Shown: positions 1 to 64,000 of the stretch, piece by piece
Position numbering within the stretch: position 1 is the first letter of the stretch
Layout: every line of letters starts with the position of its first letter
Virus record (IMG/VR): IMGVR_UViG_3300042922_000346
Location: 650-64,649 of that record
DNA: 64,000 nucleotides
Strand: one strand, 5' to 3'
Source: a virus
Position numbers and translations under genes: made by a program
The notes under the pieces: generated by a model
The model's database searches: none
Seen by the model: only the letters and a program-made list of their open reading frames with translations
Told to the model about the DNA's origin: nothing

Positions 1-1
1 T

Positions 2-136
2 ACATTTGATAATTATAAATTCTTAAATTGTATTTGTGAATTAGAAGGTATAAAAAACAATTTAGAAGATGAATTTGTAAGAAAAAAGACACTAGATTTA
101 GCTAACTTTATAAGCAATATTCCAAAGGAGAGTTGA
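2..136 (+). CDS. 3' end (44 codons) of an upstream gene truncated by the window edge
   Basis: Frame open from position 2 to TGA at 134-136 with no in-window start; ends immediately before the RBS (AAAGGAGAG) of the next gene. Confidence 0.4.
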   Translation, partial: TFDNYKFLNCICELEGIKNNLEDEFVRKKTLDLANFISNIPKES

Positions 137-140
137 TAAT

Positions 141-1142
141 ATGAATTTAGATATTTCTAAATATAGAAAAAACTCTGCTTTTTATAAATATGGAGCAAGT
201 GAATCTTATGAAAGACAAATGGTTATATCACAAGCAATTGATGAATTTGAATTATATCAACAGTATGCTCCAAATACGCATAAAATGTATATAAACGGAA
301 GTTTAACTCCAATATTAGGTACTATTCAAGACGTATCTGACTTAGAAGTAAGAGCAGATACTAAATGGTTATTAACATCATTGAAGAATAAAGTAAATAG
401 TGGCGATATAATTTTATGGGATGGTATAAAATGGATTTGTATATATGATAAAGAGCAACCTACTCAGAATTGTTATACTGTTAAAATACAACCATGTAAT
501 TACGCTATTAAAATACCATATTTAAACGAAGAGAATATCCCAAGTTTATATACTTCTGATAGTATTATAATGACTTATTTGACAGACACAAAAGATTTTA
601 AACAACCATTCCCAACAGAAGTAGGTACGACTTTTGCTACTGTTCAATTTAATGAAATTAATAATATAATACAAAGAAAATCTAGGATATGGTTATACGA
701 TAGTCCATTTGAAGTTACAGGAGTAGATTTTACAAATATAAACTTTTATACAAATAAAGGATTTTTAAAATGGACACTTAGACCAGATACCCAAAGTGAT
801 GATTATGATAATAAATTACTTGGTGTTTGTGACTATTATAGAATTTTTAATAAATCAGTAGTAACTCCAATAGACAATAATGATGCAAATATAGTTTTGA
901 CAGCTAATAAAAAATCATTAGGACTATATGATTTTGCTACAGCAACAATTGTTACTAATCCAATCAATGAAAGTATAAAGGTTGAGTTTGAAGGAGATAC
1001 AAAGGGATGTTTGTTATCTGATGTTACTAATAATGGATTTACAATAAAATCTGGTTCTAAAATCGGAATAGTATATATCAAATGTTCTTTGGTAAGTAAT
1101 CCATCTCAATTTTCTAAATTAAGATTTACTATATCTGGGTAG
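141..1142 (+). CDS. hypothetical phage late/structural protein (333 aa)
   Basis: Long ORF with RBS AAGGAGAG upstream; co-oriented and tightly packed with tail genes; no recognisable motif. Confidence 0.55.
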   Translation: MNLDISKYRKNSAFYKYGASESYERQMVISQAIDEFELYQQYAPNTHKMYINGSLTPILGTIQDVSDLEVRADTKWLLTSLKNKVNSGDIILWDGIKWICIYDKEQPTQNCYTVKIQPCNYAIKIPYLNEENIPSLYTSDSIIMTYLTDTKDFKQPFPTEVGTTFATVQFNEINNIIQRKSRIWLYDSPFEVTGVDFTNINFYTNKGFLKWTLRPDTQSDDYDNKLLGVCDYYRIFNKSVVTPIDNNDANIVLTANKKSLGLYDFATATIVTNPINESIKVEFEGDTKGCLLSDVTNNGFTIKSGSKIGIVYIKCSLVSNPSQFSKLRFTISG

Positions 1143-1153
1143 GAGGGATATGG

Positions 1154-1657
1154 ATGGTTACAAAAAAGAATATGCAAGAAATCTTTGATATGTTAATTGA
1201 GGATGAATCATTTTGTAGATTTTTGGCTTATGGTAAGAATCCTTTAGATGAATCAAAAGATAATATTGTGGGAAGTCCTTCTCACGAAGAGTTAATGAAA
1301 AAAATAATAAATTTCGCTCCTCAAATAGATACAATAGAAGCAAAAGAAAGAGTACGAGTGTGTCTATATAAATCATATACTAAATTTAAAATATATGAAC
1401 CAGCAATAAGAGATGAATTAATTCAGATTGACATATATTGTCCTCATGAATTAGTAAAAGAAGATATGCGACCGTATGATATTGAAAATATAATAGTTAC
1501 TTTACTAGAGGGTAAGGTAATAACTGGTATAGGTTCATTGTTGTATGTTGATGGTTCATTTGTTCCATTACCTTCTGTCAGTGGTTATGCTCAATATAAA
1601 ATGATTTTCTCTATGCAACAAGGTAGAGCAACACAAGGAATGGGTTTACGTGGATAA
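1154..1657 (+). CDS. hypothetical phage late protein (167 aa)
   Basis: RBS GGAGGGA 6 nt upstream; tight spacing in late operon. Confidence 0.5.
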   Translation: MVTKKNMQEIFDMLIEDESFCRFLAYGKNPLDESKDNIVGSPSHEELMKKIINFAPQIDTIEAKERVRVCLYKSYTKFKIYEPAIRDELIQIDIYCPHELVKEDMRPYDIENIIVTLLEGKVITGIGSLLYVDGSFVPLPSVSGYAQYKMIFSMQQGRATQGMGLRG

Positions 1658-2345
1658 TATACCTCAATTATATATATTAAGTAAACCAATAGAGACAGAA
1701 TTAGGGAATATTCATTTTTTTAAAGTCAGTGATTATGATATTTTGTTAAAATATGTACCTTATATAGAATTAAGTAAATCTGAATTAGTTAATAAAGTAT
1801 TTAGTATTGATAAGGATTTAGGTAAATTAGCTAAAGAACTTCAAATGATAGAACTCATAAATATGTTCAAAGACTTATATAACAAATATCAAGAATTATT
1901 TTTATTTTGTTTTAAAAAAGATGTTTTTTATAAAATAGATAATGATAATACTTTTGAATATTATATAGATTTAATAAGAAAAATGAATTTAATTGAGCAT
2001 GAAGAAAAGAATCCTAATCCAGAAATTCAATATTTTAATGATTTAAAAAAATTATATGATAAGAAGAAGAGTAATGGAGATATAACTTTCGAGTCAATAT
2101 ATACATCGGTAGCTAAAGAATGTGGTAATCCCGATGATATGTCGATATATAAAATGTATGCCTTGTTTAATAGAATCTGTCAATTCCAAAACCATCAAAC
2201 AACTGTATTATATAGTTCTGTATCTGGAGGAGATAAAGTTTCTATAGACCCTTGGTATAAACATGTGGATTTAACAAAAAAAGAAAGAGAAACAATGACA
2301 TTAGACCAATTTGAAAACAAGGTAAAAAATATGATGGAAAACTAA
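1650..2345 (+). CDS. hypothetical phage late protein (231 aa), GTG start overlapping upstream stop
   Basis: ORF overlaps previous gene by 8 nt; start codon in sequence is GTG. Confidence 0.45.
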   Translation: MDNIPQLYILSKPIETELGNIHFFKVSDYDILLKYVPYIELSKSELVNKVFSIDKDLGKLAKELQMIELINMFKDLYNKYQELFLFCFKKDVFYKIDNDNTFEYYIDLIRKMNLIEHEEKNPNPEIQYFNDLKKLYDKKKSNGDITFESIYTSVAKECGNPDDMSIYKMYALFNRICQFQNHQTTVLYSSVSGGDKVSIDPWYKHVDLTKKERETMTLDQFENKVKNMMEN

Positions 2346-2362
2346 TTAAAGGAGAGATAAGA

Positions 2363-3079
2363 ATGAATAATATTCACGTTCAAGACGTATGTGAGGTTTA
2401 TTTAAAAGACCTTTCAGACCCAACCAAAGTATTCTTCTTTGGTATCACAATAAGTAATGAAGTAACTGCACAAATACAGCAAGAAGTTTTACGTGGCGGT
2501 ATAAGTAATGTGGTATATGGCGTTGCTCAAAGCAATAAAGAAATGAGTTTTAACGTTAAGACATTGTTCCATAATGATGACCTATATTCTATCCAAATGG
2601 GAAGTAATTTTTCTAGTGGAAGTACTATAATTCAAAAGTCTGAACAAGGCACTGTTAGTGCTGGTAAAGTTACAATAACAGGAACACCACAAGGAACTGC
2701 TTGTGTGGTAATTGATGGCTTAGGTAAACAATATGTGGGAACTTATGCAACAGGGCAAGTTACTATAACTACTCCACCATCAGATGGTACTGTAGTAACA
2801 GTAGTATATCCTTCAACTGTAACAGCACAGATATTAGATTTAAACAGTAAAACATTCCCAAAAAATTACTATGTAGAATTACACACAATAGCTTGGGATA
2901 TAGACAAAAATACTGTAGTAGCTGATATTTATTGGGTATTTGAAAAAGCAATGCCAAACGGTGGATTAACCGCTTCATACGAAGCTGGCAAAGGTAACGG
3001 CGACGATATTACATTTACAGCACAATGTAAAGTAGGTTCTAGTTCATTTGGTAAATATTTAACAGTAGCTAGGGCATAA
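2363..3079 (+). CDS. putative major tail protein (Thr/Gly/Val-rich, Ig-like C-terminal region)
   Basis: RBS AAAGGAGAGA; T/G/V-rich beta-rich composition typical of siphophage major tail proteins; followed directly by a strong intrinsic terminator as highly expressed tail-tube genes often are. Confidence 0.4.
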   Translation: MNNIHVQDVCEVYLKDLSDPTKVFFFGITISNEVTAQIQQEVLRGGISNVVYGVAQSNKEMSFNVKTLFHNDDLYSIQMGSNFSSGSTIIQKSEQGTVSAGKVTITGTPQGTACVVIDGLGKQYVGTYATGQVTITTPPSDGTVVTVVYPSTVTAQILDLNSKTFPKNYYVELHTIAWDIDKNTVVADIYWVFEKAMPNGGLTASYEAGKGNGDDITFTAQCKVGSSSFGKYLTVARA

Positions 3080-3080
3080 T

Positions 3081-3112
3081 AAATAGGGGTTTATCCCCTA
3101 TTTTATTTTTAA
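3081..3112 (+). terminator. rho-independent terminator/attenuator after putative major tail protein
   Basis: AAATAGGGG-tttat-CCCCTATTT 9-bp stem followed by TTATTTTT. Confidence 0.7.
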
Positions 3113-3125
3113 AGGAGGAAAGGTT

Positions 3126-3662
3126 ATGAAGTTAAGTCAATACAAATCAATTAATGTAGTTAGAAAATTGCAGTACGTAAATGGTGAAGCGATTATAAAA
3201 AACATCGTTGATTTTAATGGAGAAATAGGATTTTATGCTACAGACATAGACAGATTGACAAAGATTAATGAGGAAATAATTCAAAAAATAGAAAAAATAT
3301 CAAATGACGAAATTACTTATAAATTTATACCGTATTTATGTGATGTGGAATGTGACATAAGTTTTGAGGAATTTACAGAAATGCTTGAACATCCAACCCA
3401 ACAATTCATAGATTTTATGACATTAATAGCTAAATCTATGAATGATATATTTGAGATGTTGGATTCTATAGCCAACATGTCAGAAACCACTGAGAATGTA
3501 CAAGTTACAGTTAATAGAATACAGGAGAATATACCAGAAACAATTATATCTGAGGAAGAACAGCTTGATGAATTATATAGTGCGTTAAGTAAAACTTCTG
3601 ACAAAGATATTAGAAAGTCTTTAATACGTCAAATTACAGAATTAGAAAATAAAGAAAAGTGA
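3126..3662 (+). CDS. hypothetical acidic protein (178 aa)
   Basis: RBS AAAGGAGGAAAGG 5 nt upstream; highly acidic, D/E-rich. Confidence 0.5.
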   Translation: MKLSQYKSINVVRKLQYVNGEAIIKNIVDFNGEIGFYATDIDRLTKINEEIIQKIEKISNDEITYKFIPYLCDVECDISFEEFTEMLEHPTQQFIDFMTLIAKSMNDIFEMLDSIANMSETTENVQVTVNRIQENIPETIISEEEQLDELYSALSKTSDKDIRKSLIRQITELENKEK

Positions 3663-3668
3663 TGATTT

Positions 3669-4115
3669 ATGGCGAAACAAATATTGTCTTACGATATAGA
3701 CAAGGAAATTAGCGAAGAATTTAATAATTATTTATACAAAATTGCAGACCAAATACAAGAAATAATGATAAGAGCAATTATCCTATCTGTATATCGAAGA
3801 TATAATCCTGTAGAATATAAAAGAACGTATGCATTAGCACAATGTGTATCCGTAAAAGTTGATACAACAAGGAATGTGTTATTAGCATATATAGACGAAG
3901 ATAAACTTGATTATTTTTCTGCGGTAGATGGTAGAGCGGTCACACCATTAATTCCTTATATCATAGAAGAAGGACATAATGATGACTATCCATATGTTTT
4001 TAATATGTATCATCATTATCCTGCTAGACGTTATTTAGAAATGGCTAGAGATATGATATTGACACAACTTGGTATAGATGTGGAAATAGTAAAGAACCCA
4101 CCCCAATATGTGTAG
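3669..4115 (+). CDS. hypothetical protein (148 aa)
   Basis: ORF packed 6 nt after previous stop. Confidence 0.5.
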   Translation: MAKQILSYDIDKEISEEFNNYLYKIADQIQEIMIRAIILSVYRRYNPVEYKRTYALAQCVSVKVDTTRNVLLAYIDEDKLDYFSAVDGRAVTPLIPYIIEEGHNDDYPYVFNMYHHYPARRYLEMARDMILTQLGIDVEIVKNPPQYV

Positions 4116-4134
4116 TTTAAGGAGTGTTTAGGTA

Positions 4135-4527
4135 ATGAGCGAGAATGAAAATGTTGTATATGAAAAAATCGCAAATGTAGGTGCTAGAATAGATAGGGTT
4201 GAAGAATCAATGGATAAAATAAACCAAAGAATGGATGAATTTGATAAAAAAACAGGTGCGTTAGAACATGAACTATCTAATAGACTTACCAAGATGGAAA
4301 CTAAATTTGATTTCTTTTTAGATATAACTTCTAATAAATTAGATAATTTAGATAAAAAAATGGATAAGTTTATGATAGATGCAAATCAAACAAAGGTTCA
4401 AACACCACCCCCATCCCAAGCGGATACTTTTAAAGAGTGGGGTTTTAAAAAAGGTATGCAAATTCTTGATACCGCTATTTATGGTGGAGTATTATATGCA
4501 ATAGCAAAAGGATTAAAATTATTTTAA
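4135..4527 (+). CDS. XhlA-like coiled-coil protein with C-terminal transmembrane helix (lysis-associated)
   Basis: RBS AAGGAG; N-terminal heptad coiled coil, C-terminal hydrophobic segment ILDTAIYGGVLYAIAKGLKLF; sits immediately upstream of amidase and holin-like genes as xhlA does in PBSX-type lysis cassettes. Confidence 0.45.
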   Translation: MSENENVVYEKIANVGARIDRVEESMDKINQRMDEFDKKTGALEHELSNRLTKMETKFDFFLDITSNKLDNLDKKMDKFMIDANQTKVQTPPPSQADTFKEWGFKKGMQILDTAIYGGVLYAIAKGLKLF

Positions 4528-4546
4528 AAAAGAAGGTAGGGATAAT

Positions 4547-5512
4547 ATGAAAATAGGATGGAGATATGGACATTTAAAAAATGTAGACCAATCTGCTAAT
4601 GGAATATTATTAGAATATGAATTTAATAGATTTTATGGTGCTAGAGTAGTTGAATATTTACAGAAGGATGGAAATGAATTAATTGATTGTACCCCTCCAG
4701 AATCAACTGCTACAATGGCAGATAGTTTAAATTATGGAATAAAGAAAGCCAATGATAATAAAGTAGATTATTTTGTAAGTTTTCATGGTAACTGTTTTAA
4801 TGGAGAAGCTAATGGTTCAGAAGTTATATGTGGTTCTCAAGCAGGAATAGATATAGGAAATAGAATTACAAGTAATTTAGAAAAATTAGGATTTGTTAAT
4901 CGTGGAGCAAAAATGGATACTAGAGGATTAGCTGAAATAAAGAAAACAAATATGACGGCTAATATTATAGAACCATTATTTGTAGATAGCAGAAAAGATA
5001 TTGATTTATTAGATGCTGTAGGAGTAGATTTATTTGCTAGAGCGATAGCAGAAGGTATTGTTGGACATGTTATAAATGTAGTAGAACCAACTCCAGAACC
5101 AGAACCAATTCCAGAAGATAATTCTGTGTTGGATGCTCAACGTAAATTAAATAAATTAAAATTTTACGGAGCGAATGGATTAAGACTTGATGAAGATGGA
5201 ATCATGGGAGCGAACACTATGTTTGCAATAAGAGAGTTTCAATATATAACTGGGTTAAGTATTGACGGTGTTCTAGGTGAGACAACAAAAGGAGCAATAA
5301 ATCATATCCTTAATGATAGACCAATGGTATCTATAACAATTAATAATAATGAGGTTATTGCTATAAGATATTTACAATGGAGATTAGGAATAATTTTTGA
5401 TGGTATATTTGGTAATGGTACAAGGAATGCAGTTATTGGATTCCAATCCAGAAACGGATTATATCAAGATGGAATTGTTGGTAATGATACATGGAAAGTA
5501 TTATTAGATTAG
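4547..5512 (+). CDS. N-acetylmuramoyl-L-alanine amidase (Amidase_3 family) with two C-terminal PG_binding_1 repeats; endolysin
   Basis: Motifs GH..E, DYFVSFHGNCFNGEANGSEV, NRGAKMDTRGLAEIKKTNMTANIIEPLFVDSRKD match the Amidase_3 zinc amidase pattern; two DG(I/V)xGxxTxxAIxxFQ repeats match PG_binding_1; Pro/Glu linker PTPEPEPIPE. Confidence 0.75.
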   Translation: MKIGWRYGHLKNVDQSANGILLEYEFNRFYGARVVEYLQKDGNELIDCTPPESTATMADSLNYGIKKANDNKVDYFVSFHGNCFNGEANGSEVICGSQAGIDIGNRITSNLEKLGFVNRGAKMDTRGLAEIKKTNMTANIIEPLFVDSRKDIDLLDAVGVDLFARAIAEGIVGHVINVVEPTPEPEPIPEDNSVLDAQRKLNKLKFYGANGLRLDEDGIMGANTMFAIREFQYITGLSIDGVLGETTKGAINHILNDRPMVSITINNNEVIAIRYLQWRLGIIFDGIFGNGTRNAVIGFQSRNGLYQDGIVGNDTWKVLLD

Positions 5513-5522
5513 GAGGGTTATT

Positions 5523-5750
5523 ATGGAAACCTCAAAAAAATTAACTTGGGTAATGACTATATTCTTTATTTTTGCTGTTATAGGAATAGGATTAACAGAT
5601 GCTTTATTAAAAACTAATTTATCATATTTATTAGATTATATTATGCCATTAGAAACAACTGTTATGGTAGCATATTTTGGTAAAAGCGGTGTTGAAAATT
5701 TCCAAAAAATAAAGAGTTCTGACAGTACGAGTATTGACCAAACTAAATAA
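5523..5750 (+). CDS. holin-like small membrane protein (75 aa)
   Basis: Two hydrophobic helices then charged tail; immediately follows the amidase. Confidence 0.5.
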   Translation: METSKKLTWVMTIFFIFAVIGIGLTDALLKTNLSYLLDYIMPLETTVMVAYFGKSGVENFQKIKSSDSTSIDQTK

Positions 5751-5766
5751 TGTGAGGTGAAAATAC

Positions 5767-6135
5767 ATGGATTTAACTATAATATATGTGTTATTAATAA
5801 TTATCATAGTTATTGGTTTAAGTTGGTTAAGTAAATATTTAAAGGATAATGATATAGTAGATAGCGAAGATTTACTATTTGCTATGACGATACTAGATTT
5901 ATCAATGAAAATAATAGATGAATTAAATCTTAAAGACGAAGATAAAATAAAGGATATTGCTGAGATAGTTAAGGAATCTGTAGATTATATTAATAAGAGT
6001 ATGAGTGAGGAAGCAGATAAAGAAGTTTGGGCAATAGATTATGCATATAAATTATGTGAAGAAATGGATATAGAATTAACTGATAACAGAAAAGAAATAA
6101 TTATACAGTTAATTGGATTACAGCTTAAAAAATAA
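5767..6135 (+). CDS. small membrane protein (122 aa, N-terminal TM helix, acidic C-terminus); second holin or antiholin candidate
   Basis: N-terminal LTIIYVLLIIIIVIGLSWL helix; last gene before a strong terminator. Confidence 0.45.
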   Translation: MDLTIIYVLLIIIIVIGLSWLSKYLKDNDIVDSEDLLFAMTILDLSMKIIDELNLKDEDKIKDIAEIVKESVDYINKSMSEEADKEVWAIDYAYKLCEEMDIELTDNRKEIIIQLIGLQLKK

Positions 6136-6140
6136 CAAAC

Positions 6141-6186
6141 GAGGATATTACAAACAAACTTGTGATATCCTCTTATTTTTTTTGTT
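6141..6186 (+). terminator. rho-independent terminator closing the lysis cassette, upstream of the tape-measure gene
   Basis: GAGGATATTACA-aacaaact-TGTGATATCCTC 12-bp stem (1 mismatch) followed by TTATTTTTTTTT. Confidence 0.75.
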
Positions 6187-6234
6187 AGGTTGATAAAATT
6201 TGAATTTTATAAAAATTTAAATCATCGAACATAT

Positions 6235-6268
6235 ACGAAAAACGAAGAAAAACGAAGGAAAACGGAGA
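6235..6268 (+). repeat. three tandem ~10-bp direct repeats ACGAAGRAAA upstream of tape-measure start
   Basis: cgaaaaacgaagaaaaacgaaggaaaacggag read directly. Confidence 0.5.
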
Positions 6269-6295
6269 TTATAAAAGCAGAAAGGGTGATGAAAG

Positions 6296-9200
6296 GTGTT
6301 AGGAGTAAAAGTTGGTCTGGAGTCGAAAAGTGTCGCTCAAGTTAAATCGGAATTTATAAAATTATTAGATTCATTACAAGAAAGAGCAAATAAATCAGTA
6401 ATTAAAGTCGATGTAGACTTAAAAAATATGAGAAATGTTAATGCTGTTTTAAATGAAACAGTTAGTGGATTAAAAAAACTTAGTACTCAAACTAAAGATA
6501 GTATTAAAACCACTAACCAATTATCAAGTGCATATAATAATTTTGCTAAGACTCAAAAGGCAATTAACCAAACATCTACTACACGTGCTAAAGTTGATGT
6601 GGGTATTCCTCAATTAACAGAATGGTTTTTAATTAGACGAGGTATTCAACAAGTTATAGACCAAATAGCAAATGGATTTAAATTTATAAATGATTTTAAT
6701 AAATCTTTAACAGAAATAAGTATTGTTACTGGTAAAAATCAAGCATCTATAAATGCTTTAGGTTTAGAATATAATAAATTAGCAAAAGAAATGTCTGTAA
6801 CTACTCAAGAAATAGCAAAAGCATCTGTTGAATTTTATAGACAAGGTCTTGCTCAAGATGAAGTTAATAAAAGATTAGTATCTACAACTCAATATTCTAA
6901 AGTAGCAAATTTACAATTTGAACAGTCTGCTGAAATATTAACTTCAACGGTAAACTCAATGGAATTAGATATTAATCGTGTAACTGATGTATTTACATTC
7001 TTAGGAGATGCTACAGCTACAGGTGCAGATGAAATAGGTATTGCATTCCAAAAAGTTGGAGGTAGTGCATCTGCATTAGAAGTTCAATTTGAAAAAGTTG
7101 CATCATGGATTGCTACATTATCATCTAAAACACGTGAAGGTAGTGAAGCTATTGGTAACTCAATAAAATCATTAATGTCAAGATTTCAACAATTACGTGA
7201 ACGTGGTTTTGCAGAAGAGGACGGAACAAAAGTTAACCAAGTTGCTAAAGCATTAAATGAAGTAGGAATACAGGCTATGGATGCTACTGGCAATTTTAGA
7301 AACTTTGGAGATGTTATGGATGAACTTGGATTAAAATGGGATTCTTTAGACGGAAGAGAAAAATCTTATATATCTACCACTGTTGCAGGAGCATATCAAC
7401 AAAATAGATTCTTGAACTTAATGGAGAACTATAGAGAGTCTTTAGATTTATATTCTCAATCATTAGATAGTGCAGGAACAACTCAAAATAAATTTAATAT
7501 ATGGTTAGATTCTACAGAAGCACATATTAATAAATTACGTGCTACAACAGAAGGATTATGGCTAAAGGTATTTAATAGTGATGTTATAAAATCATTTATT
7601 GATACATTAAATGTATTAGTTGGTGGAATAGATAGCGTAGTTACTAAATTTGGAGGACTTCCAACATTATTTGCAACGATTGGTGTTACATTCGGAGCAT
7701 TAAAAAAGAATTGGTCTTTGTTCGGTGTAGAAATAACTAAGACAAATACAGCAATGTCAGATGGAAGTATAGTTACACAAAAATATGCTGGGTTCACAGG
7801 TATATTAGGTAATTCCTTAAATAAATTAATTGATAAAGAAATAAAATGGTATAATCAACAAAATATTGGCAATGAAGTATCTAGAAGTAGCTTATCTTTA
7901 TTTGACCAATTAAAATTTGCGTATAATGGAGTTGCTAGTGGAATATTAAATATGTCAGCTAAACAAGGTATTGCAATATTAACTACTGGTGCTTTAAAGG
8001 TAGCTTCTATTGCTTTAAATACTGCATTAACAATGGGTATTGGTTTACTTGTTGGAGCAGGAATACAAGCATTAGTAAATTATATAAATAAAACAAAAGA
8101 GTTAAAAACACAAGTTGATAATTTAACTCAAACAACTCAATCCAATATGCAAAATAATAATTCTAATATACGAACTTTGACAGCCTTAGAAGAAACTTAT
8201 AATAAGCTTACTCTTCAAACTAGTTTGACTAAAGACGAACAACAGGAATTAGTAGATATACAAAATCAAATTGCTTCTATTGCTCCAGATGTTGTTAGTG
8301 GATATGATGCTCAAGGTAATGCTGTTATTAGATTAAAAGACGGAGTTAAAGGATTAGTTGAAGAATTAAAAAAGAAAAACAAAGAAGAACAAGATAGTCT
8401 CGTAAGTGGATATGGCGATGCTAGTAAAGTATATAATAAAGAAACAGGTAAAGCACAAACTAAATTAGATAAATCAAATGAACAAAAACAATTTTTACTA
8501 GACCAAATAAAAACAAGCGAAGAATTAATGAGTAATTATGAAAAACTAGGTCAAGCTAGTTATGTAGATAAATACAAAACTGTAATAGCTGATTATGGCA
8601 GACAATTAAAAGAGGTAAATGGTGATATAGTTGAGCAAGAAGCTATTATTAGGTCAGCTACAGCAACAATGCAACCATTTAAAAATGCTTTTTTAAGTGT
8701 AGCAGATGGATATGATTTATTAAGTGAAAAGCAAAAGAAAATAGCTTTTGAACTTACTTCTGCATTAGACCCTAAGAAATATTCCCCAGAATCATTTCAA
8801 GAAATTGTTACTTTTGTAAGTGATAAAAAATTTACAGATACATTAAAACAATTAGAGTCTTTAAATGTAACGAAAGGAACTATCTCTGCAAAAGAATTTA
8901 ATGAGGAAATAATTAAATTATATAATGAATTAAGTAATCTTACTAGCGGTAAAATATCTGCTGATGCTTTGATGAATATGTTTAATATAAAACCAATTGA
9001 GTTAGCAACAGCTTCTATGAGAACTTTTGAAAAGATTCAAGAAGATGTAATTAATACGATGATTGAAGTAGGTAATCAACTTAAAGACGTAAATACATTA
9101 TTGCTTAATCATAAGGAAAATGGTGAGTGGGATTATGCTACTATTTCAAAATTAGCAGAAGTATATCCAGAACTTTTAAATGCTATGGGTGACGAAGAAA

Positions 9201-11950
9201 AATTAACTCAAGCATTAATTAATATAAAAGAAAAACTTGTTGGTTCTACAGATACTCAAATAAATGCAGAAATAGAAGCGGTAAAAGCACAATTAGATGC
9301 TTATGGTATTAATGTAGATGGATTCAAAACAGCAGAAGAAGCAAAAACAGAAATTGCTAAAGAAGGAGCAATAAACAGATTAAAAATATATGAGCAAGAA
9401 CAAAAGGCTATTGAAGAAACAATTAAAACATTAAACCCAGAATTAGCAGAAGACCAAACAAGGTACTCTCGACTAATGAAAAATCATAGTGTTTATGGTG
9501 CTAATATAGAAAGTATAAATAGTGCTATAAATAAGTGGGCAAGTTTAGATGATTTAAAAGCAAGAGCATCCAGTATTTCTTCTAGTATTGGTAATTCTAC
9601 TAATAAATCTAGTAAAAGTGAAACCACTATTTATGAAAGTAAACTAGATGGAGCAGATGAATTTTTAGCAGTTCTTGAAGATATAAATTTTGCTTTTTCA
9701 AAACAAGACAGTGTAATAAAAGAAATTGATGATAAAATAAAATTGTATAAAGCTATAGGTACTAATGATGCTATGACTAAGTCGATAGAAGAACAAAATA
9801 ATTTATATTCAGAACAAGCTAATCAAATCAGTTTGTTAAGTGGTGGATTAAACACCATGAATCAACAAAAGGATACTATCGCCCAAGCATTTAAATTAAA
9901 TTTTAGTTCTATGGTAGGAGCAGATTTAAATAATTGGTCAAAATCTGATTTTACAAATATGTTCCAAGAATTATTCCCAACAATGACCACTACAGACAAA
10001 AATAAAGCAGATGAATATAATCAAAGTAAACAGTTATTTAATAGATTAACAGATGATTGGTTCAAATATTTGGATGCCATAGAAAGTACAAAAAATAGTA
10101 TTAGCGAAGTTCAAACAGATATGTTAACTACTATGAGTGAGAGATACGATATATACTTTAAAACAGTAGACCAATTATTTAAGAATCATAAAAATAACAT
10201 TGGAGTTCTTGAAAATGAATTAAAAGCATTGGATGACACAGACTTTGATGGTAGAGAAGCTAAAATAAAACAAATTATCGGAGAAACAGAAAAATATAAA
10301 TCTTCTATTACGGATATTATATCTCAATTAAAAGAGAAACAATCAACACTAGAAAGTGGAAGTCATGAATGGGGTATTATAAACGAGGAAGTTGAAAAGA
10401 ACGAATCTTTATTAGCTGATGTTAATTCTCAAATTAAAGATACTACAAAAGAATTAAAAGAAAACACCATTAAGGAATATGATGATTATTTTGATAAAAT
10501 AAGTAAAAATATAGATAATATAAAAAATAAACTTAGTGGAATTAATAAAGATAGACAACTTTTAGATGATTCAGATTATGATTCTCAGTTAGAGTTAATT
10601 AATGAATTAGTTGATGAAACAGCAGTATATAAAAATACTATTGAATTATCACTGAACGAATTAAAAGGTAAACAGTCTCTTTTAAAAGTAAACAGTGATG
10701 AATGGATTAAAATAAATGACGAAGTATTAAAATACGAGGATTTATTGAAAGATGCTAAAATAGAATTAAAGGATGCTAAAGATTTAACTAAGGAATTAAG
10801 AGAAGAACAATCTAATACGGTAATGGATATGCAGGATAAAATAGTGGATGCTTTAAGAAAACAATATGAAACAGCTAAAGATGCTGAACTTGAAGCTATA
10901 CAAAATAATTCTGATAAAAAAATAGAAATTAAAGAAACCGAAATAGATAGACTCAAAGCTGAACTTGAAGCTATGAAAGATGATACTCAAGGTAAAAAAG
11001 ATACTCTTGCAAAGTTACAAAAGGAATTAGCTTTATGGAAAGAAGATACGGATAGTCCATATGCTAAAAAAAGAGTACTAGAATTAGAACAACAAATTAA
11101 AGAAAAACAAAAAGAATTAGCTATTGATGTTAAAGAAAATGAAATTAAACAAGCGGAAGATGCATTAGATGCTATTCGTGAGAAAGCAGAAGATGAAAAA
11201 GAAATTATTGAGAAAAAATATAAATATTTACTTGATGAACAAAGATTGTATTCTCAAGCAACATTTATGATGACCAATAATTCTCAAGAACAAATCTTAT
11301 CATTATTATTATCTCAAAACACCAAATACCAAACTATGGGAACTACATTAGGAAAATCATTCTCAGATGCTATGTTAGCTGAAATCAATAAAGTAAAAAA
11401 TGCTTTAACAGCATTAGCTGGAATGACTTATAGTGGGTTAGTTGATAATGCAACTACTGGATTAAGTGGTGGAGGACGAGGTCTTAATGGTTCTTCAACA
11501 ACACAAAGTAGTTCTTCAAGTAATAGTTCTTCTAGTGGCGGAAGTGTAATTGTCCCTCCAAGTGGAGTTGTTATACCATCCACGTATCAACAGTTGAAAA
11601 ACTTAGATTCTGTATTTGGTAACGGACAAAGATTTAAGAGCGGTGGAGAAACAGGAGAATGGGGAAGTTGGGGTAAATTAGCTATATTAGATGAAAAAGA
11701 AAGAGTTTTAGATGCAAGTCAAACAAAAGCTTTTAATCATTTAGTTTACAATATATTACCTTATTTTAATAACACATCAACATTAGGATTAAATAAACAA
11801 CAAGCAATGAACACCTTTAATGCTCCAGTAATTCAAAATGATATTACTATAACAAATAATACACCTTTTGATGTAAGTAATAATATTGATAATCTTAACA
11901 AGGCAATAAAGGAAGAGTTAAAAATAGGTGGATATAAAATAGCATTATAA
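6296..11950 (+). CDS. tail tape measure protein (1884 aa), GTG start
   Basis: Very long mostly coiled-coil ORF; N-terminal region GIAFQKVGGSASALEV...LGIQAMDATGNFRNFGDVMDELGLKWDSL matches the conserved tape-measure core pattern; followed by Dit-like gene; upstream in-frame TGA forces GTG start at 6296. Confidence 0.8.
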   Translation: MLGVKVGLESKSVAQVKSEFIKLLDSLQERANKSVIKVDVDLKNMRNVNAVLNETVSGLKKLSTQTKDSIKTTNQLSSAYNNFAKTQKAINQTSTTRAKVDVGIPQLTEWFLIRRGIQQVIDQIANGFKFINDFNKSLTEISIVTGKNQASINALGLEYNKLAKEMSVTTQEIAKASVEFYRQGLAQDEVNKRLVSTTQYSKVANLQFEQSAEILTSTVNSMELDINRVTDVFTFLGDATATGADEIGIAFQKVGGSASALEVQFEKVASWIATLSSKTREGSEAIGNSIKSLMSRFQQLRERGFAEEDGTKVNQVAKALNEVGIQAMDATGNFRNFGDVMDELGLKWDSLDGREKSYISTTVAGAYQQNRFLNLMENYRESLDLYSQSLDSAGTTQNKFNIWLDSTEAHINKLRATTEGLWLKVFNSDVIKSFIDTLNVLVGGIDSVVTKFGGLPTLFATIGVTFGALKKNWSLFGVEITKTNTAMSDGSIVTQKYAGFTGILGNSLNKLIDKEIKWYNQQNIGNEVSRSSLSLFDQLKFAYNGVASGILNMSAKQGIAILTTGALKVASIALNTALTMGIGLLVGAGIQALVNYINKTKELKTQVDNLTQTTQSNMQNNNSNIRTLTALEETYNKLTLQTSLTKDEQQELVDIQNQIASIAPDVVSGYDAQGNAVIRLKDGVKGLVEELKKKNKEEQDSLVSGYGDASKVYNKETGKAQTKLDKSNEQKQFLLDQIKTSEELMSNYEKLGQASYVDKYKTVIADYGRQLKEVNGDIVEQEAIIRSATATMQPFKNAFLSVADGYDLLSEKQKKIAFELTSALDPKKYSPESFQEIVTFVSDKKFTDTLKQLESLNVTKGTISAKEFNEEIIKLYNELSNLTSGKISADALMNMFNIKPIELATASMRTFEKIQEDVINTMIEVGNQLKDVNTLLLNHKENGEWDYATISKLAEVYPELLNAMGDEEKLTQALINIKEKLVGSTDTQINAEIEAVKAQLDAYGINVDGFKTAEEAKTEIAKEGAINRLKIYEQEQKAIEETIKTLNPELAEDQTRYSRLMKNHSVYGANIESINSAINKWASLDDLKARASSISSSIGNSTNKSSKSETTIYESKLDGADEFLAVLEDINFAFSKQDSVIKEIDDKIKLYKAIGTNDAMTKSIEEQNNLYSEQANQISLLSGGLNTMNQQKDTIAQAFKLNFSSMVGADLNNWSKSDFTNMFQELFPTMTTTDKNKADEYNQSKQLFNRLTDDWFKYLDAIESTKNSISEVQTDMLTTMSERYDIYFKTVDQLFKNHKNNIGVLENELKALDDTDFDGREAKIKQIIGETEKYKSSITDIISQLKEKQSTLESGSHEWGIINEEVEKNESLLADVNSQIKDTTKELKENTIKEYDDYFDKISKNIDNIKNKLSGINKDRQLLDDSDYDSQLELINELVDETAVYKNTIELSLNELKGKQSLLKVNSDEWIKINDEVLKYEDLLKDAKIELKDAKDLTKELREEQSNTVMDMQDKIVDALRKQYETAKDAELEAIQNNSDKKIEIKETEIDRLKAELEAMKDDTQGKKDTLAKLQKELALWKEDTDSPYAKKRVLELEQQIKEKQKELAIDVKENEIKQAEDALDAIREKAEDEKEIIEKKYKYLLDEQRLYSQATFMMTNNSQEQILSLLLSQNTKYQTMGTTLGKSFSDAMLAEINKVKNALTALAGMTYSGLVDNATTGLSGGGRGLNGSSTTQSSSSSNSSSSGGSVIVPPSGVVIPSTYQQLKNLDSVFGNGQRFKSGGETGEWGSWGKLAILDEKERVLDASQTKAFNHLVYNILPYFNNTSTLGLNKQQAMNTFNAPVIQNDITITNNTPFDVSNNIDNLNKAIKEELKIGGYKIAL

Positions 11951-11966
11951 GGAAGAAGGGGTTAAT

Positions 11967-12779
11967 TTGAATCAAATATTAGATATAGATTATACTGATT
12001 TTTATTATAATGGATATTGGTTATCTGATTTTGATGGTATGGCTATTGGGAGAACAGGGCAACCCCCTTTCTCCTTATTACCAACCCTTGAAATAGAAAG
12101 TGATAAAATAATGGGTAATGATGGTGAATTTGTATATAATTCATTTTATAATCCAAGAACATTCACTGTACCAGTAACATTTAATGATATTAGTAAATTG
12201 AGACAAATAGCTGGTTGGTTACATAGTAAAAAACCAACTGATTTTTATTATAAAAATGATGATATAAAAATATCAGTATTAAAAGAAGGTTTAATAGAAA
12301 TAACACCATATACATTGCAAGGAATAACAGAGTTAAAATTTATAGCACATGACCCGTTTTTCTATGCTATAAACGATACTATTTATTTGATAAATAAAAC
12401 AGGATATATTAAGACAACCGTAGATTTACCAGTAATTTCAAATACAATATATTCCGATAAAATACTTATTAGAAATTTTCTTGGAAGTAATATTAATATA
12501 TTAAATGAAGGTAATATAGAAAGTTATCCTATTTATGTTATTATTGGTACAGGTAATGTAAGTTGTTCTATAAACAATATATCATTTAATCTTGCATTAA
12601 ATTCGGGTGGAGATAAAGTATTCGTAGATACAAAGTATTTAACAGTATATGATAGCCAATATAATAGATTAAATAGTTTTGATGGTAATTTCCCTTTATT
12701 AAAAAGTGGTATGAACACAATATCTACAAGTGGAAATATTCAATCGTTGCAAGTAAAATGTAGGTCAAGATGGATATAA
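11967..12779 (+). CDS. distal tail protein (Dit-like)
   Basis: Immediately downstream of tape measure; N-terminus FYYNGYWLSDFDGMAIG...GNDGEF resembles siphophage Dit N-terminal pattern. Confidence 0.45.
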   Translation: MNQILDIDYTDFYYNGYWLSDFDGMAIGRTGQPPFSLLPTLEIESDKIMGNDGEFVYNSFYNPRTFTVPVTFNDISKLRQIAGWLHSKKPTDFYYKNDDIKISVLKEGLIEITPYTLQGITELKFIAHDPFFYAINDTIYLINKTGYIKTTVDLPVISNTIYSDKILIRNFLGSNINILNEGNIESYPIYVIIGTGNVSCSINNISFNLALNSGGDKVFVDTKYLTVYDSQYNRLNSFDGNFPLLKSGMNTISTSGNIQSLQVKCRSRWI

Positions 12780-12793
12780 TGAGGTGAGTATAA

Positions 12794-13414
12794 ATGGAAT
12801 TAATAAAAAATATTGTTATAGATATAGATGGTGGTACTCTTACTAAAATAATTGCAAAACAAAGTGATGATAAAAGTAGAGTGTTACAATTTTCAATTGT
12901 AAATAGTGGCATACCAATTAATTTATCTGGACATACTGTTAAAATATATGCAAGTAAACCAGATGGATATCCTGTATTTAATAATGCAACAATATTAGAT
13001 GCTGTTAATGGTGTAATATCTATAGTGTTGACTAATCAGATTTTAGCTGTAAGTGGAGATGTTCAATGTGAATTAGTTATTTTAAATAATAATAATACCG
13101 TTATTTTATCTACTAAAATATTTGTATTGAGTGTTTTACCATGTGTTAGAAATGACCAAGCAATAGAATCATCTAGTGAATTTACAGCTTTACAGAAAGC
13201 ATTAGAAGATGCAGACTTTTTAATTCAAAAAGTAGAGTTAATTGATGATGAAGTTGATGTTATAATATCTGAAATGAACGACAAATTAGATTTAGCAAAT
13301 GAACAAATTGATAATATGATTTCAAGATATGAAAGTGTAACGTATATATATGTTGCTACTACTGCTCCATCTACTGGTGTATTAAGTGGTCACTTTTGGT
13401 ATAAATTAATTTAA
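12794..13414 (+). CDS. baseplate protein with BppU-like N-terminal domain and coiled-coil C-terminus
   Basis: IVIDIDGGTLTKI...LQFSIVNSGIPINLSGHTVKIYASKPDGYPV...DAVNGVISIVLTNQILAVSGDVQCELVIL follows the BppU_N pattern. Confidence 0.45.
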   Translation: MELIKNIVIDIDGGTLTKIIAKQSDDKSRVLQFSIVNSGIPINLSGHTVKIYASKPDGYPVFNNATILDAVNGVISIVLTNQILAVSGDVQCELVILNNNNTVILSTKIFVLSVLPCVRNDQAIESSSEFTALQKALEDADFLIQKVELIDDEVDVIISEMNDKLDLANEQIDNMISRYESVTYIYVATTAPSTGVLSGHFWYKLI

Positions 13415-13426
13415 GGAGGAAAGGTT

Positions 13427-15937
13427 ATGGCAAATTATAATTTTCAAATAACTCAAAGAAATTCAACAAATACAGCTTGGGATAATATGTATCCTGCAAC
13501 AAAAGCAGAAATTGTAAATACTGCGGATGGTGTTACATTAGAATCTCTTTTGGGTAAAACAGATAAACAAACAGCTACAATAGCTAGAGGTATTAATAGT
13601 TTAACTGTGCCACAAGCAAGTACTGCTAGTGTTGGCATAACTGGTAGAAATACAATAAATTTATTAGGTATAGCTGGTAATTGTGAAACTTTAAGCAATT
13701 TTTATAGAGCTTCGGGTACTGGATTGATAAGTTTAGATTCTACTAATAAATTATTTGGAAATAACAGTGTTAAAATGACTGTCGAATCTGGTGGTAATGT
13801 CGTATACGCAATAAATAACTATAACATGGTACAAGCTGATAAATATTATTGTCTCAGTGCCTATTTTAAAAATGTTAGTGCGGTTGAATGTTTTGTGGTT
13901 ATGAATGGTATTACTGGTAGTAATGCAAATGATATATCATCGTTTAAGAGAAGTATTTTGAAAATATCTCCAGCACAGATAGAAGTACCGCTAGATAATA
14001 GTAAAAATAGATTTAGAATATGGATAAATGGTTCTAATGGAACTTATGCATATGTTGATGGAGCTATGCTTATAGAAATAACTCAAGCAGAATATAATGA
14101 CCCAAACTATGTACCACCAGAATATGTAGATAGTTTTCAACCAGTAAGAAATCCTTATATTGTTAGACGAGGTAAAAATTTAGTAAGAAACGGTAACGGC
14201 GAAGAAGGAATTAGTTGGTGGAGTTTGAGTTATGGTGCAGTTAATCCAAGATTTGAGAATGGGTATTTTGTAGTTGAAGATGACTCTACTCTATATAATC
14301 GAGGGTACAATCAAGTAGTTCCTGCAAAACCAAATACTCAATACACATTTTCTGTAATTGGAAAGCGTATTACTTCAAATGCTAGAGTTCAAATATATGA
14401 AGTAGACGAAGATAATCTAAGTTCATCTGGAATCCTACTCGGTAATACAGTGCTTACAAATACTGTGGATACAAAACTGTCTGTAACAGGAACTACCAGT
14501 GCTAATGCAAAGAGGATACGTGTTGCAATTATATCCGGTTTTACTGTAGCTGATGTTGGTATAGCATACTGTAAAGAAGCTATGCTTGTTGAAGGTTCAT
14601 CAACTCCCAGTATATACGAACCATATAATGAAGATTATTTATTCTTTGAAACTGATTTATATGATGGAGAAAACTTACAAGAGGTTGATGGTAAATATAT
14701 TAGATATAAAAAATGGAATAAAATTACTTTAGATAATAAATTTACTACAACAATAAGTTCGTTTACACCAGTTAGGAAAAATATTAGAATATCTGATTGT
14801 CTATATAATGTAAATACTGTTATAAATGGAGCATTAGTATTAAATTGTATTAAGTATGATGGTAAAATATTAAAACTAGATACTTTAACAGATATAGACC
14901 AATTTACAACCGATAGACCAAATGGAATAGTATGGTTATCTGTTTCAAATAATGAAACTGGATGGGGAGAAAGTTATACTCCAACATCTGATGAAATTAA
15001 TGCTTATTTATTGGGTTGGGTAATGAGTGATGCAAATGGTAATCATTATTCTGGTGGACAAAAATTTTGGACGAGAATATATTGTGGTATAGGTACTAGT
15101 ACAGCATCAACAAGTTTCGGTATGAAAGTAATTGGAGCATATACAAACACTTGTCCTACAGTAATGAATGACCAAGGATATACTCCATATGAAATGCATT
15201 ATCAATTAGCAAATCCAATAACAGAAGAAGTCAAAACAGAAGGTTCTTTGTCTTTAGTTGAGGGAATTAATAATTTTGAAGTCGGAGAAGGAATTATAAT
15301 TAGGGAGAATATAAGAGAATTTGGTTCATGGAGTAATGGTATATATCTTGGAGATACAAGCACAACAGAACCTCAATTCAAATATAATCCTTATAAAATA
15401 TTGAATTTATATAAAAACAATTATGAAGATATTGGGAAATGGTATAGTTATTATAGTCCTACCAATATCCAAGGTTTAGATAAACTCACTACAACTAAAA
15501 ATAATTATGATTCTAATGCGGTTTATACTACTACTTATATAATGATAGATAAATATAAATTCTCTTCATCTATTCCAAATATTACTTTATATTATAATAA
15601 TACTTTAAGACAAGCAACAAATGTCTTATTAGATAAAGCAACAGATATATTAAATGAATCAAATATAAATAAATTAGCTATATATAATTCTGAATATATG
15701 GAGAATTTTAAATCAGATTCTATGAAAGGTACTATAGTAATACCTACATTAGATAGTAATGGTAATGTTACTAAAATCGACCATAAAAGAGTGAGTGATG
15801 GAGCTATTTTAAGAACAGATATATTTGATTATAGTATACTTAACCAAATAATAGAAACAAGAAAAGATGCTTTAATAAATAAAACAGTAATAAAATATAC
15901 GTATCATTTAGATACGTTACAAACGGAGGTTTTATAA
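13427..15937 (+). CDS. tail protein / putative receptor-binding protein (836 aa)
   Basis: RBS AAGGAGGAAAGG; large ORF in tail-tip module. Confidence 0.5.
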   Translation: MANYNFQITQRNSTNTAWDNMYPATKAEIVNTADGVTLESLLGKTDKQTATIARGINSLTVPQASTASVGITGRNTINLLGIAGNCETLSNFYRASGTGLISLDSTNKLFGNNSVKMTVESGGNVVYAINNYNMVQADKYYCLSAYFKNVSAVECFVVMNGITGSNANDISSFKRSILKISPAQIEVPLDNSKNRFRIWINGSNGTYAYVDGAMLIEITQAEYNDPNYVPPEYVDSFQPVRNPYIVRRGKNLVRNGNGEEGISWWSLSYGAVNPRFENGYFVVEDDSTLYNRGYNQVVPAKPNTQYTFSVIGKRITSNARVQIYEVDEDNLSSSGILLGNTVLTNTVDTKLSVTGTTSANAKRIRVAIISGFTVADVGIAYCKEAMLVEGSSTPSIYEPYNEDYLFFETDLYDGENLQEVDGKYIRYKKWNKITLDNKFTTTISSFTPVRKNIRISDCLYNVNTVINGALVLNCIKYDGKILKLDTLTDIDQFTTDRPNGIVWLSVSNNETGWGESYTPTSDEINAYLLGWVMSDANGNHYSGGQKFWTRIYCGIGTSTASTSFGMKVIGAYTNTCPTVMNDQGYTPYEMHYQLANPITEEVKTEGSLSLVEGINNFEVGEGIIIRENIREFGSWSNGIYLGDTSTTEPQFKYNPYKILNLYKNNYEDIGKWYSYYSPTNIQGLDKLTTTKNNYDSNAVYTTTYIMIDKYKFSSSIPNITLYYNNTLRQATNVLLDKATDILNESNINKLAIYNSEYMENFKSDSMKGTIVIPTLDSNGNVTKIDHKRVSDGAILRTDIFDYSILNQIIETRKDALINKTVIKYTYHLDTLQTEVL

Positions 15938-15938
15938 T

Positions 15939-17693
15939 ATGGATATAATGACTTATAATAAGATAAATGAAGTCGCTCAAAATATCAATGGTGGGAATGT
16001 TTTTAAGACATATCCCACTTATTCATTTAATCCACCTGTAGTTGGACAACCTTGTGCCTTATATCAAGATGGTATCATTGCTAGTGCGCAAGTTCGTCCG
16101 ATGGGAAGATATGCTAGATTAGCTAATGCTATAAGTAATTATGCTACATTTAATTCAAGTATTACTCCAACATGGCATCCAAGAATGAATGAATATAATA
16201 TGGATAGGGTTAGTACAGGTAAATATATACACAGATATTTTCGAGAGGGTACAATGTTTTGTAAAATAGTTACAGATAACGGTAATTCAATCACACAAGG
16301 AACAGAATTAAATTTAGGTTTATCCAGAAATAATGTATTATTTGGAGATAATGATTATATGATTTATAGTAAATTATTGAGTAGTTCTGTATATGTTATA
16401 TTTTATAAAGGTATTAGTACTCAAAATGGCACTATTCGGGCATTGGTTATAACAATATCTGGAACAACTTGTACTTTAGCAAATACGTATGATATTGTTG
16501 TTACACAATCATCTGCATCAAAAGATACATTTGATATAGAATGTAATGCAGATAACACTAAAATAATTTGTGTATATAATAAATCTACCGCATATAACAC
16601 TTATGCAATTGTAATTACAGTAAGTGGTTCTACTTTTTCATTGGGTACGGAGGTATTAGTCCATACTAAAGTTACGTATAATGATATATATCCTTCAATT
16701 ATAAAATTAAATTCAACATTATTTGTTATAGGATGTCAACAAGATAATAATCCAAGAAATAGATATTTTATACCAGTTGCTATAAATGGAACATCTCTTA
16801 CTTTAAATACTGCATATAGTATATCATCTTGGATAGGTGCAAATAAAATGACTTATTATGCAGATGGATATTTTTTAGTTAATGGAGGAACGACAAGTAA
16901 CACTATTACAATGCTTAATTATAATGGAACTAGTTGGAGCACAATATCTACTAAGGTAGTAAGTAATAATACAATGTCTTCCTATACTAATCTAATGTTG
17001 GATAACGATGGTATATCTACGAATAATGTTGTAAGAATTACAGATATAAACAAAACAGGTATATCAACTGTAAAAGTAAATGCAGATTATACATTAGGTA
17101 CGGTATATAACACCATACATGGGGTTTATTCCCAAGGTTCAATTGGAATTGTAAATACTAGTTATGGAATGATGTTATTTGTAAATAGATGGAATCATCC
17201 TACATTAACTGGATTAGATTATGAGTATTATCCTATAGATGGTAATAGTGGATGGAGTGGATTATCTGCAATGCAAACATTGGGTAATATGTCTGAATAC
17301 CCAAATAAAGGTAATCTTTCTTTTGTAGTAGGGTGTTCATATGATTCATCAACGGATAGAATAATGTTGGCTATTGCAACTTTAACTTCTGTGTATAGTG
17401 ACGATACTAGTTATTATTTAATGACAACTCACTTTGAAGTATTTAATCAAACTGAGTTAACAATAAGTAGAGTAAATATAAAATCTGTAGCAGGATTATA
17501 TTTAGGAAATGGTAAGGTATTATTAAAAGGCATTGGAACTACATCTGGCTTAATACCTTCATTAAATTATTATAGTCATCCAGATACAGGATTATTTAAT
17601 TATGATAGTACTACAACAAATGGTTCTCCTGCTATATATGTTGGTCAAGCATTAAGTACTACTGAATTATTAATTAATGAATTTATTATATAA
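15939..17693 (+). CDS. tail fibre-like protein (584 aa; Ser/Thr/Asn/Gly-rich), XkdV-like by position
   Basis: Composition typical of fibre/RBP; followed by XkdW/XkdX-like small genes. Confidence 0.45.
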   Translation: MDIMTYNKINEVAQNINGGNVFKTYPTYSFNPPVVGQPCALYQDGIIASAQVRPMGRYARLANAISNYATFNSSITPTWHPRMNEYNMDRVSTGKYIHRYFREGTMFCKIVTDNGNSITQGTELNLGLSRNNVLFGDNDYMIYSKLLSSSVYVIFYKGISTQNGTIRALVITISGTTCTLANTYDIVVTQSSASKDTFDIECNADNTKIICVYNKSTAYNTYAIVITVSGSTFSLGTEVLVHTKVTYNDIYPSIIKLNSTLFVIGCQQDNNPRNRYFIPVAINGTSLTLNTAYSISSWIGANKMTYYADGYFLVNGGTTSNTITMLNYNGTSWSTISTKVVSNNTMSSYTNLMLDNDGISTNNVVRITDINKTGISTVKVNADYTLGTVYNTIHGVYSQGSIGIVNTSYGMMLFVNRWNHPTLTGLDYEYYPIDGNSGWSGLSAMQTLGNMSEYPNKGNLSFVVGCSYDSSTDRIMLAIATLTSVYSDDTSYYLMTTHFEVFNQTELTISRVNIKSVAGLYLGNGKVLLKGIGTTSGLIPSLNYYSHPDTGLFNYDSTTTNGSPAIYVGQALSTTELLINEFII

Positions 17694-17719
17694 GAAAATA
17701 TAAGAAAGAAGGAATAATA

Positions 17720-18109
17720 ATGTTAAAAAAATTAATTACATTAAAACAAATAAATAATATAGTTATAGGTATGCATAGTGTTGCTAAAAAAGAAGGAGAC
17801 GATATCGTTACTGGAGATGATATTGTCTATAGTAATATTGGTGATATCTTAGACATTATAGCAATAGATTCAGATGATTTACCAAGTGATTTTGAATTAT
17901 CAAAATATTGCTATACTGAAAATGATGGATTTTATTTAAATCCAGATTATGTAGCACCACAACCACCAATACCATCTTTAGAAGATGAAATAAGGAAATT
18001 ACAAGCAGAATTATTTTTAAAAGACAGTATAATTGAACAGCAATCGGTAAGAATTGATTCAACAGAAAGTGCTATTATGATGCTCATGGATATAACCATG
18101 GGTATGTAA
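17720..18109 (+). CDS. XkdW-like small tail-associated protein (129 aa)
   Basis: Position between fibre gene and XkdX-like mini-gene; acidic. Confidence 0.35.
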   Translation: MLKKLITLKQINNIVIGMHSVAKKEGDDIVTGDDIVYSNIGDILDIIAIDSDDLPSDFELSKYCYTENDGFYLNPDYVAPQPPIPSLEDEIRKLQAELFLKDSIIEQQSVRIDSTESAIMMLMDITMGM

Positions 18110-18141
18110 TATATATTTAAAAATTTATAGGAGGAATGTTT

Positions 18142-18297
18142 ATGTACGGATTTATTTTAAACATGTGGATTATGAGGAAATTAACAGCACAGAAGGTTCA
18201 GTCTTATGTACCATTTTATATTACTCAAGAGGAATGTGACATGATATTAGCAACACCACAAAATCCATTACCAACAGTTACAGAAACAGAAGTATAA
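18142..18297 (+). CDS. XkdX-like mini-protein (51 aa), below the ORF-track length cut-off
   Basis: RBS TAGGAGGAA 6 nt upstream of ATG; KLTAQKVQSYVPFYITQEECDMIL resembles XkdX family consensus; followed by terminator. Confidence 0.45.
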   Translation: MYGFILNMWIMRKLTAQKVQSYVPFYITQEECDMILATPQNPLPTVTETEV

Positions 18298-18308
18298 CAA
18301 ATATAAAA

Positions 18309-18346
18309 TAAGGGAGAAAGACGTCTTCTCCCTTATATTTTATAGA
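18309..18346 (+). terminator. rho-independent terminator/attenuator between the two tail-tip modules
   Basis: TAAGGGAGAA-agacgtc-TTCTCCCTTA 10-bp stem then TATATTTTAT; only 14 nt to next start, so likely a leaky attenuator. Confidence 0.65.
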
Positions 18347-18359
18347 ATGAGGTGGGAAC

Positions 18360-20216
18360 GTGGAAAGGATAGATATTTTAGATTTAGTTTATAATAGACT
18401 AGCTATTTTAAACGATAATTCAGATTTTTCAATAAAAGATGATATAGAAGAGAATTTAAAATTAAATGAAATAAATAAATTAAGTTTCTCTATACCTGTA
18501 GATTCTGAAAAGTTTAAATATTTAATTAATGAAAATTTAGTTTATTATAAAAACGAATTATATATAATAAAAACACCAAAACTAGAACATACTCAAAACG
18601 ATGTAAGAACATGTAATATTGAATGTTATCATTTGTCTAGTGGATTACAAAGTATGTTAATAGAACCAATTGTTTCAGAAGATGATACAAGAAATGGTAT
18701 AGCAAAAACAGCAACACAATTATTAACATTAATATTAGATGGTACTGGATGGTCTATTGGTGAAGTTGATGCATTGGATACGGTTAAACGTAGTTTACTC
18801 TGTGATGAACAATCAGTGTTTGATACATTATTACAGGTAGCTGAATTATTTGATTTAAACCTAATATTTTCAGCAAATCCATCTCAAAGGACAGTAAGTT
18901 TAAAAAAGGCTATAGATAGCGGATTTATAATAAGAAAAAATAAAAATTTAAAGAACTTATCTTTACAATATGATAGTAGTGAAATAGTAACTAAATTACA
19001 TGTTTTTGGTGGACAAGATTTAGATACAGGAAATACAATAAGTATTCATGAAGCGTATGAGAGAGATGCGGAAGGAAATATAATATATGAGAATGGTAAT
19101 CCAGTATTACATGAAACCTCTTATATTATAGATTATTCGTATTATTTATCTTTAGGATATACTTTAGATTATATTGAACAACACCCAGAACATTTTTTAA
19201 GAGAACAGACTTGGATAGCTTCTGAATATTTAGTAGCGGATGATTTATATGTTGATGCATTAAAGAAAATGAAAATATTAGCTAAACCAAAAGTTACAGC
19301 TACTATAGATGCTTATGATATGTCGGGAATATCAGAACACAAGACTCATGCTCCAATATTGAGTGAATTAGTTCATATTATAGATGATGATTTTAAACTT
19401 ATATTAGAAGCGAAAATTATAGGTATAAAAAGATATGCAAAAAATCCTAATTTAAAATTAGAAATTTCAAATGAAGTAGAATATGATAGTATGATAAAGA
19501 GATTAATATCTTCTTCTGAAAAATTTAAAAAGGTATTAAATCCTCAAGGTGGAATTAGGTTAGCAAATGATACAGTTAATGGAGGAATAGATACAAGTTA
19601 TATTAAGCTATCATCAACCTCTGGTAATTGGTATACCGACAATAATGGATTTTTAGTATTTGAGAATCCAAATAAAACACAAGCAATAAGAATGGGTAAT
19701 GGTAATATAGATATATCTAATTCAAAAACGCCAAGTGGAAATTATGTGTATACTTCTTTTGGTAATGGTGCTGGATTTAATGCAGATAATATTACAAAAG
19801 GTATTTTAAGTAGTAATAGTATAAAATGGGACTTAGTAAATAATACATTTATGATTACTAACCCTATAGACCCAAATGATTATTTATTAAAATTTGATGG
19901 TTCTCAATTATATATAAAAAACAATATATCCAGTGTTACATGGGAAGGTATACAAAATAAACCAAATTTTGCTACTGTTGCAATTACTGGGAATTATGAT
20001 GATTTAACTAATAAACCAAAAGATAAACATGTCCATATACAGACAACTCCCTCATTAGTATGGACAATAATTCACGATATGAATAAATTCCCTTCTGTCA
20101 CAATAGTTGATAGTGGAGGAAATGAAGTAACTGGGAAGAAAAGATATGTGGACGAAAATACAGTAGAATTAACTTTTTCACCATATGCCTTTTCTGGTAG
20201 AGCATATTTAAATTAA
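18360..20216 (+). CDS. Tal-like tail-tip protein (618 aa), GTG start
   Basis: N-terminus IDILDLVYNRLAILNDNSDFSIKDDIEENLKLNEINKLSFSIPV...YLINENLVYYKNELYIIK matches the N-terminal pattern of siphophage Tal/antireceptor proteins; RBS GAGGTGGG. Confidence 0.5.
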   Translation: MERIDILDLVYNRLAILNDNSDFSIKDDIEENLKLNEINKLSFSIPVDSEKFKYLINENLVYYKNELYIIKTPKLEHTQNDVRTCNIECYHLSSGLQSMLIEPIVSEDDTRNGIAKTATQLLTLILDGTGWSIGEVDALDTVKRSLLCDEQSVFDTLLQVAELFDLNLIFSANPSQRTVSLKKAIDSGFIIRKNKNLKNLSLQYDSSEIVTKLHVFGGQDLDTGNTISIHEAYERDAEGNIIYENGNPVLHETSYIIDYSYYLSLGYTLDYIEQHPEHFLREQTWIASEYLVADDLYVDALKKMKILAKPKVTATIDAYDMSGISEHKTHAPILSELVHIIDDDFKLILEAKIIGIKRYAKNPNLKLEISNEVEYDSMIKRLISSSEKFKKVLNPQGGIRLANDTVNGGIDTSYIKLSSTSGNWYTDNNGFLVFENPNKTQAIRMGNGNIDISNSKTPSGNYVYTSFGNGAGFNADNITKGILSSNSIKWDLVNNTFMITNPIDPNDYLLKFDGSQLYIKNNISSVTWEGIQNKPNFATVAITGNYDDLTNKPKDKHVHIQTTPSLVWTIIHDMNKFPSVTIVDSGGNEVTGKKRYVDENTVELTFSPYAFSGRAYLN

Positions 20217-20227
20217 GGTAAGGAAAG

Positions 20228-23200
20228 GTGAATATAATGTTACATTTTGATAGTTTAGATTTAGTGCAAAATGAATTACTTAATGCTAGAATACAGAATC
20301 TAGCAACTGCTCCTGTCAACCCAGTAGAAGGTCAAATTTATTATAACACAGCACAAAAAGCATTCATGGGATGGAATGGAACTTCATGGATAAATATAAG
20401 TTTAATATTTACTAATAAAGCAATATTGGATGCTATTACAGCTTCATATACAACCGAAGAACAAACAAAATTATCTGGTATTAGTACTGGAGCAAATAAA
20501 GTTGAACAAAGTGGCACGAATGGAAATATAAAAATAGACGGAGTTGAAAAAACAGTTTATACTCTTCCTGCAACTCTTCCTGCTACTATAATATCACAAG
20601 ATAGTTCCCATAGAATGGTGACAGATACCAATATTTCAACATGGAATGCAAAAGCATCAACCACTTTAGCTACTACTTCCGTTAATGGATTAATGTCAAC
20701 GACTTACGCTTCAAAATTAGAAGGTATTTCTGCAAATGCTAATAAAGTAGAACAAAGTTCAACTAATGGAAATATTAAAATAGATGGAGTAGAAAAGGTA
20801 GTATATACACATCCTACAGGTACAAATCCTCATGGGACTACAAAGAGTGATGTAGGATTAGGTAACGTTGAAAATAAAACATCTGCAACAATAAGAAGTG
20901 AAATAACTAGTGCAAATGTTACAACTGCATTGGGATTTACACCTGTAAAAAACGGAGGTAATGTTCCAGAATTTAGATATGGAACAGAAGCAAGTAGACC
21001 ATCTGCTACTGGGAGTAATTTAGTTTATTTTTCAGATGAAGGTAAAATATATAAAGATATAGCTGTTGGAACATGGAAACAAATGGGTGGACAAGATTTA
21101 TCTCCAGCTACAACAACTGAATTAGGATTAATTAAAGTTGGAGCAAATTTATCTATAGGTACAGATGGCACATTAAATGCGAATGATAACCCTGCAAGTT
21201 TTATAAGAAAACAGGAAAGATTTATAGGTGGAGTTGGACAAACAGTATTTAATTTGACAAAGGGTGTTTATCAACCAAATACTGGAGCAATGACATGGTA
21301 TTTAAATGGTAGTAAACAAGATGATTCTGCTTTAGATGAAATATCCTCAACTAGTGTTGGTTTGCCATCTGGACTTCCAGACGGAATGGAAATAATGTTT
21401 GAATATTATCAAGTTACAAATTGGAATCCATTTCCATATCATGCAAGTGAACATTTGACAGATGGAGATGACCCAATTCCAAAGGCAACTAGTGTGGCTG
21501 ATGGATTAATGCCAAAAGAAGCTGTAACAAAACTTAGTGGAATTGCTGATAATGCTAATAATTATATTCATCCTACAGGGGATGGTAATTTACATGTTCC
21601 TGCAAATGGAACTACTAATAATGGTAAAGTTCTTAAAGCAGGGAGTACGGCAGGCAATATTGCTTGGGGAACTTTAACAGCTAGTGATGTTGGAGCGATT
21701 GATACATCTGATGTAGTAACAACCGCAACTGCAAACAAAATATTAAGATTAAATGCTTCATCTCAACTTCCTGCATCAATAACAGGCAATGCAGTAACAG
21801 CTACCACTTTAGCTACATCTAGAACAATTGGTGCTTCTGGAGATATAACAGCGACAGGAGTAGCTTTTAATGGTGGTACGAATATTACACTAGTAACTAC
21901 TCTTTCTAATACTGGAGTAACAGCAGGAACTTATCCGAAGGTTACAGTAGATGCTAAAGGTAGGGTAACTGGAGGAACTAGTTTATCTGCTAGTGATATA
22001 CCAGTATTAACAGCATCTAAAATAAGTGATTTTGATTCAACTGTTGTAGCACATTCTATAAGTGATTTTGCTTTACCAACAACTGATTTTAATGTAAACA
22101 ATCATAAAATAACTAATCTTGCTACTCCTACAAGTGGCTCAGATGCGGTAACAAAAGACTATGCAGATGCATTAAGGTCTGGATTAAGTTTAAAAGACCC
22201 AGTTAAAGCTACAACTACAGCAAATATAACCTTGAGTGGTACTCAAACCATTGATGGAATTGCACTTGTAGTAGGAGATAGAGTACTTGTAAAAAACCAA
22301 ACAACAGCATCTCAAAATGGTATATATATTGTAGCTAGTAGTACATGGACAAGAGCGACCGATGCAGACAATACGCCAAGCAATGAAATACGAGAAGGTA
22401 TGACTTGTTGGGTAAATCAAGGTACGACATATGGTAATACAAGATGGGTAATGACTACAGCAGACCCAATTACACTTGGAACAAGTTCTTTGGTTTTCAC
22501 AAAAGATTTCCAAGCTAGTGATATAGTTGCAGGAACAGGATTGACTAAAAGTGGAAGTACTTTATCAATTACAAATGTTGGAACAGCAGGAACTTATACA
22601 AAGGTAACTACTAATGCACAAGGACAAATAACTAGTGGTACGACATTAGATGCTACAGATATTCCAGATTTAGATTGGAGCAAAATTACAACAGGTAAAC
22701 CTACTACATTATCTTTATATGGAATTACAGATGCCGTTAATACATCTGACGTAGTTACTACTGCTACGGCTAATAAGATATTAAAATTAAACGCAAGTTC
22801 TCAATTGCCAGCTTCTATAACAGGCAATGCGAATACAGCAACAACATTAGCAACTGCAAGGACTATAACTATGAGTGGAGATGCTACATCCTCTGCTATA
22901 TCATTTAATGGTGGTGCAAATATATCTATTCCGTTGACATTGTCTGCTTCTGGAGTTACAGCAGGGAATTATTCTAAAGTAACTGTAGATAGTAAAGGTA
23001 GAGTTACAGCAGGATTAAGTATGGCTAGTTCAGATATTACAACGGCATTAGGATTCACTCCAGCCAAAAAAGTTACATTCAATGTTGGAAATGGTACAAA
23101 TAATGAAATAACTGTAACACATGGATTAGGAACAATGGATTTTACTGTATCAGTAAGAGCAAATGCAACACCATACGAATTTGTTACTGTTGGAATATTG

Positions 23201-23284
23201 CCAATAGATAGTAATAGTGTAAAGTTAAGATTTGGTTCTTATATTCCAGCAATTAATGAATTTAAGGCGGTTATTACAGGTTAA
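20228..23284 (+). CDS. long tail fibre (1018 aa) with internal duplicated modules
   Basis: Two ~24-aa ANKVEQS.TNGNIKIDGVEK.VYT repeats near N-terminus and two ~100-aa SDVVTTATANKIL.LNASSQLPASITGNA.TATTLAT...VTAG.Y.KVTVD.KGRVT repeats. Confidence 0.6.
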   Translation: MNIMLHFDSLDLVQNELLNARIQNLATAPVNPVEGQIYYNTAQKAFMGWNGTSWINISLIFTNKAILDAITASYTTEEQTKLSGISTGANKVEQSGTNGNIKIDGVEKTVYTLPATLPATIISQDSSHRMVTDTNISTWNAKASTTLATTSVNGLMSTTYASKLEGISANANKVEQSSTNGNIKIDGVEKVVYTHPTGTNPHGTTKSDVGLGNVENKTSATIRSEITSANVTTALGFTPVKNGGNVPEFRYGTEASRPSATGSNLVYFSDEGKIYKDIAVGTWKQMGGQDLSPATTTELGLIKVGANLSIGTDGTLNANDNPASFIRKQERFIGGVGQTVFNLTKGVYQPNTGAMTWYLNGSKQDDSALDEISSTSVGLPSGLPDGMEIMFEYYQVTNWNPFPYHASEHLTDGDDPIPKATSVADGLMPKEAVTKLSGIADNANNYIHPTGDGNLHVPANGTTNNGKVLKAGSTAGNIAWGTLTASDVGAIDTSDVVTTATANKILRLNASSQLPASITGNAVTATTLATSRTIGASGDITATGVAFNGGTNITLVTTLSNTGVTAGTYPKVTVDAKGRVTGGTSLSASDIPVLTASKISDFDSTVVAHSISDFALPTTDFNVNNHKITNLATPTSGSDAVTKDYADALRSGLSLKDPVKATTTANITLSGTQTIDGIALVVGDRVLVKNQTTASQNGIYIVASSTWTRATDADNTPSNEIREGMTCWVNQGTTYGNTRWVMTTADPITLGTSSLVFTKDFQASDIVAGTGLTKSGSTLSITNVGTAGTYTKVTTNAQGQITSGTTLDATDIPDLDWSKITTGKPTTLSLYGITDAVNTSDVVTTATANKILKLNASSQLPASITGNANTATTLATARTITMSGDATSSAISFNGGANISIPLTLSASGVTAGNYSKVTVDSKGRVTAGLSMASSDITTALGFTPAKKVTFNVGNGTNNEITVTHGLGTMDFTVSVRANATPYEFVTVGILPIDSNSVKLRFGSYIPAINEFKAVITG
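21701..22007 (+). repeat. first copy of ~300-bp intragenic tail-fibre repeat (second copy 22741-23040)
   Basis: Protein-level duplication ~80 % identical read from translation. Confidence 0.5.
22741..23040 (+). repeat. second copy of ~300-bp intragenic tail-fibre repeat
   Basis: See 21701-22007. Confidence 0.5.
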
Positions 23285-23311
23285 ATTAAGAGATAGGTTG
23301 GAGGGAAACTA

Positions 23312-24517
23312 ATGAAGATATTTGATTTTGAATTTAAATTTAATGGATTTGATATATGGCATAAAGGAAATCAAGGAGCAGGAAGTGGACTAGATGCAGA
23401 CACTCTTGACACTAAACAAGCTTCTGATTTCCAACAATTAACAAATGGTGGAGCATATGGTATATTCCCTTCTACTGCTAGTACAATGGTTGGAAATGAA
23501 TATAATTTATTACTAAATGCTCATACAAGAAGTGGACTAACTATTACTCAAAGCGGAACAGGACTATTAAGTTCACCTAATACATTATTTGATGGAACAG
23601 TAGTCGCTACTTATTCTACTGATGGTATAAATCCAACAAACCCATATGTATTACTTATAACAGGTTTACCAAATACTCATACTCAAACAGGTGGTGTTTT
23701 AGGTTGGAGTTCAAGATATTGGTATCCAAGTAAATATAAAATTGAAGTATATGATTCTTATAATAGTATAGGGTGGAAAACAATTGTTGACCAATCTGTT
23801 ATAGATAAACCAACGAAAGATTTATTGATACCAATTTATCCAACTTATTCTGGTAGCTTTACGCAAATAAAAATTACAATATATGAATCAACGGTTGGAG
23901 CGCAAGGAGCAAACGGATATAATAAATGGGGTTTAAGTGAGTTATTTTTTTGTCACCCCGAAGCTATGAGAGTTCATCAATATTTACATGTTGATAGCGC
24001 AGATAGATTAGAAACTCCAAGGAATATAAATGGAGTTCCCTTTGATGGACAGTCAGATATAACAATAACAGCAAACCCAAATACTCACACGCATACTATT
24101 GCAAATGTAACAAGTTTACAAACAGCTTTAGATAGTAAAGCACCATCTGGATTTGGATTAGGTACAGTTGCAACTACTGCTACTGTAGATTGGAATAATT
24201 ATGTTACTACAGGATTTTTCATGGGGACAGGATTATTAAATGAATGTGAAGGTGGTTCATGGAGATTTTGTATGGTAATAAGACACAATGATTCATATGT
24301 ATCTCAAACGATGTGGGACTTTAATGGTACAAGAATGTGTCAAAGGAATAAAGTTAATGGAACATGGACAACTTGGAGAAGATTAGATGTTACAAAACTA
24401 AGTGAGTTAGAAAATGATATTGGAGCAGGAGGTACGGGTGGATATCCAAAAATAACTACGAGTAGTACTGCTCCATCATCTCCAGCAATAGCTGATATTT
24501 GGTGGAAATTATTATAA
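23312..24517 (+). CDS. tail fibre / receptor-binding protein (401 aa)
   Basis: RBS GGAGGGAAAC; last structural gene before lysin. Confidence 0.5.
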   Translation: MKIFDFEFKFNGFDIWHKGNQGAGSGLDADTLDTKQASDFQQLTNGGAYGIFPSTASTMVGNEYNLLLNAHTRSGLTITQSGTGLLSSPNTLFDGTVVATYSTDGINPTNPYVLLITGLPNTHTQTGGVLGWSSRYWYPSKYKIEVYDSYNSIGWKTIVDQSVIDKPTKDLLIPIYPTYSGSFTQIKITIYESTVGAQGANGYNKWGLSELFFCHPEAMRVHQYLHVDSADRLETPRNINGVPFDGQSDITITANPNTHTHTIANVTSLQTALDSKAPSGFGLGTVATTATVDWNNYVTTGFFMGTGLLNECEGGSWRFCMVIRHNDSYVSQTMWDFNGTRMCQRNKVNGTWTTWRRLDVTKLSELENDIGAGGTGGYPKITTSSTAPSSPAIADIWWKLL

Positions 24518-24531
24518 AGGAGAAAGGTATT

Positions 24532-25518
24532 ATGGAAGATATGAATAAATTTAAATTAGGTGCAATACCTTCTGGAAAAGACGAAAGAGATTTTAATATA
24601 TCTAAATTAGTGGCTACAGTAAACGTATTTCCAAGTGAATTTTGTTTAGATTTAGATGGAATAGAAATACAAGACCAAGGAGAGGTAGGGTGTTGTGTTG
24701 GAGAGTCTTTAGCATATACAAGATTTTTAACAGAGAAGAAACAAACAGCAAAAACAGATTTATTTAGTGTAGGATTTATATATGGTACAAGAGAAGAAAC
24801 AGATTATCAAGAAGATGGAATGCGACCAAGAGAAGCATTAAAAAATCTTCAAAAATATGGTACTGTACTTCATAAAGATTTCCCTTATTTAGAAGAAGTT
24901 CCAAATATAATTAATAGAGTAAGACAACAAAATAATGTATTATTACCAAAAGCAGAACCTTTTAGAATTAGTGCTTATGCAAAATTAGATAATGAATTTT
25001 CAATAAAAAATGCGTTAATGCAAATTGGAGCAGTAACAACAATGATTGCTGTAGATTGGGCATTTATGTGTACAGGTAGTGACGGATTAGTTCCTACTAA
25101 TTTAGTATTTAATCCATATATGGGATTCCATCAAATTACTATAGTAGGATGGAGAGAAGATGGAAAATGGATATGTTTAAATAGTTGGGGAAAAGGATGG
25201 GGAGATAATGGTATAGTGTATTTAGATAAGAGTAAAACATTAGAATCATGGTCATTAACAGATACTATTGTTCCACAACCAGACCCAGAACCAATCACTA
25301 AATGGTATAGAGTACAAGTAGGTGCTTATCATAATTTAGAATATTGTTTAGCTTTTCAGCAAGAATTAAAAGACAAAGGTTTAGAAACTTATTTAGTTAA
25401 GATAGATGAATGGTATAAAGTACAATTAGGAGCATATCAAAACAAAGATTATTGCTATGCGTTTTTAGCTAAAGTACACGAAATGGGATACACTGATGCA
25501 TTTGTAGTATATTATTAA
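24532..25518 (+). CDS. lysin: papain-like (C1-type) cysteine peptidase domain fused to tandem SPOR repeats (ORF track begins at 24499; ATG at 24532 preferred)
   Basis: QGEVGCCVGES (Cys), GFHQITIVGW (His), LNSWGKGWGDNGIVYL (Asn/Trp) in papain order; PQPDPEP linker; C-terminal WYRVQVGAYHNLEYCLAFQQEL...WYKVQLGAYQNKDYCYAF is a duplicated SPOR-like motif; RBS AAAGGAGAAAGG before 24532. Confidence 0.6.
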   Translation: MEDMNKFKLGAIPSGKDERDFNISKLVATVNVFPSEFCLDLDGIEIQDQGEVGCCVGESLAYTRFLTEKKQTAKTDLFSVGFIYGTREETDYQEDGMRPREALKNLQKYGTVLHKDFPYLEEVPNIINRVRQQNNVLLPKAEPFRISAYAKLDNEFSIKNALMQIGAVTTMIAVDWAFMCTGSDGLVPTNLVFNPYMGFHQITIVGWREDGKWICLNSWGKGWGDNGIVYLDKSKTLESWSLTDTIVPQPDPEPITKWYRVQVGAYHNLEYCLAFQQELKDKGLETYLVKIDEWYKVQLGAYQNKDYCYAFLAKVHEMGYTDAFVVYY

Positions 25519-25601
25519 TCTTTATAAAACTAAGGTTTTAATAACATTTTATAAAACAAACAAGGTAGATAATTGGAGTAAATAAGAGATATACGGAGCA
25601 T

Positions 25602-25646
25602 GAGAGAGGTCACTTTATTAAATTAAAGTGTACTCTCTCTTTTTAT
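25602..25646 (+). terminator. rho-independent terminator after lysin gene
   Basis: GAGAGAG..CACTTTA-ttaaat-TAAAGTG..CTCTCTC two-part stem followed by TTTTT. Confidence 0.6.
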
Positions 25647-25655
25647 GTTGAAAGG

Positions 25656-26615
25656 ATGGTTAAAATGCCAGAAAGAAGTAAAAGAATTGAAACTTATGAT
25701 AAAAATAAGCTTTCTTTAATAAATGCACAAACATTACAAGATTATAGAAGATATAAGATAGATATGGAGATTAGAGAATTATCCCCAAAAACAGTTTATA
25801 ATTATGAATTAGATTTGTTCCAATGGTTTACTTATATTTATGAGAATCAAGGTAATATTTGTGTTAGAGAAATAATTGAAGATGATATTGTTGAGTTCTT
25901 ACATTTTTGTAAAACACAAGGTAATAATAGTAGAAGAATGAAAAGAAGAATGTCCTCTATTAGTGCTTTTTATAAATTCTTGAGAAAGAAAAAACTAGTT
26001 AAAGAAAATCCTATGGAAATGATTGATAGACCAAGAAAAGATACAGATATAGTTGAGCAAACTTACCTATCTCAAGAACAAGTAGCTTTAATGAGAGATA
26101 AATTAATTGAAAATAAAGATACTCAATTAGAACTTTACGCAAATTTATCCTTAAGTACTATGGCAAGAGTAAATGCAATTTCAAATATAAGATGGGAACA
26201 AATTGACTTTGATAAACGTAAAATTGATAAGGTATTAGAAAAAGAACAAAGATACGTTACTTTAAGATTTAATGAAAAATGTAAAGATTTATTTTTACAA
26301 TTAAGAGAAGAAAGAAGGAAAAACAATATTATAACTGAATATGTATTTAGTAGCTTTTATGGTGGACAATATAATAAAGTTAGTAATGTTACGTTAAATG
26401 ATTGGTGTAAAAAGATTGGAGAAATGATTGGAGTAGAATCTTTACATCCTCATGATTTCCGTCATACTTCTGCTACTTTATTAAAAAATTCTGGTATGCC
26501 TTTAGAAAGTATTAGTAAATTATTAAATCATATGGGTACGGATGTAACTTTAAAATTTTATATAAAAGAAGATGAAGAAAAGATACAACAAGAAAAAGAT
26601 AAATATGATTTTTAA
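25656..26615 (+). CDS. int: tyrosine site-specific recombinase (phage integrase / Xer-like)
   Basis: N-terminal SAM-like core-binding region; catalytic box HPHDFRHTSATLL (HxxR) and C-terminal LKFY tyrosine region; RBS AAAGGATGG. Confidence 0.8.
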   Translation: MVKMPERSKRIETYDKNKLSLINAQTLQDYRRYKIDMEIRELSPKTVYNYELDLFQWFTYIYENQGNICVREIIEDDIVEFLHFCKTQGNNSRRMKRRMSSISAFYKFLRKKKLVKENPMEMIDRPRKDTDIVEQTYLSQEQVALMRDKLIENKDTQLELYANLSLSTMARVNAISNIRWEQIDFDKRKIDKVLEKEQRYVTLRFNEKCKDLFLQLREERRKNNIITEYVFSSFYGGQYNKVSNVTLNDWCKKIGEMIGVESLHPHDFRHTSATLLKNSGMPLESISKLLNHMGTDVTLKFYIKEDEEKIQQEKDKYDF

Positions 26616-26648
26616 AAAGAGAGGAATTTCCTCTCTTTTATTTTAATA
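26611..26648. terminator. bidirectional intrinsic terminator shared by convergent integrase and polymerase genes
   Basis: AAAAAGAGAGGA-att-TCCTCTCTTTT 11-bp stem flanked by A-run on one side and T-run on the other; both stop codons lie in or at the stem. Confidence 0.75.
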
Positions 26649-29600
26649 TATTATATGATTTAAGAACTTTTTCAAATTGGTCTGTTACTATCCACCTTCC
26701 ATTTGTAAATCTTCTTTTAGCTTCTTCTTTTATATCTGTTAATCTTAACATATCTAATTTTTCAAATGGAAACTTTTCAAACACTTGTTTCTTTAATTTT
26801 ATTTTAGCTATTTTACCATCTTGCAGTTTATATAATTGTAATATCGGATGTGTGTAAGTTGTATCTATATTTACAACCATTACAATAGATGGGTCAGCAT
26901 TTGGGATAGTTATTTTAGAGTATCCTAGATATTCTAAATCTATTTTTAACTTAATATCTAATGGATAATCTTCATTAGGTAAATCTTTTTCAAATTGTTT
27001 TAATAATGGTATTCTCTTTTGTTTTGTTTTATCTGTGTGCTTTTTATCATATTTATTTTTACCTTTCATAACTTCTAAATATATTGCCATAAGTTTTTTA
27101 GGTAATCCAAATTCTTTAAAATAATCTATATTAATTAATATTTTCATTTCTTTTGAGTTCGCAACTTTATTATCTTCAATATCAATCAATAAATCTACAA
27201 AAGTATCATATTGTTTATCTTTTAATTCGTATAATTTATCTGAGGTGGTTTTACCAATATATTTTATAGATGCTAAAGATGGATTAATCATATTTTTCTC
27301 TTTGTTAGCAACAAATCCACGATTATCATATCTAAAAGTATATTCTCCTAAATTAATATTGAAACCCTTATCCATTTCACTAATTAACGCACTAACCTTA
27401 TCTTTGTTGCCTTTTTCAGAATAATGATTCAATACAACCTCATAAAACTCATATGGATAATTAGCTTTTAAATATGCTCCATCTAAACTATCACAAGATA
27501 CACAATATGCGTGGCTGGCATTAAATCCATAGGCAACTGAGTTTTCTATAATTGTCCATACCTGTAAACATTTTTCTTCAATTGCTTCTTGGGTTAATAA
27601 TGGTTCTTCTTGTCTTATTTTATCTCCAAATCCTTTAATGAAGGTATCTTTTAATGGTAATATAATTTCTGGTTTCTTTTTACTGATAGCTTTCATTATA
27701 GTATAAGTTTCTGATGCAGGAAATCCTGCATAACTTAAAGTAGCCATTATTTGTTCTTGATATAATACGAAACTATAAGGTAACTCTTCTGTTTGTAAAA
27801 GCTTATCAAATGCTTTGATTTCATATGAGAAGTCTTCTCTTTTTTCAAATATACCATACATAGATTTAAATGACGGTCTTATTCCTGCGATAAAGGCACA
27901 TAATTCAGAAATGTTTTGTGCTTTATATCTTTGCATTTTTTCTCTTGTTTTTTCTTGTTCTGTTTGATTAATACATAATGTAAATCCTTTACTATATATA
28001 TCCCATATTTTATTATCTTTATTGGAAATCTCTATAAGTTCAGTAACGTCAAGAGATGGCATAGAAATTCTTTTATATACTTTATCATTAATTAAAACAA
28101 CATCAACCTTTAGTATATCGTTCTTTAGAAACTTATATTTTTCTGCAATTCTTCCATCTATAACAGTAGTTATAACTTCCTTATCATTCGATTCTGTCTT
28201 ACATTTAATTAATCCTATTTCAGCTTTTATATCTCCAGAATATAATAAATGTCCGCAAGGGTGTGCTTTTTTATCCGATATAATACCTTCATATTTTTTA
28301 CTGGATTCAATAAGTGGCATATATTCTTCATCAACATAATCTTCAAGTACAATCAAGTCTTTATCATCATCTTCTGCATTTGCTAAAGCTGTTTCATATT
28401 TTTCTAATTGTTGAGATACCGCATTAGCTATATTATAATCTAAATTTTGAGATTTAGCATATAATTTAAACGCAGATTTCTTTTTAAATGTCCCAAATGC
28501 AATCATAGGATAAGAATGTCCTTCTCCTAATAATGCTGTTTGGGCATCTATAAATGGTTGTTGTTCTCCTACGTTTAAATCTAAATCTGGTAATGATTTT
28601 GTGTCTAATATTCTAGTGGTACTCATAAATCTTTCTGGATACATGTGAACTTTAGCAGATATTCTATCTACTTTTGTGAACCCAAGAAGCTTATTTATAT
28701 AGAAGCTGACACCGCTACCACGACCACTCTTTGTAATAATACCTCCACGATTTTCTACTGCATCTTTAACCATATAATAATCAATTAAAAAATAATCAGC
28801 CATACCAGTATCTACAACACATTTAACTTCATTTGCTATTTCATGTTGATATTTAGGATGTAACATGGTAGGTACAGTAGATTTAATATTATCCCATTGT
28901 TCTTTTATTAATTTAATAAATAAAATATCCTTTTCGGTTTGAGTGAGATTAGGATATAATGTAGGTAATTTTATATCTTTATTAAATGTAATATCTTCAA
29001 ATGTTAATAATATATTTGTATTATCCATTGCTCTAAAAATTTCTTCATCTGATAGAATACCTTGTTTTTTAAATCTATTAAATGCTTCTTTACCTGTTGG
29101 ATAATCCATATACCAACCATCTTCTGATTCATACCTAATACCTTTTGCTTCAAGAATATTATCTCTTTCAACAGTATCTTCTTGAGATATGAAATGACTA
29201 TCACATCCCATTATAATGTCTATTCCATAATTTTTGCTTATACTTAATATTTTAGTATTAATATCTTTTTGACTTTGAGTGTTATGATATTGTACTTCAA
29301 GCATAAAGTTTTTACCAAAATGATTTTGTAATTTTTGAATAATTTCTAATGTGTCAGCGTAGTCATATTGCCAAAAGGCTATACAGGCGGTAGTAATAAA
29401 TACATCATCTTTTGGTAAATTCAATAATAACTCAAGGTCAAGTCTTGGTTTATGATAATATCCTGTTATATTTGCTTCTGATAAAGCTAAGTTTATTGCC
29501 TTTCTTCCATTTTCATTTTTGGCTATAAGTACAATATGATTGTTAGTGTTATCCTTTTCAAATCTATCTTTTACCCAATAAGCTTCTGTAGCAAATATAA

Positions 29601-29940
29601 ATTTTAAATCATCTCTTTTATATCCTAAATTATGATAATGTTTTGCTCTTATCTTTATATCATTGGATTCACTCAAAAGATGTGGATTATTTTTCAATAA
29701 AGACTCTATTCGTTTAACATAATCAAAATCATTTTCTTTAGCTAATTCAAATGTTTCATAATAATATCCTTGCCAACCATGTTCTAATGAAGAAAGAATA
29801 CCATGCTTTAATTCTCTTGCTCTTTTGGCATATTCTTCTTGTGATGCTCCACTATCTGGTGTCATTATATTACTGTACATACTGTGTCTATGATAATTTT
29901 GGAATATTAATTTATTCTTTTTATTTTTTCGTTTGCTCAT
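26638..29940 (-). CDS. dnaE: DNA polymerase III alpha subunit (DnaE-type replicative polymerase)
   Basis: N-terminal PHP motif YHRHSMYS; palm motifs GRGSGVSFYINKLLGFTKVD and PDLDLNV (catalytic aspartates). Confidence 0.85.
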   Translation of the reverse strand: MSKRKNKKNKLIFQNYHRHSMYSNIMTPDSGASQEEYAKRARELKHGILSSLEHGWQGYYYETFELAKENDFDYVKRIESLLKNNPHLLSESNDIKIRAKHYHNLGYKRDDLKFIFATEAYWVKDRFEKDNTNNHIVLIAKNENGRKAINLALSEANITGYYHKPRLDLELLLNLPKDDVFITTACIAFWQYDYADTLEIIQKLQNHFGKNFMLEVQYHNTQSQKDINTKILSISKNYGIDIIMGCDSHFISQEDTVERDNILEAKGIRYESEDGWYMDYPTGKEAFNRFKKQGILSDEEIFRAMDNTNILLTFEDITFNKDIKLPTLYPNLTQTEKDILFIKLIKEQWDNIKSTVPTMLHPKYQHEIANEVKCVVDTGMADYFLIDYYMVKDAVENRGGIITKSGRGSGVSFYINKLLGFTKVDRISAKVHMYPERFMSTTRILDTKSLPDLDLNVGEQQPFIDAQTALLGEGHSYPMIAFGTFKKKSAFKLYAKSQNLDYNIANAVSQQLEKYETALANAEDDDKDLIVLEDYVDEEYMPLIESSKKYEGIISDKKAHPCGHLLYSGDIKAEIGLIKCKTESNDKEVITTVIDGRIAEKYKFLKNDILKVDVVLINDKVYKRISMPSLDVTELIEISNKDNKIWDIYSKGFTLCINQTEQEKTREKMQRYKAQNISELCAFIAGIRPSFKSMYGIFEKREDFSYEIKAFDKLLQTEELPYSFVLYQEQIMATLSYAGFPASETYTIMKAISKKKPEIILPLKDTFIKGFGDKIRQEEPLLTQEAIEEKCLQVWTIIENSVAYGFNASHAYCVSCDSLDGAYLKANYPYEFYEVVLNHYSEKGNKDKVSALISEMDKGFNINLGEYTFRYDNRGFVANKEKNMINPSLASIKYIGKTTSDKLYELKDKQYDTFVDLLIDIEDNKVANSKEMKILINIDYFKEFGLPKKLMAIYLEVMKGKNKYDKKHTDKTKQKRIPLLKQFEKDLPNEDYPLDIKLKIDLEYLGYSKITIPNADPSIVMVVNIDTTYTHPILQLYKLQDGKIAKIKLKKQVFEKFPFEKLDMLRLTDIKEEAKRRFTNGRWIVTDQFEKVLKSYNILK

Positions 29941-29988
29941 ATTATTCCCCCTAGTGAAAATAGGAGGTAAACATATACCCCCTATTTA

Positions 29989-30017
29989 ATTATAACATTT
30001 TAATTTCTTTTTGTCAA
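29989..30017 (-). promoter_or_regulatory. consensus sigma-A promoter P1 (TTGACA-17-TATAAT, TGt extended -10) upstream of dnaE
   Basis: Reverse complement reads TTGACAaaaagaaattaaaatgtTATAAT; member of 7-copy family. Confidence 0.65.
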
Positions 30018-30451
30018 TCAAGTTCTTCGATTAATATTTCTGTTCTTGGATTTGCTTTATCATATGCTCCATATATTATTAATGGATTTAAATGATTGTA
30101 ATCATCATCTATTAACATTCCTGCATGAACTAAAGCATCTAAAAAGAATTTTGGTGATTGATTATCGTTGTCATGTCGATGTTTTGTAGGATAATACGTA
30201 TTTATTGTAATTTTACATTTATTTATTTTTAAATTACTATATCCCGAAATATTAACCAACCAAACCATAAAATCATTAAATTTTTGTTTTAATATATTCA
30301 TTTCAATATTATTCATATGAGTCCATTCATTTAACGAAGGATGAACTGGTTTTAAAACAGGTGCAACTCTTCGTCTTGGGTATAATTCAAAATAATGTTT
30401 ATTGTATTCTGCTAATACACTGTTGCTAATGATAAGTAAATAGCGGTTCAA
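30014..30451 (-). CDS. RusA-like Holliday junction resolvase
   Basis: HDNDNQSPKFFLDALVHAGMLIDDDYNHL...PRTEILIEEL matches RusA D.DN..K...DAL...G.i.DD pattern. Confidence 0.55.
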   Translation of the reverse strand: MNRYLLIISNSVLAEYNKHYFELYPRRRVAPVLKPVHPSLNEWTHMNNIEMNILKQKFNDFMVWLVNISGYSNLKINKCKITINTYYPTKHRHDNDNQSPKFFLDALVHAGMLIDDDYNHLNPLIIYGAYDKANPRTEILIEELD

Positions 30452-30456
30452 TTAAA

Positions 30457-31026
30457 TCAATCCTTTAGTAAAATTTTAAGTAAGTCGTATAATTCTAACC
30501 AATTAGTTACTCTGTAACCATCCCAATCTTTATTCCAACTATAATTACCATAACATATTTTTATTTTTGAAGGATTAGTAACTAAGCATTCTATCTTATC
30601 GTCTATAATAACATCACCAATTACAGAACTCTTATCAAATTTAAAAGGTTGATTTTTATAAATTGGTAATACAGTTACTTTATCCACATGTGGCATGTTT
30701 TGATAAATCCATGCTTTTTTTATTATAACACCCTCTATTCTGTGCAAAGTTAATCCTTCAATAATATGCCCATCAAATTTAAGCAATCGTATAACTTCAT
30801 TAACATTAGGAAATAATTCTAAATATTGGAAAAGTTTAGGATTTGCAAATACATTATCTATATCTTCTGGTGTCCATAAAGGACATACTTTACCCATGTT
30901 CCATTCTAATGTTTCATCATTTAATTCAGTTGAATAATCATTTGTTTGTTCACGATACAGTTTTAATACTGCATCGTGAGTTGGAACACAAGTTGAATCA
31001 AAATCTATTAAGATGTGTTTCCTCAT
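30457..31026 (-). CDS. HAD-superfamily 5'(3')-deoxyribonucleotidase-like hydrolase
   Basis: N-terminal HAD motif I ILIDFDST (DxDxT); size and layout like NT5C/YorS-type nucleotidases. Confidence 0.5.
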   Translation of the reverse strand: MRKHILIDFDSTCVPTHDAVLKLYREQTNDYSTELNDETLEWNMGKVCPLWTPEDIDNVFANPKLFQYLELFPNVNEVIRLLKFDGHIIEGLTLHRIEGVIIKKAWIYQNMPHVDKVTVLPIYKNQPFKFDKSSVIGDVIIDDKIECLVTNPSKIKICYGNYSWNKDWDGYRVTNWLELYDLLKILLKD

Positions 31027-31043
31027 AATATCACCCCATATTA

Positions 31044-31721
31044 TTAAATTATTTTTGTTATTATTTCATCTATTAATCCGTATTCTAATGCTTCTTCTGC
31101 TGTCATCCACCATTCTTTAGTGTAGTTTTTATTCATTAGTTTTTTTGAAATAGTAGTGTGATTTACAATATATTTTTTAACTAATTTTTCTCTTTTTATA
31201 ACAAATGGAAAGTAATCTATAAATTTACCTATAGAATTTTGATTGCCTGTAGTTCCATCATGTATAAGAAAAGTACTATTAGGATAACACGCTTTATAAT
31301 GACATGCCATTGGTAATAATGCCCCCATAGAATAAGCATGAGATATTACTATGCCGTATACTGGTGTTTTACTTGCTTTAATAATATCTATTAAGGCAAA
31401 TCCATATCTATCATCTCCTCCATCACAAGCAATATATAGTTTAATAGGTATTCTTTCTTCTTCTGGAAGTTCTCTTTCATCATCTTCTTGATTCATTTTT
31501 ATAATCGGTAGGATATATTTATTAGCTGTACTTTCATCAAGTACCCCAACTATTTTAATTTCTCTTCTTGCATAATCAACACAAGAATCTGTTTGAACAG
31601 TATCTTCTCCATCACTTAATGCAATTAATAATTCTGCTAATTCTTCATCTGTCATGTCATCAAGTTTATTAACCTTCTGTAATTTTGATTTTAATATATT
31701 AATTTTATTTATATTTTTCAT
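31044..31721 (-). CDS. ClpP-like serine protease (S14 family)
   Basis: PIKLYIACDGGDDRYGFALIDIIKASKTPVYGIVISHAYSMGALL (active-site Ser region), FLIHDG (His), C-terminal MTAEEALEYGLIDEII all in ClpP order. Confidence 0.7.
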   Translation of the reverse strand: MKNINKINILKSKLQKVNKLDDMTDEELAELLIALSDGEDTVQTDSCVDYARREIKIVGVLDESTANKYILPIIKMNQEDDERELPEEERIPIKLYIACDGGDDRYGFALIDIIKASKTPVYGIVISHAYSMGALLPMACHYKACYPNSTFLIHDGTTGNQNSIGKFIDYFPFVIKREKLVKKYIVNHTTISKKLMNKNYTKEWWMTAEEALEYGLIDEIITKII

Positions 31722-31737
31722 AAAATCAACTCCTTAG

Positions 31738-32484
31738 TTATTTATTTGAAGAACCTAGTTTACCTGTACCTCTTTTAGATGGAATAGCCATTATCTCTTC
31801 TACTGTCTTTTCTACAACGTCCACATCTGGAACTTCCTCTAATGATGCTTGACAAATAGCTTTAGCATAAGGATAATAAGTTGTGGAATCAGTAACAATC
31901 ACTTTATCAACTGATTTACTAATTATAATAGGTTTTGTACCTCCATTACTTAACGCTACAAACCATTCTCCTCTATATCCAGAGTCAATTTTTCCTGCTC
32001 GGATTTCCATTAAATTAGTACCAGTTGAACCTCTTTCGCCTAATGATACTTTATATTTAGGGTCAAACGCAGATATTATTCCAGTAGGAATCATAACACA
32101 GGTTTGTGGTTGAATGATAAAACCATCTTCTTCAAAACATGCATATACGTCATACCAACCATTTTCATAATCCTTTGAAGGTATTTTAGCATCTTGTTTT
32201 AATTTAGCAAAATATATTTCATCTTTTTTATTTTTAATGAATCCTTCTTCCCCAATAACGATAGTTGTATTATCAATTATTTTTGCTTTTGATAAAGTAT
32301 TAGTTGTTGGTTTAATGTCTGGAGTTAATGGTATTCCAACCCCTTCTTTTGTTTCAATAAAAACACCTTTTGCAAAATTAACAATTTTTTCTACTATATA
32401 AGTTTCATTAGTTTTTATATTTATCACCTCGTCCCCTTTTTCAAAAAAGGTTTTAGTACGATTGTTATAAATAGTTTTTTTCAT
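31738..32484 (-). CDS. dut: dUTP diphosphatase with ~110-aa N-terminal extension
   Basis: dUTPase motifs IPTGI, SLGERGS, RAGKIDSGYRGE, and C-terminal RGTGKLGSS in C-terminal 140 aa; N-terminal 110 aa unassigned. Confidence 0.75.
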   Translation of the reverse strand: MKKTIYNNRTKTFFEKGDEVINIKTNETYIVEKIVNFAKGVFIETKEGVGIPLTPDIKPTTNTLSKAKIIDNTTIVIGEEGFIKNKKDEIYFAKLKQDAKIPSKDYENGWYDVYACFEEDGFIIQPQTCVMIPTGIISAFDPKYKVSLGERGSTGTNLMEIRAGKIDSGYRGEWFVALSNGGTKPIIISKSVDKVIVTDSTTYYPYAKAICQASLEEVPDVDVVEKTVEEIMAIPSKRGTGKLGSSNK

Positions 32485-32485
32485 A

Positions 32486-32653
32486 TTATCTCCTCCCTTT
32501 CTTTGAGTCTTTAACTATTGTATATCCTGCCAGTTTAGCTTTTAATATAGTAATTCCCTGTTCACCTAAAATCTCTTCTATTGTAAAAGTACCATATTTA
32601 CCCTCTTCCCATTTAAGAACATTACCTTTTAATTCGTTTTTGAATATTGTCAT
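32486..32653 (-). CDS. small hypothetical protein (55 aa), first gene after promoter P2; below ORF-track cut-off
   Basis: Strong RBS AAAAGGAGAGGA 6 nt before ATG (reverse complement of 32651-32653); stop overlaps dut RBS. Confidence 0.45.
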   Translation of the reverse strand: MTIFKNELKGNVLKWEEGKYGTFTIEEILGEQGITILKAKLAGYTIVKDSKKGRR

Positions 32654-32674
32654 AAATATCCTCTCCTTTTGTTA

Positions 32675-32703
32675 ATATAGTTATATTATACCACTTTAAT
32701 TTC
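32675..32703 (-). promoter_or_regulatory. consensus sigma-A promoter P2 (TTGACA-17-TATAAT, TGg extended -10)
   Basis: Reverse complement TTGACAaaaagaaattaaagtggTATAAT. Confidence 0.65.
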
Positions 32704-32771
32704 TTTTTGTCAACATATTTTGACAAAATATAAGGAATTTCTTCCTTATGTACAAGGGGAAACCCCTTGAA

Positions 32772-33068
32772 TTATAAATTTGATTTTTCTTTCCATTTAT
32801 CCATTTTCTTTGTTAAAGTTTCAATTAATTCAGTAGGGTTTCCATCTAATTTGTAGAATAAGGATAATGCTACCAATATTACATCAATACATTCTTCTTT
32901 AATATCTTGAGATGTTAATTGTTTATATTCACAACCATTTGCTTTTAACCAAGATAATAAAGCTTGAAAACATTCTCCTGTTTCTTCTCCTAATTTTAAA
33001 GCCATTTGTTCTAATGATTTTGATTCTGTTTTACTTAATTCATGAATTTGTTCTAGTATATTATTCAA
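32772..33068 (-). CDS. MazG-like nucleotide pyrophosphohydrolase (small all-alpha NTP-PPase)
   Basis: KLGEETGECFQAL ... EECIDVILVAL paired E-x-x-E / E-x-x-D helices typical of MazG domain. Confidence 0.5.
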   Translation of the reverse strand: MNNILEQIHELSKTESKSLEQMALKLGEETGECFQALLSWLKANGCEYKQLTSQDIKEECIDVILVALSLFYKLDGNPTELIETLTKKMDKWKEKSNL

Positions 33069-33091
33069 ATAATCACTCTCCCATCCAAGAT

Positions 33092-33358
33092 TTATAGACT
33101 ATATTCTAGTTTTTCATAACTATCCGCATAATCAAATCCTATTATTTTTATACCATTAAATGTTTTTAAAGTTAAATCTTCATTATATGCCTTTTTATAA
33201 TAAGCAAGTTTCGATTTAAAATTGTCTCTTTGATTTATTATTATTTCTGGTTGTTCAAATCCCTCCATTTGTATTTTTACACCGATATACCTTGCTCCAT
33301 TATTATATGCTTTTTCAATACAGTTTTCTAATTCAGTTAATGATAATTCACTGTTCAT
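33092..33358 (-). CDS. hypothetical protein (88 aa)
   Basis: ORF in operon. Confidence 0.45.
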   Translation of the reverse strand: MNSELSLTELENCIEKAYNNGARYIGVKIQMEGFEQPEIIINQRDNFKSKLAYYKKAYNEDLTLKTFNGIKIIGFDYADSYEKLEYSL

Positions 33359-33371
33359 ATAAATCCTCTCC

Positions 33372-33893
33372 TTAATATCTTAATATTTTAGTTCCTTTAA
33401 TTAAGCTGTCTTTAACATTTATAACATTTTGATTTTTACTACCTCTAAATTTTAATGTAATGTCTCTTTGAGTTATATCAAATCTACCATCAACTAAAAC
33501 ATCACATAATTCTAATAATCTTAATTTATTACTATCTTCTAATATTTCCTCGTAAGTAAATCCAGAATAAATCCAAATATTTTTTGTTGGACATGCGTGA
33601 TGAAACATTTGTAAAAATAAAAAACAGTCATTGGCAGAGAAAAAGGGGTCACCACCGCTCAGAGTAATGCCTTGAATTAAAGGGTTTGTTTCAACATATT
33701 TTATAAGGTCTAATTGCATTTCATAATCAAAAGGTTTACCATATTGAAAGTTGTGAGTGAGGGGATTATGACACCCCTCACAAGCATGTAAACAACCACT
33801 AATAAATACTGTTGTTCTTACGCCCTCACCATCAACTAAACTTTCATAATTTATTCCACTAACATACATCTTTAATAATCCTTCTTGGTTCAT
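33372..33893 (-). CDS. nrdG: anaerobic ribonucleotide reductase activating protein (radical SAM)
   Basis: CLHACEGCHNP CxxxCxxC cluster; overlaps nrdD 3' end by 35 nt. Confidence 0.85.
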   Translation of the reverse strand: MNQEGLLKMYVSGINYESLVDGEGVRTTVFISGCLHACEGCHNPLTHNFQYGKPFDYEMQLDLIKYVETNPLIQGITLSGGDPFFSANDCFLFLQMFHHACPTKNIWIYSGFTYEEILEDSNKLRLLELCDVLVDGRFDITQRDITLKFRGSKNQNVINVKDSLIKGTKILRY

Positions 33894-36147
33894 TTAAAAT
33901 GGTTATTCCTTCTGCTGTGAAATTAGTATATTTACTATGCTTTACTCTATCTAGTGTTTCTGCAATTTTACCTTTATTAAAATTTCTATAATCTGTTGTT
34001 AAATAACCTGTAACCCTTCTAAGTTGTTGAATATTTTTACTACCACAAACTGGACATGCATCATTGAACTCACCTTGATAACCACAATCTAAACAACTAT
34101 CAATCGGAAAATTAAATGCTAAATATGGAATATCTAAATCCATAGCATAATCTATAATTGCTTCTATTGCTTCTTCATTATTAATTATTGAGTTTTCTAA
34201 TTCGATATAAGTTATACATCCTCCTGTTGGATATTTGCAGAATGGTGCTTCTATTTTTAATTTATCAAAAATAGATACTTCTTGCCATACTGGAACATGA
34301 TGTGAATTAGTTAAATATTCTCTATCGGTAACATTTGGAATAATACCGTATTCCTCTTTAAGTTTTTCCATCATGGTTTTACATAAATTCTCCGCAGGAG
34401 TAGCATATGCACTAAAGTTTAAATTGTATTTGTCACTTGCTATCTTAGCATAATCATGAATATATTTAACTACTGATAATGCAAAAGCGTGAACTTTTTC
34501 ATCTTCCGCATGATTGTTTCCAAACAATGCTTCACACATTTCAGCAATACCAATATATCCTATTGCGTTAGTATTGTGTTTCATTGCTTCATAAACACTT
34601 TTATCAATAACTTTATCATATCCCATCATTGTTCCATTTTTATACATGAAAGGTGCTGATTTGGGAGATTGACTACAAATATGATAAAATCTATCAATTA
34701 ATCCTATTACAGCTAACTCTAATACTTCATCTAGTTCTTTCCAAAAGGCTTCTAAATTATTTTTATCATGAAGAATACCCAACTTAGGAAGATTAATTGT
34801 TATTGGAGATACATTTCCTCTGCCAACTTTAACATATGAATTACTAAATCTATCGTATCCTAACATTGTTCTACATCCCATAGTTGCCATGAAAGTATCT
34901 GGATTATTAGGGTCTTCTATATTCATTGACCAATCTCCATTTGCCCAATTAGGATAAATTCTTTTTGTCATGGATTTTATAGCTAATTTTTTAATAGTAT
35001 AATTTGGTGTATTGGGTTTATCATTTATCCCTTTTTTATATTGGAAAATTGAAATAGGGAATATTGAAGTTAAATTATACTTACCAATTCCATCTATACT
35101 AGCTTTAAATATCCATTCATTAATCCATCTTCCTTCTGGACTAGTATCTCTACCTAGGTTAATTGATGTGAATGGAAGTTGAGAACCGGGACGACTCTCA
35201 AGGGTATTAAGGTTATGATATAATGCTTGAGCAGATTGTAATCCTTCTTTATTAGTCATATCGTAAGCATATTCCCAAACAGCAGGATTTAACTCTTTAT
35301 ATCTTTTATCCTCAACTTTTATTTTATATTTACCATATTGCTCAGTGATTTCTTCGTCTGTAAGTCTTGCAATATATTTTAATCCAACCTTATAATGTTT
35401 GGTAAAAGATTTAATAACATGTGGTGCTAAATCAAAATCCAAATGAACAGACCCAACTCCACCAAACTGTACTTGACTCTGACATTGAAAAATAACAGCC
35501 ACAAGTTGCATTGCAGTACTTATTGAATTTGCTCCTCGAACATCTCCATTCCTAGTTACAAACCCATTATTTAATGTTTGTGGTAAATCGCAAAATAAAC
35601 AATTATGCATTCCTACATCATAAGAATCTAAGTCATGAATATATATTCTATTTTGTTTGTGTGCTTGGGAAACAGAAGGTCTTATTAAGTTATTTAAAGC
35701 AAAATCTTTATGAAGAACTCCTGCACTTTCAAACTTTCTTCCTCCAAAAGAATATTCATCTACATTAGCATTAGAATTTTGAATATTTTTACAAAGTAAA
35801 ATATCAGATATTTTTTTATTAATTTCACTATTTTTATGCCTATCTATAGTTCGTTGGGTTCTATATTTAATATATTCTCTGGCAACATCTTTATATTGAC
35901 TTGCCATTAACTTGTTCTCAACAATTGTTTGGACATATTCTATATCTACTATTTCTTGTTGCATTTTTTCAATACCTTCTGCAATTTGATTAGCGTAATT
36001 ATAGTCTACCTCTTTAATTTTTATATCTGGATGACCTTCTTTCCCAAGTTTAATAGTATAAATCATAGCTGATATAATTGCATCTACAATCTTTTGTTTA
36101 TTAAATGGTTTTAGTCTTCCGTCACGTTTCACAATTTGTCTTATCAT
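33859..36147 (-). CDS. nrdD: anaerobic ribonucleoside-triphosphate reductase
   Basis: N-terminal ATP-cone; C-terminal Zn ribbon CLDCGYQG...CPVCGS and glycyl-radical motif RVTGYL. Confidence 0.9.
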   Translation of the reverse strand: MIRQIVKRDGRLKPFNKQKIVDAIISAMIYTIKLGKEGHPDIKIKEVDYNYANQIAEGIEKMQQEIVDIEYVQTIVENKLMASQYKDVAREYIKYRTQRTIDRHKNSEINKKISDILLCKNIQNSNANVDEYSFGGRKFESAGVLHKDFALNNLIRPSVSQAHKQNRIYIHDLDSYDVGMHNCLFCDLPQTLNNGFVTRNGDVRGANSISTAMQLVAVIFQCQSQVQFGGVGSVHLDFDLAPHVIKSFTKHYKVGLKYIARLTDEEITEQYGKYKIKVEDKRYKELNPAVWEYAYDMTNKEGLQSAQALYHNLNTLESRPGSQLPFTSINLGRDTSPEGRWINEWIFKASIDGIGKYNLTSIFPISIFQYKKGINDKPNTPNYTIKKLAIKSMTKRIYPNWANGDWSMNIEDPNNPDTFMATMGCRTMLGYDRFSNSYVKVGRGNVSPITINLPKLGILHDKNNLEAFWKELDEVLELAVIGLIDRFYHICSQSPKSAPFMYKNGTMMGYDKVIDKSVYEAMKHNTNAIGYIGIAEMCEALFGNNHAEDEKVHAFALSVVKYIHDYAKIASDKYNLNFSAYATPAENLCKTMMEKLKEEYGIIPNVTDREYLTNSHHVPVWQEVSIFDKLKIEAPFCKYPTGGCITYIELENSIINNEEAIEAIIDYAMDLDIPYLAFNFPIDSCLDCGYQGEFNDACPVCGSKNIQQLRRVTGYLTTDYRNFNKGKIAETLDRVKHSKYTNFTAEGITILNEPRRIIKDVC

Positions 36148-36227
36148 TATAATTCCTCCTAATGTTTTTATATTTTTAAATTAATATGGTGGTGCATGTG
36201 TATATAACATTAATACTTCACCTCCTT

Positions 36228-36785
36228 TTATTTAATAATATATCCACTAATAGCTTGTCTTCCCATTTTTAATGTTCTTTTTTTATAATTATACGTTGAT
36301 TCATTTGATAATCTAGGAACAAATCTATCTAGTCTATTATTTTTATTAAAATCATTACCACCTCTATCTGAAACAGTTACAATTCCAATCCCTTCTAAAT
36401 AGATTTTTGTTCCTAATGGATAAAAATTACTTGCCACCATACCATCAACTAATTTTTTACCTTCACATGTTCCAACATGTCCACCATTTTCTTCTGGTAA
36501 ATCAGTATAGTGAGTAACTGTAAAATCAACAACTTGGATTGTTGGTGGCATACCACCTCTACTAAAAGATTGTTGATTTGTAGGCATAGTTATTGTTTTT
36601 ACATCTGCTCTATTTATTTCTTTACTTGGTAAAGTTGCTGTAAGTGGCAAAATTACTTCTTCTATTTTAATATTATTATTTTCTTGTTTAGGGACATCAA
36701 CACTATTACTTGTTTCACTATGATAAGATAAAAGTAATGATACAACAATTAACGATACCATAGCTGTTTTATTTGTTTGTTTCAA
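36228..36785 (-). CDS. secreted 3D-domain protein (MltA/YuiC-like cell-wall lytic domain)
   Basis: N-terminal signal/TM VSLIVVSLLLSY; C-terminal VASNFYPLGTKIYLEGIGIVTVSDRGG...NRLDRF matches 3D-domain conserved Asp pattern. Confidence 0.55.
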   Translation of the reverse strand: MKQTNKTAMVSLIVVSLLLSYHSETSNSVDVPKQENNNIKIEEVILPLTATLPSKEINRADVKTITMPTNQQSFSRGGMPPTIQVVDFTVTHYTDLPEENGGHVGTCEGKKLVDGMVASNFYPLGTKIYLEGIGIVTVSDRGGNDFNKNNRLDRFVPRLSNESTYNYKKRTLKMGRQAISGYIIK

Positions 36786-36801
36786 AAGTATCCCTCCTTA
36801 A

Positions 36802-37515
36802 TTACGAATTAAGTATCTTTACTATAACATCTTCCTTATTACTTAATTCTTTAATTTGTAGTTGTTCTAAATCTGATTTCTTTGGTTGTCTTCCACAACA
36901 AAACTTTTCAGTACAAAATCCTACCATATCACATTTTGGTTTACATTGTGATACTATCCATTTCCATTCATCATCTAATTCACTTAAAATATTAAGTAAT
37001 TCAATAACAAGTTTTCTTATTTCATGATATGCCCTAGTACATAATCGCATTTCTGCTAAATGAATTAATGCTCTAACATTAATTTTTAAAACTACTCTAC
37101 TAATCATTGCTAAAGGTAAAACATTAGCAACATCTTCTTTTGGTATATCTAATTCTTGAAGTTTCTGATAACCTTCTTTTATGGTATCCATAATTTTAGT
37201 GTATTCTTCTGTACCCATTTTATTTTTTATTGATGGGGGAGTGAAATAATCAAATTCCCCATATTTTATATATCTTGTCGATGCTTGTAAACGAGATGTC
37301 CCTATAATGTGTGTATATAATTCTCTTATTGTTCTAGCACTATATCCATCAATTACCACAGTTACGTCTGCAAATTCACTCACCCTACCATGACCAGATT
37401 CTATAATTTCTTTAGCAACTTTGACTAAATCTTTTGGATTACTGCCCCAACATTCTTTTGCACAAGTTGCCATAACAGTTAATGGATTGTGTGTGTAATT
37501 TAGCACTTTTATCAT
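36802..37515 (-). CDS. thyX: flavin-dependent thymidylate synthase ThyX-like
   Basis: N-terminus KVLNYTHNPLTVMATCAKECWGS and GHGRVSEFADVTVVIDGYSARTIRELYTH..STRY..FxxPPS resemble ThyX conserved blocks; the canonical RHR triplet is not obvious by eye. Confidence 0.65.
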   Translation of the reverse strand: MIKVLNYTHNPLTVMATCAKECWGSNPKDLVKVAKEIIESGHGRVSEFADVTVVIDGYSARTIRELYTHIIGTSRLQASTRYIKYGEFDYFTPPSIKNKMGTEEYTKIMDTIKEGYQKLQELDIPKEDVANVLPLAMISRVVLKINVRALIHLAEMRLCTRAYHEIRKLVIELLNILSELDDEWKWIVSQCKPKCDMVGFCTEKFCCGRQPKKSDLEQLQIKELSNKEDVIVKILNS

Positions 37516-37527
37516 GTCTATTCCTCC

Positions 37528-38109
37528 CTAAATACTCTTATTTTTTATATTCCTTAATATAATATCGACCGTATCATTTGTGTTTATATTATTTATTTTT
37601 AAAATAGCTAACTTTTCAGCTTCTTTAAATGTTTCTTTATCGGATAAAAATCTTCTGCATATTTCATTGCATTGCTCCTCTGTTGCATGAGGTTGTCTAT
37701 CTATTGACCGCTTTAATAATTCCCAAGGGTCAGATACATATAAATAGATTCCAATTACATTTTCTTTACCTAACTTATCTCTTATTTGTTTAAATCCTTC
37801 TGTTTCTGTAACTAAAACATAATCTCCTTTTGATAAATCTATTGATGAATATGGAGTTGCATATTTCCAATTATTATAAGGAACGACTTCCATAAATTCT
37901 CCATTTTCATTTCGTTTATCAAACTCTTCATCTGTTAGAAAATAATAATCTATACCCTCTACTTCATTTTCTCTTTTAGGTCTGGTTGTACAACTAACTC
38001 CTTGTAACATATGCTTTCCTAGCATTTTTTGAACAGTGGTTTTACCAACAGCAGAACGTCCATATAAAATATGAAGTTTTCCTTGATTCACTTGATTCAC
38101 TTGATTCAT
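37528..38109 (-). CDS. gmk: guanylate kinase
   Basis: P-loop GRSAVGKTTV; CTTRPKRENEVEGIDYYF guanylate-kinase signature; N-terminus carries NQV x3 tandem repeat. Confidence 0.8.
   Translation of the reverse strand: MNQVNQVNQGKLHILYGRSAVGKTTVQKMLGKHMLQGVSCTTRPKRENEVEGIDYYFLTDEEFDKRNENGEFMEVVPYNNWKYATPYSSIDLSKGDYVLVTETEGFKQIRDKLGKENVIGIYLYVSDPWELLKRSIDRQPHATEEQCNEICRRFLSDKETFKEAEKLAILKINNINTNDTVDIILRNIKNKSI
38080..38109 (-). repeat. three in-frame tandem copies of 9-bp unit (CTTGATTCA on plus strand) at 5' end of gmk
   Basis: ccttgattcacttgattcacttgattcat read directly. Confidence 0.8.
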
Positions 38110-38114
38110 AACAT

Positions 38115-38251
38115 TACCCCTTACATTTATGATGTTTTAATATTTTATCATAATTTTTTATAATATAAATTGTTCCTGTGTATAAAAATATTGAAATTAA
38201 CCATATTCCCATTAATACTTTTATATAAAAGTCTCCTAGCTGTGATTCCAT
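38115..38251 (-). CDS. small membrane protein (45 aa), below ORF-track cut-off
   Basis: RBS ATAAGGAGGAT 7 nt before ATG; one TM helix VLMGIWLISIFLYTGTIYII. Confidence 0.4.
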
Positions 38252-38296
38252 TCTTATATCCTCCTTATAATAAAAGGAGATAAACTCTCCTCTTTA

Positions 38297-39145
38297 TTAT
38301 TTTTTAACTGTATCTGCAACAGGTAATTGTAATATCATACCACTATCTCCAGATGTAATAGTTGGAAGTTTCCCATCCCATTTCTTTATCATTTCCATTT
38401 GAACCATTTCTGGGGTTAATTGCTGTGACTTTAATTTATATGATTCTGCTTCTGCTTTAGCTTGTTCAATTTGTTGTTGTGCTTCTGTTTTAATTCTAAC
38501 TAAATCTTGGTCAGCTTTCAAAGCATTTTGTTGAGCAGTTTGTTTTGCTTCAACCGCTTTATTAAATTCATCTGAGAAGTCAAAATCTATAATATTAAAA
38601 TTATCGACTTTTAATCCATATGCCATTATTTTTTCAGACAAAGCTGATTTTATTTGGTCACTGATATCTTGTCTTTTTGTAATTAATTCTTCCGCAGTAA
38701 ATTTAGCTGTTACACTTTTTACAGATTCTTGAATTGCAGGAATAATTATTACTGATTCATAAGCAGTTCCAACAGTCTTATAGATTTGACCAGAAGCATT
38801 TTTTTCTAACTGATAATTAACAGCTACCTTAGATTTAACTACTTGCAAATCTTTTGAAGATGCACTACTTGCAACTTCTGTTACCTTTGTCCTATTATCC
38901 ATAATAATAACTTTTGTTATAAATGGAAGTTTACCATGTAGTCCTTCTTGCATAACCTCATTTGATACTGCTCCAAAATGAGTTACTACTCCAGTGTGTC
39001 CAGATTTGACCCCTGTAACAGAATTTAATCCTATGATTAATATTCCTAATCCTACTAGTCCCCCAATAATTAAACCTTTTGTTGCTTTACCCATAATATC
39101 AATTCTCCTCGTATTTATATTTGGGAGGAAATATCCTCCCCACAT
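38297..39145 (-). CDS. SPFH/band-7 (prohibitin/HflC-like) membrane protein
   Basis: N-terminal TM helix; VVTHFGAVSNEVMQEGLHGKLPFITKVIIMDNRTKV... then Ala/Gln-rich coiled coil with repeated EAKQTAQQ/EQAKAEAE is the SPFH pattern. Confidence 0.7.
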   Translation of the reverse strand: MWGGYFLPNINTRRIDIMGKATKGLIIGGLVGLGILIIGLNSVTGVKSGHTGVVTHFGAVSNEVMQEGLHGKLPFITKVIIMDNRTKVTEVASSASSKDLQVVKSKVAVNYQLEKNASGQIYKTVGTAYESVIIIPAIQESVKSVTAKFTAEELITKRQDISDQIKSALSEKIMAYGLKVDNFNIIDFDFSDEFNKAVEAKQTAQQNALKADQDLVRIKTEAQQQIEQAKAEAESYKLKSQQLTPEMVQMEMIKKWDGKLPTITSGDSGMILQLPVADTVKK

Positions 39146-39149
39146 TACA

Positions 39150-39178
39150 TATTATACTACTTTAATTTATTTTTGTCA
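39150..39178 (-). promoter_or_regulatory. consensus sigma-A promoter P3 (TTGACA-17-TATAAT) with 5' UTR hairpin GGGAGGATATTTCCTCCC
   Basis: Reverse complement TTGACAaaaataaattaaagtagTATAAT; hairpin at 39121-39140. Confidence 0.65.
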
Positions 39179-39183
39179 AGTAT

Positions 39184-40374
39184 CTATTGGAATAAATTAA
39201 ATATTTGGTCTTGTAATGAAACATTAATAGAATTATCTTCAAGCTTATCCATAGTAAATTGTGGCACTTTTTGGTCTACAGCTTGACTTCTTGATATAAG
39301 ATAATTGCTATAGGCTTGGCAATGTGCTTTACAATCGCATAATGTATTACAAAAGAAACTTGTTTTATCTGTAATTTCTTTAGCAGTCCATTCAGATTCT
39401 ATTGTTTTGTCTTTTGACTCTATTTCATTTACTATATTTATAATGTAATCAATTAACTCCTGTTTAGTTTGCTCTGTATAAGGGTAAGAAACAAATCCAT
39501 CTGAAATACTATATTTATATTGAACTGATTGAGGTAATAAAGACATGTTGTTTTCACTAACAGCCTTTTCTAATATCAATTCAATTTCAATTTCACTCAT
39601 GCTTAAAGTTCTTAAGTCTTTTTTTAATTCATTATAAAGAGTTTTGACAATCTCATGTCTAGCGGAGAATGATTGTTTATGGGATGTTTTACCACTCTTA
39701 AGAATATTATCCCATGAAATCCAACAATATTTAAGCATATTCCATTTTACTTCGGAAACACTAATTTTATATTCTTTCTCTAAAGCATAAGCATATAATA
39801 CTAATTGTTTTCCATGTTCATCTAAATCTTTCCCAGTATATTTTGAAGATGTTTTGTAGTCTACTACTTCAACTGTGTGAGATATTATATTACCATCGTT
39901 ATCTTTATTTTCATATAAAATAACTCCGTCAATATATCCCATAAGAACAATTTTTCTATCTTCATAAGGAATATCTGTAAAGAACTCCATTTCAGATTTA
40001 AAATTTGTACATGGAATAGGTTTATAATTTTTCAAACAATGTTCTATACAATATTCAAAATTTTGTTTAATCTTTTCAGATGCAAAATTATATCCATGAA
40101 TATTAAAACACTCAAACATTGCCCCTCTAAATTTATTAAGAGCATCTTCATTAGATATTTTACCAAATTGTAACAACTCTAATAATTCATGAATTTTTGT
40201 TCCAAGGAAGGAGTAAACATTTTGTTTACCTTCCTTTTTTAAATTATATTTTAAATGATATCCTTGTTTACAATTTCTATAATTATCCAATCTTGATATG
40301 GAATATATAGGAAGTCCTTTATATTTTTCTGGAATTATTCTTTCTGCCATATAAATCCTCCTTTGTAAATTCAA
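39184..40374 (-). CDS. PD-(D/E)XK nuclease, Cas4/RecB-like with C-terminal Cys cluster
   Basis: MGYIDGV...EVVDYKTS (D...E.K nuclease core), C-terminal FFCNTLCDCKAHCQAY. Confidence 0.55.
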   Translation of the reverse strand: MNLQRRIYMAERIIPEKYKGLPIYSISRLDNYRNCKQGYHLKYNLKKEGKQNVYSFLGTKIHELLELLQFGKISNEDALNKFRGAMFECFNIHGYNFASEKIKQNFEYCIEHCLKNYKPIPCTNFKSEMEFFTDIPYEDRKIVLMGYIDGVILYENKDNDGNIISHTVEVVDYKTSSKYTGKDLDEHGKQLVLYAYALEKEYKISVSEVKWNMLKYCWISWDNILKSGKTSHKQSFSARHEIVKTLYNELKKDLRTLSMSEIEIELILEKAVSENNMSLLPQSVQYKYSISDGFVSYPYTEQTKQELIDYIINIVNEIESKDKTIESEWTAKEITDKTSFFCNTLCDCKAHCQAYSNYLISRSQAVDQKVPQFTMDKLEDNSINVSLQDQIFNLFQ

Positions 40375-40810
40375 TAACTAACTGCCAATAAGCATTTAAT
40401 ACATCTTTTGTTTTAATAGATTTATTAATTGATTTACCATCAAATGAGTAAGTTGTAATATCATAAAAATAATCATGGTCTATTTCAATAGGGATTACTG
40501 ATATTCTTTTATGAAAATATATTTCTAAAATAATCCTTAATTGAGTTTCATTAAGTAATGGAGTAATTGTAACAATATCATGTACCGAAGAAGATATGTC
40601 TTTTATTGTAATTATTTTTTCTTCTAATATTTCCAATACCCCAAGGAATTGTTTATTATAATAACTTATAGATACTAGACTATCATTATCTCCAACATAA
40701 CACCACATTTGATATAATCGCTCCATTGTTTTTCTATCTTGTTCAAGAAATTGTCTTTTTGAAATGTAATTTGACATATAAAAATCCTCCCTTAAATCCA
40801 TACAGTACAT
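40319..40810 (-). CDS. hypothetical protein (163 aa)
   Basis: ORF overlapping neighbours in operon. Confidence 0.45.
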   Translation of the reverse strand: MYCMDLREDFYMSNYISKRQFLEQDRKTMERLYQMWCYVGDNDSLVSISYYNKQFLGVLEILEEKIITIKDISSSVHDIVTITPLLNETQLRIILEIYFHKRISVIPIEIDHDYFYDITTYSFDGKSINKSIKTKDVLNAYWQLVIEFTKEDLYGRKNNSRKI

Positions 40811-41886
40811 TCTTGTATAAGTTTTTGAAAAATGTCTTTCCCAAAGTCGCTAGGACTAGCCTTTGAATCTTTAGGTAAATATTTATTATCTCTATCAAAA
40901 ACATATGCAATATTACATTCTATGAATTTTGAACTGTATTTTAATTTTTCTGCTTCTGTTTTTATTTGTTCTTCTGGAATACCTTCATCAAAGCAAACTA
41001 TAATATTTTCAAGGAAAGCACTTTGAATTAATCTTTTTTGAATATTAGATATAGAATGTCCTCCAACGGATACTCCACAATTAATTGTTTCGTATTCTTG
41101 TAAATCACCATTTTCGTCATACACTGGTTTTTCTTTAATCTCCATGCTTCTTAATTGCATAGGAAACTTTTCACTTTCACCAATAAAAATTGTTTTTTCT
41201 GATTGTATATAATTATAGTTCTCATAAAATCCGAATAAAATCTGAGATTTATAAAAATTTATTATAGGAAACCACTTAGGAATATTGTTGATTTTACAGT
41301 ATTCCGCTGTATCATTATACCTTCCTGTGATTCCTACTATTTGACCAATCGAATTTCTCCAAGGAACTATAATCCTATCTGTTTCTTCGTCATATCCTAT
41401 ATTGAATAATTGTTGTGTTTTTAAATTAATACCATCTGCTAAAAATCTTTTATGAGGAATTAACTTAAATTCAGTTAATACAGATTCACTATATACAGGA
41501 ATATTTACATAGGTTTCTGGTTCTCTTTTAATTCCTGTATAATACCCACCAAATGGTAATATTATTTTTTCGTCTTTTTCAAATTCAGATACAGACAACC
41601 CTATTGCATTACAAACAATTTCAATTGCTTTATATAGTTTACAATCTTTTAATTCTTGTATTAATGTAAATATATCACCACTTACATTCATAGTTGAACT
41701 TCTTAAAAATGTATATAGAGTATCTTTCTTAATACTTATTCCAGTGGAATTACTGTTTTCATCTTTAGCACATCTTATTTCATTATTGCTAGAATTATGA
41801 ATTTTACAACATCCTATTGCTTGTAATATCTTAATAATATATTCTTCATTATTAATAATTTTCTCTTTGAGGTGAGTTATATTCAA
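40792..41886 (-). CDS. putative DNA primase (TOPRIM-like)
   Basis: N-terminal Cys/His cluster CCKIHNSSNNEIRC; IGESEKF and VCFDEGIPEE resemble TOPRIM E and DxD elements; located next to helicase. Confidence 0.35.
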   Translation of the reverse strand: MNITHLKEKIINNEEYIIKILQAIGCCKIHNSSNNEIRCAKDENSNSTGISIKKDTLYTFLRSSTMNVSGDIFTLIQELKDCKLYKAIEIVCNAIGLSVSEFEKDEKIILPFGGYYTGIKREPETYVNIPVYSESVLTEFKLIPHKRFLADGINLKTQQLFNIGYDEETDRIIVPWRNSIGQIVGITGRYNDTAEYCKINNIPKWFPIINFYKSQILFGFYENYNYIQSEKTIFIGESEKFPMQLRSMEIKEKPVYDENGDLQEYETINCGVSVGGHSISNIQKRLIQSAFLENIIVCFDEGIPEEQIKTEAEKLKYSSKFIECNIAYVFDRDNKYLPKDSKASPSDFGKDIFQKLIQECTVWI

Positions 41887-41898
41887 TTATATCACCTC

Positions 41899-43389
41899 CT
41901 AATATTGTGATACAGTACAATATCCTAATTCTTTCCAATTATTAAAAGCAATGTTCTTTTTATATACTAATTCTGTTCCTCTTGCTCCTCCACGCACTTT
42001 AGCAAGAAAAGCTATTGCGTATTGTTCTTTAGGGTCTAATTCTATTTTTTGAACGCTAGAAGAATAAGTACCATCTTCTTTCCTTATAAAATTATATGGG
42101 TTTATATATTTATTATTACCCATATCTATTTCATCTGCCCACGCATCTCTAAATATAATTACTGTGTCAGCAATTTCAGATATAGCTGTTGCTCCACCCA
42201 AATGTTCACAACCTAATTTTCTAATATTATTATATCTTAAAGCAACTTGTGCTGTAACAATTAAATACATTCCTGCTTTCATACATGCTTGGAATAATGC
42301 TTTAGATGCTTCAACCATTTGTTTCCATGCAGGATTATTATCACTTCCTCCATTATCTGGTGCTTTAAAAGTATCTAGTATAACAACATCATACCCAAGT
42401 TTACTATATTTACCTACAATCATTTTTACAGTATCAATTCTATAATCAAAACATTTTACAAATTCAATAGACCCTGCATATTGTTCTAACCATATAACAG
42501 CTTTTTTTATTAATTCATGTTCTGCTTCTGTAAAATGACCTTCTAAAAATCTTTTCCTTGTAAATCCACTTCTATCCCATAATTTATAATTTATAACAGT
42601 AGTAAGTAGTAATGAACGCCATGCTTCTTCCTCTTCTTCATTTATTATTAAAATAACTTTATGACCTTGTTCAATAAAATCTAATATATATTGTTTTGCT
42701 AACCATGAAGATTTACCTCCAGATGTTGTACTAGCTACAATAGTACAACCTTTTCTAACTCCTGCTGTTTGATAATTTAATATTGGACTTGCTTTAGCAT
42801 ATGATATACCCATATTTTGTCCACTATCTGCTTTCTCTATAAACTTATCGTATCCTGTTGTTAAGTCTGCCGTTTCTAAATCAAGTGTTTTGTGAACAAA
42901 AATAGTATTTAAAATACCATCAAAGTAATTATAAACAGAGTTACTATCTCCCATAATGAAAGTATCTAAATTTGACATCACATCAAATTTTTTATCATGT
43001 AATATCATAAGAATATTATATTTAATAATATCATCATAATATTTATCTATATTGTCTTCATTTAATAAAACAGCAAAACTAGTTAATGCTCTATATCCAC
43101 CTTTGTCATCAAATAGTTTTTTTACAATAGCATCTTTAACTCCAAAATAAGTTAATAAATTTATTTCATCTATTGTATTAAATCCCATTTTTCTCATTTC
43201 TTTCATCATGCAAAAATAAAAACGTCCATCCGTTGTTATAAAATCTTTATCTTTTAAATGATTATAATTATCTAACAGAGTTATTTTTCTCCATAATAAT
43301 CCTAAAAAGTTACCTTCTATAATGTGTCTGTTTTTTAATAACTCTTTAGGATATCTTTCATCTTCTCCAGACATAAATGTAATATCCAT
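41899..43389 (-). CDS. DnaB-like replicative DNA helicase
   Basis: N-terminus EGNFLGLLW like DnaB N-domain; Walker A STTSGGKSSWL, Walker B YDVVILDTFK, RecA-like C-domain. Confidence 0.6.
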   Translation of the reverse strand: MDITFMSGEDERYPKELLKNRHIIEGNFLGLLWRKITLLDNYNHLKDKDFITTDGRFYFCMMKEMRKMGFNTIDEINLLTYFGVKDAIVKKLFDDKGGYRALTSFAVLLNEDNIDKYYDDIIKYNILMILHDKKFDVMSNLDTFIMGDSNSVYNYFDGILNTIFVHKTLDLETADLTTGYDKFIEKADSGQNMGISYAKASPILNYQTAGVRKGCTIVASTTSGGKSSWLAKQYILDFIEQGHKVILIINEEEEEAWRSLLLTTVINYKLWDRSGFTRKRFLEGHFTEAEHELIKKAVIWLEQYAGSIEFVKCFDYRIDTVKMIVGKYSKLGYDVVILDTFKAPDNGGSDNNPAWKQMVEASKALFQACMKAGMYLIVTAQVALRYNNIRKLGCEHLGGATAISEIADTVIIFRDAWADEIDMGNNKYINPYNFIRKEDGTYSSSVQKIELDPKEQYAIAFLAKVRGGARGTELVYKKNIAFNNWKELGYCTVSQY

Positions 43390-43400
43390 TTAATCAACCC

Positions 43401-44018
43401 CTAATCCAAATCTAAATTCATCATTGCTGAAATATCCCTTTGTTTGTTTTGAATTTGTGTGTTCATTAAATTCATGCCATTTGTTGTCTGTGTATTAATA
43501 GTATTATCAGCCATTTTAGATAGAATATCCATCCTAAGTTTATATATCAACAAAGCATCATTTAAATATCCATCTACAATCGTCATTATATAATTTATTT
43601 TATGAGACTCGTTTGTAAATGTTTTATTTTTTAAACACCATACTATATCATCATATTTTTCTTTAAACGCTTGGTGGATAACAGGATAAATATATCCTTC
43701 TTTACTATTAACAATTACGTTACCACCCTTGGTTTCCGCTCCTCTTACTGTTCCGTTTCTTAAATCTTGCAATTTTGTTACTAATGATTTTGGAAGTTTT
43801 TGAGTAATACTATATCCAAAAATATCTTGTCTAATATATTCATATAATTCACAAAAATCATTATATTCCTTTTTATCTTCTTCATATTTTTTATTCCATA
43901 AATTATAATGTTCCGCAGAACAAAAATAATTGTTTTTATCATTAATAACTATTTTGATTGCTTTATTTTGTGTTATTCTAGTTCTACAATATTTGCATAA
44001 GCAATTTGCCATAAGCAT
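43401..44018 (-). CDS. zinc-ribbon protein, possible helicase loader/replication initiation factor
   Basis: N-terminal CLCKYCRTRI...CSAEH; immediately upstream of helicase. Confidence 0.35.
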   Translation of the reverse strand: MLMANCLCKYCRTRITQNKAIKIVINDKNNYFCSAEHYNLWNKKYEEDKKEYNDFCELYEYIRQDIFGYSITQKLPKSLVTKLQDLRNGTVRGAETKGGNVIVNSKEGYIYPVIHQAFKEKYDDIVWCLKNKTFTNESHKINYIMTIVDGYLNDALLIYKLRMDILSKMADNTINTQTTNGMNLMNTQIQNKQRDISAMMNLDLD

Positions 44019-44027
44019 ACCCCCCTC

Positions 44028-44063
44028 TAGTAAAAATAAGGGAGATAATAAACCTCCCTTATT
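44028..44063 (-). terminator. rho-independent terminator after AAA_24 ATPase gene
   Basis: On minus strand ATAAGGGAG-loop-CTCCCTTAT followed by TTTT. Confidence 0.5.
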
Positions 44064-44069
44064 TAATTA

Positions 44070-45122
44070 TTAAACTAATATTTCTTTTATTTCTAATAAT
44101 ACTTCAATATCTAATTGCTCTAAATTGGATAAGTTTGCTATTTTCTTTTCTGATAAATAAGCTACTAAAGCAGTCTTTTGAACATCTGTACTACTTGCAA
44201 ATTTTGATTTTATTTCTGCAACTAATTCATCTGCATTTGGTGCTTGTTGAGCATCTACATATGCTTGTACATCTTTAGCTTTTTGGTCAGCTTGCTCTTT
44301 AGCTATTTCTTTAATATCCTTAGTGATTCCTGCTTTTCTTATTTTTTCTTCTATTGCAGATTGGAAATGTTGTTGGAATAATGCAACTGCTTCTTCTTCT
44401 GTATCAAATACGATATCACCTTTTAAAGCTAATCTACTTCCTGCTTGAGATTCATCTGCATTGTTTCCACTCACTATCATACATCTCTTAATAACACTAG
44501 TTCCGAGCATTGGGTCTTCTACTTTTTTCTTTTCTCCAAAAATAATATAATCAACTAATGGATATATTATTTTTTCAAGTCTTTCAGACATTGTTGAAGT
44601 ATAAGTATCGTAAGGTTCACCTGTTTTTGGTTTTATATTTTTAACCTTAGAGTGGGATATAAATAATATAGCAAATCCTAATTTTTGGATTCTATCTATT
44701 TGCAATTTAAAATACTGGTCTAGTTTAGCATATCCTTGTCCAAATGGTAAATCTCCTATTGCAGTATATTTTTGTCCAGACTTTAATGATTCCTTTTTTA
44801 ACATATAAGGTAAACATAATTCATATGCTTCATTAACAGTATCAAAAACAATTGTTTGAAGGTCATTACCAATTTCTGCTCTATGCTTTTCTAATTTATC
44901 GACAAAGGCAACAAAATTATCCCATGAGTTCATGTCCTCTATAAAGTTAACAACTTGAGCATTAAACCCTTTTTCAAATGGTGCGATAATTGCTTTTGGG
45001 AACATAGAAGCTATCGTTGTTTTACCCCACTTTGGAGGACACACAAAAATACCTGTATAATCTGTAAAGTTTACCTTTGGAATGTTTCTTTTTACCCCTA
45101 ATTTACCTAAATCAAAACCCAT
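44070..45122 (-). CDS. AAA_24/Sak4-like RecA-fold ATPase
   Basis: N-terminal P-loop YTGIFVCPPKWGKTTIAS; Walker B-like IVFDTVNE. Confidence 0.5.
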   Translation of the reverse strand: MGFDLGKLGVKRNIPKVNFTDYTGIFVCPPKWGKTTIASMFPKAIIAPFEKGFNAQVVNFIEDMNSWDNFVAFVDKLEKHRAEIGNDLQTIVFDTVNEAYELCLPYMLKKESLKSGQKYTAIGDLPFGQGYAKLDQYFKLQIDRIQKLGFAILFISHSKVKNIKPKTGEPYDTYTSTMSERLEKIIYPLVDYIIFGEKKKVEDPMLGTSVIKRCMIVSGNNADESQAGSRLALKGDIVFDTEEEAVALFQQHFQSAIEEKIRKAGITKDIKEIAKEQADQKAKDVQAYVDAQQAPNADELVAEIKSKFASSTDVQKTALVAYLSEKKIANLSNLEQLDIEVLLEIKEILV

Positions 45123-45146
45123 AATATCAATCTCCTTAAATTTTAT

Positions 45147-45551
45147 TTATATATTTTTAGCCATGTCGTTTAATATATTAGTTAAATTTTTTATTGCATC
45201 TTGACCATGTTGACAATATATATCAAGTCCTTTAACCTTTCCTGTTGGTTCATCTATTTTTGTTGCAAAAGCTGACGATGGAACAGTCTTTTTATCAGCA
45301 TACCAATAATCATTTGGGTCATGATACTTATAATTATTCCAAATATCATTATCCCTATCTGTTTTAGTTTTTGGGGCGATATCTGTATAACTTGGATAAG
45401 TATATGGAAGTCTTTCTTCACATTGAATAATTATTTTTATAGGACTATTTTGATTATCTATTTCCTTATTATCTATTGATTTCTGTTTCTCTTCAACTAT
45501 AGATTTGAGAGAACATATTTTATTGTGTTGACAATTTTCACATATAATCAT
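45147..45551 (-). CDS. hypothetical Cys-rich protein (134 aa)
   Basis: CENCQHNKIC N-terminal zinc-binding-like motif. Confidence 0.45.
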   Translation of the reverse strand: MIICENCQHNKICSLKSIVEEKQKSIDNKEIDNQNSPIKIIIQCEERLPYTYPSYTDIAPKTKTDRDNDIWNNYKYHDPNDYWYADKKTVPSSAFATKIDEPTGKVKGLDIYCQHGQDAIKNLTNILNDMAKNI

Positions 45552-45605
45552 TTAATCTTCACATCCTTTAATTTATTTTAGTGAGGGGAGTGTATCCCCT
45601 CATTT

Positions 45606-46745
45606 TTAAGAAAATAGATTACTTATTAAAGTAGCAGTATTAGTGTCTGTACTTAATGCTCCATCTTTACTTTCTATAGATGGTGATTTAGCATAGAAAT
45701 CTTCATCAGTATATTTAGTAACAGTATTTGCTTCTCCACCATTTTCCCCAAATTTTAATGTTGGGGCAATTAATCTTATTTCATTTATTCTTGCTCCTGC
45801 TTTCCCTGCTTGATACCTTTGTTTTATTTTTTCAAAAGTAGTTAAACCATAAGCTATCTGTACTTTTTCTGCTTCTGATAAATCCTCTAAAGTTATTTCT
45901 TCCTGTTCTTCTCCTTTTGCAAGTTCACATCTCCATTGAGTTTCATAATAAGTATCCGCAGGAATATTAAAGTACTCCTTATATAAATCTAGTACTATTG
46001 CTTTCGTAGCATCATCCATTGGTTTTCCATTACTAGAAGCTATTTCAGATAATCTATCCATATCAATAACAAGATTAGTAAGTGGAACAAACTCAGTTGC
46101 TTTAGCATCTTTATTCCATGTTGTAGTATATCCACCAATATCAACTTTATTATCGGTACTATATCTTGAATCATCCCATGCAGAATTATTAAATACAAAA
46201 CTTAATGTAGCTTCTGCTTTATTGACATCTTTTTCTCCTGCTAATCTGATTTTTCTAGGTGAGAATTTAACTGTTGTTTTCTTATTGCCTTGTTTATCTT
46301 CAAATCTATTAATTTGAATATTTCCAAAAACACAAATTCTCATATCCTTTTTTAAGGAATTTTTTAATACTTCTACAACATCATATTCTGATAAGAATGT
46401 ATCAGCTTTATCTTCCTCTGACTCAGTTAGTGTAACTTTTAGTTTTTTGAAATCCATAACACTATTTACAATCGTACTATCAAATCTATCTTTCCACGCT
46501 ATTTCTAATTTATTTTTATCTTTATCCATTGCATATACTATATTGTCTTTATTAATAAAGTATCCACCCATTAATTCAAGAAAAATTGTATTTGAACTAG
46601 AAGTCTTTACTCCAAATTGAACCTTATGATATTTATACCCTTTTTCATTTGTATCTCCACTGTAAAATTTATCTGCTTTATCACTTACCACCGCATTACC
46701 TATTAATGTACAAGTACCGTATAAACTAGTTATTTTTTCTACCAT
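45606..46745 (-). CDS. hypothetical protein (379 aa) in recombination/replication module
   Basis: Large ORF, no motif recognised. Confidence 0.5.
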   Translation of the reverse strand: MVEKITSLYGTCTLIGNAVVSDKADKFYSGDTNEKGYKYHKVQFGVKTSSSNTIFLELMGGYFINKDNIVYAMDKDKNKLEIAWKDRFDSTIVNSVMDFKKLKVTLTESEEDKADTFLSEYDVVEVLKNSLKKDMRICVFGNIQINRFEDKQGNKKTTVKFSPRKIRLAGEKDVNKAEATLSFVFNNSAWDDSRYSTDNKVDIGGYTTTWNKDAKATEFVPLTNLVIDMDRLSEIASSNGKPMDDATKAIVLDLYKEYFNIPADTYYETQWRCELAKGEEQEEITLEDLSEAEKVQIAYGLTTFEKIKQRYQAGKAGARINEIRLIAPTLKFGENGGEANTVTKYTDEDFYAKSPSIESKDGALSTDTNTATLISNLFS

Positions 46746-46763
46746 AAAATCACTTCTCCTATT

Positions 46764-47000
46764 TTAATTTATTGTTGTTAAGTTTGAGTCTTCATTAATT
46801 ATAAAATTTTTAAAATCTATATTTGTAATTAATGAATAATTAAAGTCTATTGCAGAGCAATACCATTCAGCATCTTCTGATAAAAGAAATTCTTTTGCAT
46901 CTTCTCTAAGTTTTTTATTCCTGCTGTTTAAATCCATCAATGCATCATAAACTACTTGAACCATTAATGTTTTGTAACATTCATCATGACACACTACCAT
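46764..47000 (-). CDS. hypothetical protein (78 aa)
   Basis: First ORF downstream of promoter P4. Confidence 0.45.
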   Translation of the reverse strand: MVVCHDECYKTLMVQVVYDALMDLNSRNKKLREDAKEFLLSEDAEWYCSAIDFNYSLITNIDFKNFIINEDSNLTTIN

Positions 47001-47023
47001 CCCCTCTTCCTTTGCTATAACTT

Positions 47024-47052
47024 ATTATACCATTTATACTTAATTTTGTCAA
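47024..47052 (-). promoter_or_regulatory. consensus sigma-A promoter P4 (TTGACA-17-TATAAT, TGg extended -10)
   Basis: Reverse complement TTGACAaaattaagtataaatggTATAAT. Confidence 0.65.
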
Positions 47053-47083
47053 GGGTTTTTTGTAATATCTTGTCGAAATTTTT

Positions 47084-47115
47084 GTTATAATGGAGAATGT
47101 TTTCTCCATTATAAC
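47084..47115 (-). other. 14-bp perfect-stem hairpin overlapping the 3' end of the topoisomerase A-subunit gene
   Basis: GTTATAATGGAGAA-tgtt-TTCTCCATTATAAC; no U-tract on either strand. Confidence 0.6.
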
Positions 47116-49340
47116 GGCAATACATTCATTGATAAAACCCTATCTTTGTTCTGTCTACAGTTATATATAAATATCCCCACGTTTGTTCTAGAACCTGTGT
47201 AATAAACTGTATTACCTATCTTTAATTTTAAAGCATTTTTACTTGTATTAACGATAAGTTCAGTATTATTATTAGGATTTATCCCTGCTCCAACAACAAC
47301 ATTATCATCTGTTAAAGCCATTCCCTTTACCCCTTTAGCTGTTTTACTATTAACTGGATTAATACCAAGGGTATTGAAAATAAGGAGTTTACCTTCGGAA
47401 GATAATAACATTAAATTAATATCTTCAACAAGTTTATAGACTGCAATAGTTTTACTATTAACATTCCCTTTTGTTACTTTGGTGTTTAGATTATACGCTT
47501 CTATATTTACTCTAGATATAAATCCATTTTCATATACTGTTAAGATATTTTCTTTAACATCATATCCTGTCGTTACAACATTAACAATAGATTCATCTTT
47601 TAAACCTAATTCAGATGGCAAATATAATCCTAACTGAGAAACCTTATAATCTAATATCTTATGAGCCTTTAACCTATATATATTCCCAACATCTGTAAAC
47701 ACTAAGACATCATCTGTATTTTTACCTTGATATGAACTTATAAAATAATCATCTTCTTTTAATAGATGCTCTCCTGCTCCACGTAAACTTGTTAGTGGTA
47801 TTTTTTTAAGATAACCATCTTTACTGCAAGTAAACATAACATTATAGTCATCTATAACTTCTGTTAAGACAAGGTCTTCAACATCATATAATATTTCAGT
47901 TTTCCTTGGTTGTCCGTATATTTTAGATATCCTATCAAGTTCATTAATAATATCTTCATCTATTTTAGACATATCAGATATTTTATCTGTTAAGTTTTTA
48001 ATTTTTTCTTCTAATAATTTAATAGGTTTTATTTTTTCAATAATAAAATCATTATTTATATCTTCCAATAACATCTTACGAACTGTATTTACTTGTGTTT
48101 CATCTATATTAAAATAAGAACTTAAATTTTTAGTTATATCTTGTTTCTTTGATGTTCTTATAATACTAATTGTTTTATCAATATCCAATAATATTTTTTC
48201 TAACCCCTTTAATCCATGAAGTTCTTTATTTAGTTTATCTAAATCGTGTTTAATACTATTAATAAGGCATTCCCTACGAAACTCCAACCAATGAAATAGT
48301 ACTTGTTTAACATTAAGAACTTTAGGTGAATAATTAACTAAACAAGTCATACTTGCTGTGAATGGATTTTCTAGGGTAGTATTCTTGAATAAAAAGGCTA
48401 CTACATTTTCAACATTTGCATTTTTCTTAAGTTCAATATAAATATTTAATTCAGTTTTATTTGTAACTTTATTAAATCCTGTAGCATCTTTAACATCAAG
48501 AATATCTGTTGTTGCCTTATCTTTTATTAAATCAAGAATCTTTTTTATAATAGTATTTGAAGTAGTATTGTGCGGTATTTCGTAAAATTCAAGAGTATTA
48601 GATTTAGGATTATATCTATACTTACTTCTTATTCTTAATTTCCCTTTACCTGTATTTATAATATTATCTAACTCTTTTTTATTATAAATTATCTGCCCTC
48701 CACTAGAAAAATCTGGACATTGTAAATATTGGGTTAAGTCTACTTCTGGATTCTTAATATATTCTTTTGTAGCAGAACAAACCTCTATTAAATTAAAACT
48801 AGGGAAATAACAACTCATACCTACGGCAATACCTTCCGTTTGTTTAACTAAGATATTTGGAAATGAATTAGGTAAAACTAATGGTTGCCTATGCTCTTTT
48901 TCACCAATAAATTTAACAATATCTTTATTAATATCTTTAAATAATTCCATTCCAAATTTACTTAATCTAACAAAAGTATATCTTGCATCTGCTGGACTAG
49001 CACTAGAATATTTTTTACCAAATGCTCCTTCTCCATCAATATAACCATGTAATTGACTTTCATTATATTCGGTTAATTTAGCCATTGCATCATATACTGA
49101 ACTGTCGCCATGTCCATGAATTGTTAAAACATCACCAACAACAGTTAAACTTTTCATTCTTTCAACATCTGGGAAAGATTTATTATCATATAATTTAAAT
49201 AATATTCTTCTATGCACTGGTTTTAATCCATCTCTTACATCTGCTAATGCTCTATCAATGAGTGTTTTCATTGCATAAGGAAGAAAGAATTTTACAATTG
49301 CTTTCCCTACTTCCCATTTTTGAATATTAACATTACTCAT
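47109..49340 (-). CDS. type II DNA topoisomerase subunit A (GyrA/ParC-like)
   Basis: LADVRDGLKPVHRRILF signature with catalytic-Tyr region; 743 aa. Confidence 0.85.
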   Translation of the reverse strand: MSNVNIQKWEVGKAIVKFFLPYAMKTLIDRALADVRDGLKPVHRRILFKLYDNKSFPDVERMKSLTVVGDVLTIHGHGDSSVYDAMAKLTEYNESQLHGYIDGEGAFGKKYSSASPADARYTFVRLSKFGMELFKDINKDIVKFIGEKEHRQPLVLPNSFPNILVKQTEGIAVGMSCYFPSFNLIEVCSATKEYIKNPEVDLTQYLQCPDFSSGGQIIYNKKELDNIINTGKGKLRIRSKYRYNPKSNTLEFYEIPHNTTSNTIIKKILDLIKDKATTDILDVKDATGFNKVTNKTELNIYIELKKNANVENVVAFLFKNTTLENPFTASMTCLVNYSPKVLNVKQVLFHWLEFRRECLINSIKHDLDKLNKELHGLKGLEKILLDIDKTISIIRTSKKQDITKNLSSYFNIDETQVNTVRKMLLEDINNDFIIEKIKPIKLLEEKIKNLTDKISDMSKIDEDIINELDRISKIYGQPRKTEILYDVEDLVLTEVIDDYNVMFTCSKDGYLKKIPLTSLRGAGEHLLKEDDYFISSYQGKNTDDVLVFTDVGNIYRLKAHKILDYKVSQLGLYLPSELGLKDESIVNVVTTGYDVKENILTVYENGFISRVNIEAYNLNTKVTKGNVNSKTIAVYKLVEDINLMLLSSEGKLLIFNTLGINPVNSKTAKGVKGMALTDDNVVVGAGINPNNNTELIVNTSKNALKLKIGNTVYYTGSRTNVGIFIYNCRQNKDRVLSMNVLPL

Positions 49341-49350
49341 GTTCTACCTC

Positions 49351-51357
49351 CTAGTCTTCATAGATTGAATAATCAAAATATTCATGTCCATGTTTTTCTA
49401 TATATTCTCTTCTATCAGTGGAATCGTCATCAAGAAACATTTCTAATAATCTTATTGCTTCTGGCACATCTTCCATAGTGATAATTTTAACTCTTCTGTT
49501 TTCTTCATGCATTACTGTATTTGCCATTAGTTGAGTATTAATACCTCCAAGACCTTTAAATCTTGTTTCTGTATAAGGCATTTTTAATTTTTTTAATATT
49601 TCTGCTCTTTCCATTTCACTATATGCAACATATTGAAAAACTCCCTTTTGTTCTGTTGGTAAACAAAGCATATTAGGTATAATTTCTTTAGTTACAAATC
49701 TATATAATGGTGCTTCTAATATTTTTAATCTACCATATGTGATTATGTCTGGCATTAACATATAACACATTAATATAAACAAACATCTAATATGGTATCC
49801 ATCATCATCTGCATCTGTCATAACATCAAATTCACAAAAGTTCATATTGTTTATATTGAACTTTGGTAATCCTTTTACTGCCTTACCTTTATAAGTAACC
49901 CCTGCTCCATTAATCTTAACTATACTTTTTATTTCTGCATTAGCTAAAATATCATCTATATTCTTTTTTAAACAATTCATTATTTTACCTTTTAATGGTA
50001 GGATAGCATCATATTCTGGATTTCTTGCACTCTTAACAGCATCTAAAGCAGAATCTCCTTCTAAGAAAATACATTTTCGTTTTGTTTTATCATTGCTTTT
50101 TGATGCCACGTATTTTTCTGGACGAGAGAAAACATTATCTGATTGTGATTCTAATTCTTTCCTTGTTTTTTGTCGATTGATATCTGAATTTTCTCTTACT
50201 CTTTTGTTTATAAGAACTTGCATACACATTTTTTCAGCTTGGTCTTTGTTTTCGATAAAGTAAATTTCAATAAAGTCTTTTATAATAGTATTTAAAGCAG
50301 TCTTATAATGTCCATCTAAAGTTCTTTGTTTTGTTTGATTTTCATATTCAACATATAAACTTCTAACATCACAAACATAATTTAATCCTATTAAGGTATC
50401 GTCAAGTTTTATATACGATTCTACTTTATTTTTTTCTTTTTTATATTTATCATTATCTTTTAACCAATTATGAATAGCATTTTTTAGTCCCATTACAATA
50501 CCTTCTTGAATTGTTCCGTATAGAATTAAATCTGCGGTATTTAAAAATTCTTTTCTTATATCTTGATTATTATCATTAGAATATGCGAAAATCATATTAA
50601 CACTTATTGGGTCTTTAACTTCTTGTTCTTTGTAAATTATATCAAATACCTTAGATGTTTGTAATACAACTGGGGTACATACAAAATTTTTATCTTTTGC
50701 TATTGTTCCAAAATAATCAACGATACCATTTTCATAATAAAAAACTTCTTTTTTATTAGAAACTTTATCTTCAATTATAATTTTTGCATTTGCTAAAGAT
50801 GCTTGTCCTTTTGCTATTTCACATATTTGTTCAAATGTAAACTTAGGTTTTTCCCAAACACTTTTATCTAATTCAAATAACATTTTAGTATATGTCTTAT
50901 TTGATTTACCATTAACTATTAGATTATTCACTCTATCTCCTTTATGATAGCTTACCGTATATATATTCGTATTTGGTCTAGCTATTTCATATTGGATATT
51001 TTCACATGTCATAGATAATGTCCATAAGAAGATACCGTTTTGTCCTACTGTATCTTGAGCATTATTATATTTTGTTCCTGCGAATGGTTTTTCAAATATT
51101 GCTTCATAATTAGCCATTCCATTAGAAGCAACTCCTTCTACTGGGATACCCTTACCACTATCTTCATATTCAATCTTATTTGAATCATGTAAGGTTATTT
51201 TAATTGTGTTTAGTTCGTTTTTAGGGAATACATCTAAAGCATTTCCTATTAACTCTTTAATTACATTAATATAATTGTTTGCAGAACCATGAAAGACATT
51301 TATTCTTGTCCTCGCTTGTTGCTTATCAGACAATACTATTACTTGTTCATCTGCCAT
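49351..51357 (-). CDS. type II DNA topoisomerase subunit B (GyrB/ParE-like ATPase + TOPRIM)
   Basis: GHKL ATPase motif IKELIGNALD; TOPRIM FLEGDSALDAVK; DADDDGYHI. Confidence 0.85.
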   Translation of the reverse strand: MADEQVIVLSDKQQARTRINVFHGSANNYINVIKELIGNALDVFPKNELNTIKITLHDSNKIEYEDSGKGIPVEGVASNGMANYEAIFEKPFAGTKYNNAQDTVGQNGIFLWTLSMTCENIQYEIARPNTNIYTVSYHKGDRVNNLIVNGKSNKTYTKMLFELDKSVWEKPKFTFEQICEIAKGQASLANAKIIIEDKVSNKKEVFYYENGIVDYFGTIAKDKNFVCTPVVLQTSKVFDIIYKEQEVKDPISVNMIFAYSNDNNQDIRKEFLNTADLILYGTIQEGIVMGLKNAIHNWLKDNDKYKKEKNKVESYIKLDDTLIGLNYVCDVRSLYVEYENQTKQRTLDGHYKTALNTIIKDFIEIYFIENKDQAEKMCMQVLINKRVRENSDINRQKTRKELESQSDNVFSRPEKYVASKSNDKTKRKCIFLEGDSALDAVKSARNPEYDAILPLKGKIMNCLKKNIDDILANAEIKSIVKINGAGVTYKGKAVKGLPKFNINNMNFCEFDVMTDADDDGYHIRCLFILMCYMLMPDIITYGRLKILEAPLYRFVTKEIIPNMLCLPTEQKGVFQYVAYSEMERAEILKKLKMPYTETRFKGLGGINTQLMANTVMHEENRRVKIITMEDVPEAIRLLEMFLDDDSTDRREYIEKHGHEYFDYSIYED

Positions 51358-51388
51358 GAATTTTTTCCCCCTATCTCGCTATTGTAGT

Positions 51389-51432
51389 ATATACTATAGT
51401 ATATGGTCAGTGGTAAGGATTGTTACCACTGG
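51389..51432 (-). promoter_or_regulatory. structured 5' leader of topoisomerase operon: 16-bp perfect palindrome ATATACTATAGTATAT plus 9-bp stem hairpin CAGTGGTAA-ggattg-TTACCACTG
   Basis: Both lie between the P5 -10 box and the start codon. Confidence 0.5.
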
Positions 51433-51442
51433 CTATATTTAC

Positions 51443-51471
51443 ATTATACTACAAATTTCTACATTTGTCAA
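51443..51471 (-). promoter_or_regulatory. consensus sigma-A promoter P5 (TTGACA-17-TATAAT) for topoisomerase operon
   Basis: Reverse complement TTGACAaatgtagaaatttgtagTATAAT. Confidence 0.65.
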
Positions 51472-51474
51472 CAA

Positions 51475-51678
51475 CTAAAAATTAAATTTAACATTTGATG
51501 TTATAATATCTACAAGCAACACTAATACTAAAGAAATTCCAAATGTAATTGCTTTAATTCCAAAGTAAGTTGCTATAATATTAAACAAACCCATTACTGC
51601 CCAAGCTTTTAAAAACCATATTATAAAAAACGTTAAAATAAAATATACCATAATATCACTCCTTATTTTTTTCAGCAA
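51475..51678 (-). CDS. small membrane protein (67 aa, two TM helices)
   Basis: Hydrophobic profile. Confidence 0.45.
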   Translation of the reverse strand: MLKKIRSDIMVYFILTFFIIWFLKAWAVMGLFNIIATYFGIKAITFGISLVLVLLVDIITSNVKFNF

Positions 51679-51937
51679 TAAATTCTTCTATCATAGGGTC
51701 GTCTATTTCCTTAGCACATTGCCAACATAAAAAAATATATATATTATCAGACTCCTCAGCCATTTGTATTGCTTCTTCTGCACTATTTGCTTCAAATTCA
51801 CCAACATATTTTGTTCCTGTTACTTTACCATAAACACTATATTTAGCCATACAGTTACTCCCTTCCCCTCCCATTATTTTATTTTCATCAATAACGCAAG
51901 GTATATTAATTTTATTTTTTGGTTCAAATTTATCCAT
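51656..51937 (-). CDS. hypothetical protein with CxxC pairs (93 aa)
   Basis: PCVID...C and CWQC motifs. Confidence 0.45.
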   Translation of the reverse strand: MDKFEPKNKINIPCVIDENKIMGGEGSNCMAKYSVYGKVTGTKYVGEFEANSAEEAIQMAEESDNIYIFLCWQCAKEIDDPMIEEFIAEKNKE

Positions 51938-51963
51938 TCAATATCACCTTTAAAAATTAATTA

Positions 51964-52158
51964 TTAAATTTTATTAAATATCTCTAGGGTTTGATTTAAG
52001 TCTCTTTTATTTATAAATACTGCTTTATCACCAATTAGAAACTTAAGCGTCCAATAATTTTCCCCATCATTCAATATAGTTATTTCAATATCTTCTTTTA
52101 TAACTTCTTCTGCTCCCTTTTCAGCGATTTGTCCCTCAAGAATTATTATTTTTTTCAT
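51964..52158 (-). CDS. hypothetical protein (64 aa)
   Basis: ORF in small-gene cluster. Confidence 0.4.
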   Translation of the reverse strand: MKKIIILEGQIAEKGAEEVIKEDIEITILNDGENYWTLKFLIGDKAVFINKRDLNQTLEIFNKI

Positions 52159-52201
52159 AATATCACCTCTTTTATTTTGTTATACATATTGGAAATACAA
52201 A

Positions 52202-52453
52202 CTAATTATTTATTGCTCTCATGTTCCCAAAGTAGAAAAATAACCATCCACACAACCAAGAGCCATTATTATGTCTCTGTTCCTTATGTGGGTATAACCA
52301 CATATCAACAAATGAAAACTGTACAAAATAACCATTCATAATATCGCTTTTTCGATTGTATAAATGAATACCCAAAGTACCTCTTTTGTGGAACAATCCA
52401 ACAAATTGCATAAAATCACCTCTTTTTATTCGCAATATTCTTGAATTGTTCAT
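52202..52453 (-). CDS. hypothetical protein (83 aa), downstream partner of a TAATG-coupled pair
   Basis: Start ATG overlaps stop of upstream ORF (TAATG); locally higher GC than flanks. Confidence 0.45.
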   Translation of the reverse strand: MNNSRILRIKRGDFMQFVGLFHKRGTLGIHLYNRKSDIMNGYFVQFSFVDMWLYPHKEQRHNNGSWLCGWLFFYFGNMRAINN

Positions 52454-52782
52454 TAACTCAATACTTCACTATTTAAAACTTTTATCACTCCATTGCTGAT
52501 TTTATAGGTAGTTTTAACGCTATAATCTTTTCCATTTGACCAATCAACCGATATACAAAACTTCTTATAGGTCTTTTTTAATGTTTTGAAAAGCTTATGC
52601 CTTTTGCTGAGGCAGGCCTTATGAATTGCTCTGATAAATGAGGTTTTTCCATTCTTTCGACCACACATCATAATGTGCTTATTAAAGAACTTGAAACGCT
52701 CAGTTGTTATCTTATTTCTTTTCTTAATTTGCCTTTTATTCAAGATTTCGCCCCCTTTTAAATTAGTGAATAATATAATCAA
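52453..52782 (-). CDS. hypothetical very basic protein (109 aa), upstream partner of coupled pair
   Basis: Lys/Arg-rich; CGRKNGKTSF P-loop-like string; locally higher GC. Confidence 0.45.
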   Translation of the reverse strand: MIILFTNLKGGEILNKRQIKKRNKITTERFKFFNKHIMMCGRKNGKTSFIRAIHKACLSKRHKLFKTLKKTYKKFCISVDWSNGKDYSVKTTYKISNGVIKVLNSEVLS

Positions 52783-52790
52783 AAAATGAA

Positions 52791-53066
52791 CTATCGTCTT
52801 AATTTATCAACTACTCTTTTAGCACTTCCTTGACCGTTATCTCTATCATATAACCATTCATCAAATTCAACATCTGAACTTAAACTTATTTTCATTACTT
52901 TCCCATAAAGATAATCAAAATAAGTTTGCTTTTTAAGTAAATCTGTTGCTTCGCTAATCGTCATATCTTTTCCAGTAGCTTGTAAAAATCCAAATCCCTG
53001 TACTATAGAATTATTATATAATTCCTTCAATACTTCTGCTTTACTTAATCCTTCAATATTTATCAT
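52791..53066 (-). CDS. hypothetical protein (91 aa)
   Basis: RBS AAGGAGGAA. Confidence 0.5.
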   Translation of the reverse strand: MINIEGLSKAEVLKELYNNSIVQGFGFLQATGKDMTISEATDLLKKQTYFDYLYGKVMKISLSSDVEFDEWLYDRDNGQGSAKRVVDKLRR

Positions 53067-53139
53067 TTATAAATTCCTCCTTAAATTTTTTACTTAATTC
53101 ACATTGTTTATAAAATTCATGTTTTAATAAGTTTTTACG

Positions 53140-53209
53140 CTGTTTTCTTTGTAATAATATACAAAAATAAGCTGTTTTTATAATATATTTTGATATATTT
53201 TTGTATATT
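53140..53209. repeat. 21-bp perfect inverted repeat TTTGTAATAATATACAAAAATA separated by 25-bp spacer containing TATAAT
   Basis: Read directly; lies between the RecD-like gene 3' end and the next gene. Confidence 0.7.
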
Positions 53210-53220
53210 ATTACAAAACA

Positions 53221-55452
53221 CTAACTGAATAACATATTCAATCCAGTTAAAGTTATTTTCTTTGCCCAATTCTTTAATATTTCACATAAGAATGTATGCC
53301 TTGTTAAATTTTCTTGCTTTCTTAATGCAGAATTAATTACAACTGGAGAACCAATATGATATACTCTCTCTTCTGCTCTTGTTATACCAACATATAACAG
53401 ATTCCTATTTAAAAAGAATGTATGGGCAGAAGGAGTAGCTAAAATAACATACTTGAATCCACTTCCCTGTGATTTATGAATACTAATACAATATCCTAAT
53501 CTCAATGTTTCTAATTCATCATGTTCATACCAAATTGAGATTTCTTCAAAGTCCACCAATACTCGTTTACCATAAATTTCTCGTATAGTTCCTATATTTC
53601 CATTGAATATAGCAACATCATTATATTCTTCGTCTGTTGCATGATAATTGTTTTTTATTTGAATAACCCTATCTCCTTCTCTAAAAATAGTATCTCCATA
53701 TGTCGTTTGTGCTAATTTATTGGATTCTGGATTTATTACAGATTGAATTGCTTTATTAATTGCAACTGTACCATATGCTCCCTTATTTAAAGCAGTTAAA
53801 ACAATTATATCATCTAATACTGTTCCCTTTTTTAATAATCCATTTATAACTTGTAAAATTGAACCAATAGATTGATTATCTGGTACAGACAATAAATTAT
53901 AATCGCTATTTATTCCAAATTGTTTTATACCAACAAAATCATTGTCGATATAACTTTTACCTTCTCTTACGTCTGTAGCTATTTGATATAATCCACCTTC
54001 ACCATATCTAAATATTTGTGTTAGTGTAATTGTTGGTATTTTACCACTTTGTATCATATCGTAAGCTACATTCCCTGCCCCTACAGATGGTAATTGTGCA
54101 GGGTCAAGAATTAATAATAGTCTTGTACCTTTACTTAATGCAATAGCTTCTAATACCTTTCTGAAAACAAGTACATCTGCCATAGATGTTTCATCAACAA
54201 TAAGATAATCAACAAGCAAAGGATTATTTTTATTTATACCCCAACCAAATGCAGGATTATATTCTAATCCTCTATGGATTGTACTCGCAGGTTTATTCGT
54301 ATATTTTTTCATTACTTGGGATGCTCTACCTGTTGGAGCAAATAAACGATATGTCTTTTGATAATCATCCAACATATTAATTACTGCTTTAGTTGTTTGT
54401 GATTTACCACTTCCTGCAAATCCAGCTAAAATAGCTACTCTGTATTTAGTTAAATTCTTTAATAATTCAGCTTGATTCTCATTTAATGTTTTCCCATCAA
54501 AACTTATATATTTATTCGTGTCCATATCTAACACACTATTTGCATCAAGTAACTCCATTAATTTATTACCAATATATTCTTCATGTTCATACGTTTCTTT
54601 ATTAGCTAGGTAATCATCTTTTTTATAAAAAGATTCCTTGTCCTCTATAGCTTTTTCAAAAAACTCCATTGCTTGTGGTACAATTTCAATACATTGTTTT
54701 AATAAATTTTTAATTGTTGTTTTTGTACTTCCACTAGATTCATTTTCATCTAATAAATAACATATACAAGATGTCATTCTTTGCATAGAATTAGTTAACT
54801 CTGGTCTAGCTGATAGTATTTTCACATCTGCTGTAATAAATCCTACTCGACTAATACTACATAAACATTTATATGGGTCTTTAATCATTTCTTCTCTTAT
54901 TTTATCTACAGATGTATATTCATAATATAATGATTTTACCATTGATAATGTCAAATCATATTCTTTAAATTCTGTAATAATATCCATAAGAGAAAAATTT
55001 ATAATGATTTTTTCTTTAATTTTATTAAATGTAATTTCTTTTATACCTTTAGTTAATTCTAAGTCAACTTCTTCATTATTTAAAACTCTATCAACAATAT
55101 CTGGATATACTTCTAATAATGTATCGGTTTGTTTCTTCGTAAGTATTTCATATAAAAAATCCCTTATCTGTTTTATTGTTTTAGGTTTATCTCTTGTTAT
55201 ATGAATAACTTTATATTGCCAACCGAATTTAGGATGCTGTTTTGGAAATTCTGTTTCTATTGTATATTCAACATTAGAATCCAACTCAGTAAAATCCCCT
55301 ACTATTGTTACACTTCCGTAGTTATCATAAAGAAATTTCATATCTCCATTATCACACGATTTAACATCTATCGGATATATTTTGAAATCATCTCCATTAA
55401 ATATAGGTTTAAATGCAACATATTTTCCTTTAAATTTTATACTTTCCTCCAA
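53221..55452 (-). CDS. RecD/Dda-like SF1 DNA helicase
   Basis: Walker A LAGFAGSGKSQT, motif TIHRGL, Walker B LIVDETSMAD, motif V/VI YCISIHKSQGSGF. Confidence 0.8.
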   Translation of the reverse strand: MEESIKFKGKYVAFKPIFNGDDFKIYPIDVKSCDNGDMKFLYDNYGSVTIVGDFTELDSNVEYTIETEFPKQHPKFGWQYKVIHITRDKPKTIKQIRDFLYEILTKKQTDTLLEVYPDIVDRVLNNEEVDLELTKGIKEITFNKIKEKIIINFSLMDIITEFKEYDLTLSMVKSLYYEYTSVDKIREEMIKDPYKCLCSISRVGFITADVKILSARPELTNSMQRMTSCICYLLDENESSGSTKTTIKNLLKQCIEIVPQAMEFFEKAIEDKESFYKKDDYLANKETYEHEEYIGNKLMELLDANSVLDMDTNKYISFDGKTLNENQAELLKNLTKYRVAILAGFAGSGKSQTTKAVINMLDDYQKTYRLFAPTGRASQVMKKYTNKPASTIHRGLEYNPAFGWGINKNNPLLVDYLIVDETSMADVLVFRKVLEAIALSKGTRLLLILDPAQLPSVGAGNVAYDMIQSGKIPTITLTQIFRYGEGGLYQIATDVREGKSYIDNDFVGIKQFGINSDYNLLSVPDNQSIGSILQVINGLLKKGTVLDDIIVLTALNKGAYGTVAINKAIQSVINPESNKLAQTTYGDTIFREGDRVIQIKNNYHATDEEYNDVAIFNGNIGTIREIYGKRVLVDFEEISIWYEHDELETLRLGYCISIHKSQGSGFKYVILATPSAHTFFLNRNLLYVGITRAEERVYHIGSPVVINSALRKQENLTRHTFLCEILKNWAKKITLTGLNMLFS

Positions 55453-55468
55453 CGTTATCCCTCCTGTG

Positions 55469-55708
55469 TTACTCCACTACGAATAATTCCTCCCTCGAAA
55501 ATAATATTTCTGTTTCATCATTTAGTTCGTAAGGGAATCCTGCTTCTATTCCATAACTTAGTATACCTATTATTTCATATACTGTATTATAGTTATTTTT
55601 TATATGTCTCATGTCAGATAGTTTAATATCCATATCTAATAAATTCCATACATCTAATTTTTCTGGGTCATACATAACTTTTGTTCCTATTGGTAAATAT
55701 TCAATCAT
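55469..55708 (-). CDS. hypothetical protein (79 aa)
   Basis: ORF in operon. Confidence 0.4.
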   Translation of the reverse strand: MIEYLPIGTKVMYDPEKLDVWNLLDMDIKLSDMRHIKNNYNTVYEIIGILSYGIEAGFPYELNDETEILFSREELFVVE

Positions 55709-55715
55709 ATTATCC

Positions 55716-56318
55716 CTACTTTCCTACATTTAATTTTAACAAATCTTTTTTATATTCTGCTGAATTACATATTTTTAAAGCATGAACTTCAATTTCTTTA
55801 TTTATCATTTCAGCATCATTATAAACTACTTTAATTTCTGATTGTAAAGTATTCTTTTTCACATCTAGCATAAATAACCTTTCTTTTAAATTAATTATTT
55901 CTGATTCAACATTAGATAATTCTGTTTCTTTATATGAAACTGTGTCAGCAATAGTTTCTTTTTTACTTTCTAATTTAATCTTCAATAGTTTAATTTTTTC
56001 TAGTAAACTATCAGTCACCACTCTATCTATCTCTTCATCAAATCCAAAATCAATCCGATATAAAGTTATTATAGTTGTATTTGCGGTATCTGTAACTAAC
56101 ACAATATTATCTCTTAACCAATAATTTTTAGTAGATTTATCTCCATTAATTTGCATTGTGCAAATTAGTTGAGCATGTTCAACCATCTTATTAACATTTT
56201 CTACTATTTTTTCTCTATTAGAATTTATGTGTTGTCTCCCAGTAGTCATATCTGTTATACCTATGATTCTCTCTACATACCTATCTAAAGCATGATTTGT
56301 TACGTTCATTAATATCAT
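55716..56318 (-). CDS. hypothetical protein, N-terminal DUF4258-like (HAxxRxxER) region plus C-terminal coiled coil
   Basis: NHALDRYVERIIGI...LRDNIVLVTDTANTTIITLYR pattern. Confidence 0.4.
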   Translation of the reverse strand: MILMNVTNHALDRYVERIIGITDMTTGRQHINSNREKIVENVNKMVEHAQLICTMQINGDKSTKNYWLRDNIVLVTDTANTTIITLYRIDFGFDEEIDRVVTDSLLEKIKLLKIKLESKKETIADTVSYKETELSNVESEIINLKERLFMLDVKKNTLQSEIKVVYNDAEMINKEIEVHALKICNSAEYKKDLLKLNVGK

Positions 56319-56324
56319 CTCCTC

Positions 56325-56615
56325 TTATTTGTTTATTGCATATACTGCACAAGTTTTATTTGAAATTAAATCTTTTTTCTTACTAAGTACTATAATCTTA
56401 TTTTGAGAAACTAATTCATTTAATCTAGGATGAACAAAATTCCTTGAGAAATATGGAGTTATACCTTTGTTAAACATTTCCATAGCTAATTCATTTGCCG
56501 TTGCTTCTCCTAGTTGTTTTAAGGTATTATAACATTGTTCTTGTCTATTTGGAATTTCTGGTTTAATTTCCTCATAACTTTGGTTTCTTGTTTCTATTGT
56601 TATGGTTGATAACAT
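56325..56615 (-). CDS. small putative winged-helix DNA-binding protein (96 aa)
   Basis: Helix-turn-helix-like segment TANELAMEMFNKGITP and wing-like tail; weak. Confidence 0.35.
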   Translation of the reverse strand: MLSTITIETRNQSYEEIKPEIPNRQEQCYNTLKQLGEATANELAMEMFNKGITPYFSRNFVHPRLNELVSQNKIIVLSKKKDLISNKTCAVYAINK

Positions 56616-56677
56616 AATAAAACCTCCTTATTATTTGCTTTAGTATGTATATTTCTAGGGACTCCCCTAGAAATATT

Positions 56678-57271
56678 TTAACTTATAGGAGTATTAAAAT
56701 CAATTTCTATATTCTTCCTTGATGCTAAATAATCTGATAATGCTACAATAGCATCTAATTTCGTCTTTGGTAAAGGTAATACAACATTACTATACTTATT
56801 AGTATTCCATTGACTCATATGACAATTTATACATTGGAATAATATATCGGATGTACCCATACAAGTATTTTCTAAAGCATCCATTACTTTTGTATTTTTA
56901 CTTAACAATTCGGTAATTATTAATGGATGTTCATGTACTGTGAAATTACTTTGCTCTATACCAGATTTTGCTCCATCATGTAATATTCCTGCTACTATGA
57001 AAATATCTCTTTCATTATCTGTAAAATCAAATAATGTTTTAAATTGTATCATATTTAATCCTATTCTCACAAGTGCCTTAGAATGTCTTACAAGTCCACC
57101 ATCTCCCAAGCAATAACTAGGGTGATATTTACCTGTGCTAGATGCAGGAATAGTGAAAAAATAATCTGGAACAACTTCTGCTAAAGCTACCATTACAGCA
57201 ATTTTCATATTTGGATTTTTTATTGCATTTATTTCATCATGAAACAATTCTATTTTTTCTTTTGGTGTCAT
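56678..57271 (-). CDS. HD-domain phosphohydrolase
   Basis: H...HD...D pattern: KYHPSY...AGILHDGAKSG...H. Confidence 0.55.
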   Translation of the reverse strand: MTPKEKIELFHDEINAIKNPNMKIAVMVALAEVVPDYFFTIPASSTGKYHPSYCLGDGGLVRHSKALVRIGLNMIQFKTLFDFTDNERDIFIVAGILHDGAKSGIEQSNFTVHEHPLIITELLSKNTKVMDALENTCMGTSDILFQCINCHMSQWNTNKYSNVVLPLPKTKLDAIVALSDYLASRKNIEIDFNTPIS

Positions 57272-57272
57272 A

Positions 57273-57836
57273 TTACTTCACCAACTTTGCTAAATATTTT
57301 TCTCTTTTATTAAGTGCTTTAAGCCGTTCGTCTATCTTAGCATCAAATTCTTTTATTTCCTTATTGATGTTATAATAATCTCTTTTTATTTCAGCTTTCG
57401 CTTTTGCTATTTTAAGTCCAGTAACTTCATTATATTCATCTTCTGGTAAACATTTTGCAACACCTTTGAATATTTTATTCCCTTCTTTAACAATATATAT
57501 AATAGCAGGATAACTATAAATTATTTTACCATTTGGTAATGGTATAACCCTATCTTCTTTTGCATTGAAGATATTCCATGTATTTTCTTTTTTAGTTTCT
57601 ACAAATTCAAGCATATCACTTGACCAACTATATGACCCATTATCTATATCTAATAAATATCTAACATTTTCATAATCTAAAGAGTTATTCATATAATCTA
57701 CAATTTTAACTTTAGCTTCTTTACCTTTAAATTCTTTCATTTTAAAAACAAATCCACATCCGTTATATAATTCAGAAGTAACTAAATCTTCTTTTATTTT
57801 TACTCTATCTCCAATTATAAATAATTTCTTTCCCAT
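57273..57836 (-). CDS. hypothetical protein (187 aa)
   Basis: ORF 1 nt after next gene stop. Confidence 0.5.
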   Translation of the reverse strand: MGKKLFIIGDRVKIKEDLVTSELYNGCGFVFKMKEFKGKEAKVKIVDYMNNSLDYENVRYLLDIDNGSYSWSSDMLEFVETKKENTWNIFNAKEDRVIPLPNGKIIYSYPAIIYIVKEGNKIFKGVAKCLPEDEYNEVTGLKIAKAKAEIKRDYYNINKEIKEFDAKIDERLKALNKREKYLAKLVK

Positions 57837-57837
57837 A

Positions 57838-58368
57838 TTATCGCGCTCCTTCGTTTTTATTATTTGATAAAAGTTCTATAATAATATATTGTATAGCTAT
57901 TAAAGTTTTTGTATCTTTAATGCTTATTTGTAATAATTGATTGATATCAAACCATTCTACTGATTCAACATCAGAATCTTCTACTATTGTACTAACTCCT
58001 ATTCCATCATATTCAACAACAAATATTGAACTCGTAGCATCACTACTACCACAAATCATATAATATTCTCTAACCAGTTGTGGAACAGATAATTTATCTT
58101 TTGGTAAATTACATTCCTCTTGAAGTTCTTCAATAAGAATATCTTCTGGAGATTTGTCTTTATCAATGCATCCAGCAGGAAGTTCGTATAAATATTGCTC
58201 AACACAAGGTCTATACTGTTTAACTAAAGCTACTTTCCCCACATTATCTATTACAATTGCAGAAACAGCACTCTTTATGTGTAGCTTTTCTCTTGTGACA
58301 GGGTTTCCTTTAATTAAGCTGTCAATTTTTTCAACTTTATGCCAACCATTATAAACTATTTCACTCAT
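57838..58368 (-). CDS. Nudix hydrolase, ADP-ribose pyrophosphatase-like with degenerate Nudix box
   Basis: YELPAGCIDKDKSPEDILIEELQEECNL aligns to lElPAGkid.gEsp.eaAiRELkEEtGl with R-to-E and G-to-N substitutions. Confidence 0.45.
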   Translation of the reverse strand: MSEIVYNGWHKVEKIDSLIKGNPVTREKLHIKSAVSAIVIDNVGKVALVKQYRPCVEQYLYELPAGCIDKDKSPEDILIEELQEECNLPKDKLSVPQLVREYYMICGSSDATSSIFVVEYDGIGVSTIVEDSDVESVEWFDINQLLQISIKDTKTLIAIQYIIIELLSNNKNEGAR

Positions 58369-58375
58369 TAAATTA

Positions 58376-58654
58376 TCACCTTACCCTTATAATATCATTA
58401 TTTTGGTTTATTATTTCTGATATATTATTTGATGATACAATAATTGGTATAGGTAATATTTTTTTATAATTTTCATAACTATCTGTAGAAACTACCATAA
58501 CATAAAGTCCATTTTCATCAACCATACCTACTTTACCTAAATTACCATATGATGTATATTTATTATCTTTTGTTGTAAAACTAATAACATCTCCAACGTT
58601 TATATCATATTCTTTTATTGTTGGTATATTTACATTAACTTTAATTTTACCCAT
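58376..58654 (-). CDS. hypothetical protein (92 aa)
   Basis: ORF; ATGA overlap with upstream gene. Confidence 0.45.
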   Translation of the reverse strand: MGKIKVNVNIPTIKEYDINVGDVISFTTKDNKYTSYGNLGKVGMVDENGLYVMVVSTDSYENYKKILPIPIIVSSNNISEIINQNNDIIRVR

Positions 58655-58842
58655 TAATATTCCTCCTTACAATAATCCTTCAATTCATTTTTAATCTTTT
58701 GCTTATTCTTCTCTTTATTTTCTTCTTCTTCATGAAACCCTGTTTTAAACTCTGGTTTATATACTTTACCTTCTCTATTTAATAATAAATCTTTACCACT
58801 TATAACCATAGTACTCTTCTCTTTTTTCTTAGATTTACCCAT
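58654..58842 (-). CDS. hypothetical Lys/Glu-rich protein (62 aa)
   Basis: ORF. Confidence 0.4.
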   Translation of the reverse strand: MGKSKKKEKSTMVISGKDLLLNREGKVYKPEFKTGFHEEEENKEKNKQKIKNELKDYCKEEY

Positions 58843-59481
58843 TTATACCTCCGTTAAAACATCCTTACTTTCATAAACATCATGAAGTTTATAATAAATT
58901 AGATTAGGGTCTTTTTTAAAATGATTTATATTATCGTGAGATTGTGCAGGAGATATTCCTAACATAATCTCACGTAGCATAGAGTAATGTTTGTGTGTTT
59001 TTGAATGAGCATATTTATGCCATTCCTCCTTATTGTCTTGAATTAACCAGTTTCTCATTTGTGTTGCTGATACTGGGGTTAATGCTCTTGGAACAACTAT
59101 TCTTAAAGTTGTCCTCATTTCATCATCTGTAAACCAACCATTTACCTTTTCATCTCCAAACATACATACATCTGGCTGTTTACCCATATATTGATTAACT
59201 GTATTTAATAAGTATTGAGTCCAATTTGAACTCATATCATGTTTATCAATTAAATCGCTTATTGGTTTAACAATAACTCTATCTCCATAAATTTCCTCAA
59301 TTAACTTTATTCTTAATTTAATATCGTATGGATTTTCATAAGTGCCGTACTCTTGACTACTTCCAACTAAAACTAATATTCTATCACATATCTGCAAACC
59401 AGTATCAATAACACTACAATGTCCTATGTGAATATGTTGAAATCTTCCGATATATAATCCTAAATCTGGGTTAGTTAACAT
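58843..59481 (-). CDS. nicotinamide/nicotinate mononucleotide adenylyltransferase (NadM/NatV-type NMNAT)
   Basis: N-terminal nucleotidyltransferase signature LGLYIGRFQHIHIGH ((H/T)xGH motif). Confidence 0.65.
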   Translation of the reverse strand: MLTNPDLGLYIGRFQHIHIGHCSVIDTGLQICDRILVLVGSSQEYGTYENPYDIKLRIKLIEEIYGDRVIVKPISDLIDKHDMSSNWTQYLLNTVNQYMGKQPDVCMFGDEKVNGWFTDDEMRTTLRIVVPRALTPVSATQMRNWLIQDNKEEWHKYAHSKTHKHYSMLREIMLGISPAQSHDNINHFKKDPNLIYYKLHDVYESKDVLTEV

Positions 59482-59485
59482 AACA

Positions 59486-59695
59486 TCATCTCCTTATCAA
59501 TATAACTAGTATTATTAAAAATCCTATAAATAATCCAAATTTTATAATAAGTATTTTTAATAATTCATCTTCAATAGCTTTTTTAATTACTTTAGTATCT
59601 TTTTTCTTTTTTAATTGTCTTGGAAAATGTAAATTTTTAGGTACTTTGATTGACACGCTTTGTTTTTGAGTAAATCCAGTTTTGCCCATCGTCAA
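59486..59695 (-). CDS. small protein with C-terminal TM helix (69 aa)
   Basis: LKILIIKFGLFIGFLIILVILI. Confidence 0.4.
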   Translation of the reverse strand: MTMGKTGFTQKQSVSIKVPKNLHFPRQLKKKKDTKVIKKAIEDELLKILIIKFGLFIGFLIILVILIRR

Positions 59696-59705
59696 CTTCC
59701 TCCTT

Positions 59706-59734
59706 ATTGTAACACTTTAATTTATGTTTGTCAA
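59706..59734 (-). promoter_or_regulatory. near-consensus sigma-A promoter P6 (TTGACA-17-TACAAT, TGt extended -10); -35 overlaps upstream hairpin
   Basis: Reverse complement TTGACAaacataaattaaagtgtTACAAT; hairpin CAAGGGGATTAACCCCTTG at 59731-59749. Confidence 0.6.
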
Positions 59735-59753
59735 GGGGATTAACCCCTTGAAT

Positions 59754-61154
59754 TTATTTTATATCATATTTCTCATGAAACGAATTAATTAAAGCTTGTG
59801 TTTCTTTTGATAATAATATTTTTTCTTGTGTTGTTTTTTGAGCATATGCCCTGCTCCTTACTTCATCAAAATGTCTAGAATTAACTGTTGCGATATATGC
59901 TTCATTACCAGATGGAATATATTCATATATTACTTCATATAAGCCTTCTCCGTCCCCATCTTGAACAACCATGTCGCCATTATTATAAGTTAAATGAACT
60001 ATATTTGGAATAGATTGTTTTATTGGTTCAGTTGGCACAAGTTTCATTCTTGGTTGACCATTTGAAAAGGCTGTTTTCATTGCCCATCCCAAAGTGTCTC
60101 TTTCAAGATTCTTATAAAATCCTGCTCCAATTCCATAATTTACAAAATTAATTGGCACATCATAATCTAACAATTTAGAATCAAATTTCTTAGCTTCTTC
60201 AAAAGACATTCCTTCACCAACAATTACCGCACAGCTATTTAATAAATCATTTTCTTTAGCAATTTTATATATTGCTACTGTTTGGTCAAATATATCTCCA
60301 CTATCTGGTCGCCAAACAACTTTTACACCTTTTGATTTAGCATATTCAGTTAATGGAGTTACCCATTTATTAATTACATTCCATGCATTATAGGTATCTA
60401 TAACCATTGCTACAATACCTTCTCCTACTTCTTTTGTTGCATCTATAGTATGAATAAAACATTCATATTCATCATCAAATTGTTGAGTTACTTTGTGTGC
60501 TAAAGCAGAGATTGAACCCATAACGCCATTTGGCATGTGTTGAAAAACATGAAAATCATCTGTGCCTTGTAAGAACAATGACCAAGCTGTTCCTGCAAAA
60601 TAAGAATCTTCTAAACTTTTATGACCTCTAAATCCAAAACTATGAAACTTCCATAGAAATCCATCATCATAACCAAATTGATTTTGTCTTTCAACTAAAT
60701 ATTTTTTCATATTAAATGCTTCTGTAGCACATGCACTTGGAAACCAACCATGCATAAGAATTGCTTCTAACCATGTAACCATTTCTCCAAAACCCTTTAC
60801 TGTGTTTCTTATTTGAGCAAATGGTGTATTGATTGGACAATAAGTCCCTTCTGGTAACATTTCAATCTTTATTGGGATTCTACCATTACACTCCGTAACG
60901 ACTCTCTTCCACAATTCCTTTGGAAAACTTAATCCTCTTTGTTCAGCTAATTTATCAGCTTTATTTACCATACTCATAGTAATTTTCTTAGAAAGAATAC
61001 TATTTACAATTTCCTTTAGTCCATATAATATCATTGGGTTTGCTCTATTATACATATGAGAAACCTCAAAATCTGTATTTACTTTTAATCTTTCATGGGA
61101 AAGATTATAAACATCTGTTAGCATTATTGGGTTCTTTCTTATATCTCCTAACAT
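59754..61154 (-). CDS. nadV: nicotinamide phosphoribosyltransferase (NadV/NAMPT)
   Basis: 466 aa; blocks GFRGHKS, DSGD, GIGAGFYKNLERDTLGWAMK characteristic of NAMPT family. Confidence 0.75.
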   Translation of the reverse strand: MLGDIRKNPIMLTDVYNLSHERLKVNTDFEVSHMYNRANPMILYGLKEIVNSILSKKITMSMVNKADKLAEQRGLSFPKELWKRVVTECNGRIPIKIEMLPEGTYCPINTPFAQIRNTVKGFGEMVTWLEAILMHGWFPSACATEAFNMKKYLVERQNQFGYDDGFLWKFHSFGFRGHKSLEDSYFAGTAWSLFLQGTDDFHVFQHMPNGVMGSISALAHKVTQQFDDEYECFIHTIDATKEVGEGIVAMVIDTYNAWNVINKWVTPLTEYAKSKGVKVVWRPDSGDIFDQTVAIYKIAKENDLLNSCAVIVGEGMSFEEAKKFDSKLLDYDVPINFVNYGIGAGFYKNLERDTLGWAMKTAFSNGQPRMKLVPTEPIKQSIPNIVHLTYNNGDMVVQDGDGEGLYEVIYEYIPSGNEAYIATVNSRHFDEVRSRAYAQKTTQEKILLSKETQALINSFHEKYDIK

Positions 61155-61164
61155 ATTATCCCTC

Positions 61165-61440
61165 CTAAACTTCTAGTGATAGACTTAATCTATCCTTTAA
61201 TATAACTTCTTTAACAGGTTCTTGATAAAATAAACTTCCATTACTTATTCTCTCTTCTAATTGTCCAAGACTTTCATAATTACTTACTATTTTAATATTT
61301 TTTAAATCTAATAAACTAGCTTTATAATTATAACCTTGACAAGATTCTACTATCATATATAAACTTCCACCTGTTGTTACTAAAACATCACCATAAGCTA
61401 ATTTGCATGAGTTTTTTGTTGTATCAAAATTTATCTTCAT
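61165..61440 (-). CDS. hypothetical protein (91 aa)
   Basis: ORF. Confidence 0.45.
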   Translation of the reverse strand: MKINFDTTKNSCKLAYGDVLVTTGGSLYMIVESCQGYNYKASLLDLKNIKIVSNYESLGQLEERISNGSLFYQEPVKEVILKDRLSLSLEV

Positions 61441-61452
61441 ATTATCATCCTC

Positions 61453-62214
61453 CTAATATCTATTCTTTCTTTTTATTATTCTATAAATAACATATATAAT
61501 AATTATTAAAACAATCAAACTAATTATGTCCCATAAAACTGACCTAACTCCTCCGTATACTGGAGCATATCCTCCACTAGTATATCCATCTGCATAAATT
61601 GGTCTATTATCATTTGTTACTGCTCTATAAAACCAATAATGTGACCAAAAATTATTCCAACTACTACCACTATTATCATAATAACCATTGGTATTATATC
61701 CTGCGTTGTATCCACTAGAATTATTTGAACTTTGAGTTGACGTAGTATTTCCAGAAGTTAAACCAGACGAACTAGGTTTAACCGATATAGCTGAACCACC
61801 TGTTACTGTTGTTCCAGAAGAACTTGGCTTAACTGTAGTTGAAGTTGAACTGCTCGGTTTAGTAGTTGTACTTGTACTGGGTTTAGTGGTTGTACTACTA
61901 CTTGGAGCAATAGTTGTGGAAGTAGAAGGTTTCGTAGTAGTTGATGTGCTAGGTTTTACAGTTGTAGACGTTGAAGGTTTTGTCGTGGTTGTAGACGTAC
62001 TTGGCTTAATGGTCGTAGTTGATGTTGAAGGTTTAACTGTACTAGTACTTGTACTAGGTTTTGATACACTAGTTGATGTACTAGGTCTACTAACTGAACT
62101 GGTACTTGGTCTACTTACACTCGTTGATGATTTTGCAAATCCAATTTCACCTGTAAACATAATTAACATTATGGTCGTTATAATTGATACTAAAATCTTA
62201 TTACCTTTTTTCAT
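61453..62214 (-). CDS. Ser/Thr/Pro-rich mucin-like type I membrane protein with tandem KPSTSTTT repeats
   Basis: Signal peptide, ~130 aa of (V)KPSTSTTT repeats, Gly/Tyr/Asn-rich segment, C-terminal TM LIVLIIIIYVIY and basic tail. Confidence 0.6.
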   Translation of the reverse strand: MKKGNKILVSIITTIMLIMFTGEIGFAKSSTSVSRPSTSSVSRPSTSTSVSKPSTSTSTVKPSTSTTTIKPSTSTTTTKPSTSTTVKPSTSTTTKPSTSTTIAPSSSTTTKPSTSTTTKPSSSTSTTVKPSSSGTTVTGGSAISVKPSSSGLTSGNTTSTQSSNNSSGYNAGYNTNGYYDNSGSSWNNFWSHYWFYRAVTNDNRPIYADGYTSGGYAPVYGGVRSVLWDIISLIVLIIIIYVIYRIIKRKNRY

Positions 62215-62232
62215 TTCCCCACACTCCTTAAT

Positions 62233-62436
62233 TTATATATTTCTATATGCCATTATTTTTGATTTTACTACAGAAGTCCAAATAGTTGATTCAACTCCTT
62301 TATCATCAACTACAACTTCTGGAACAACGAAATCTAAACCATCTGGAATTTCAGTTAATGCTTTCTTCATTTCCTCCCAATTATAAGTTGTGAAAATCAA
62401 TGTTCCACCATCCATTACTAATATTACTTTACTCAT
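62233..62436 (-). CDS. hypothetical protein (67 aa)
   Basis: First ORF after promoter P7. Confidence 0.45.
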   Translation of the reverse strand: MSKVILVMDGGTLIFTTYNWEEMKKALTEIPDGLDFVVPEVVVDDKGVESTIWTSVVKSKIMAYRNI

Positions 62437-62482
62437 AATACCATCTCCCTTTGTTTTTATTATTTCTCTTGACTACTATTAT

Positions 62483-62511
62483 ATTATAACACTTTAATTT
62501 CTTTTTGTAAA
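62483..62511 (-). promoter_or_regulatory. sigma-A promoter P7 (TTTACA-17-TATAAT, TGt extended -10)
   Basis: Reverse complement TTTACAaaaagaaattaaagtgtTATAAT. Confidence 0.6.
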
Positions 62512-62537
62512 CTATTTATTATCGACATCTTTCGACT

Positions 62538-62795
62538 TTATTTTAAGTATTTTGACTTTATCCTAAGTAATTTAAAAACTGTTTCTCCTGCTGATAATTC
62601 TAAATCTGCTATTATAATAGCTATATCAATTACAGTTATACCTATTATATTTATTACTGGGATTAATATAAGCACTATTAAACCTCCCACAAAATCTCCA
62701 TCAATATCATATGGGTCTACCCTTTTAAGTCCTATTCTTAATATAAATAATGAAATAATTATTGTAACTATCCATAATAAAACAAATATCATCAT
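62538..62795 (-). CDS. small membrane protein (85 aa, two TM helices)
   Basis: Hydrophobic profile. Confidence 0.45.
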   Translation of the reverse strand: MMIFVLLWIVTIIISLFILRIGLKRVDPYDIDGDFVGGLIVLILIPVINIIGITVIDIAIIIADLELSAGETVFKLLRIKSKYLK

Positions 62796-62806
62796 ATTAT
62801 CTCCTC

Positions 62807-63907
62807 CTAAATATTATAAATTAATTTTTTGTTTGTTGCCCATCTAGCAATAAATTCTTGTTCTACTTTTGTAGTTGGTCTATTATATTTCCCTTTAGTT
62901 TGTTTAATCTCACCATTCCTTACTTCTATCGTTACTAGACTATCTTCTGGCATAGTTTTATATCTCATAAAATAAATTTTACATTTACTTGATATAATAT
63001 CATCAACATAAGAAGCTACACAATGACTGAGATTAGTGCCTTCTGCTACAACATCTTTAACTGATTTTGGATTTATAATGGTATAATTTTCATAAGTATA
63101 TAATAACTTAAGATACTCCTCTTTGTCAACTATATTTTGCAATTTTTGTTCTTTTATTTTATCTTTGTTTGTATTGTAATTCATCAAGGTTATATCATGC
63201 ATCTTTTTTAATGATTCTGGATATTTGGTATATTCATGTTTCAAGTCTATACTCATACGAATATAATCACGTAATAAGATACTAGCATCCGAAGGTGAAG
63301 AAATACCTTGTTGAAGTTTAACTTCTCTTGTTAAATAAGTACAAAGGTTTATAATGTTATTATATTTATATTCGGTATATAATTCAATTAAAGTATCACA
63401 ACAATTAAATAAACTAGCTATACGAGCTTCTTCATTAAATATTTTAATGATTATTTTAAATTTATTGATATCGAAAATTTTAGATAAATTATTGAGTTTA
63501 ATTATATTATAATTGTCTATTTTAAAACCGTTATTTAATAATACCCCTAAAGAAAATTTAGATATTCCTATCATATCATTAACTTTTGTTGCTCCCTTTG
63601 AAATATTCCTAATTATACTATCAGACATATTCCATATATCAGATAATTGAGTATAATTCATGCCATACATTCCAAATACTTGTATAAATGAATATTTATA
63701 CATTAATCTATACAATGCTCTTAACCTTTTCGTAGATAACTCATAATTCATTCTTCCTAATCTATAAAATGCAGTTTCATAAACAGCTTTATTTTTTTCA
63801 GTTGCTATTGCATTAAGAAGTATTTTCTCTGGAATATTTTGAAGTAAATTATTAAGAAGATTATTTCTTTTATTTGTATCATAAGATATTTCAATGTTAT
63901 TTTTCAT
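62807..63907 (-). CDS. hypothetical protein (366 aa)
   Basis: Long ORF, no motif recognised. Confidence 0.5.
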   Translation of the reverse strand: MKNNIEISYDTNKRNNLLNNLLQNIPEKILLNAIATEKNKAVYETAFYRLGRMNYELSTKRLRALYRLMYKYSFIQVFGMYGMNYTQLSDIWNMSDSIIRNISKGATKVNDMIGISKFSLGVLLNNGFKIDNYNIIKLNNLSKIFDINKFKIIIKIFNEEARIASLFNCCDTLIELYTEYKYNNIINLCTYLTREVKLQQGISSPSDASILLRDYIRMSIDLKHEYTKYPESLKKMHDITLMNYNTNKDKIKEQKLQNIVDKEEYLKLLYTYENYTIINPKSVKDVVAEGTNLSHCVASYVDDIISSKCKIYFMRYKTMPEDSLVTIEVRNGEIKQTKGKYNRPTTKVEQEFIARWATNKKLIYNI

Positions 63908-64000
63908 TATTTTGAATATATTATTTTTAAAACTATATTCAAAACGATAAACAATAGGAATATCTATAAATTCTAAAGATTTTCATTCTTCAACAACACA

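Follow-up and report, generated by a model that had tools for sequence, protein, structure and literature searches.

The four genes at positions 4135-6135 of the window, the 64,000-nucleotide stretch of viral DNA analyzed here, and the hairpin that follows them up to position 6186 probably constitute the working lysis cassette of this phage, at a slot between yomN and the tape-measure gene that is fixed in its lineage. The genes are closely packed on the + strand between tail-assembly genes and the tape-measure gene, and encode proteins of 130 aa (4135-4527), 321 aa (4547-5512), 75 aa (5523-5750), and 122 aa (5767-6135). The intergenic gaps are 19, 10, and 16 nt, and each of the four ORFs is preceded by a Shine-Dalgarno sequence. 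A preliminary description of this DNA had placed a lysis cassette upstream of the tape-measure gene and inside the tail genes, and our analysis reproduced the coordinates and found the ORFs and their domains. The placement also departs from that in SPbeta itself, in which blyA-bhlA-bhlB come after the tail genes.

With a GC content of 28.5%, the window is a fragment of an SPbeta-like siphophage; the contig, of 64.6 kb, represents about half of the expected genome of ~130 kb (125-135 kb), and the host is probably a low-GC, clostridial bacterium. Pfam and pairwise comparisons revealed homologues of YomW, YomV, YomU, and YomN in the same order as in SPbeta, followed by a tape-measure protein of the PhageMin_Tail type. 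All genes located by coordinates here are on the + strand. As synteny anchor we used the major tail tube protein, a YomU homologue (2363-3079; Pfam YomU_Tube; phrog_2729, E = 1e-24), which was compared by tblastn with 30 SPbeta-group phages and is 29% identical to SPbeta YomU. A hairpin terminator (3081-3103) separates its gene from that of an acidic 178-aa protein (3126-3662), which occupies the position of the tail-assembly chaperone YomO. Similarity of this protein to SPbeta YomO is undetectable, and its identity to the equivalents in the related contigs L017, L018, and L019 is 32-35%. The YomN homologue (Pfam PF27376), with 26% identity to SPbeta YomN and 29-44% to the proteins of the same three contigs, is the product of the final conserved gene for tail assembly ahead of the slot (3669-4115). 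The tail chaperones are encoded by these two upstream genes, and not by 5523-6135.

The second cassette gene (4547-5512) encodes an endolysin in which a linker rich in Pro and Glu connects a CD27L-type Amidase_3 domain with two PG_binding_1 repeats, as indicated by Pfam, PHROG, and structure matches. The Amidase_3 model (PF01520) scored 63.2 bits (cut-off 27), and the PHROG comparison gave the endolysin family phrog_435 with E = 1.7e-55, which agrees with the earlier identification as an Amidase_3 endolysin. PG_binding_1 was found twice (87 bits, cut-off 23) and forms a separate wall-binding module. The catalytic domain shares 34-41% identity with Clostridium phage endolysins, and CD27L of phage phiCD27 is the best solved structure (3QAY, E = 6e-20), whereas the wall-binding part of the window protein, with its two PG_binding_1 repeats, sets it apart from the CD27L-type enzymes. 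The N-terminal GH, EY, and SFHGN motifs align with phage endolysins. In the alignments with 3QAY and 9JZO, GH at residues 8-9, E23 (or E25), H80 in SFHGN, and E142 in IIEP are kept; these we take to be the zinc-binding His/Glu/His and the catalytic Glu, as in CD27L and PlyPSA. Over its full length, the protein is closest to chromosomal autolysins (39-42% identity), whose genes are found at a conserved host locus. No hydrophobic segment or signal peptide was seen at the N-terminus of the amidase, and we predict lytic activity and holin-dependent export.

The endolysin gene is followed by two genes for small membrane proteins. The first (5523-5750) encodes a 75-aa holin or antiholin candidate, proposed on the basis of its transmembrane (TM) segment and its position. 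One TM segment is clear (around residues 8-29), a stretch at residues 36-50 is more weakly hydrophobic, and the C-terminal tail is charged. Generic holin features are present, i.e., small size, a TM segment, a charged tail, and a location next to an endolysin, and formation of membrane lesions is a candidate function. The protein is an orphan, with no family match in Pfam, NCBIfam, or PHROG and no homologue found, and its gene is absent in contigs L015, L017, and L018. The 122-aa product of the second gene (5767-6135, 255 nt 3' of the lysin stop codon) is a Holin_LLH-like holin candidate with a TM segment at residues 2-21 (hydropathy 3.05), an acidic C-terminal domain, and 27 Asp/Glu versus 14 Lys/Arg. 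It resembles Holin_LLH proteins (Phage_holin_6_1, PF09682) in having a single N-terminal TM segment and a long hydrophilic tail, but it is strongly acidic and scores below the threshold (19.8 bits, cut-off 24.9, E = 0.001). A word-indexed search of a 5.8-billion-protein database returned only two homologues, and BLAST gave no similarity to the 141-aa protein of the SPbeta-like contig L011. At the matching position, L015 has a Holin_LLH above the threshold (34.1 bits, same cut-off), and in L017 and L019 N-terminal-TM proteins of 104-108 aa come after the lysin. In L018 a membrane-protein gene is absent between the lysin and tape-measure genes, so a holin inside the cassette is not universal. 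The preliminary description had counted two holin-like proteins, and the strong TM segments of both are in line with this. Apart from the sub-threshold LLH match of the 122-aa protein, Pfam and NCBIfam gave no holin-family match for the two proteins.

The first cassette gene (4135-4527) encodes a 130-aa coiled-coil protein with a conserved and moderately hydrophobic extreme C-terminus, belonging to a family for which Pfam has no model. We propose that it acts as a lysis accessory or regulator. Among 1.84 billion representatives, 24 homologues were found, with C-terminal hydropathies of 1.05-2.25; at 1.26, the window copy is only moderately hydrophobic. A lysin gene comes after the coiled-coil gene in seven of the eight family contigs that were looked up, and the eighth, L022, ends earlier. 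It is located directly 3' of the coiled-coil gene in the window and in L015, L017, L018, L019, L021, and L023. In the Bacillus subtilis element PBSX (xhlA-xhlB-xlyA), a coiled-coil membrane-associated accessory, XhlA, occurs with the holin XhlB and an amidase endolysin, and XhlA is said to assist or time XhlB. The window likewise combines a coiled-coil accessory with an amidase and holin candidates, but its order is accessory, amidase, membrane proteins, and the genome position differs as well. The 130-aa protein has the architecture of XhlA, an N-terminal coiled coil and a C-terminal anchor, beside the amidase and holin candidates. However, the XhlA model (PF10779) gave only 16.9 bits (cut-off 34.7), with a match that spans the coiled coil only. 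Of 16 scanned sequences, just one besides the window copy (E = 0.007) matched at E ≤ 0.01, namely P0053, a coiled coil rich in repeats. Membership of the XhlA family is not supported by these scores, and the labels "XhlA-like" and "PBSX-like xhlA" of the preliminary description can be kept only in the sense of an architectural analogy. A profile of the coiled-coil family showed no similarity to the 107-aa coiled-coil protein at the same cassette position in L011.

Relatives with the gene order of the window were found via the coiled-coil protein family. The order YomN, coiled-coil protein, lysin recurs in at least five further contigs, which are divergent (L017, L018, L019, L021, and L023), and a terminator and the tape-measure gene come after the lysin region in L015, L017, and L018. 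In L015, the coiled-coil protein (48% identity) is followed by an Amidase_3 lysin, the Holin_LLH, a terminator, and finally the tape-measure gene. Because the window order recurs in these relatives, the sequence comparisons indicate that the placement is inherited in the clade and is no one-off acquisition. Identities to the relatives are 30-48% for the coiled-coil protein, 29-44% for YomN, and 51-57% for the tube protein; the coiled-coil protein has diverged to a similar degree as the flanking structural genes, which argues for vertical inheritance. The catalytic domains of the lysins are swapped among the relatives, with CD27L-type Amidase_3, classical Amidase_3, and Amidase_2 versions, while L015, L017, and L018 retain the PG_binding_1 half (48-53% identity, with 53% in L015) and the C-terminus of L019 differs. 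Swapping of the catalytic domain with retention of the wall-binding half is the usual course of endolysin evolution.

Other searches for related loci had little yield. Queries with YomN, the coiled-coil protein, and the 122-aa protein gave zero tblastn matches in 50,697 phage records. A word-indexed homologue search with YomN gave two matches, a YomN search of viral contigs gave no related locus, alignments of the tube protein and a reduced alignment of the coiled-coil family found nothing in viral or metagenome contigs, and a scan of a genome collection produced one uninformative 6.5-kb contig. Three genes of the 134-kb contig L011, which code for a lysin, a coiled-coil membrane protein, and an N-terminal-TM protein, are grouped as a unit at another place among the tail genes, apart from where the tape-measure gene would be expected. 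The unit is therefore not tied to the tape-measure gene.

The slot after the YomO/YomN homologues is shared with a wider set of phages and has a variable content. In SPbeta (yomM-yomJ), the Staphylococcus SPbeta-like phage (gp050), Perkons (ORF192-195), L006, and L007, it holds a tyrosine recombinase, usually with regulators or other cargo. Thus, where SPbeta has the yomM recombinase with yomL, yomK, and yomJ, the window has lysis genes, and its own Xer-like tyrosine recombinase (25656-26615, identified by a domain match) instead follows the tail genes, with 22-23% identity to the slot recombinases. The lysis cluster of SPbeta, yomD-blyA-bhlA-bhlB, resembles that of the window in combining an N-acetylmuramoyl-L-alanine amidase with two small holin-like membrane proteins among late genes, but it comes after the tail genes and not between yomN and the tape-measure gene. 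The layout of the window is the normal one for a little-known SPbeta-like branch.

The slot is closed by a predicted intrinsic terminator or attenuator (6141-6186, + strand), which has a perfect 13-bp stem and a 6-nt loop followed by a T-run (TTATTTTTTTT). With a folding energy of -20 kcal/mol (z = -5.5; 0 of 200 shuffles were as stable), this prediction agrees with the strong terminator described earlier between the cassette and the tape-measure gene. Hairpins also occur just before the tape-measure gene in L015, L017, L018, Perkons, SPbeta, and the Staphylococcus phage, and the predicted pre-tape-measure hairpin therefore is a trait of the wider SPbeta-like group, beyond the window cassette. 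The notion that the tape-measure gene needs read-through or a promoter of its own holds insofar as the predicted terminator is there, but this situation is peculiar to neither the cassette nor the window. Between the terminator end and the tape-measure start there are 109 bp (6187-6295), in which a consensus scan listed no strong sigma-70-type promoter. The direct repeats that had been noted in this gap were found again as three AAACGRAG copies with 10-bp spacing in the tape-measure leader (6240-6267, + strand; starts at 6240, 6250, and 6260). The motif has seven copies in the window versus 1.4 expected, and the leader repeats are not conserved in relatives. In SPbeta, structural and lysis genes depend on the phage polymerase YonO, and RNA-seq suggested that the late genes form a single operon with one start site (PMC5467207). 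The ten largest minus-strand ORFs of the window, which include replication and nucleotide-metabolism genes, contain no RNA-polymerase domain and hence no YonO candidate.

The tape-measure gene itself (6296-11950) has a GTG start and encodes an 1884-aa protein with a PhageMin_Tail domain. Its core is 54% identical to that of Perkons and 24% to SPbeta YomI, and a blastn match to Perkons is an ordinary match of two tape-measure cores. That the cassette proteins would be a split N-terminus of the tape measure was ruled out, since the N-terminus of the window protein matches the tape measures of L015, L017, and L018 from the first residues.

The location beside the tape-measure gene raises the question whether the amidase serves in entry, being loaded into or working with the tail as a replacement for a hydrolase embedded in the tape measure, which would keep it and the coiled-coil protein next to the tape-measure gene. 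Such embedded hydrolases are found in four of the five relatives with a recombinase in the slot, i.e., SPbeta (SLT and M23), the Staphylococcus SPbeta-like phage (lysozyme2 and M23), Perkons (lysozyme2), and L006 (glucosaminidase), and no peptidoglycan-hydrolase domain is present in the complete window tape measure, which leaves room for an entry role. The adjacency of coiled-coil, lysin, and tape-measure genes has been kept over deep divergence, also in L018, where no holin gene intervenes. However, L007 has the recombinase slot and yet lacks a tape-measure hydrolase, so the complementary pattern, drawn from few genomes, is imperfect, and the unit in L011 is not located where the tape-measure gene is expected. 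Furthermore, a free-standing 35-kDa protein with catalytic and wall-binding parts has the format of an endolysin, its nearest full-length homologues are chromosomal autolysins, and it is flanked by membrane proteins, with a bona fide LLH holin after the lysin of L015. We therefore consider an entry enzyme quite improbable. A more elaborate version, in which the coiled-coil protein and a free lysin became fixed by the tape-measure gene after taking over wall piercing from the embedded hydrolase, for entry or for both entry and exit, and in which the clade swapped the recombinase for lysis genes in the same change, appears very improbable. It is also conceivable that the amidase is the endolysin while the 75-aa and 122-aa products are superinfection-exclusion or other membrane proteins, the holin being the coiled-coil protein or the product of a gene beyond the window. 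The lack of homologues of the 75-aa protein in the relatives examined, the LLH score of the 122-aa protein, the absence of both genes at that position in L018, and the fact that the coiled-coil protein is the sole partner in every contig looked up would all fit. The above-threshold holin of L015, the N-terminal-TM proteins of L017 and L019, and the size, TM segments, and charged tails of the candidates point the other way, making this explanation unlikely.

The preliminary description had offered another reading, in which the cassette is either a module gained by recombination or one of two lysis systems. The location of blyA-bhlA-bhlB after the tail genes in SPbeta, the differing slot cargo from phage to phage, the restriction of the 75-aa gene to the window, and a second wall-targeted enzyme at 24532-25518 could be taken in its favor. 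The synteny comparison proposed along with it showed that the same order is standard in the clade, and in at least five contigs the cassette has diverged to a similar extent as the structural genes beside it. Nor did we find convincing direct or inverted repeats or recombination sites flanking the cassette, or an anomaly in its GC content or composition. Domain matches identified the protein at 24532-25518 as a papain-like Peptidase_C1 fused to a SPOR domain, so it is not a classical lysin, and possibly is an accessory wall or septum hydrolase. No membrane-protein or holin partner is encoded within 23.2-26.7 kb, which argues against a second lysis system, and a homologue in phage THSA-485A is an add-on beside a GH25 endolysin, with no system of its own. 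The synteny with L017-L019 largely refutes recent acquisition or redundancy as judged from sequence, and we regard it as extremely improbable. A scan of the + strand structural genes, starting with the tube gene at 2363, and of the ten minus-strand genes of greatest length gave no other pair of an endolysin and a small membrane protein. Beyond the window, there could be a further holin-endolysin pair or a yonO gene.

For a working lysis cassette, we propose the following course of events. The tight spacing of the genes and their individual ribosome-binding sites suggest that late transcription of head and tail genes continues through all four. Without a signal peptide, the amidase would build up in the cytoplasm, while the Holin_LLH-like 122-aa protein, the 75-aa protein, or both would accumulate in the membrane, which they would open at the time of lysis. 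The coiled-coil protein, anchored by its C-terminus, may help or time this opening, by analogy with the role of XhlA for XhlB in PBSX. The released amidase would bind the wall via its two PG_binding_1 repeats and cut the MurNAc–L-alanine bond. The hairpin at 6141-6186 would serve as an operon joint that most likely lets less transcription pass into the low-copy genes for the tape measure and the tail tip, or that halts the host polymerase. Late transcription presumably continues past it, in line with the single late operon driven by YonO that has been suggested for SPbeta, although no YonO candidate was seen among the ten largest minus-strand ORFs of the window.

The results define an uncharacterized family of ~130-aa coiled-coil, C-terminally anchored proteins, which may represent a new class of lysis accessories or holin-like proteins. 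In the SPbeta-like phages of anaerobic Firmicutes, this cassette would be mislabeled or missed by annotation that expects lysis genes after the tail fibers. Between yomN and the tape-measure gene, there is a conserved, hairpin-bounded slot that is filled, depending on the lineage, by a recombinase with cargo or by lysis genes. Finally, the combination of a kept wall-binding module with swapped catalytic domains may help the design of enzybiotics against clostridia.

The four open reading frames between the tail-assembly gene yomN and the tape-measure gene form a genuine lysis cassette, in a position that is normal for its lineage. They lie on the + strand at 4135-6135, each preceded by a Shine-Dalgarno sequence, with intergenic gaps of 19, 10 and 16 nt. 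The ORFs, domains and terminator hairpin of the preliminary description were all found again, ahead of a tape-measure gene with a GTG start at 6296 and a product of 1884 aa. The second gene (4547-5512) encodes a modular, 321-aa endolysin with an Amidase_3 domain (63 bits, cut-off 27) and two PG_binding_1 repeats (87 bits, cut-off 23). It matched a PHROG endolysin family with E = 1.7e-55, and its top solved-structure match was the Clostridioides difficile phage endolysin CD27L (3QAY, E = 6e-20), with which its GH, E and SFHGN motifs align; no N-terminal hydrophobic segment was found. Judged by these matches, the amidase belongs to the Amidase_3 endolysin family. Its closest full-length homologues (L010:10001-10939 and L012:10001-10972; 39-42% identity, equal domain architecture) belong to the host chromosome, in a conserved locus with V-type ATPase, HPr kinase and CorA, and exchange between phage lysins and host autolysins is suggested. 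An Amidase_3 gene with 41% identity across the catalytic domain is present at 8953-9702 of the contig of phage D-1873 (L020; toxin-converting, Clostridium botulinum), where it likewise comes directly 3' of a run of virion structural genes rather than of a tail-fibre block.

The 75-aa protein (5523-5750) combines one strong transmembrane segment with a second stretch of weaker hydrophobicity and a charged tail; it is an orphan whose holin features are generic. The 122-aa protein (5767-6135), which has its transmembrane segment at the N-terminus and ends in an acidic tail, can be described as Holin_LLH-like, though it is below the family threshold (19.8 bits, cut-off 24.9). The 130-aa coiled-coil protein (4135-4527) has a moderately hydrophobic extreme C-terminus and had been labeled XhlA-like. 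Layout and gene neighborhood agree with that label, but membership of the family fails to be demonstrated, the match being weak (16.9 bits, cut-off 34.7) and covering the coiled coil only. Profile comparison with a 107-aa protein of L011, a 134-kb SPbeta-like contig, gave no similarity either. The protein is a member of an undescribed family whose resemblance to XhlA is confined to layout and neighborhood. The small cassette proteins are not the tail-assembly genes of this region, which are found at 3126-3662 and 3669-4115 (YomN).

By gene content, the window is a piece of a large SPbeta-like siphophage genome. Its GC content is 28.5%, and a second dataset holds an identical 14.8-kb contig. 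Homologues of SPbeta YomW, YomV, YomU (tube) and YomN are encoded 5' of the cassette, and the core of the tape measure shares 54% identity with its counterpart in Psychrobacillus phage Perkons and 24% with SPbeta YomI. The minus strand carries genes for DNA polymerase III alpha, NrdD, GyrA/GyrB, RecD2 and primase; between 26638 and 63907 it also encodes a NAMPT-like phosphoribosyltransferase and a PcfJ-like protein, the topoisomerase being GyrA/GyrB-like and the NrdD ribonucleotide reductase anaerobic. NrdD points to an anaerobic host.

In SPbeta, the tyrosine recombinase gene yomM comes between yomN and the tape-measure gene yomI, followed by yomL, yomK and yomJ, and stem-loops are annotated in this interval. 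The SPbeta lysis genes blyA-bhlA-bhlB follow the tail genes, whereas those of the window lie between yomN and the tape measure. A tyrosine recombinase occupies the same slot in a Staphylococcus SPbeta-like phage, Perkons and the IMG/VR contigs L006 and L007, usually with cargo genes alongside, and by comparison with these phages the window looks aberrant. The tail module ends in a gene for an Xer-like tyrosine recombinase (25656-26615), which is 52% identical to that of L011 and only 22-23% to the YomM-type enzymes in the slot of other phages. Relative to SPbeta, recombinase and lysis genes appear to have exchanged positions. Several SPbeta-like contigs carry mutually related zinc-ribbon proteins as cargo in the vicinity of the recombinase or coiled-coil gene (L007:6418-7749, L011:7996-9543, L022:107-1261; 33-36% identical), those of L007 and L022 with DUF4379/CapR Pfam matches.

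The coiled-coil family is small, with 24 matches among 1.84 billion representatives in an exhaustive search, and its members, by their gene order, define a clade that shares the arrangement of the window. The order is YomV, YomU, a gene at the chaperone position, YomN, coiled-coil protein and lysin in L018 and L019, and YomN, coiled-coil protein and lysin in L017, L021 and L023; a terminator and the tape-measure gene come next in L015, L017 and L018. The coiled-coil protein shares 30-48% identity with that of the window, YomN 29-44% and the tube protein 51-57%, which argues that the arrangement is old and vertically inherited. Acquisition of the cassette by recombination, one of the earlier alternatives, is contradicted as a recent event by this shared synteny, which the preliminary description had itself named as refuting evidence. 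Neither flanking repeats nor a compositional anomaly was found around the cassette. The position of the lysin is constant, and its PG_binding_1 half is kept in L015, L017 and L018 (48-53% identity); the L019 lysin has a C-terminus of another kind, and catalytic domains vary between CD27L-type Amidase_3, classical Amidase_3 and Amidase_2. Directly after the lysin, L015 encodes an above-threshold Holin_LLH (34.1 bits) and L017 and L019 an N-terminal-TM protein of 104-108 aa; L018 has no gene there before the tape measure. Among the relatives compared, the 75-aa gene was seen in the window alone. In L017 (2882-7455), a GIY-YIG/NUMOD3 homing-endonuclease ORF (4292-4948) splits the tape-measure gene within the PhageMin_Tail domain, and the ORF 3' of it picks up at position 93 of the profile; either an intron or a split gene is the probable explanation.

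An amidase encoded beside a tape measure might instead have a tail-associated or entry role. A peptidoglycan hydrolase is embedded in the tape measure of four of the five recombinase-slot relatives (SLT and M23 in SPbeta, lysozyme2 and M23 in the Staphylococcus phage, lysozyme2 in Perkons, glucosaminidase in L006), and no such domain was detected in the complete tape-measure protein of the window (6296-11950). However, L007 has neither a hydrolase domain in its tape measure nor the cassette, and in L011 the lysis unit is located elsewhere. The amidase itself is built in endolysin format, its nearest full-length homologues are autolysins, and its neighbors are membrane proteins, with a bona fide LLH holin at this place in L015. 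We therefore consider an entry role improbable and retain the assignment to lysis.

The suggestion of two lysis systems did not hold. The protein at 24532-25518 joins a papain-like Peptidase_C1, whose Cys, His and Asn motifs are all preserved, to a SPOR domain, which is an uncommon combination in a phage wall enzyme. No small membrane-protein gene was found nearby (23.2-26.7 kb). The nearest phage homologue lies directly 3' of the GH25 endolysin gene in Thermoanaerobacterium phage THSA-485A, and we read both proteins as putative accessory wall enzymes. SPOR domains bind peptide-stripped glycan strands, the product of amidases; a two-step wall attack by the amidase and the C1-SPOR protein is possible.

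The hairpin at 6141-6186 has a 13-bp stem and a T-run (-20 kcal/mol, z = -5.5; none of 200 shuffles folds as well). The tape-measure leader contains three AAACGRAG copies with exact 10-bp spacing (6240-6267), for which the corresponding gaps in L015, L017 and L018 show no conservation. By the earlier description, the tape-measure gene behind this hairpin needs read-through or a dedicated late promoter, but T-run hairpins lie directly 5' of the tape-measure start also in L015, L017, L018, Perkons, SPbeta and the Staphylococcus phage, irrespective of slot content; in L006 and L007 no clear terminator was seen at this point. Tape-measure transcription is therefore a group-wide question. In SPbeta, 37 late genes, structural and lysis genes included, need the phage RNA polymerase YonO, and RNA-seq suggested a single operon beginning upstream of yonK (PMC5467207). 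By analogy, read-through with attenuation may occur at 6141-6186. In the 6187-6295 gap, a consensus scan showed no strong promoter of sigma-70-like type, and a scan of the ten largest minus-strand ORFs found no YonO gene in the window, its expected region lying outside the contig. A second terminator-ended cassette in the tail operon, a receptor-binding/fibre block (12794-18336, bidirectional hairpin at 18308-18336), lies between Dit (11967) and a Tal-like Prophage_tail protein (18360) and encodes a BppU_N protein, proteins of 836, 584 and 129 aa, and a weakly XkdX-like 51-aa ORF (18142-18297).

Overall, the observation of the cassette stands and its earlier interpretation is supported in part. 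The cassette is a lysis module that includes an uncharacterized accessory family and is stably set between the tail-assembly genes and the tape measure in an SPbeta-like phage clade.

What the first reader, a model, noticed from the sequence alone, without database searches (positions are those of the whole stretch)
11967..24517. Two successive tail-tip/receptor-binding modules separated by an attenuator
After tape measure comes one module: Dit-like, BppU-like, an 836-aa protein, a 584-aa fibre, then XkdW/XkdX-like mini-genes and a terminator at 18309-18346, an arrangement that normally ends a tail operon. Only 14 nt later a second module starts with a Tal-like antireceptor (GTG start), a 1018-aa fibre with internal 100-aa duplications, and another 401-aa fibre. 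This may give the virion two receptor-binding specificities or record a recent module acquisition. The long internal repeats (21701-22007 vs 22741-23040) are substrates for recombinational host-range variation.
Basis: partly seen in the sequence, partly recalled or inferred. Interest (0 to 1): 0.5.

Follow-up and report, generated by a model that had tools for sequence, protein, structure and literature searches.

The report
Receptor-binding cassette inserted between dit and tal
In this Clostridium-type phage the two core tail-tip genes (dit and tal), which normally sit side by side, are split by a five-gene receptor-binding cassette ending in a hairpin, so the region encodes one composite tail tip in an unusual gene order, not two separate tips.

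Summary
All nine ORFs, the hairpin at 18308-18336 (13-14 nt before the GTG of the next gene) and the internal repeats of the 1018-aa fibre are present.

There is one Dit (11967-12779) and one Tal (18360-20216), not two complete modules. In seven independent relatives of these two proteins, tal follows dit directly. Here 5.5 kb lies between them: a BppU_N adaptor, an 836-aa fibre with tandem carbohydrate-binding domains, an orphan 584-aa protein and two small XkdW/XkdX-like genes.

The cassette is not recent. A second lineage has it at both junctions, with the same synonymous divergence as the flanks. GC3 is uniform, and dN/dS is 0.1-0.3.

The hairpin does not mark an operon end. Similar hairpins sit at conserved positions before essential genes across the family, including directly after dit in nearer relatives. 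No strong promoter precedes tal here, so tal must be reached by read-through.

An unrelated Anaerocolumna-type phage has the same Dit-BppU-fibre-small-small-hairpin-Tal order, so the layout recurs.

The fibre repeats are old (65-74% nucleotide identity, longest exact run 14 nt) and poor recombination substrates.

Verdict: a new variant of a known kind, of moderate interest.

The parts
6296..11950 (+). Tape measure protein (1884 aa)
   Evidence: PhageMin_Tail 8.8e-25, phrog_4211 1e-89
11967..12779 (+). Dit, distal tail protein (270 aa). It is the hub of the tail tip and the left flank of the cassette.
   Evidence: phrog_33 1.6e-29. First gene after the tape measure. 18 homologues found.
12794..13414 (+). 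Short BppU_N-only adaptor (206 aa), first gene of the inserted cassette
   Evidence: Pfam BppU_N 85.7 bits (cut-off 23.1) over residues 17-139. 93% identical in L015. dN/dS 0.11.
13427..15937 (+). 836-aa fibre or receptor-binding protein with tandem carbohydrate-binding beta-sandwich domains
   Evidence: phrog_13022 1e-88. 39 homologues, mostly Clostridium prophage tail proteins. The AF2 model has confident beta-sandwiches at about residues 80-400. Foldseek matches tandem CBM22, CBM16 and CBM-cenC phage tail proteins.
15939..17693 (+). 584-aa orphan protein, beta-rich with weak ~55-aa periodicity; presumed second receptor-binding component
   Evidence: No Pfam, PHROG or PDB hit. Only weak hits among 1.84 billion representatives. 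C-terminal 262 aa are 78% identical in L004, dN/dS 0.31. Internal periodicity. Single-sequence AF2 model unusable, pLDDT 37.
17720..18109 (+). XkdW-like small protein (129 aa)
   Evidence: DUF2977 0.004 and phrog_300 5e-4, both weak. Position after the fibre genes. 84% identical in L004, dN/dS 0.15.
18136..18297 (+). XkdX-like small protein (53 aa), last gene of the cassette
   Evidence: 41% identity to the small protein in the XkdX position of Pd_22F. Home-made XkdX HMM 9e-26, though this protein was in the seed. dN/dS 0.16.
18308..18346 (+). Terminator-like hairpin (stem 18308-18336) with an interrupted T-tract, 13-14 nt before the tal start
   Evidence: The stem is kept in L004 through two A-U to G-C double changes.
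18360..20216 (+). Tal (618 aa, GTG start), right flank of the cassette. The N-terminal ~400 aa are conserved and the C-terminal ~200 aa are lineage-specific.
   Evidence: Prophage_tail 84.7 bits, Prophage_tailD1 35.2 bits. 33-44% identity to the Tal proteins of L008, L011, L012, L013 and L014 over residues 1-~400/500 only.
20228..23284 (+). 1018-aa tail fibre with repeated shaft domains and a Dec-like OB domain
   Evidence: phrog_38707 2e-157, phrog_7389 5e-82. Residues 490-940 match P2 gpH-type and AP45 fibres at 52-58%. Residues 662-780 match capsid decoration protein 9nx3.
21699..21885 (+). Internal repeat, copy 1 (partner at 22737-22923)
   Evidence: Families D1 and D6, offset 1038, 71-74% identity. 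Longest exact run 14 nt.
22737..22923 (+). Internal repeat, copy 2
23312..24517 (+). 401-aa fibre-like protein
   Evidence: PTR 1.5e-5 (below cut-off) and several tail-fibre PHROGs at 1e-7 to 1e-10
6141..6172 (+). Terminator-like hairpin just upstream of the tape-measure gene, the same class of element as 18308
   Evidence: Equivalent hairpins in L008, L010, L012 and L013.
3081..3103 (+). Terminator-like hairpin just after the tube gene
   Evidence: Equivalent hairpins in L008, L010 and L014.
26615..26639 (+). Hairpin at the true end of the rightward gene block, where transcription converges with the minus-strand genes

Best explanation
The region encodes one composite host-adhesion device, not two.

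Core and cassette:
- Dit (hexameric hub) and Tal (trimeric tip) are the single core pair.
- A 5.5-kb, five-gene cassette sits between their genes, from just after the dit stop codon (12780) to the hairpin (18336).
- The cassette holds a BppU_N adaptor, an 836-aa fibre carrying carbohydrate-binding domains, the orphan p584, and XkdW-like and XkdX-like small proteins.

Inferred roles, by analogy with TP901-1-type baseplates:
- The BppU_N protein docks on the Dit ring and carries p836 and/or p584 as peripheral, saccharide-binding receptor-binding proteins.
- Tal, with its lineage-specific C-terminus, carries the 1018-aa and 401-aa fibres distally.

How the order arose:
- The order is derived. The ancestral order in this Yom/SPbeta-type tail family is TMP-Dit-Tal, with a BppU-fibre-XkdW-XkdX-terminator string, where present, downstream of tal.
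- In the nearer relatives the dit|tal junction is already a transcript boundary (terminator hairpin, then a consensus promoter). That makes it a permissive landing site.

Role of the hairpin:
- It is either that ancestral post-dit hairpin or the cassette's own terminator.
- Either way it must be read through, or act only as a partial attenuator. tal is essential, and no promoter lies between the hairpin and tal.

Shown here: gene identities, derived order, age, purifying selection, conservation of the hairpin, recurrence in a second phage lineage.
Inferred: who binds whom, read-through, stoichiometric attenuation.
For: 1. Identities.

2. tal follows dit directly in seven independent relatives: Amboise, L008/L009, L011, L012, L013, L014 and L016 (tblastn maps). 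BppU_N genes lie after tal in phi3626, L013, FA67 and L071, and probably L070. The review PMC6115969 says 'After Dit usually follows a Tal-encoding gene' and that the BppU N-terminal domain attaches to the Dit hub.

3. The left junction is precise. The Dit C-terminal coding sequence (...CAAGATGGATATAA) aligns between the window and L008. After it, the window has an RBS and the BppU start, where L008 has a hairpin.

4. Nearer relatives have GGGGAG..CTCCCC hairpins straight after dit (L008/L009, L010, L011). L008 has TTGACA-17-TGgTATAAT and L014 has TTTACA-17-TGgTATAAT, both before tal.

5. The window has no comparable promoter on the + strand between 1 and 27000, apart from one site inside p401.

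6. Terminator-like hairpins sit at conserved slots before essential genes across the family.

7. XkdX genes elsewhere are followed by intrinsic terminators.

8. The second lineage (SRR28413650) has both junctions. dS is 0.38-0.64 and dN/dS 0.11-0.31 in cassette and flanks alike. GC3 is uniform.

9. The hairpin stem is kept through compensatory changes.

10. The same order, including a hairpin before tal, occurs in the otherwise unrelated phage contig L017/L018/L019. The closest isolated relatives of its Tal also have dit and tal adjacent (coordinates).
Against: - No direct evidence that any of these proteins is in the virion, or that BppU206 binds Dit.
- BppU206 has only the N-terminal domain and a helical stretch. 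The C-terminal receptor-holding domain of TP901-1 BppU is not detectable.
- p584 is an orphan with no usable model.
- The relatives used for polarity are distant (28-45% identity in Dit). The closest one with a readable junction other than L008, L010, has unrelated orphan genes after dit and its contig ends before any tal. The junction is therefore variable, and ancestry is inferred by parsimony only.
- The origin of the hairpin (ancestral or imported) is unresolved.
- Read-through is inferred, not measured. The left end of the operon and any phage RNA polymerase lie outside the contig.
Confidence: 0.65

Rival explanations
1. One reading: two autonomous tail-tip or receptor-binding modules in tandem. 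The attenuator sets their relative or alternative expression, giving two specificities, or the layout records a recent acquisition of 18360-24517.
For: There are two groups of large fibre-like genes on either side of a real hairpin. A fibre-XkdW-XkdX-terminator string usually closes tail operons. Several distinct receptor-binding-like proteins (CBM-rich p836, P2-H-like p1018, p401) make more than one binding specificity plausible.
Against: There is only one Dit and one Tal, and each group lacks one of them. The Tal side is the conserved backbone: Tal is 33-44% identical to family members where it follows dit. If either group is the addition, it is the first one. Neither group is recent.
Confidence: 0.1
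2. Dit-BppU-fibres-Tal is the ancestral order of this phage group, and the adjacency of dit and tal in relatives results from repeated loss or relocation of the cassette.
For: The same order occurs in a very different phage (L017). L010 also has non-tal genes after dit. Geobacillus phage GBK2 has one gene between dit and tal.
Against: Seven of nine sampled lineages of this Dit/Tal family, including the most distant ones (Amboise, the C. tetani plasmid), have adjacency. The relatives of L017's Tal also have adjacency. The genes inserted in L010 and GBK2 are unrelated to this cassette. The BppU proteins of the window and L017 are only 24% identical and are not each other's best match.
Confidence: 0.1
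3. The hairpin is an efficient terminator that ends a TMP-Dit-cassette transcript. tal and the distal fibres would then be expressed separately, from an unrecognised phage-specific promoter or through a dedicated antiterminator, which makes the two halves separately regulated units.
For: In L008 and L014 tal does have its own consensus promoter after dit. The hairpin is stable and conserved. It reads as a terminator on both strands.
Against: Only about 13 nt, holding the RBS, separate the T-tract from the GTG, and no sigma-A-type promoter was found nearby. The T-tract is interrupted (ATTTTAT). Equivalent hairpins precede the tape-measure gene, which cannot be dispensable. In SPbeta the late structural cluster is read as one operon by the pause-resistant phage polymerase YonO (PMC5467207, PMC8270828). 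That is an analogy only, because no YonO gene was seen in the window.
Confidence: 0.12
4. The arrangement is an assembly chimera that joins two phages.
For: The source is a metagenomic contig. The four Logan contigs break inside the cassette.
Against: Both junctions are covered by independent contigs from two different samples (L005 and L015 for the left, L003 and L004 for the right). GC3 is uniform and dS is equal across the region.
Confidence: 0.02

Closest known systems
TP901-1 / Tuc2009-type lactococcal baseplate (TMP-Dit-Tal-BppU-BppL)
   Same: Same parts list: a Dit hub, a Tal with the Prophage_tail fold family, and a BppU_N-domain adaptor presumed to link Dit to peripheral receptor-binding proteins.
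   Different: Here bppU and its fibres lie between dit and tal rather than after tal. The BppU protein is only 206 aa, with no recognisable C-terminal receptor-holding domain. The receptor-binding proteins are unrelated (CBM-rich p836, orphan p584). There are extra distal fibres after tal, and a hairpin lies inside the module.
SPbeta-type (Yom) siphovirus tail module: YomV/YomU tube, YomN, yomI TMP, yomH Dit, yomG Tal
   Same: The upstream genes carry YomV_2nd, YomU_Tube and YomN domains. Tal has a weak YOMG_N hit. Relatives include a 139-kb C. tetani plasmid with the same tail genes. The SPbeta late cluster is one long operon.
   Different: The host is a low-GC clostridial type. A cassette lies between dit and tal. 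No YonO polymerase is visible in the 64-kb contig.
PBSX-type terminal fibre string (fibre-XkdW-XkdX-terminator), as in C. tetani plasmid L013 and Paenibacillus phage Pd_22F
   Same: One or more fibre genes are followed by two small genes and an intrinsic-terminator-like hairpin. The p836 family occurs in about 20 myovirus-type prophages directly after baseplate-J genes.
   Different: In those phages the string closes the tail module. Here it is internal, upstream of an essential gene. The small proteins reach no Pfam XkdW or XkdX threshold.
Anaerocolumna-type phage contig (L017/L018/L019; IMGVR_UViG_3300042922_000451, GCA_029256765.1)
   Same: Identical order: TMP-Dit-BppU_N-(small/Ig-like genes)-p836 homologue-88 aa-48 aa-hairpin-Tal. 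Its 934-aa fibre is the best homologue of p836 (34% identity, 3e-104).
   Different: It has a different tape-measure and chaperone type (TMP_3, Phage_TAC_17). Dit is 26% and BppU 24% identical, and Tal is not detectably similar by BLAST. Its hairpin lacks a T-tract. There is no p584, and no long fibres follow tal.
Geobacillus phage GBK2 (NC_023612): TMP-Dit-GBK2_16-Tal
   Same: An isolated, sequenced phage with a gene between dit and tal.
   Different: It has a single 352-aa gene with no Pfam domain, no BppU, no XkdW/X and no hairpin reported.

Membership tests
Dit (distal tail protein, siphovirus hub) | Sequence match to Dit profiles | tested here: met
   phrog_33 1.6e-29 and phrog_202 7e-8. 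Pfam Sipho_tail scores 22.1 bits, just under its 24.2 cut-off. Homologues carry PF05709 and PF20195.
Dit (distal tail protein, siphovirus hub) | First gene downstream of the tape-measure gene | tested here: met
   The TMP gene ends at 11950 and Dit starts at 11967. The rule is stated in PMC6115969.
Tal (tail-associated lysin / Prophage_tail family) | N-terminal gp27-like domains (Prophage_tailD1 plus Prophage_tail) | tested here: met
   PF06605 scores 84.7 bits (cut-off 31.3) and PF18994 scores 35.2 bits (cut-off 23.6).
Tal (tail-associated lysin / Prophage_tail family) | Gene immediately follows dit (the usual synteny) | tested here: not met
   5.5 kb and five genes intervene. Synteny is a habit of the family, not a requirement for the protein.
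Tal (tail-associated lysin / Prophage_tail family) | C-terminal peptidoglycan hydrolase domain (present in many, not all, Tal proteins) | tested here: not met
   No hydrolase domain was found in residues 400-618, only PHROGs of unknown function.
BppU (baseplate upper protein) | BppU N-terminal domain | tested here: met
   PF10651 scores 85.7 bits (cut-off 23.1) over residues 17-139.
BppU (baseplate upper protein) | C-terminal domain that holds receptor-binding-protein trimers; docking on the Dit ring | not testable with these tools
   The protein is only 206 aa. After residue 140 there is a helical stretch and a short tail. No complex prediction was available.
XkdW / XkdX small proteins | Match to Pfam XkdW (PF09636) or XkdX (PF09693) | tested here: not met
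   Neither was hit. The 129-aa protein gives only DUF2977 at 17.6 bits (cut-off 21) and phrog_300 at 5e-4. The 53-aa protein has no hit.
XkdW / XkdX small proteins | Pair of small genes directly after the last fibre gene, followed by a terminator | tested here: met
   The same layout is seen in L013, Pd_22F and L017.
Rho-independent terminator / attenuator | GC-containing stem-loop followed by a U-tract | tested here: met
   11-bp stem with 4 GC pairs, 7-nt loop, tail ATTTTATAG. MFE -16.3 kcal/mol, z -3.5. The U-tract is interrupted.
Rho-independent terminator / attenuator | Actual (partial) termination of transcription in vivo | not testable with these tools
   Needs Term-seq, RNA-seq or in-vitro transcription.
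P2 gpH-type tail-fibre shaft repeat (for the 1018-aa protein) | Sequence similarity of the repeat unit to annotated tail fibres | tested here: met
   Residues 490-940 are 52-58% identical to the AP45 and phiCTX orf20 fibres, with 417 phage records matched.

The most novel reading that the evidence does not exclude
The dit|tal junction may be a preferred, transcriptionally insulated docking site for exchangeable receptor-binding cassettes in Firmicute siphoviruses. Cassettes headed by a BppU_N adaptor and ending in XkdW/XkdX plus a hairpin have settled there independently in at least two unrelated lineages: the window lineage and the Anaerocolumna-type phage. Unrelated insertions occupy the same spot in L010 and GBK2. 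If so, 'Dit-BppU-RBP-Tal' would be a second, recurrent baseplate gene order, and the hairpin would be a built-in attenuator that lowers expression of the low-copy Tal relative to high-copy peripheral receptor-binding proteins.
Probability: 0.25. Interest if true: 0.5.

Novelty: new variant of a known kind. Interest (0 to 1): 0.35.

Why it matters
Annotation pipelines and structural studies of Gram-positive siphophages rely on the TMP-Dit-Tal-(BppU/RBP) order to name genes and find host-range determinants. This is a clear, conserved exception that recurs at least once. A complete accessory receptor-binding cassette sits between the two hub genes and ends in a hairpin that has to be read through.

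It shows where such cassettes can be inserted without breaking the tail. That is useful for engineering host range, and it warns against treating a fibre-XkdW-XkdX-terminator string as the end of a tail module. It is otherwise an instance of well-known tail-module mosaicism, built entirely from known kinds of parts.

Tried and rejected
- Close relatives: megablast of 11000-25600 against 50,697 phage records found nothing. Scans of IMG/VR with Tal and Dit, and of metagenome and genome contigs with a Tal alignment, found no relatives. The lineage is rare, so the comparison rests on Logan, JGI and NCBI contigs reached through protein look-ups.
- The first Tal homologue search used too strict an E-value and returned only two proteins.
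- A BppU_N alignment was too divergent for a locus scan.
- A scan with L017's Tal found only L017 itself.
- p584: no Pfam, PHROG or PDB match. The exhaustive search gave only weak repeat-like hits, and those proteins have no Pfam domain. The single-sequence AF2 model has pLDDT 37, so no fold search was run on it.
- Recent foreign import, tested through composition, is rejected. The higher GC of 20-24 kb is a second-codon-position (amino-acid) effect, and GC3 is flat.
- Paralogy between the two halves is rejected. There is no significant similarity among the window's tail proteins.
- The L010 genes after dit are not relatives of the cassette.
- Rfam and tRNA scans of the region found nothing.
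- A literature search for descriptions of genes between dit and tal returned only irrelevant papers.
- No YonO-like polymerase was found. The large minus-strand ORFs are Pol III alpha, NrdD, GyrA/B and RecD2.

Full report
**Context**

The window is almost the whole of a 64.6-kb metagenomic contig with 26-35% GC. On the + strand, 1-26.6 kb carries tail genes. The minus strand carries replication and nucleotide-metabolism genes: Pol III alpha, NrdD, GyrA/B, RecD2 and NAMPT.

The tail genes upstream of the finding carry YomV_2nd, YomU_Tube and YomN domains. The tail is therefore of the SPbeta/Yom type. The head genes and the start of the late operon lie outside the contig.

**Observation check**

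All nine ORFs lie at the stated coordinates. Profile searches support these assignments:
- Tape measure, 6296-11950.
- Dit, 11967-12779: phrog_33 at 1.6e-29, with Pfam Sipho_tail just below its cut-off.
- A BppU_N-only protein, 12794-13414: 85.7 bits.
- Tal, 18360-20216: Prophage_tail 84.7 bits plus Prophage_tailD1.

The XkdW/XkdX labels for the 129-aa and 53-aa genes rest on weak hits and on position. The hairpin at 18308-18336 is real: -16.3 kcal/mol, z = -3.5. It is followed by ATTTTAT and lies 13-14 nt before the GTG.

The long repeats in the 1018-aa gene are present at a 1038-nt offset with 71-74% identity in the best blocks. Independent contigs from two SRA samples cover both junctions, so the order is not an assembly artefact.

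**What the proteins are**

- p836 belongs to a family of Clostridium prophage tail proteins. Many members have a tail-collar N-terminus or a CBM_4_9 domain.
- An AF2 model built on 34 homologues has confident beta-sandwich domains at about residues 80-400. These match tandem CBM22, CBM16, the carbohydrate-binding ends of Cry and Vip3 toxins, and CBM-cenC phage tail proteins. p836 is therefore most likely a saccharide-binding receptor-binding protein.
- p584 is an orphan. It has no library or PDB hit, and only weak repeat-like matches among 1.84 billion representatives. It shows a faint ~55-aa periodicity, and its model is unusable.
- p1018 is a true fibre. Its repeat unit is the shaft domain shared with P2 gpH-type, AP45 and many mycobacteriophage fibres. 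It also contains a Dec-like OB domain.
- p401 has fibre-repeat motifs.
- The two halves share no paralogous proteins.

**The key point: gene order**

I searched for homologues of Dit and read their genomic contexts. I mapped the window's proteins on them by tblastn.

- tal follows dit directly in Clostridium phage Amboise, L008/L009, L011, L012, L014, L016 and L013.
- L013 is a 139-kb C. tetani plasmid whose order is Dit-Tal-two small genes-BppU_N fibre-small-XkdX-terminator.
- Other phages with a BppU_N gene also have it after tal: phi3626, FA67, L071 and probably L070. This agrees with the literature (PMC6115969).
- In the window there is one Dit and one Tal, separated by the BppU-p836-p584-p129-p53 block.

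The two 'modules' are therefore not equivalents. The first is Dit plus an interposed accessory cassette. The second begins with the partner of that same Dit.

**Age and selection**

- A second lineage, from another sample, has Dit-BppU (L015: Dit 86%, BppU 93% identical) and p584-p129-p53-hairpin-Tal-p1018 (L004: 78%, 84%, 86%, 82% and 90%).
- Synonymous divergence is the same in cassette genes (0.38-0.64) and flanks (0.56-0.60). dN/dS is 0.11-0.31 throughout, including the two small genes.
- GC3 is flat at 0.09-0.14 in the tail-tip genes (0.26 in the 53-aa gene). The higher GC of 20-24 kb is a second-codon-position effect.
- The cassette was therefore in place before the two lineages split, is functional, and shows no compositional sign of recent import.

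**The hairpin**

The hairpin is conserved in L004. Two A-U pairs at the top of the stem are replaced by G-C pairs there. It is not a unique module boundary.
- Terminator-like hairpins also sit just after the tube gene (3081-3103) and just before the tape-measure gene (6141-6172). The same two slots are occupied in L008, L010, L012, L013 and L014.
- In the nearer relatives a GGGGAG..CTCCCC hairpin follows the dit stop codon (L008/L009, L010; a different one in L011).
- L008 has TTGACA-17-TGgTATAAT and L014 has TTTACA-17-TGgTATAAT, in both cases directly before tal.
- The dit|tal junction is thus already a transcript boundary in this family, which would make it tolerant of insertions.
- The window has no comparable promoter on the + strand before tal, and only the RBS fits between the T-tract and the GTG. 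tal, the distal fibres and the downstream lysin-like gene must therefore be reached by read-through.

Whether the hairpin is the ancestral post-dit element or came with the cassette is open. XkdX genes elsewhere are followed by terminators.

By analogy, the late cluster of SPbeta is read as one operon by the pause-resistant polymerase YonO (PMC5467207, PMC8270828). No such gene is visible in this contig.

**Recurrence**

- The best homologue of p836 (34% identity, 3e-104) lies in a 53.6-kb Anaerocolumna-type phage contig. Its order is TMP-Dit-BppU_N-four small or Ig-like genes-934-aa fibre-88 aa-48 aa-20-bp hairpin-Tal.
- That phage has a different tape measure and chaperone. Its Dit (26%) and BppU (24%) are only distantly similar, and its Tal is not detectably similar by BLAST.
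- The closest isolated relatives of its Tal (phiCT19406C, BMBtp1/13/16, HD29phi, phBC6A52) have dit and tal 0-6 nt apart (coordinates). The order is therefore derived there too.
- Among 49 further loci holding p836-family fibres, most follow baseplate-J genes of myovirus-type prophages. Two follow tal at a distance, and none shows the Dit-BppU-...-Tal order.
- Geobacillus phage GBK2 has a single unrelated gene between dit and tal. L010 has two unrelated orphan genes after dit.
- The layout is uncommon but not unique, and the junction looks permissive.

**Mechanism proposed**

This is one composite adhesion device.
- Inferred from TP901-1-type baseplates: the 206-aa BppU_N protein docks on the Dit ring and presents the carbohydrate-binding p836, and perhaps p584, as peripheral receptor-binding proteins.
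- Inferred: the two small proteins act in fibre assembly or have an unknown accessory role.
- Inferred: the Tal trimer closes the tube, and its lineage-specific C-terminal ~200 residues carry or position p1018 and p401.
- If the hairpin terminates partially, it would lower the output of Tal (three copies per virion in known systems) relative to the peripheral proteins. This is speculative.

**The repeats**

The ~100-aa duplications are diverged copies (65% identity over 330 nt, longest identical run 14 nt) of a shaft domain found across many phages. They record old domain duplication and are poor substrates for homologous recombination. Exchange with other phages' fibres through this shared domain is the more likely route to variation.

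**Verdict**

The finding is an unusual, conserved and recurrent gene order of known baseplate components: a new variant of a known kind, of moderate interest.

Noticed in passing
window 4547-6172: An Amidase_3 + PG_binding_1 gene (4547-5512) and two small ORFs (5523-5750; 5767-6135, weak Holin_LLH hit) lie inside the tail module, between the YomN-like gene and the tape-measure gene, closed by hairpin 6141-6172. The same slot holds Amidase_3 or Amidase_2 genes in L008, L010 and L014. This looks like a conserved lysis-like cassette where tail chaperone genes are normally expected.
   Followed up: partly
window 24499-26639: A second lysin-like gene (Peptidase_C1 + SPOR, TTG start overlapping the end of p401) is followed by a tyrosine recombinase (25656-26615) and a bidirectional terminator at 26615-26639, where the + and - strand gene blocks converge.
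   Followed up: partly
L008 10796-10904; L014 10793-10872; L010 10796-10830: Relatives carry a terminator hairpin straight after dit and a near-perfect extended -10 sigma-A promoter (TTGACA-17-TGGTATAAT in L008) immediately before tal. The hub genes dit and tal are therefore in different transcription units there.
   Followed up: partly
L002 (Paenibacillus phage Pd_22F, MZ092003) 9967-15310 and 16816-20790: This myovirus carries two tandem baseplate-J-x-fibre-XkdW-XkdX modules whose 3' flanks, including two terminator hairpins, are identical. This is a true duplicated distal module, unlike the window.
   Followed up: partly
L013 (Clostridium tetani plasmid AP026813, 138,965 bp): A 139-kb C. 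tetani plasmid encodes a full Yom-type tail module, two integrases, a holin and a lysin, and so looks like a phage-plasmid.
   Followed up: no
L005, L003, L015, L004 (Logan contigs of the window lineage): All four short-read contigs break inside the BppU-p129 stretch: p836 residue 716, p129 residue 110, BppU residue 122 and p584 residue 324. This hints at strain-level microdiversity in p836 and p584.
   Followed up: no
L008 4351-9987; L011 3848-9986: The tape-measure gene is split into two ORFs (438 + 1389 aa; 466 + 1259 aa) in two relatives, but is a single 1884-aa ORF in the window.
   Followed up: no
window 13369-13414 and 24470-24517: The C-terminal ends of BppU206 (...APSTGVLSGHFWYKLI) and p401 (...APSSPAIADIWWKLL) look alike by eye. 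This may be a shared short docking or beta-hairpin motif. It was not detected by BLAST.
   Followed up: no
window 26638-64000, minus strand: This block holds a large replication and nucleotide-metabolism set: Pol III alpha, anaerobic ribonucleotide reductase NrdD, GyrA and GyrB, a RecD2-like helicase and NAMPT. It fits a large (over 64 kb) phage of an anaerobe.
   Followed up: partly

Follow-up and report, generated by a model that had tools for sequence, protein, structure and literature searches.

Canonical C1A peptidases of the papain family cut ordinary L-peptide bonds, and to our knowledge no C1-family enzyme cleaves peptidoglycan; no instance of such cleavage was found in the literature searched. 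Cwp84 of Clostridioides difficile, a C1A protease with CWB2 anchors, cleaves the S-layer precursor. A signal peptide, an I29-type propeptide and conserved disulfides are typical of secreted C1A zymogens, not being strictly defining features. The classification of papain-like peptidases that was consulted does not count C1 among the families that degrade cell walls (PMC10318531), and among papers on C1 or papain-family peptidases in connection with endolysins, SPOR domains or prophages, we found none presenting C1 as a domain of lysins. Both the design of enzybiotics and the automatic assignment of lysis genes in phage genomes rely on lists of the catalytic domains of endolysins, from which papain-family C1 is apparently absent, as far as could be found.

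The SPOR domain is a known but rare wall-binding domain of endolysins (1.3% in phages of bacilli), where it has so far been seen with amidases only (PMC11674121). Its ligand is peptide-free (denuded) glycan, contacted by a Gln of the first strand and an Ala or Ser at the +3 position, that is, Q270/A273 in RlpA and Q251/S254 in FtsN (PMC6895207). The initial annotation of the gene described below contrasted SPOR with SH3b, LysM and CW_binding; as an anchor of lysins, SPOR was already known (PMC11674121).

The gene, here called C1-SPOR, combines these two domains. It is encoded in a window of 64,000 nt (the whole stretch of viral DNA that was analyzed, positions 650 to 64,649 of the IMG/VR record IMGVR_UViG_3300042922_000346), with the following signals.

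24519-24522, plus strand: Shine-Dalgarno sequence GGAG, within AAAGGAG (24516-24522), 9 nt 5' of the ATG
24532-25518, plus strand: C1-SPOR gene, an intact open reading frame of 328 codons plus stop
25602-25644, plus strand: terminator-like hairpin with a TTTTT run after it, at the end of the late operon and ahead of the integrase gene

C1-SPOR is the final gene of the plus-strand late/tail operon, separated by a 14-nt gap from the upstream tail-fibre ORF (stop codon 24515-24517). The RNA fold of the hairpin has an energy of -21.5 kcal/mol (z -5.8), and 0 of 200 shuffled sequences were equally stable. The ATG at 24532 was chosen as the start because of the spacing of the GGAG and the N-terminal alignment of homologs, the best of which reach E 1e-228. 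A TTG start at 24499 (339 aa) was ruled out by the ribosome-binding site and by the homolog N-termini, which align to ATG 24532, and the 338-aa gene call of the public record was dropped on the same grounds.

This phage has no close sequenced relative, megablast of positions 20000-28000 against 50,697 phage records yielding no match. Its DNA polymerase III alpha is only ~38-43% identical to those of phages of Bacillota, and no tRNA genes were found in the window. The host is probably a low-GC, probably anaerobic member of Bacillota, given the presence of NrdD/NrdG.

The encoded protein consists of two domains joined by a linker.

24532-25266, plus strand: papain-family (PF00112, MEROPS C1A-like) cysteine peptidase domain, residues 1-245, assigned by Pfam, PDB profile and AF2/Foldseek
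24676-24696, plus strand: motif QGEVGCC, from predicted oxyanion-hole Gln49 (24676-24678) to predicted nucleophile Cys55 (24694-24696), invariant in 30 homologs and in 12 close homologs
25129-25188, plus strand: His200 (25129-25131), Asn217 (25180-25182), Ser218 and Trp219 (25186-25188), the remainder of the predicted papain catalytic constellation
25267-25305, plus strand: flexible Pro/Glu-rich interdomain linker IVPQPDPEPITKW, residues 246-258, with AF2 pLDDT below 50 at residues 246-254
25306-25512, plus strand: single SPOR domain (PF05036), residues 259-327, assigned by Pfam and the AF2 model

Residues 1-245 are a genuine papain-family C1 peptidase domain with a complete predicted active site (Gln49-Cys55-His200-Asn217). 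Pfam Peptidase_C1 matches residues 46-235 with E 5.1e-11 (43.5 bits vs the cut-off of 20.7), and in the PDB profile search the top match, ahead of cathepsins, is xylellain (3OIS), whose alignment begins at residue 6 (E 1.2e-33). Xylellain is also the best Foldseek match of the AF2 model (E 1.9e-16, probability 1.0), whose pLDDT is 91.9 overall and above 90 across most of the C1 domain. The 50 best Foldseek PDB matches are all C1A enzymes (probability 1.0), with no CHAP or NlpC/P60 structure among them, and the model is predicted to have the two-lobe papain fold, with a helical L lobe and a beta-barrel R lobe.

The alignment of 30 homologs shows no variation at Q49, C55, H200, N217 and S218 and almost none at W219, and these residues follow one another as in the papain family (Gln, Cys, His, Asn and finally Ser-Trp). 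We take these residues to be the equivalents of papain Gln19, Cys25, His159, Asn175, Ser176 and Trp177; the spacing of 6 residues between Gln and Cys is also the same as in papain. Thus the papain-type order of the triad, read by the initial annotation from three motifs, was borne out, these motifs holding the true catalytic residues by the alignment, the PDB profile and Foldseek. The same annotation had named placement in CHAP or NlpC/P60 by a profile search as the outcome that would speak against it; Pfam at E<=1 yields just Peptidase_C1 and SPOR, with no CHAP (PF05257), NlpC/P60 (PF00877) or C39_2.

Features typical of secreted zymogens were looked for as well. No signal peptide or hydrophobic segment was seen in the hydrophobicity scan and at the N-terminus, and there is no Pfam match to an I29 propeptide. 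The protein starts ~8 residues before the conserved 'LGAIPS..D.RD', corresponding to the start of the mature domain. The sole conserved cysteine in the 30 homologs is C55, and this lack of conserved disulfides fits folding of the protein in the cytoplasm.

A PEPEP-type linker, resembling that of C1-SPOR, is also present in the amidase of the same phage. Beyond the C1-SPOR linker, Pfam SPOR matches residues 259-326 (E 5e-11, 43.2 bits vs 21), covering model positions 5-75 of 76, and NCBIfam gives weak matches to the SPOR regions of FtsN and RlpA. In the AF2 model this region forms one beta-alpha-beta-beta-alpha-beta unit (strands 259-266, 286-291, 294-302 and 324-327; helices 269-281 and 305-317), which is consistent with an RNP-like fold. 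The tandem SPOR wall-binding module of the initial annotation therefore stands as to the identity of the domain and falls as to its duplication, since there is one Pfam match and one fold unit; the two similar halves of ~35 residues are an internal repeat of a single SPOR fold. In the first strand (motif RVQVGA), R260, V261, Q262 and G264 are invariant and A265 is nearly invariant in the C1-SPOR subfamily, and the predicted glycan-contact positions, Gln262 and Ala265, are intact.

The organization of the protein is that of an endolysin: a catalytic domain, a linker and a module for wall binding, all without a signal or signal-anchor sequence. Together with the location after the tail-fibre gene, which is the usual place of lysis genes in Bacillota phages, and the direct fusion of C1 to Amidase_2 in some relatives, this layout would suit a principal endolysin, i.e. 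a new class of enzymes lysing the host alone via septal peptidoglycan. We consider this improbable, as the same genome contains a textbook endolysin, an XhlA-like gene and two ORFs of membrane proteins.

4135-4527, plus strand: XhlA-like lysis accessory protein, with a coiled coil and a C-terminal hydrophobic tail (weak match to phrog_1193 'hemolysin', E 1.7e-4)
4547-5512, plus strand: canonical endolysin, Amidase_3 with two PG_binding_1 domains (Pfam E 1.8e-16 and 1.7e-23; phrog_435 'endolysin', E 1.7e-55)
5523-5750, plus strand: small membrane-protein ORF of 75 aa, holin candidate (hydrophobic segment at residues 4-31)
5767-6135, plus strand: small membrane-protein ORF of 122 aa, holin candidate (hydrophobic segment at residues 1-26)

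Together these genes form a canonical lysis cassette at 4135-6135. Its two ORFs at 5523-6135 have no Pfam or PHROG match to holin families, and they are assigned as candidates by position and topology. They are the holin candidates nearest to C1-SPOR, which lies 18 kb from them and from the amidase in the window. Given the Amidase_3 and PG_binding_1 endolysin at 4547-5512, C1-SPOR is not the main peptidoglycan hydrolase, and the claim that it is the primary or sole endolysin had to be abandoned. Moreover, in every phage relative examined a canonical hydrolase adjoins the C1 gene or is fused to it, and SPOR needs prior action of an amidase except at septa, because it binds peptide-free glycan (PMC6895207).

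In the genomes of relatives, C1 genes are found adjacent to other lysis genes in cassettes with a holin or holin candidate (L002, L003, L005, L006, L007, L010 and L092). In particular, L002 has tail genes, C1-SPOR, Amidase_2 and Phage_holin_6_1 in this order, while in L005 and L010 C1-SPOR is followed by Amidase_2 and then by small membrane or XhlA-like ORFs. L003 has Amidase_2 with Cu_amine_oxidN1, a multi-TM ORF and C1-SPOR; L006 has an XhlA-like gene, C1-SPOR, an Amidase_2-like gene (E 4e-20) and a 2-TM ORF. C1 with Cu_amine_oxidN1, XhlA and NLPC_P60 make up the cassette of L007, and in L092 holin_4_1 precedes a fused C1 and Amidase_2. An amidase is also encoded in 7 of the 7 phage-borne C1-SPOR genomes examined, a partnership that may merely mirror the commonness of amidases in Bacillota phages.

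The contexts of more distant viral C1 peptidases are mixed: a recognisable lysin or holin lies within four genes in 13 of 79 loci, by a test of low sensitivity, and the commonest neighbours are Laminin_G_3 and other tail-fibre or baseplate genes. These neighbours, as well as the position of C1-SPOR in a tail operon immediately 3' of the tail-fibre gene, could point to a virion-associated tail enzyme that makes a local opening in the wall, perhaps at septa, when the phage infects. Yet the protein has no structural or tail-attachment domain, being a free enzyme-linker-wall-binding protein of 328 aa like endolysins, and amidase and holin genes come next in relatives. The tail, besides, already has a protein of the Tal type.

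18360-20216: Prophage_tail (Tal-type) protein

A role in the virion is thus highly improbable.

At least one close relative of C1-SPOR (P0031, E 1e-118), which likewise lacks a signal peptide, is located on a 195-kb contig among ordinary bacterial chromosomal genes encoding UvrD, NRPS and a transporter. CwlC is a signal-peptide-less protein composed of Amidase_3 and SPOR, and a host-type autolysin of this kind, i.e. a mother-cell or sporulation enzyme carried by the phage as cargo with no dedicated role in phage lysis, would account for such a context. It would also agree with the fact that SPOR was originally defined in sporulation-related proteins (PMC11674121). Of all readings this one seems to us the least credible, as most of the contexts examined are phage lysis cassettes, and C1-SPOR lies within the late operon, 5' of the terminator, and not at the separately transcribed position of cargo. 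A scan of genome contigs with SPOR-only patterns gave 297 SPOR matches in genomes of Clostridia and Bacilli; none of the 80 loci kept from it extends into C1 beyond query residue 223, which says little on bacterial C1.

The C1 family is large, with 564 clusters (at 50% identity) reaching E<=1e-30, and a Pfam Peptidase_C1 match is present in all 79 viral relatives and in 135 of the 143 cluster representatives. The architecture is not confined to this phage, as at least 42 of the 143 representatives combine C1 with SPOR. Other wall-binding partners in this set are Cu_amine_oxidN1 (22), SLH (10), PG_binding_1 (2) and CW_binding_2 (1), and the hydrolase partners are Amidase_2 (2), Glucosaminidase (1) and Peptidase_M23 (1). 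Domain shuffling has brought the C1 module of the family together with at least six modules for wall binding and three domains of peptidoglycan hydrolases.

These partners bear on the substrate. Cu_amine_oxidN1, SLH and CW_binding_2, frequent in the family, serve Clostridia and Bacilli as anchors for their wall and S-layer proteins; C1A enzymes, including all the structural neighbours, are ordinary protein endopeptidases; and there is the precedent of S-layer precursor cleavage by Cwp84. Moreover, one distant viral C1 gene adjoins a gene for a chagasin-type (I42) protease inhibitor, though a motif search did not locate this neighbour. C1-SPOR could accordingly be a protease of the lysis stage with protein substrates: once the murein has been cleaved, it would break down the S-layer or those wall-anchored proteins by which the envelope is still kept in one piece. 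It would then correspond, in Gram-positive hosts, to the outer-layer lysis factors LysB and spanins. We find this rather unlikely, since fusions with Amidase_2, Glucosaminidase and M23 resemble classical lysins with two catalytic domains, both cutting peptidoglycan, and the target of SPOR is glycan strands rather than protein layers.

The reading that we hold to be reasonably probable is that C1-SPOR is a holin-dependent accessory enzyme, a second lytic peptidase beside the Amidase_3 endolysin, docking on glycan denuded by the amidase. The protein would be made in the cytoplasm, its gene probably being transcribed late as the last one of the tail operon, and, having no signal peptide, it could reach the wall only via permeabilisation of the membrane by the phage holin or holins. 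The Amidase_3 endolysin (4547-5512) would strip stem peptides, leaving denuded glycan that is otherwise enriched at septa, and SPOR would then dock the peptidase onto wall already under degradation. At this site the peptidase may hydrolyse peptide bonds, whether those of cross-links or bridges in the peptidoglycan or those of proteins anchored in the wall or forming the S-layer, and its action would speed or complete the collapse of the envelope. This reading has to be set against the 18 kb that separate C1-SPOR from the amidase and the holin candidates in the window, the fact that no C1 enzyme is known to us to cleave peptidoglycan, the mixed settings of distant viral C1 peptidases and the chromosomal location of P0031.

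Accordingly, the undescribed endolysin class proposed initially holds in one respect, no paper with C1 as an endolysin catalytic domain having been found, and fails in the other, as C1-SPOR is not the sole or primary endolysin; it is better described as an accessory lysin belonging to an uncharacterised family than as a new endolysin class directed at septal peptidoglycan. Going further, we suggest tentatively, as a possibility rather than an expectation, that propeptide-less C1A peptidases may constitute an unrecognised catalytic class of phage lysins and bacterial autolysins, cutting a peptidoglycan peptide bond or S-layer and wall proteins, with product-guided recruitment from amidase to SPOR in the case of C1-SPOR. 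If true, two enzymes would act in a fixed order as a lysis relay, a mechanism with no description to date among phages infecting Gram-positive bacteria. Activity on walls would provide a new class of thiol peptidases for engineering lysins against anaerobic Bacillota, and a simple way to test if one lytic enzyme can be guided by SPOR to the product left by a second. Should the substrate prove to be S-layer or wall proteins, C1-SPOR would suggest that Gram-positive hosts are lysed with a 'third step'; inactivity on walls would leave it as just another uncharacterised phage protease.

Among enzymes of known structure, the closest is xylellain, the C1A peptidase of Xylella fastidiosa (3OIS), with a TM-score of ~0.75 on target against the AF2 model at ~20% identity. 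As in C1-SPOR, it has the Gln/Cys/His/Asn arrangement, and its N-terminal 'IP..D.RD(F/Y)' aligns. Xylellain, however, is bacterial, with ~28 residues N-terminal of the aligned region and no wall-binding domain, whereas C1-SPOR is phage-borne, begins essentially at the mature domain and has SPOR.

Cwp84 resembles the C1-SPOR family in being a wall-tethered papain-family protease, and CW_binding_2 is present in one representative of the family; unlike C1-SPOR, it has a signal peptide and a propeptide, being a secreted housekeeping enzyme of the host.

The closest protein among deposited phage genomes is Tsac_2838 of Thermoanaerobacterium phage THSA-485A ('peptidase C1A papain', 36% identity over residues 5-261), encoded directly downstream of the GH25 lysin Tsac_2839. 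It differs from C1-SPOR in its length (277 aa), the lack of SPOR and the partner, which is a muramidase and not an amidase. Its annotation is automatic only, and among the papers listed as naming THSA-485A, no title or abstract deals with its lysis genes.

Lysins of clan CA, i.e. CHAP (LysK, PlyC), NlpC/P60 and the C39-like 'N5' of mycobacteriophage LysA, share with C1-SPOR the order of modules (a catalytic domain, then a flexible linker, then wall binding at the C-terminus) and the lack of a signal peptide. As in the C1-SPOR family, their genes belong to lysis cassettes, they are paired with or fused to amidases, and they have the papain-like Cys-His fold (PMC3314691; PMC10318531). The difference is in the catalytic domain, which in C1-SPOR scores as Pfam Peptidase_C1 only.

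Finally, a single C-terminal SPOR serves as the wall-targeting module, as in C1-SPOR, in CwlC of B. subtilis and in Amidase_2/3-SPOR endolysins of Bacillus and Geobacillus phages, such as PlyGspY412 (PMC11674121). There, SPOR is carried by the very amidase whose product it binds; in C1-SPOR it is attached to a peptidase instead, with the amidase encoded as a distinct protein.

All tests of sequence and structure that were run assign the 328-aa product of the C1-SPOR gene (24532..25518, plus strand) to Pfam Peptidase_C1 and SPOR. These are the only two Pfam families matched at E<=1; Peptidase_C1 covers residues 46-235 (E 5.1e-11, 43.5 bits vs the curated cut-off of 20.7), and CHAP, NlpC/P60, C39 and C47 are not matched in the protein at this threshold. 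The N-terminal domain falls into phrog_16701 'peptidase'. The profile of 30 homologs, compared with all PDB sequences, finds xylellain first (3OIS, E 1.2e-33), followed by cathepsins K, B, S and L, mite allergens and plant papains. The AlphaFold2 model built from the same alignment (mean pLDDT 91.9) retrieves by Foldseek C1A enzymes throughout the PDB matches listed (probability 1.0), xylellain again being the first. In the 30-sequence alignment, Q49, C55, H200, N217 and S218 are invariant and W219 nearly so; we take them to be equivalent to papain Gln19, Cys25, His159, Asn175, Ser176 and Trp177. The catalytic residues lie in the papain-type motifs quoted in the initial annotation, whose assignment of the peptidase to the papain family is thereby borne out: the protein is outside CHAP and NlpC/P60.

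Unlike textbook secreted C1A enzymes, the protein has no hydrophobic N-terminus. The propeptide is also missing, as the chain begins about 8 residues ahead of the conserved segment LGAIPS..D.RD(F/Y), which aligns from xylellain residue 29 on. C55 is the sole conserved cysteine in the 30-sequence alignment, and there are no conserved disulfides. These three features fit cytoplasmic folding; the enzyme would fold in the reducing cytoplasm and be active from the start.

The C-terminal part (residues 259-326) matches Pfam SPOR (E 5e-11, 43.2 bits vs 21; model positions 5-75 of 76). It is a weak match to an 'endolysin' family in PHROGs, and the sole NCBIfam matches are to the SPOR portions of FtsN and RlpA, with scores under their cut-offs. 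The tandem SPOR domains proposed initially reduce to one, as there is a single Pfam stretch and the model contains one beta-alpha-beta-beta-alpha-beta unit; the halves WYRVQVGAY... and WYKVQLGAY... are an internal repeat of one SPOR fold. In the C1-SPOR subfamily alignment R260, V261, Q262 and G264 are invariant, and A265 is nearly invariant. Q262 and A265 belong to the Gln-x-x-Ala/Ser element of SPOR strand 1, which contacts glycan in RlpA, FtsN and DamX (PMC6895207). SPOR is specific for peptide-free glycan because stem peptides would clash with its binding surface (PMC6895207). Judged by the alignments, both the C1A active site and the SPOR glycan-contact motif are shown to be intact. Residues 246-254 between the domains (PQPDPEPIT), disordered in the AlphaFold2 model, constitute a typical lysin linker.

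The ORF is intact on the plus strand (ORF list). By sequence reading, a Shine-Dalgarno sequence AAAGGAG places its GGAG 9 nt before ATG 24532, which lies 14 nt past the stop codon of the tail-fibre ORF. The in-frame TTG 24499 was rejected as a start, since the N-termini of homologs match ATG 24532 instead. A terminator-like hairpin (25602-25644) follows the gene, which is therefore the final gene of the late operon.

Features of the window (coordinates, strand, description; the structural arm, tail genes and integrase are from Pfam/PHROGs annotation)
141-26615, +, structural arm, including a BppU_N gene (+)
4135-4527, +, XhlA-like coiled-coil protein with hydrophobic tail (phrog 'hemolysin', E 1.7e-4)
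4547-5512, +, endolysin, Amidase_3 and two PG_binding_1 (Pfam E 1.8e-16, 1.7e-23; phrog_435 E 1.7e-55)
5523-5750, +, small membrane-protein ORF (hydrophobic segment)
5767-6135, +, small membrane-protein ORF (hydrophobic segment)
6296-11950, +, tape measure (PhageMin_Tail)
18360-20216, +, Prophage_tail gene
23312-24517, +, tail-fibre gene just before the C1-SPOR gene
25602-25644, +, hairpin, then T5 (RNA fold -21.5 kcal/mol, z -5.8)
25656-26615, +, tyrosine integrase, after the C1-SPOR gene
31044-31721, -, ClpP-family protease
33372-36147, -, anaerobic ribonucleotide reductase NrdD (E 4.9e-151) and activase NrdG
36228-36785, -, 185-aa protein, signal-peptide-like N-terminus, C-terminal 3D/RlpA-like domain (phrog_9810, E 2.6e-17)
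57838-58368, -, NUDIX hydrolase
58843-59481, -, cytidylyltransferase-like NMN adenylyltransferase
59754-61154, -, NAMPT
61453-62214, -, 253-aa protein, N-terminal signal-like segment, C-terminal transmembrane anchor
62538-62795, -, 85-aa protein with two transmembrane segments, next after the 253-aa protein

The window is almost all of a 64.6-kb metagenomic contig (G+C ~28%). Its replication and nucleotide metabolism arm (minus strand) encodes DNA polymerase III alpha, ClpP, NrdD/NrdG, ThyX, gyrase A/B, a RecD-like helicase and NAMPT. The polymerase is 38-43% identical to its counterparts in siphophages that infect Geobacillus, Bacillus or Lactococcus and in one gut phage, and the anaerobic ribonucleotide reductase points to a probable anaerobic Bacillota host. 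The ClpP gene lies in this arm, remote from the head genes, and adjoins an NT5C-type 5'-nucleotidase. The NAMPT, NMN adenylyltransferase and NUDIX cluster (57838-61154) forms an NAD+ salvage or reconstitution set; such sets have been reported to counter NAD-depleting defence systems. The 253-aa protein contains about 150 residues of Ser/Thr-rich 'KPSTSTT' repeats and a Tyr/Gly/Asn-rich region.

A canonical lysis cassette is already present 18 kb upstream of the C1-SPOR gene (4135-6135, plus strand), and therefore the C1-SPOR protein is not the sole lysin. The cassette lies inside the structural arm, immediately 5' of the tape-measure gene, the position normally held by tail-assembly chaperones; lysis cassettes usually follow the tail fibres. 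Pfam finds no further peptidoglycan-hydrolase families in the rest of the window (ORF 61453-62214 was outside the scan), the exception to this null being the 3D-like protein at 36228-36785, possibly a secreted wall-active protein of the early/replication arm.

The C1-SPOR protein belongs to a sizeable uncharacterised family with a clear family-level pattern, and is no one-off. A word-indexed search of 5.8 billion proteins yields 30 relatives, mostly C1+SPOR of 326-338 aa, the other architectures being C1+Cu_amine_oxidN1, C1+Amidase_2, C1+Glucosaminidase+SLH and C1+Big_1+SPOR. Searching 1.84 billion cluster representatives exhaustively with HMMER gives 564 clusters at E<=1e-30. Extra Pfam domains, counted for 143 of the best 150 of these clusters, are SPOR (42/143 representatives), Cu_amine_oxidN1 (22), SLH (10), PG_binding_1 and Amidase_2 (2 each), and CW_binding_2, PG_binding_3, Glucosaminidase and Peptidase_M23 (1 each). 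Such shuffling of a single catalytic module across wall anchors and murein hydrolases is the signature of Gram-positive lysin/autolysin evolution. The fusions with Amidase_2, Glucosaminidase and M23 argue for peptidoglycan as the substrate, the enzyme presumably acting as an endopeptidase, while the C1A active site of ordinary type and the S-layer-type anchors (SLH, CWB2, Cu_amine_oxidN1) in the family argue for wall or S-layer proteins, for which Cwp84 is a precedent.

IMG/VR contains at least 371 further, more distant viral C1 genes, whose products are mostly single-domain (245-290 aa) without an N-terminal extension. Among 79 viral C1 relatives, Pfam finds Cu_amine_oxidN1 in 10, SLH in two and Amidase_2 in one. 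Uncharacterised phage proteins of C1 fold are also present in BFVD, where they bear names such as 'Peptidoglycan binding-like', 'Copper amine oxidase' or 'N acetylmuramidase'. LAGLIDADG_3 (Pfam) occurs in two members of family alignment A7; in one of them, P0050 (705 aa), a LAGLIDADG-type intein apparently sits exactly at the C1 catalytic cysteine ('QGSVGS/C...intein...N/CVPHS'). Inteins usually occupy active sites of important proteins.

Gene neighbourhoods of relatives
L002 (61-kb phage contig): tail genes, C1-SPOR, Amidase_2, Phage_holin_6_1
L003: Amidase_2+Cu_amine_oxidN1, multi-TM ORF, C1-SPOR
L004 (247-kb contig): C1-SPOR beside a Band_7 gene; Amidase_2+SH3_3 gene 10 kb off
L005, L010: C1-SPOR, Amidase_2, small TM or XhlA-like ORFs
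L006: XhlA-like, C1-SPOR, Amidase_2-like (E 4e-20), 2-TM ORF
L007: C1+Cu_amine_oxidN1, XhlA, NLPC_P60
L092: holin_4_1, fused C1+Amidase_2
THSA-485A (Thermoanaerobacterium phage): GH25 lysin, C1A peptidase

These loci show recurrent placement of C1 genes beside amidase and holin genes. An amidase is present in 7/7 phage-borne C1-SPOR genomes examined, and two non-SPOR relatives have NlpC/P60 or GH25 partners instead; the pairing is no more than suggestive, given the tiny sample and the general commonness of amidases. Contexts vary in the distant viral set, where the 150 immediate neighbours include 9 murein hydrolases, 2 holins, many tail-fibre and some giant-virus genes. A lysin or holin lies at most 4 genes away in 13/79 viral C1 loci, mainly of the closest relatives, by a low-sensitivity local search. 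ThyX and 3D genes are common to L002 and the window, the Pfam '3D' gene of L002 (14242-14703) being near ThyX as in the window. In L004 the C1-SPOR gene comes directly after the Band_7 gene (9019-9939), and the window contains an SPFH/Band_7 membrane protein gene (38297-39145, minus strand); this recurrence may be coincidence. In alignment A5, of immediate neighbours of the viral C1 genes L092-L171, the gene adjoining one distant peptidase matches the chagasin family, whose members inhibit papains (Inhibitor_I42, E 1.4e-13), which suggests that some phages restrain the C1 protease by a dedicated inhibitor. On a 195-kb contig, a close C1-SPOR relative, P0031 (L172 6001-6996, E 1e-118), which likewise has no signal peptide, is surrounded by ordinary bacterial chromosomal genes (UvrD helicase, NRPS, transporter), and thus the family is not exclusively phage-borne; its layout is like that of CwlC, a signal-less mother-cell lysin.

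Late in infection, the C1-SPOR protein would build up in the cytoplasm and pass the membrane via the holin lesion. SPOR would then dock it on peptide-free glycan, present at septa and possibly produced massively by the phage's own amidase, and the docked peptidase would cleave peptide bonds of the wall. This hypothesis is testable; everything it says on function is inferential, and an ordinary endolysin is encoded by the phage as well.

The undescribed endolysin class suggested by the initial annotation stands in part: the catalytic family is undescribed in the lysin plan, but the main hydrolase is another protein and no holin gene is adjacent in the window, so that the protein, whose activity is predicted, belongs only in part to the endolysins as a functional class. 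Among 8 million full texts, we found no papers linking Peptidase_C1 to endolysins or to SPOR. The classification of papain-like peptidases gives C1 no cell-wall role, such roles being assigned to the cluster of NlpC/P60, CHAP and amidases (PMC10318531), and SPOR is a known but rare lysin anchor, so far with amidases only (PMC11674121). For these reasons the protein is best described as a putative lysin of familiar modular plan with an undescribed catalytic family. Its working plan is that of modular Gram-positive lysins with a cysteine-peptidase domain (CHAP, NlpC/P60 or, in mycobacteriophage LysA, the C39-like N5; PMC3314691), and the protein also resembles amidase-SPOR lytic enzymes (PMC11674121).
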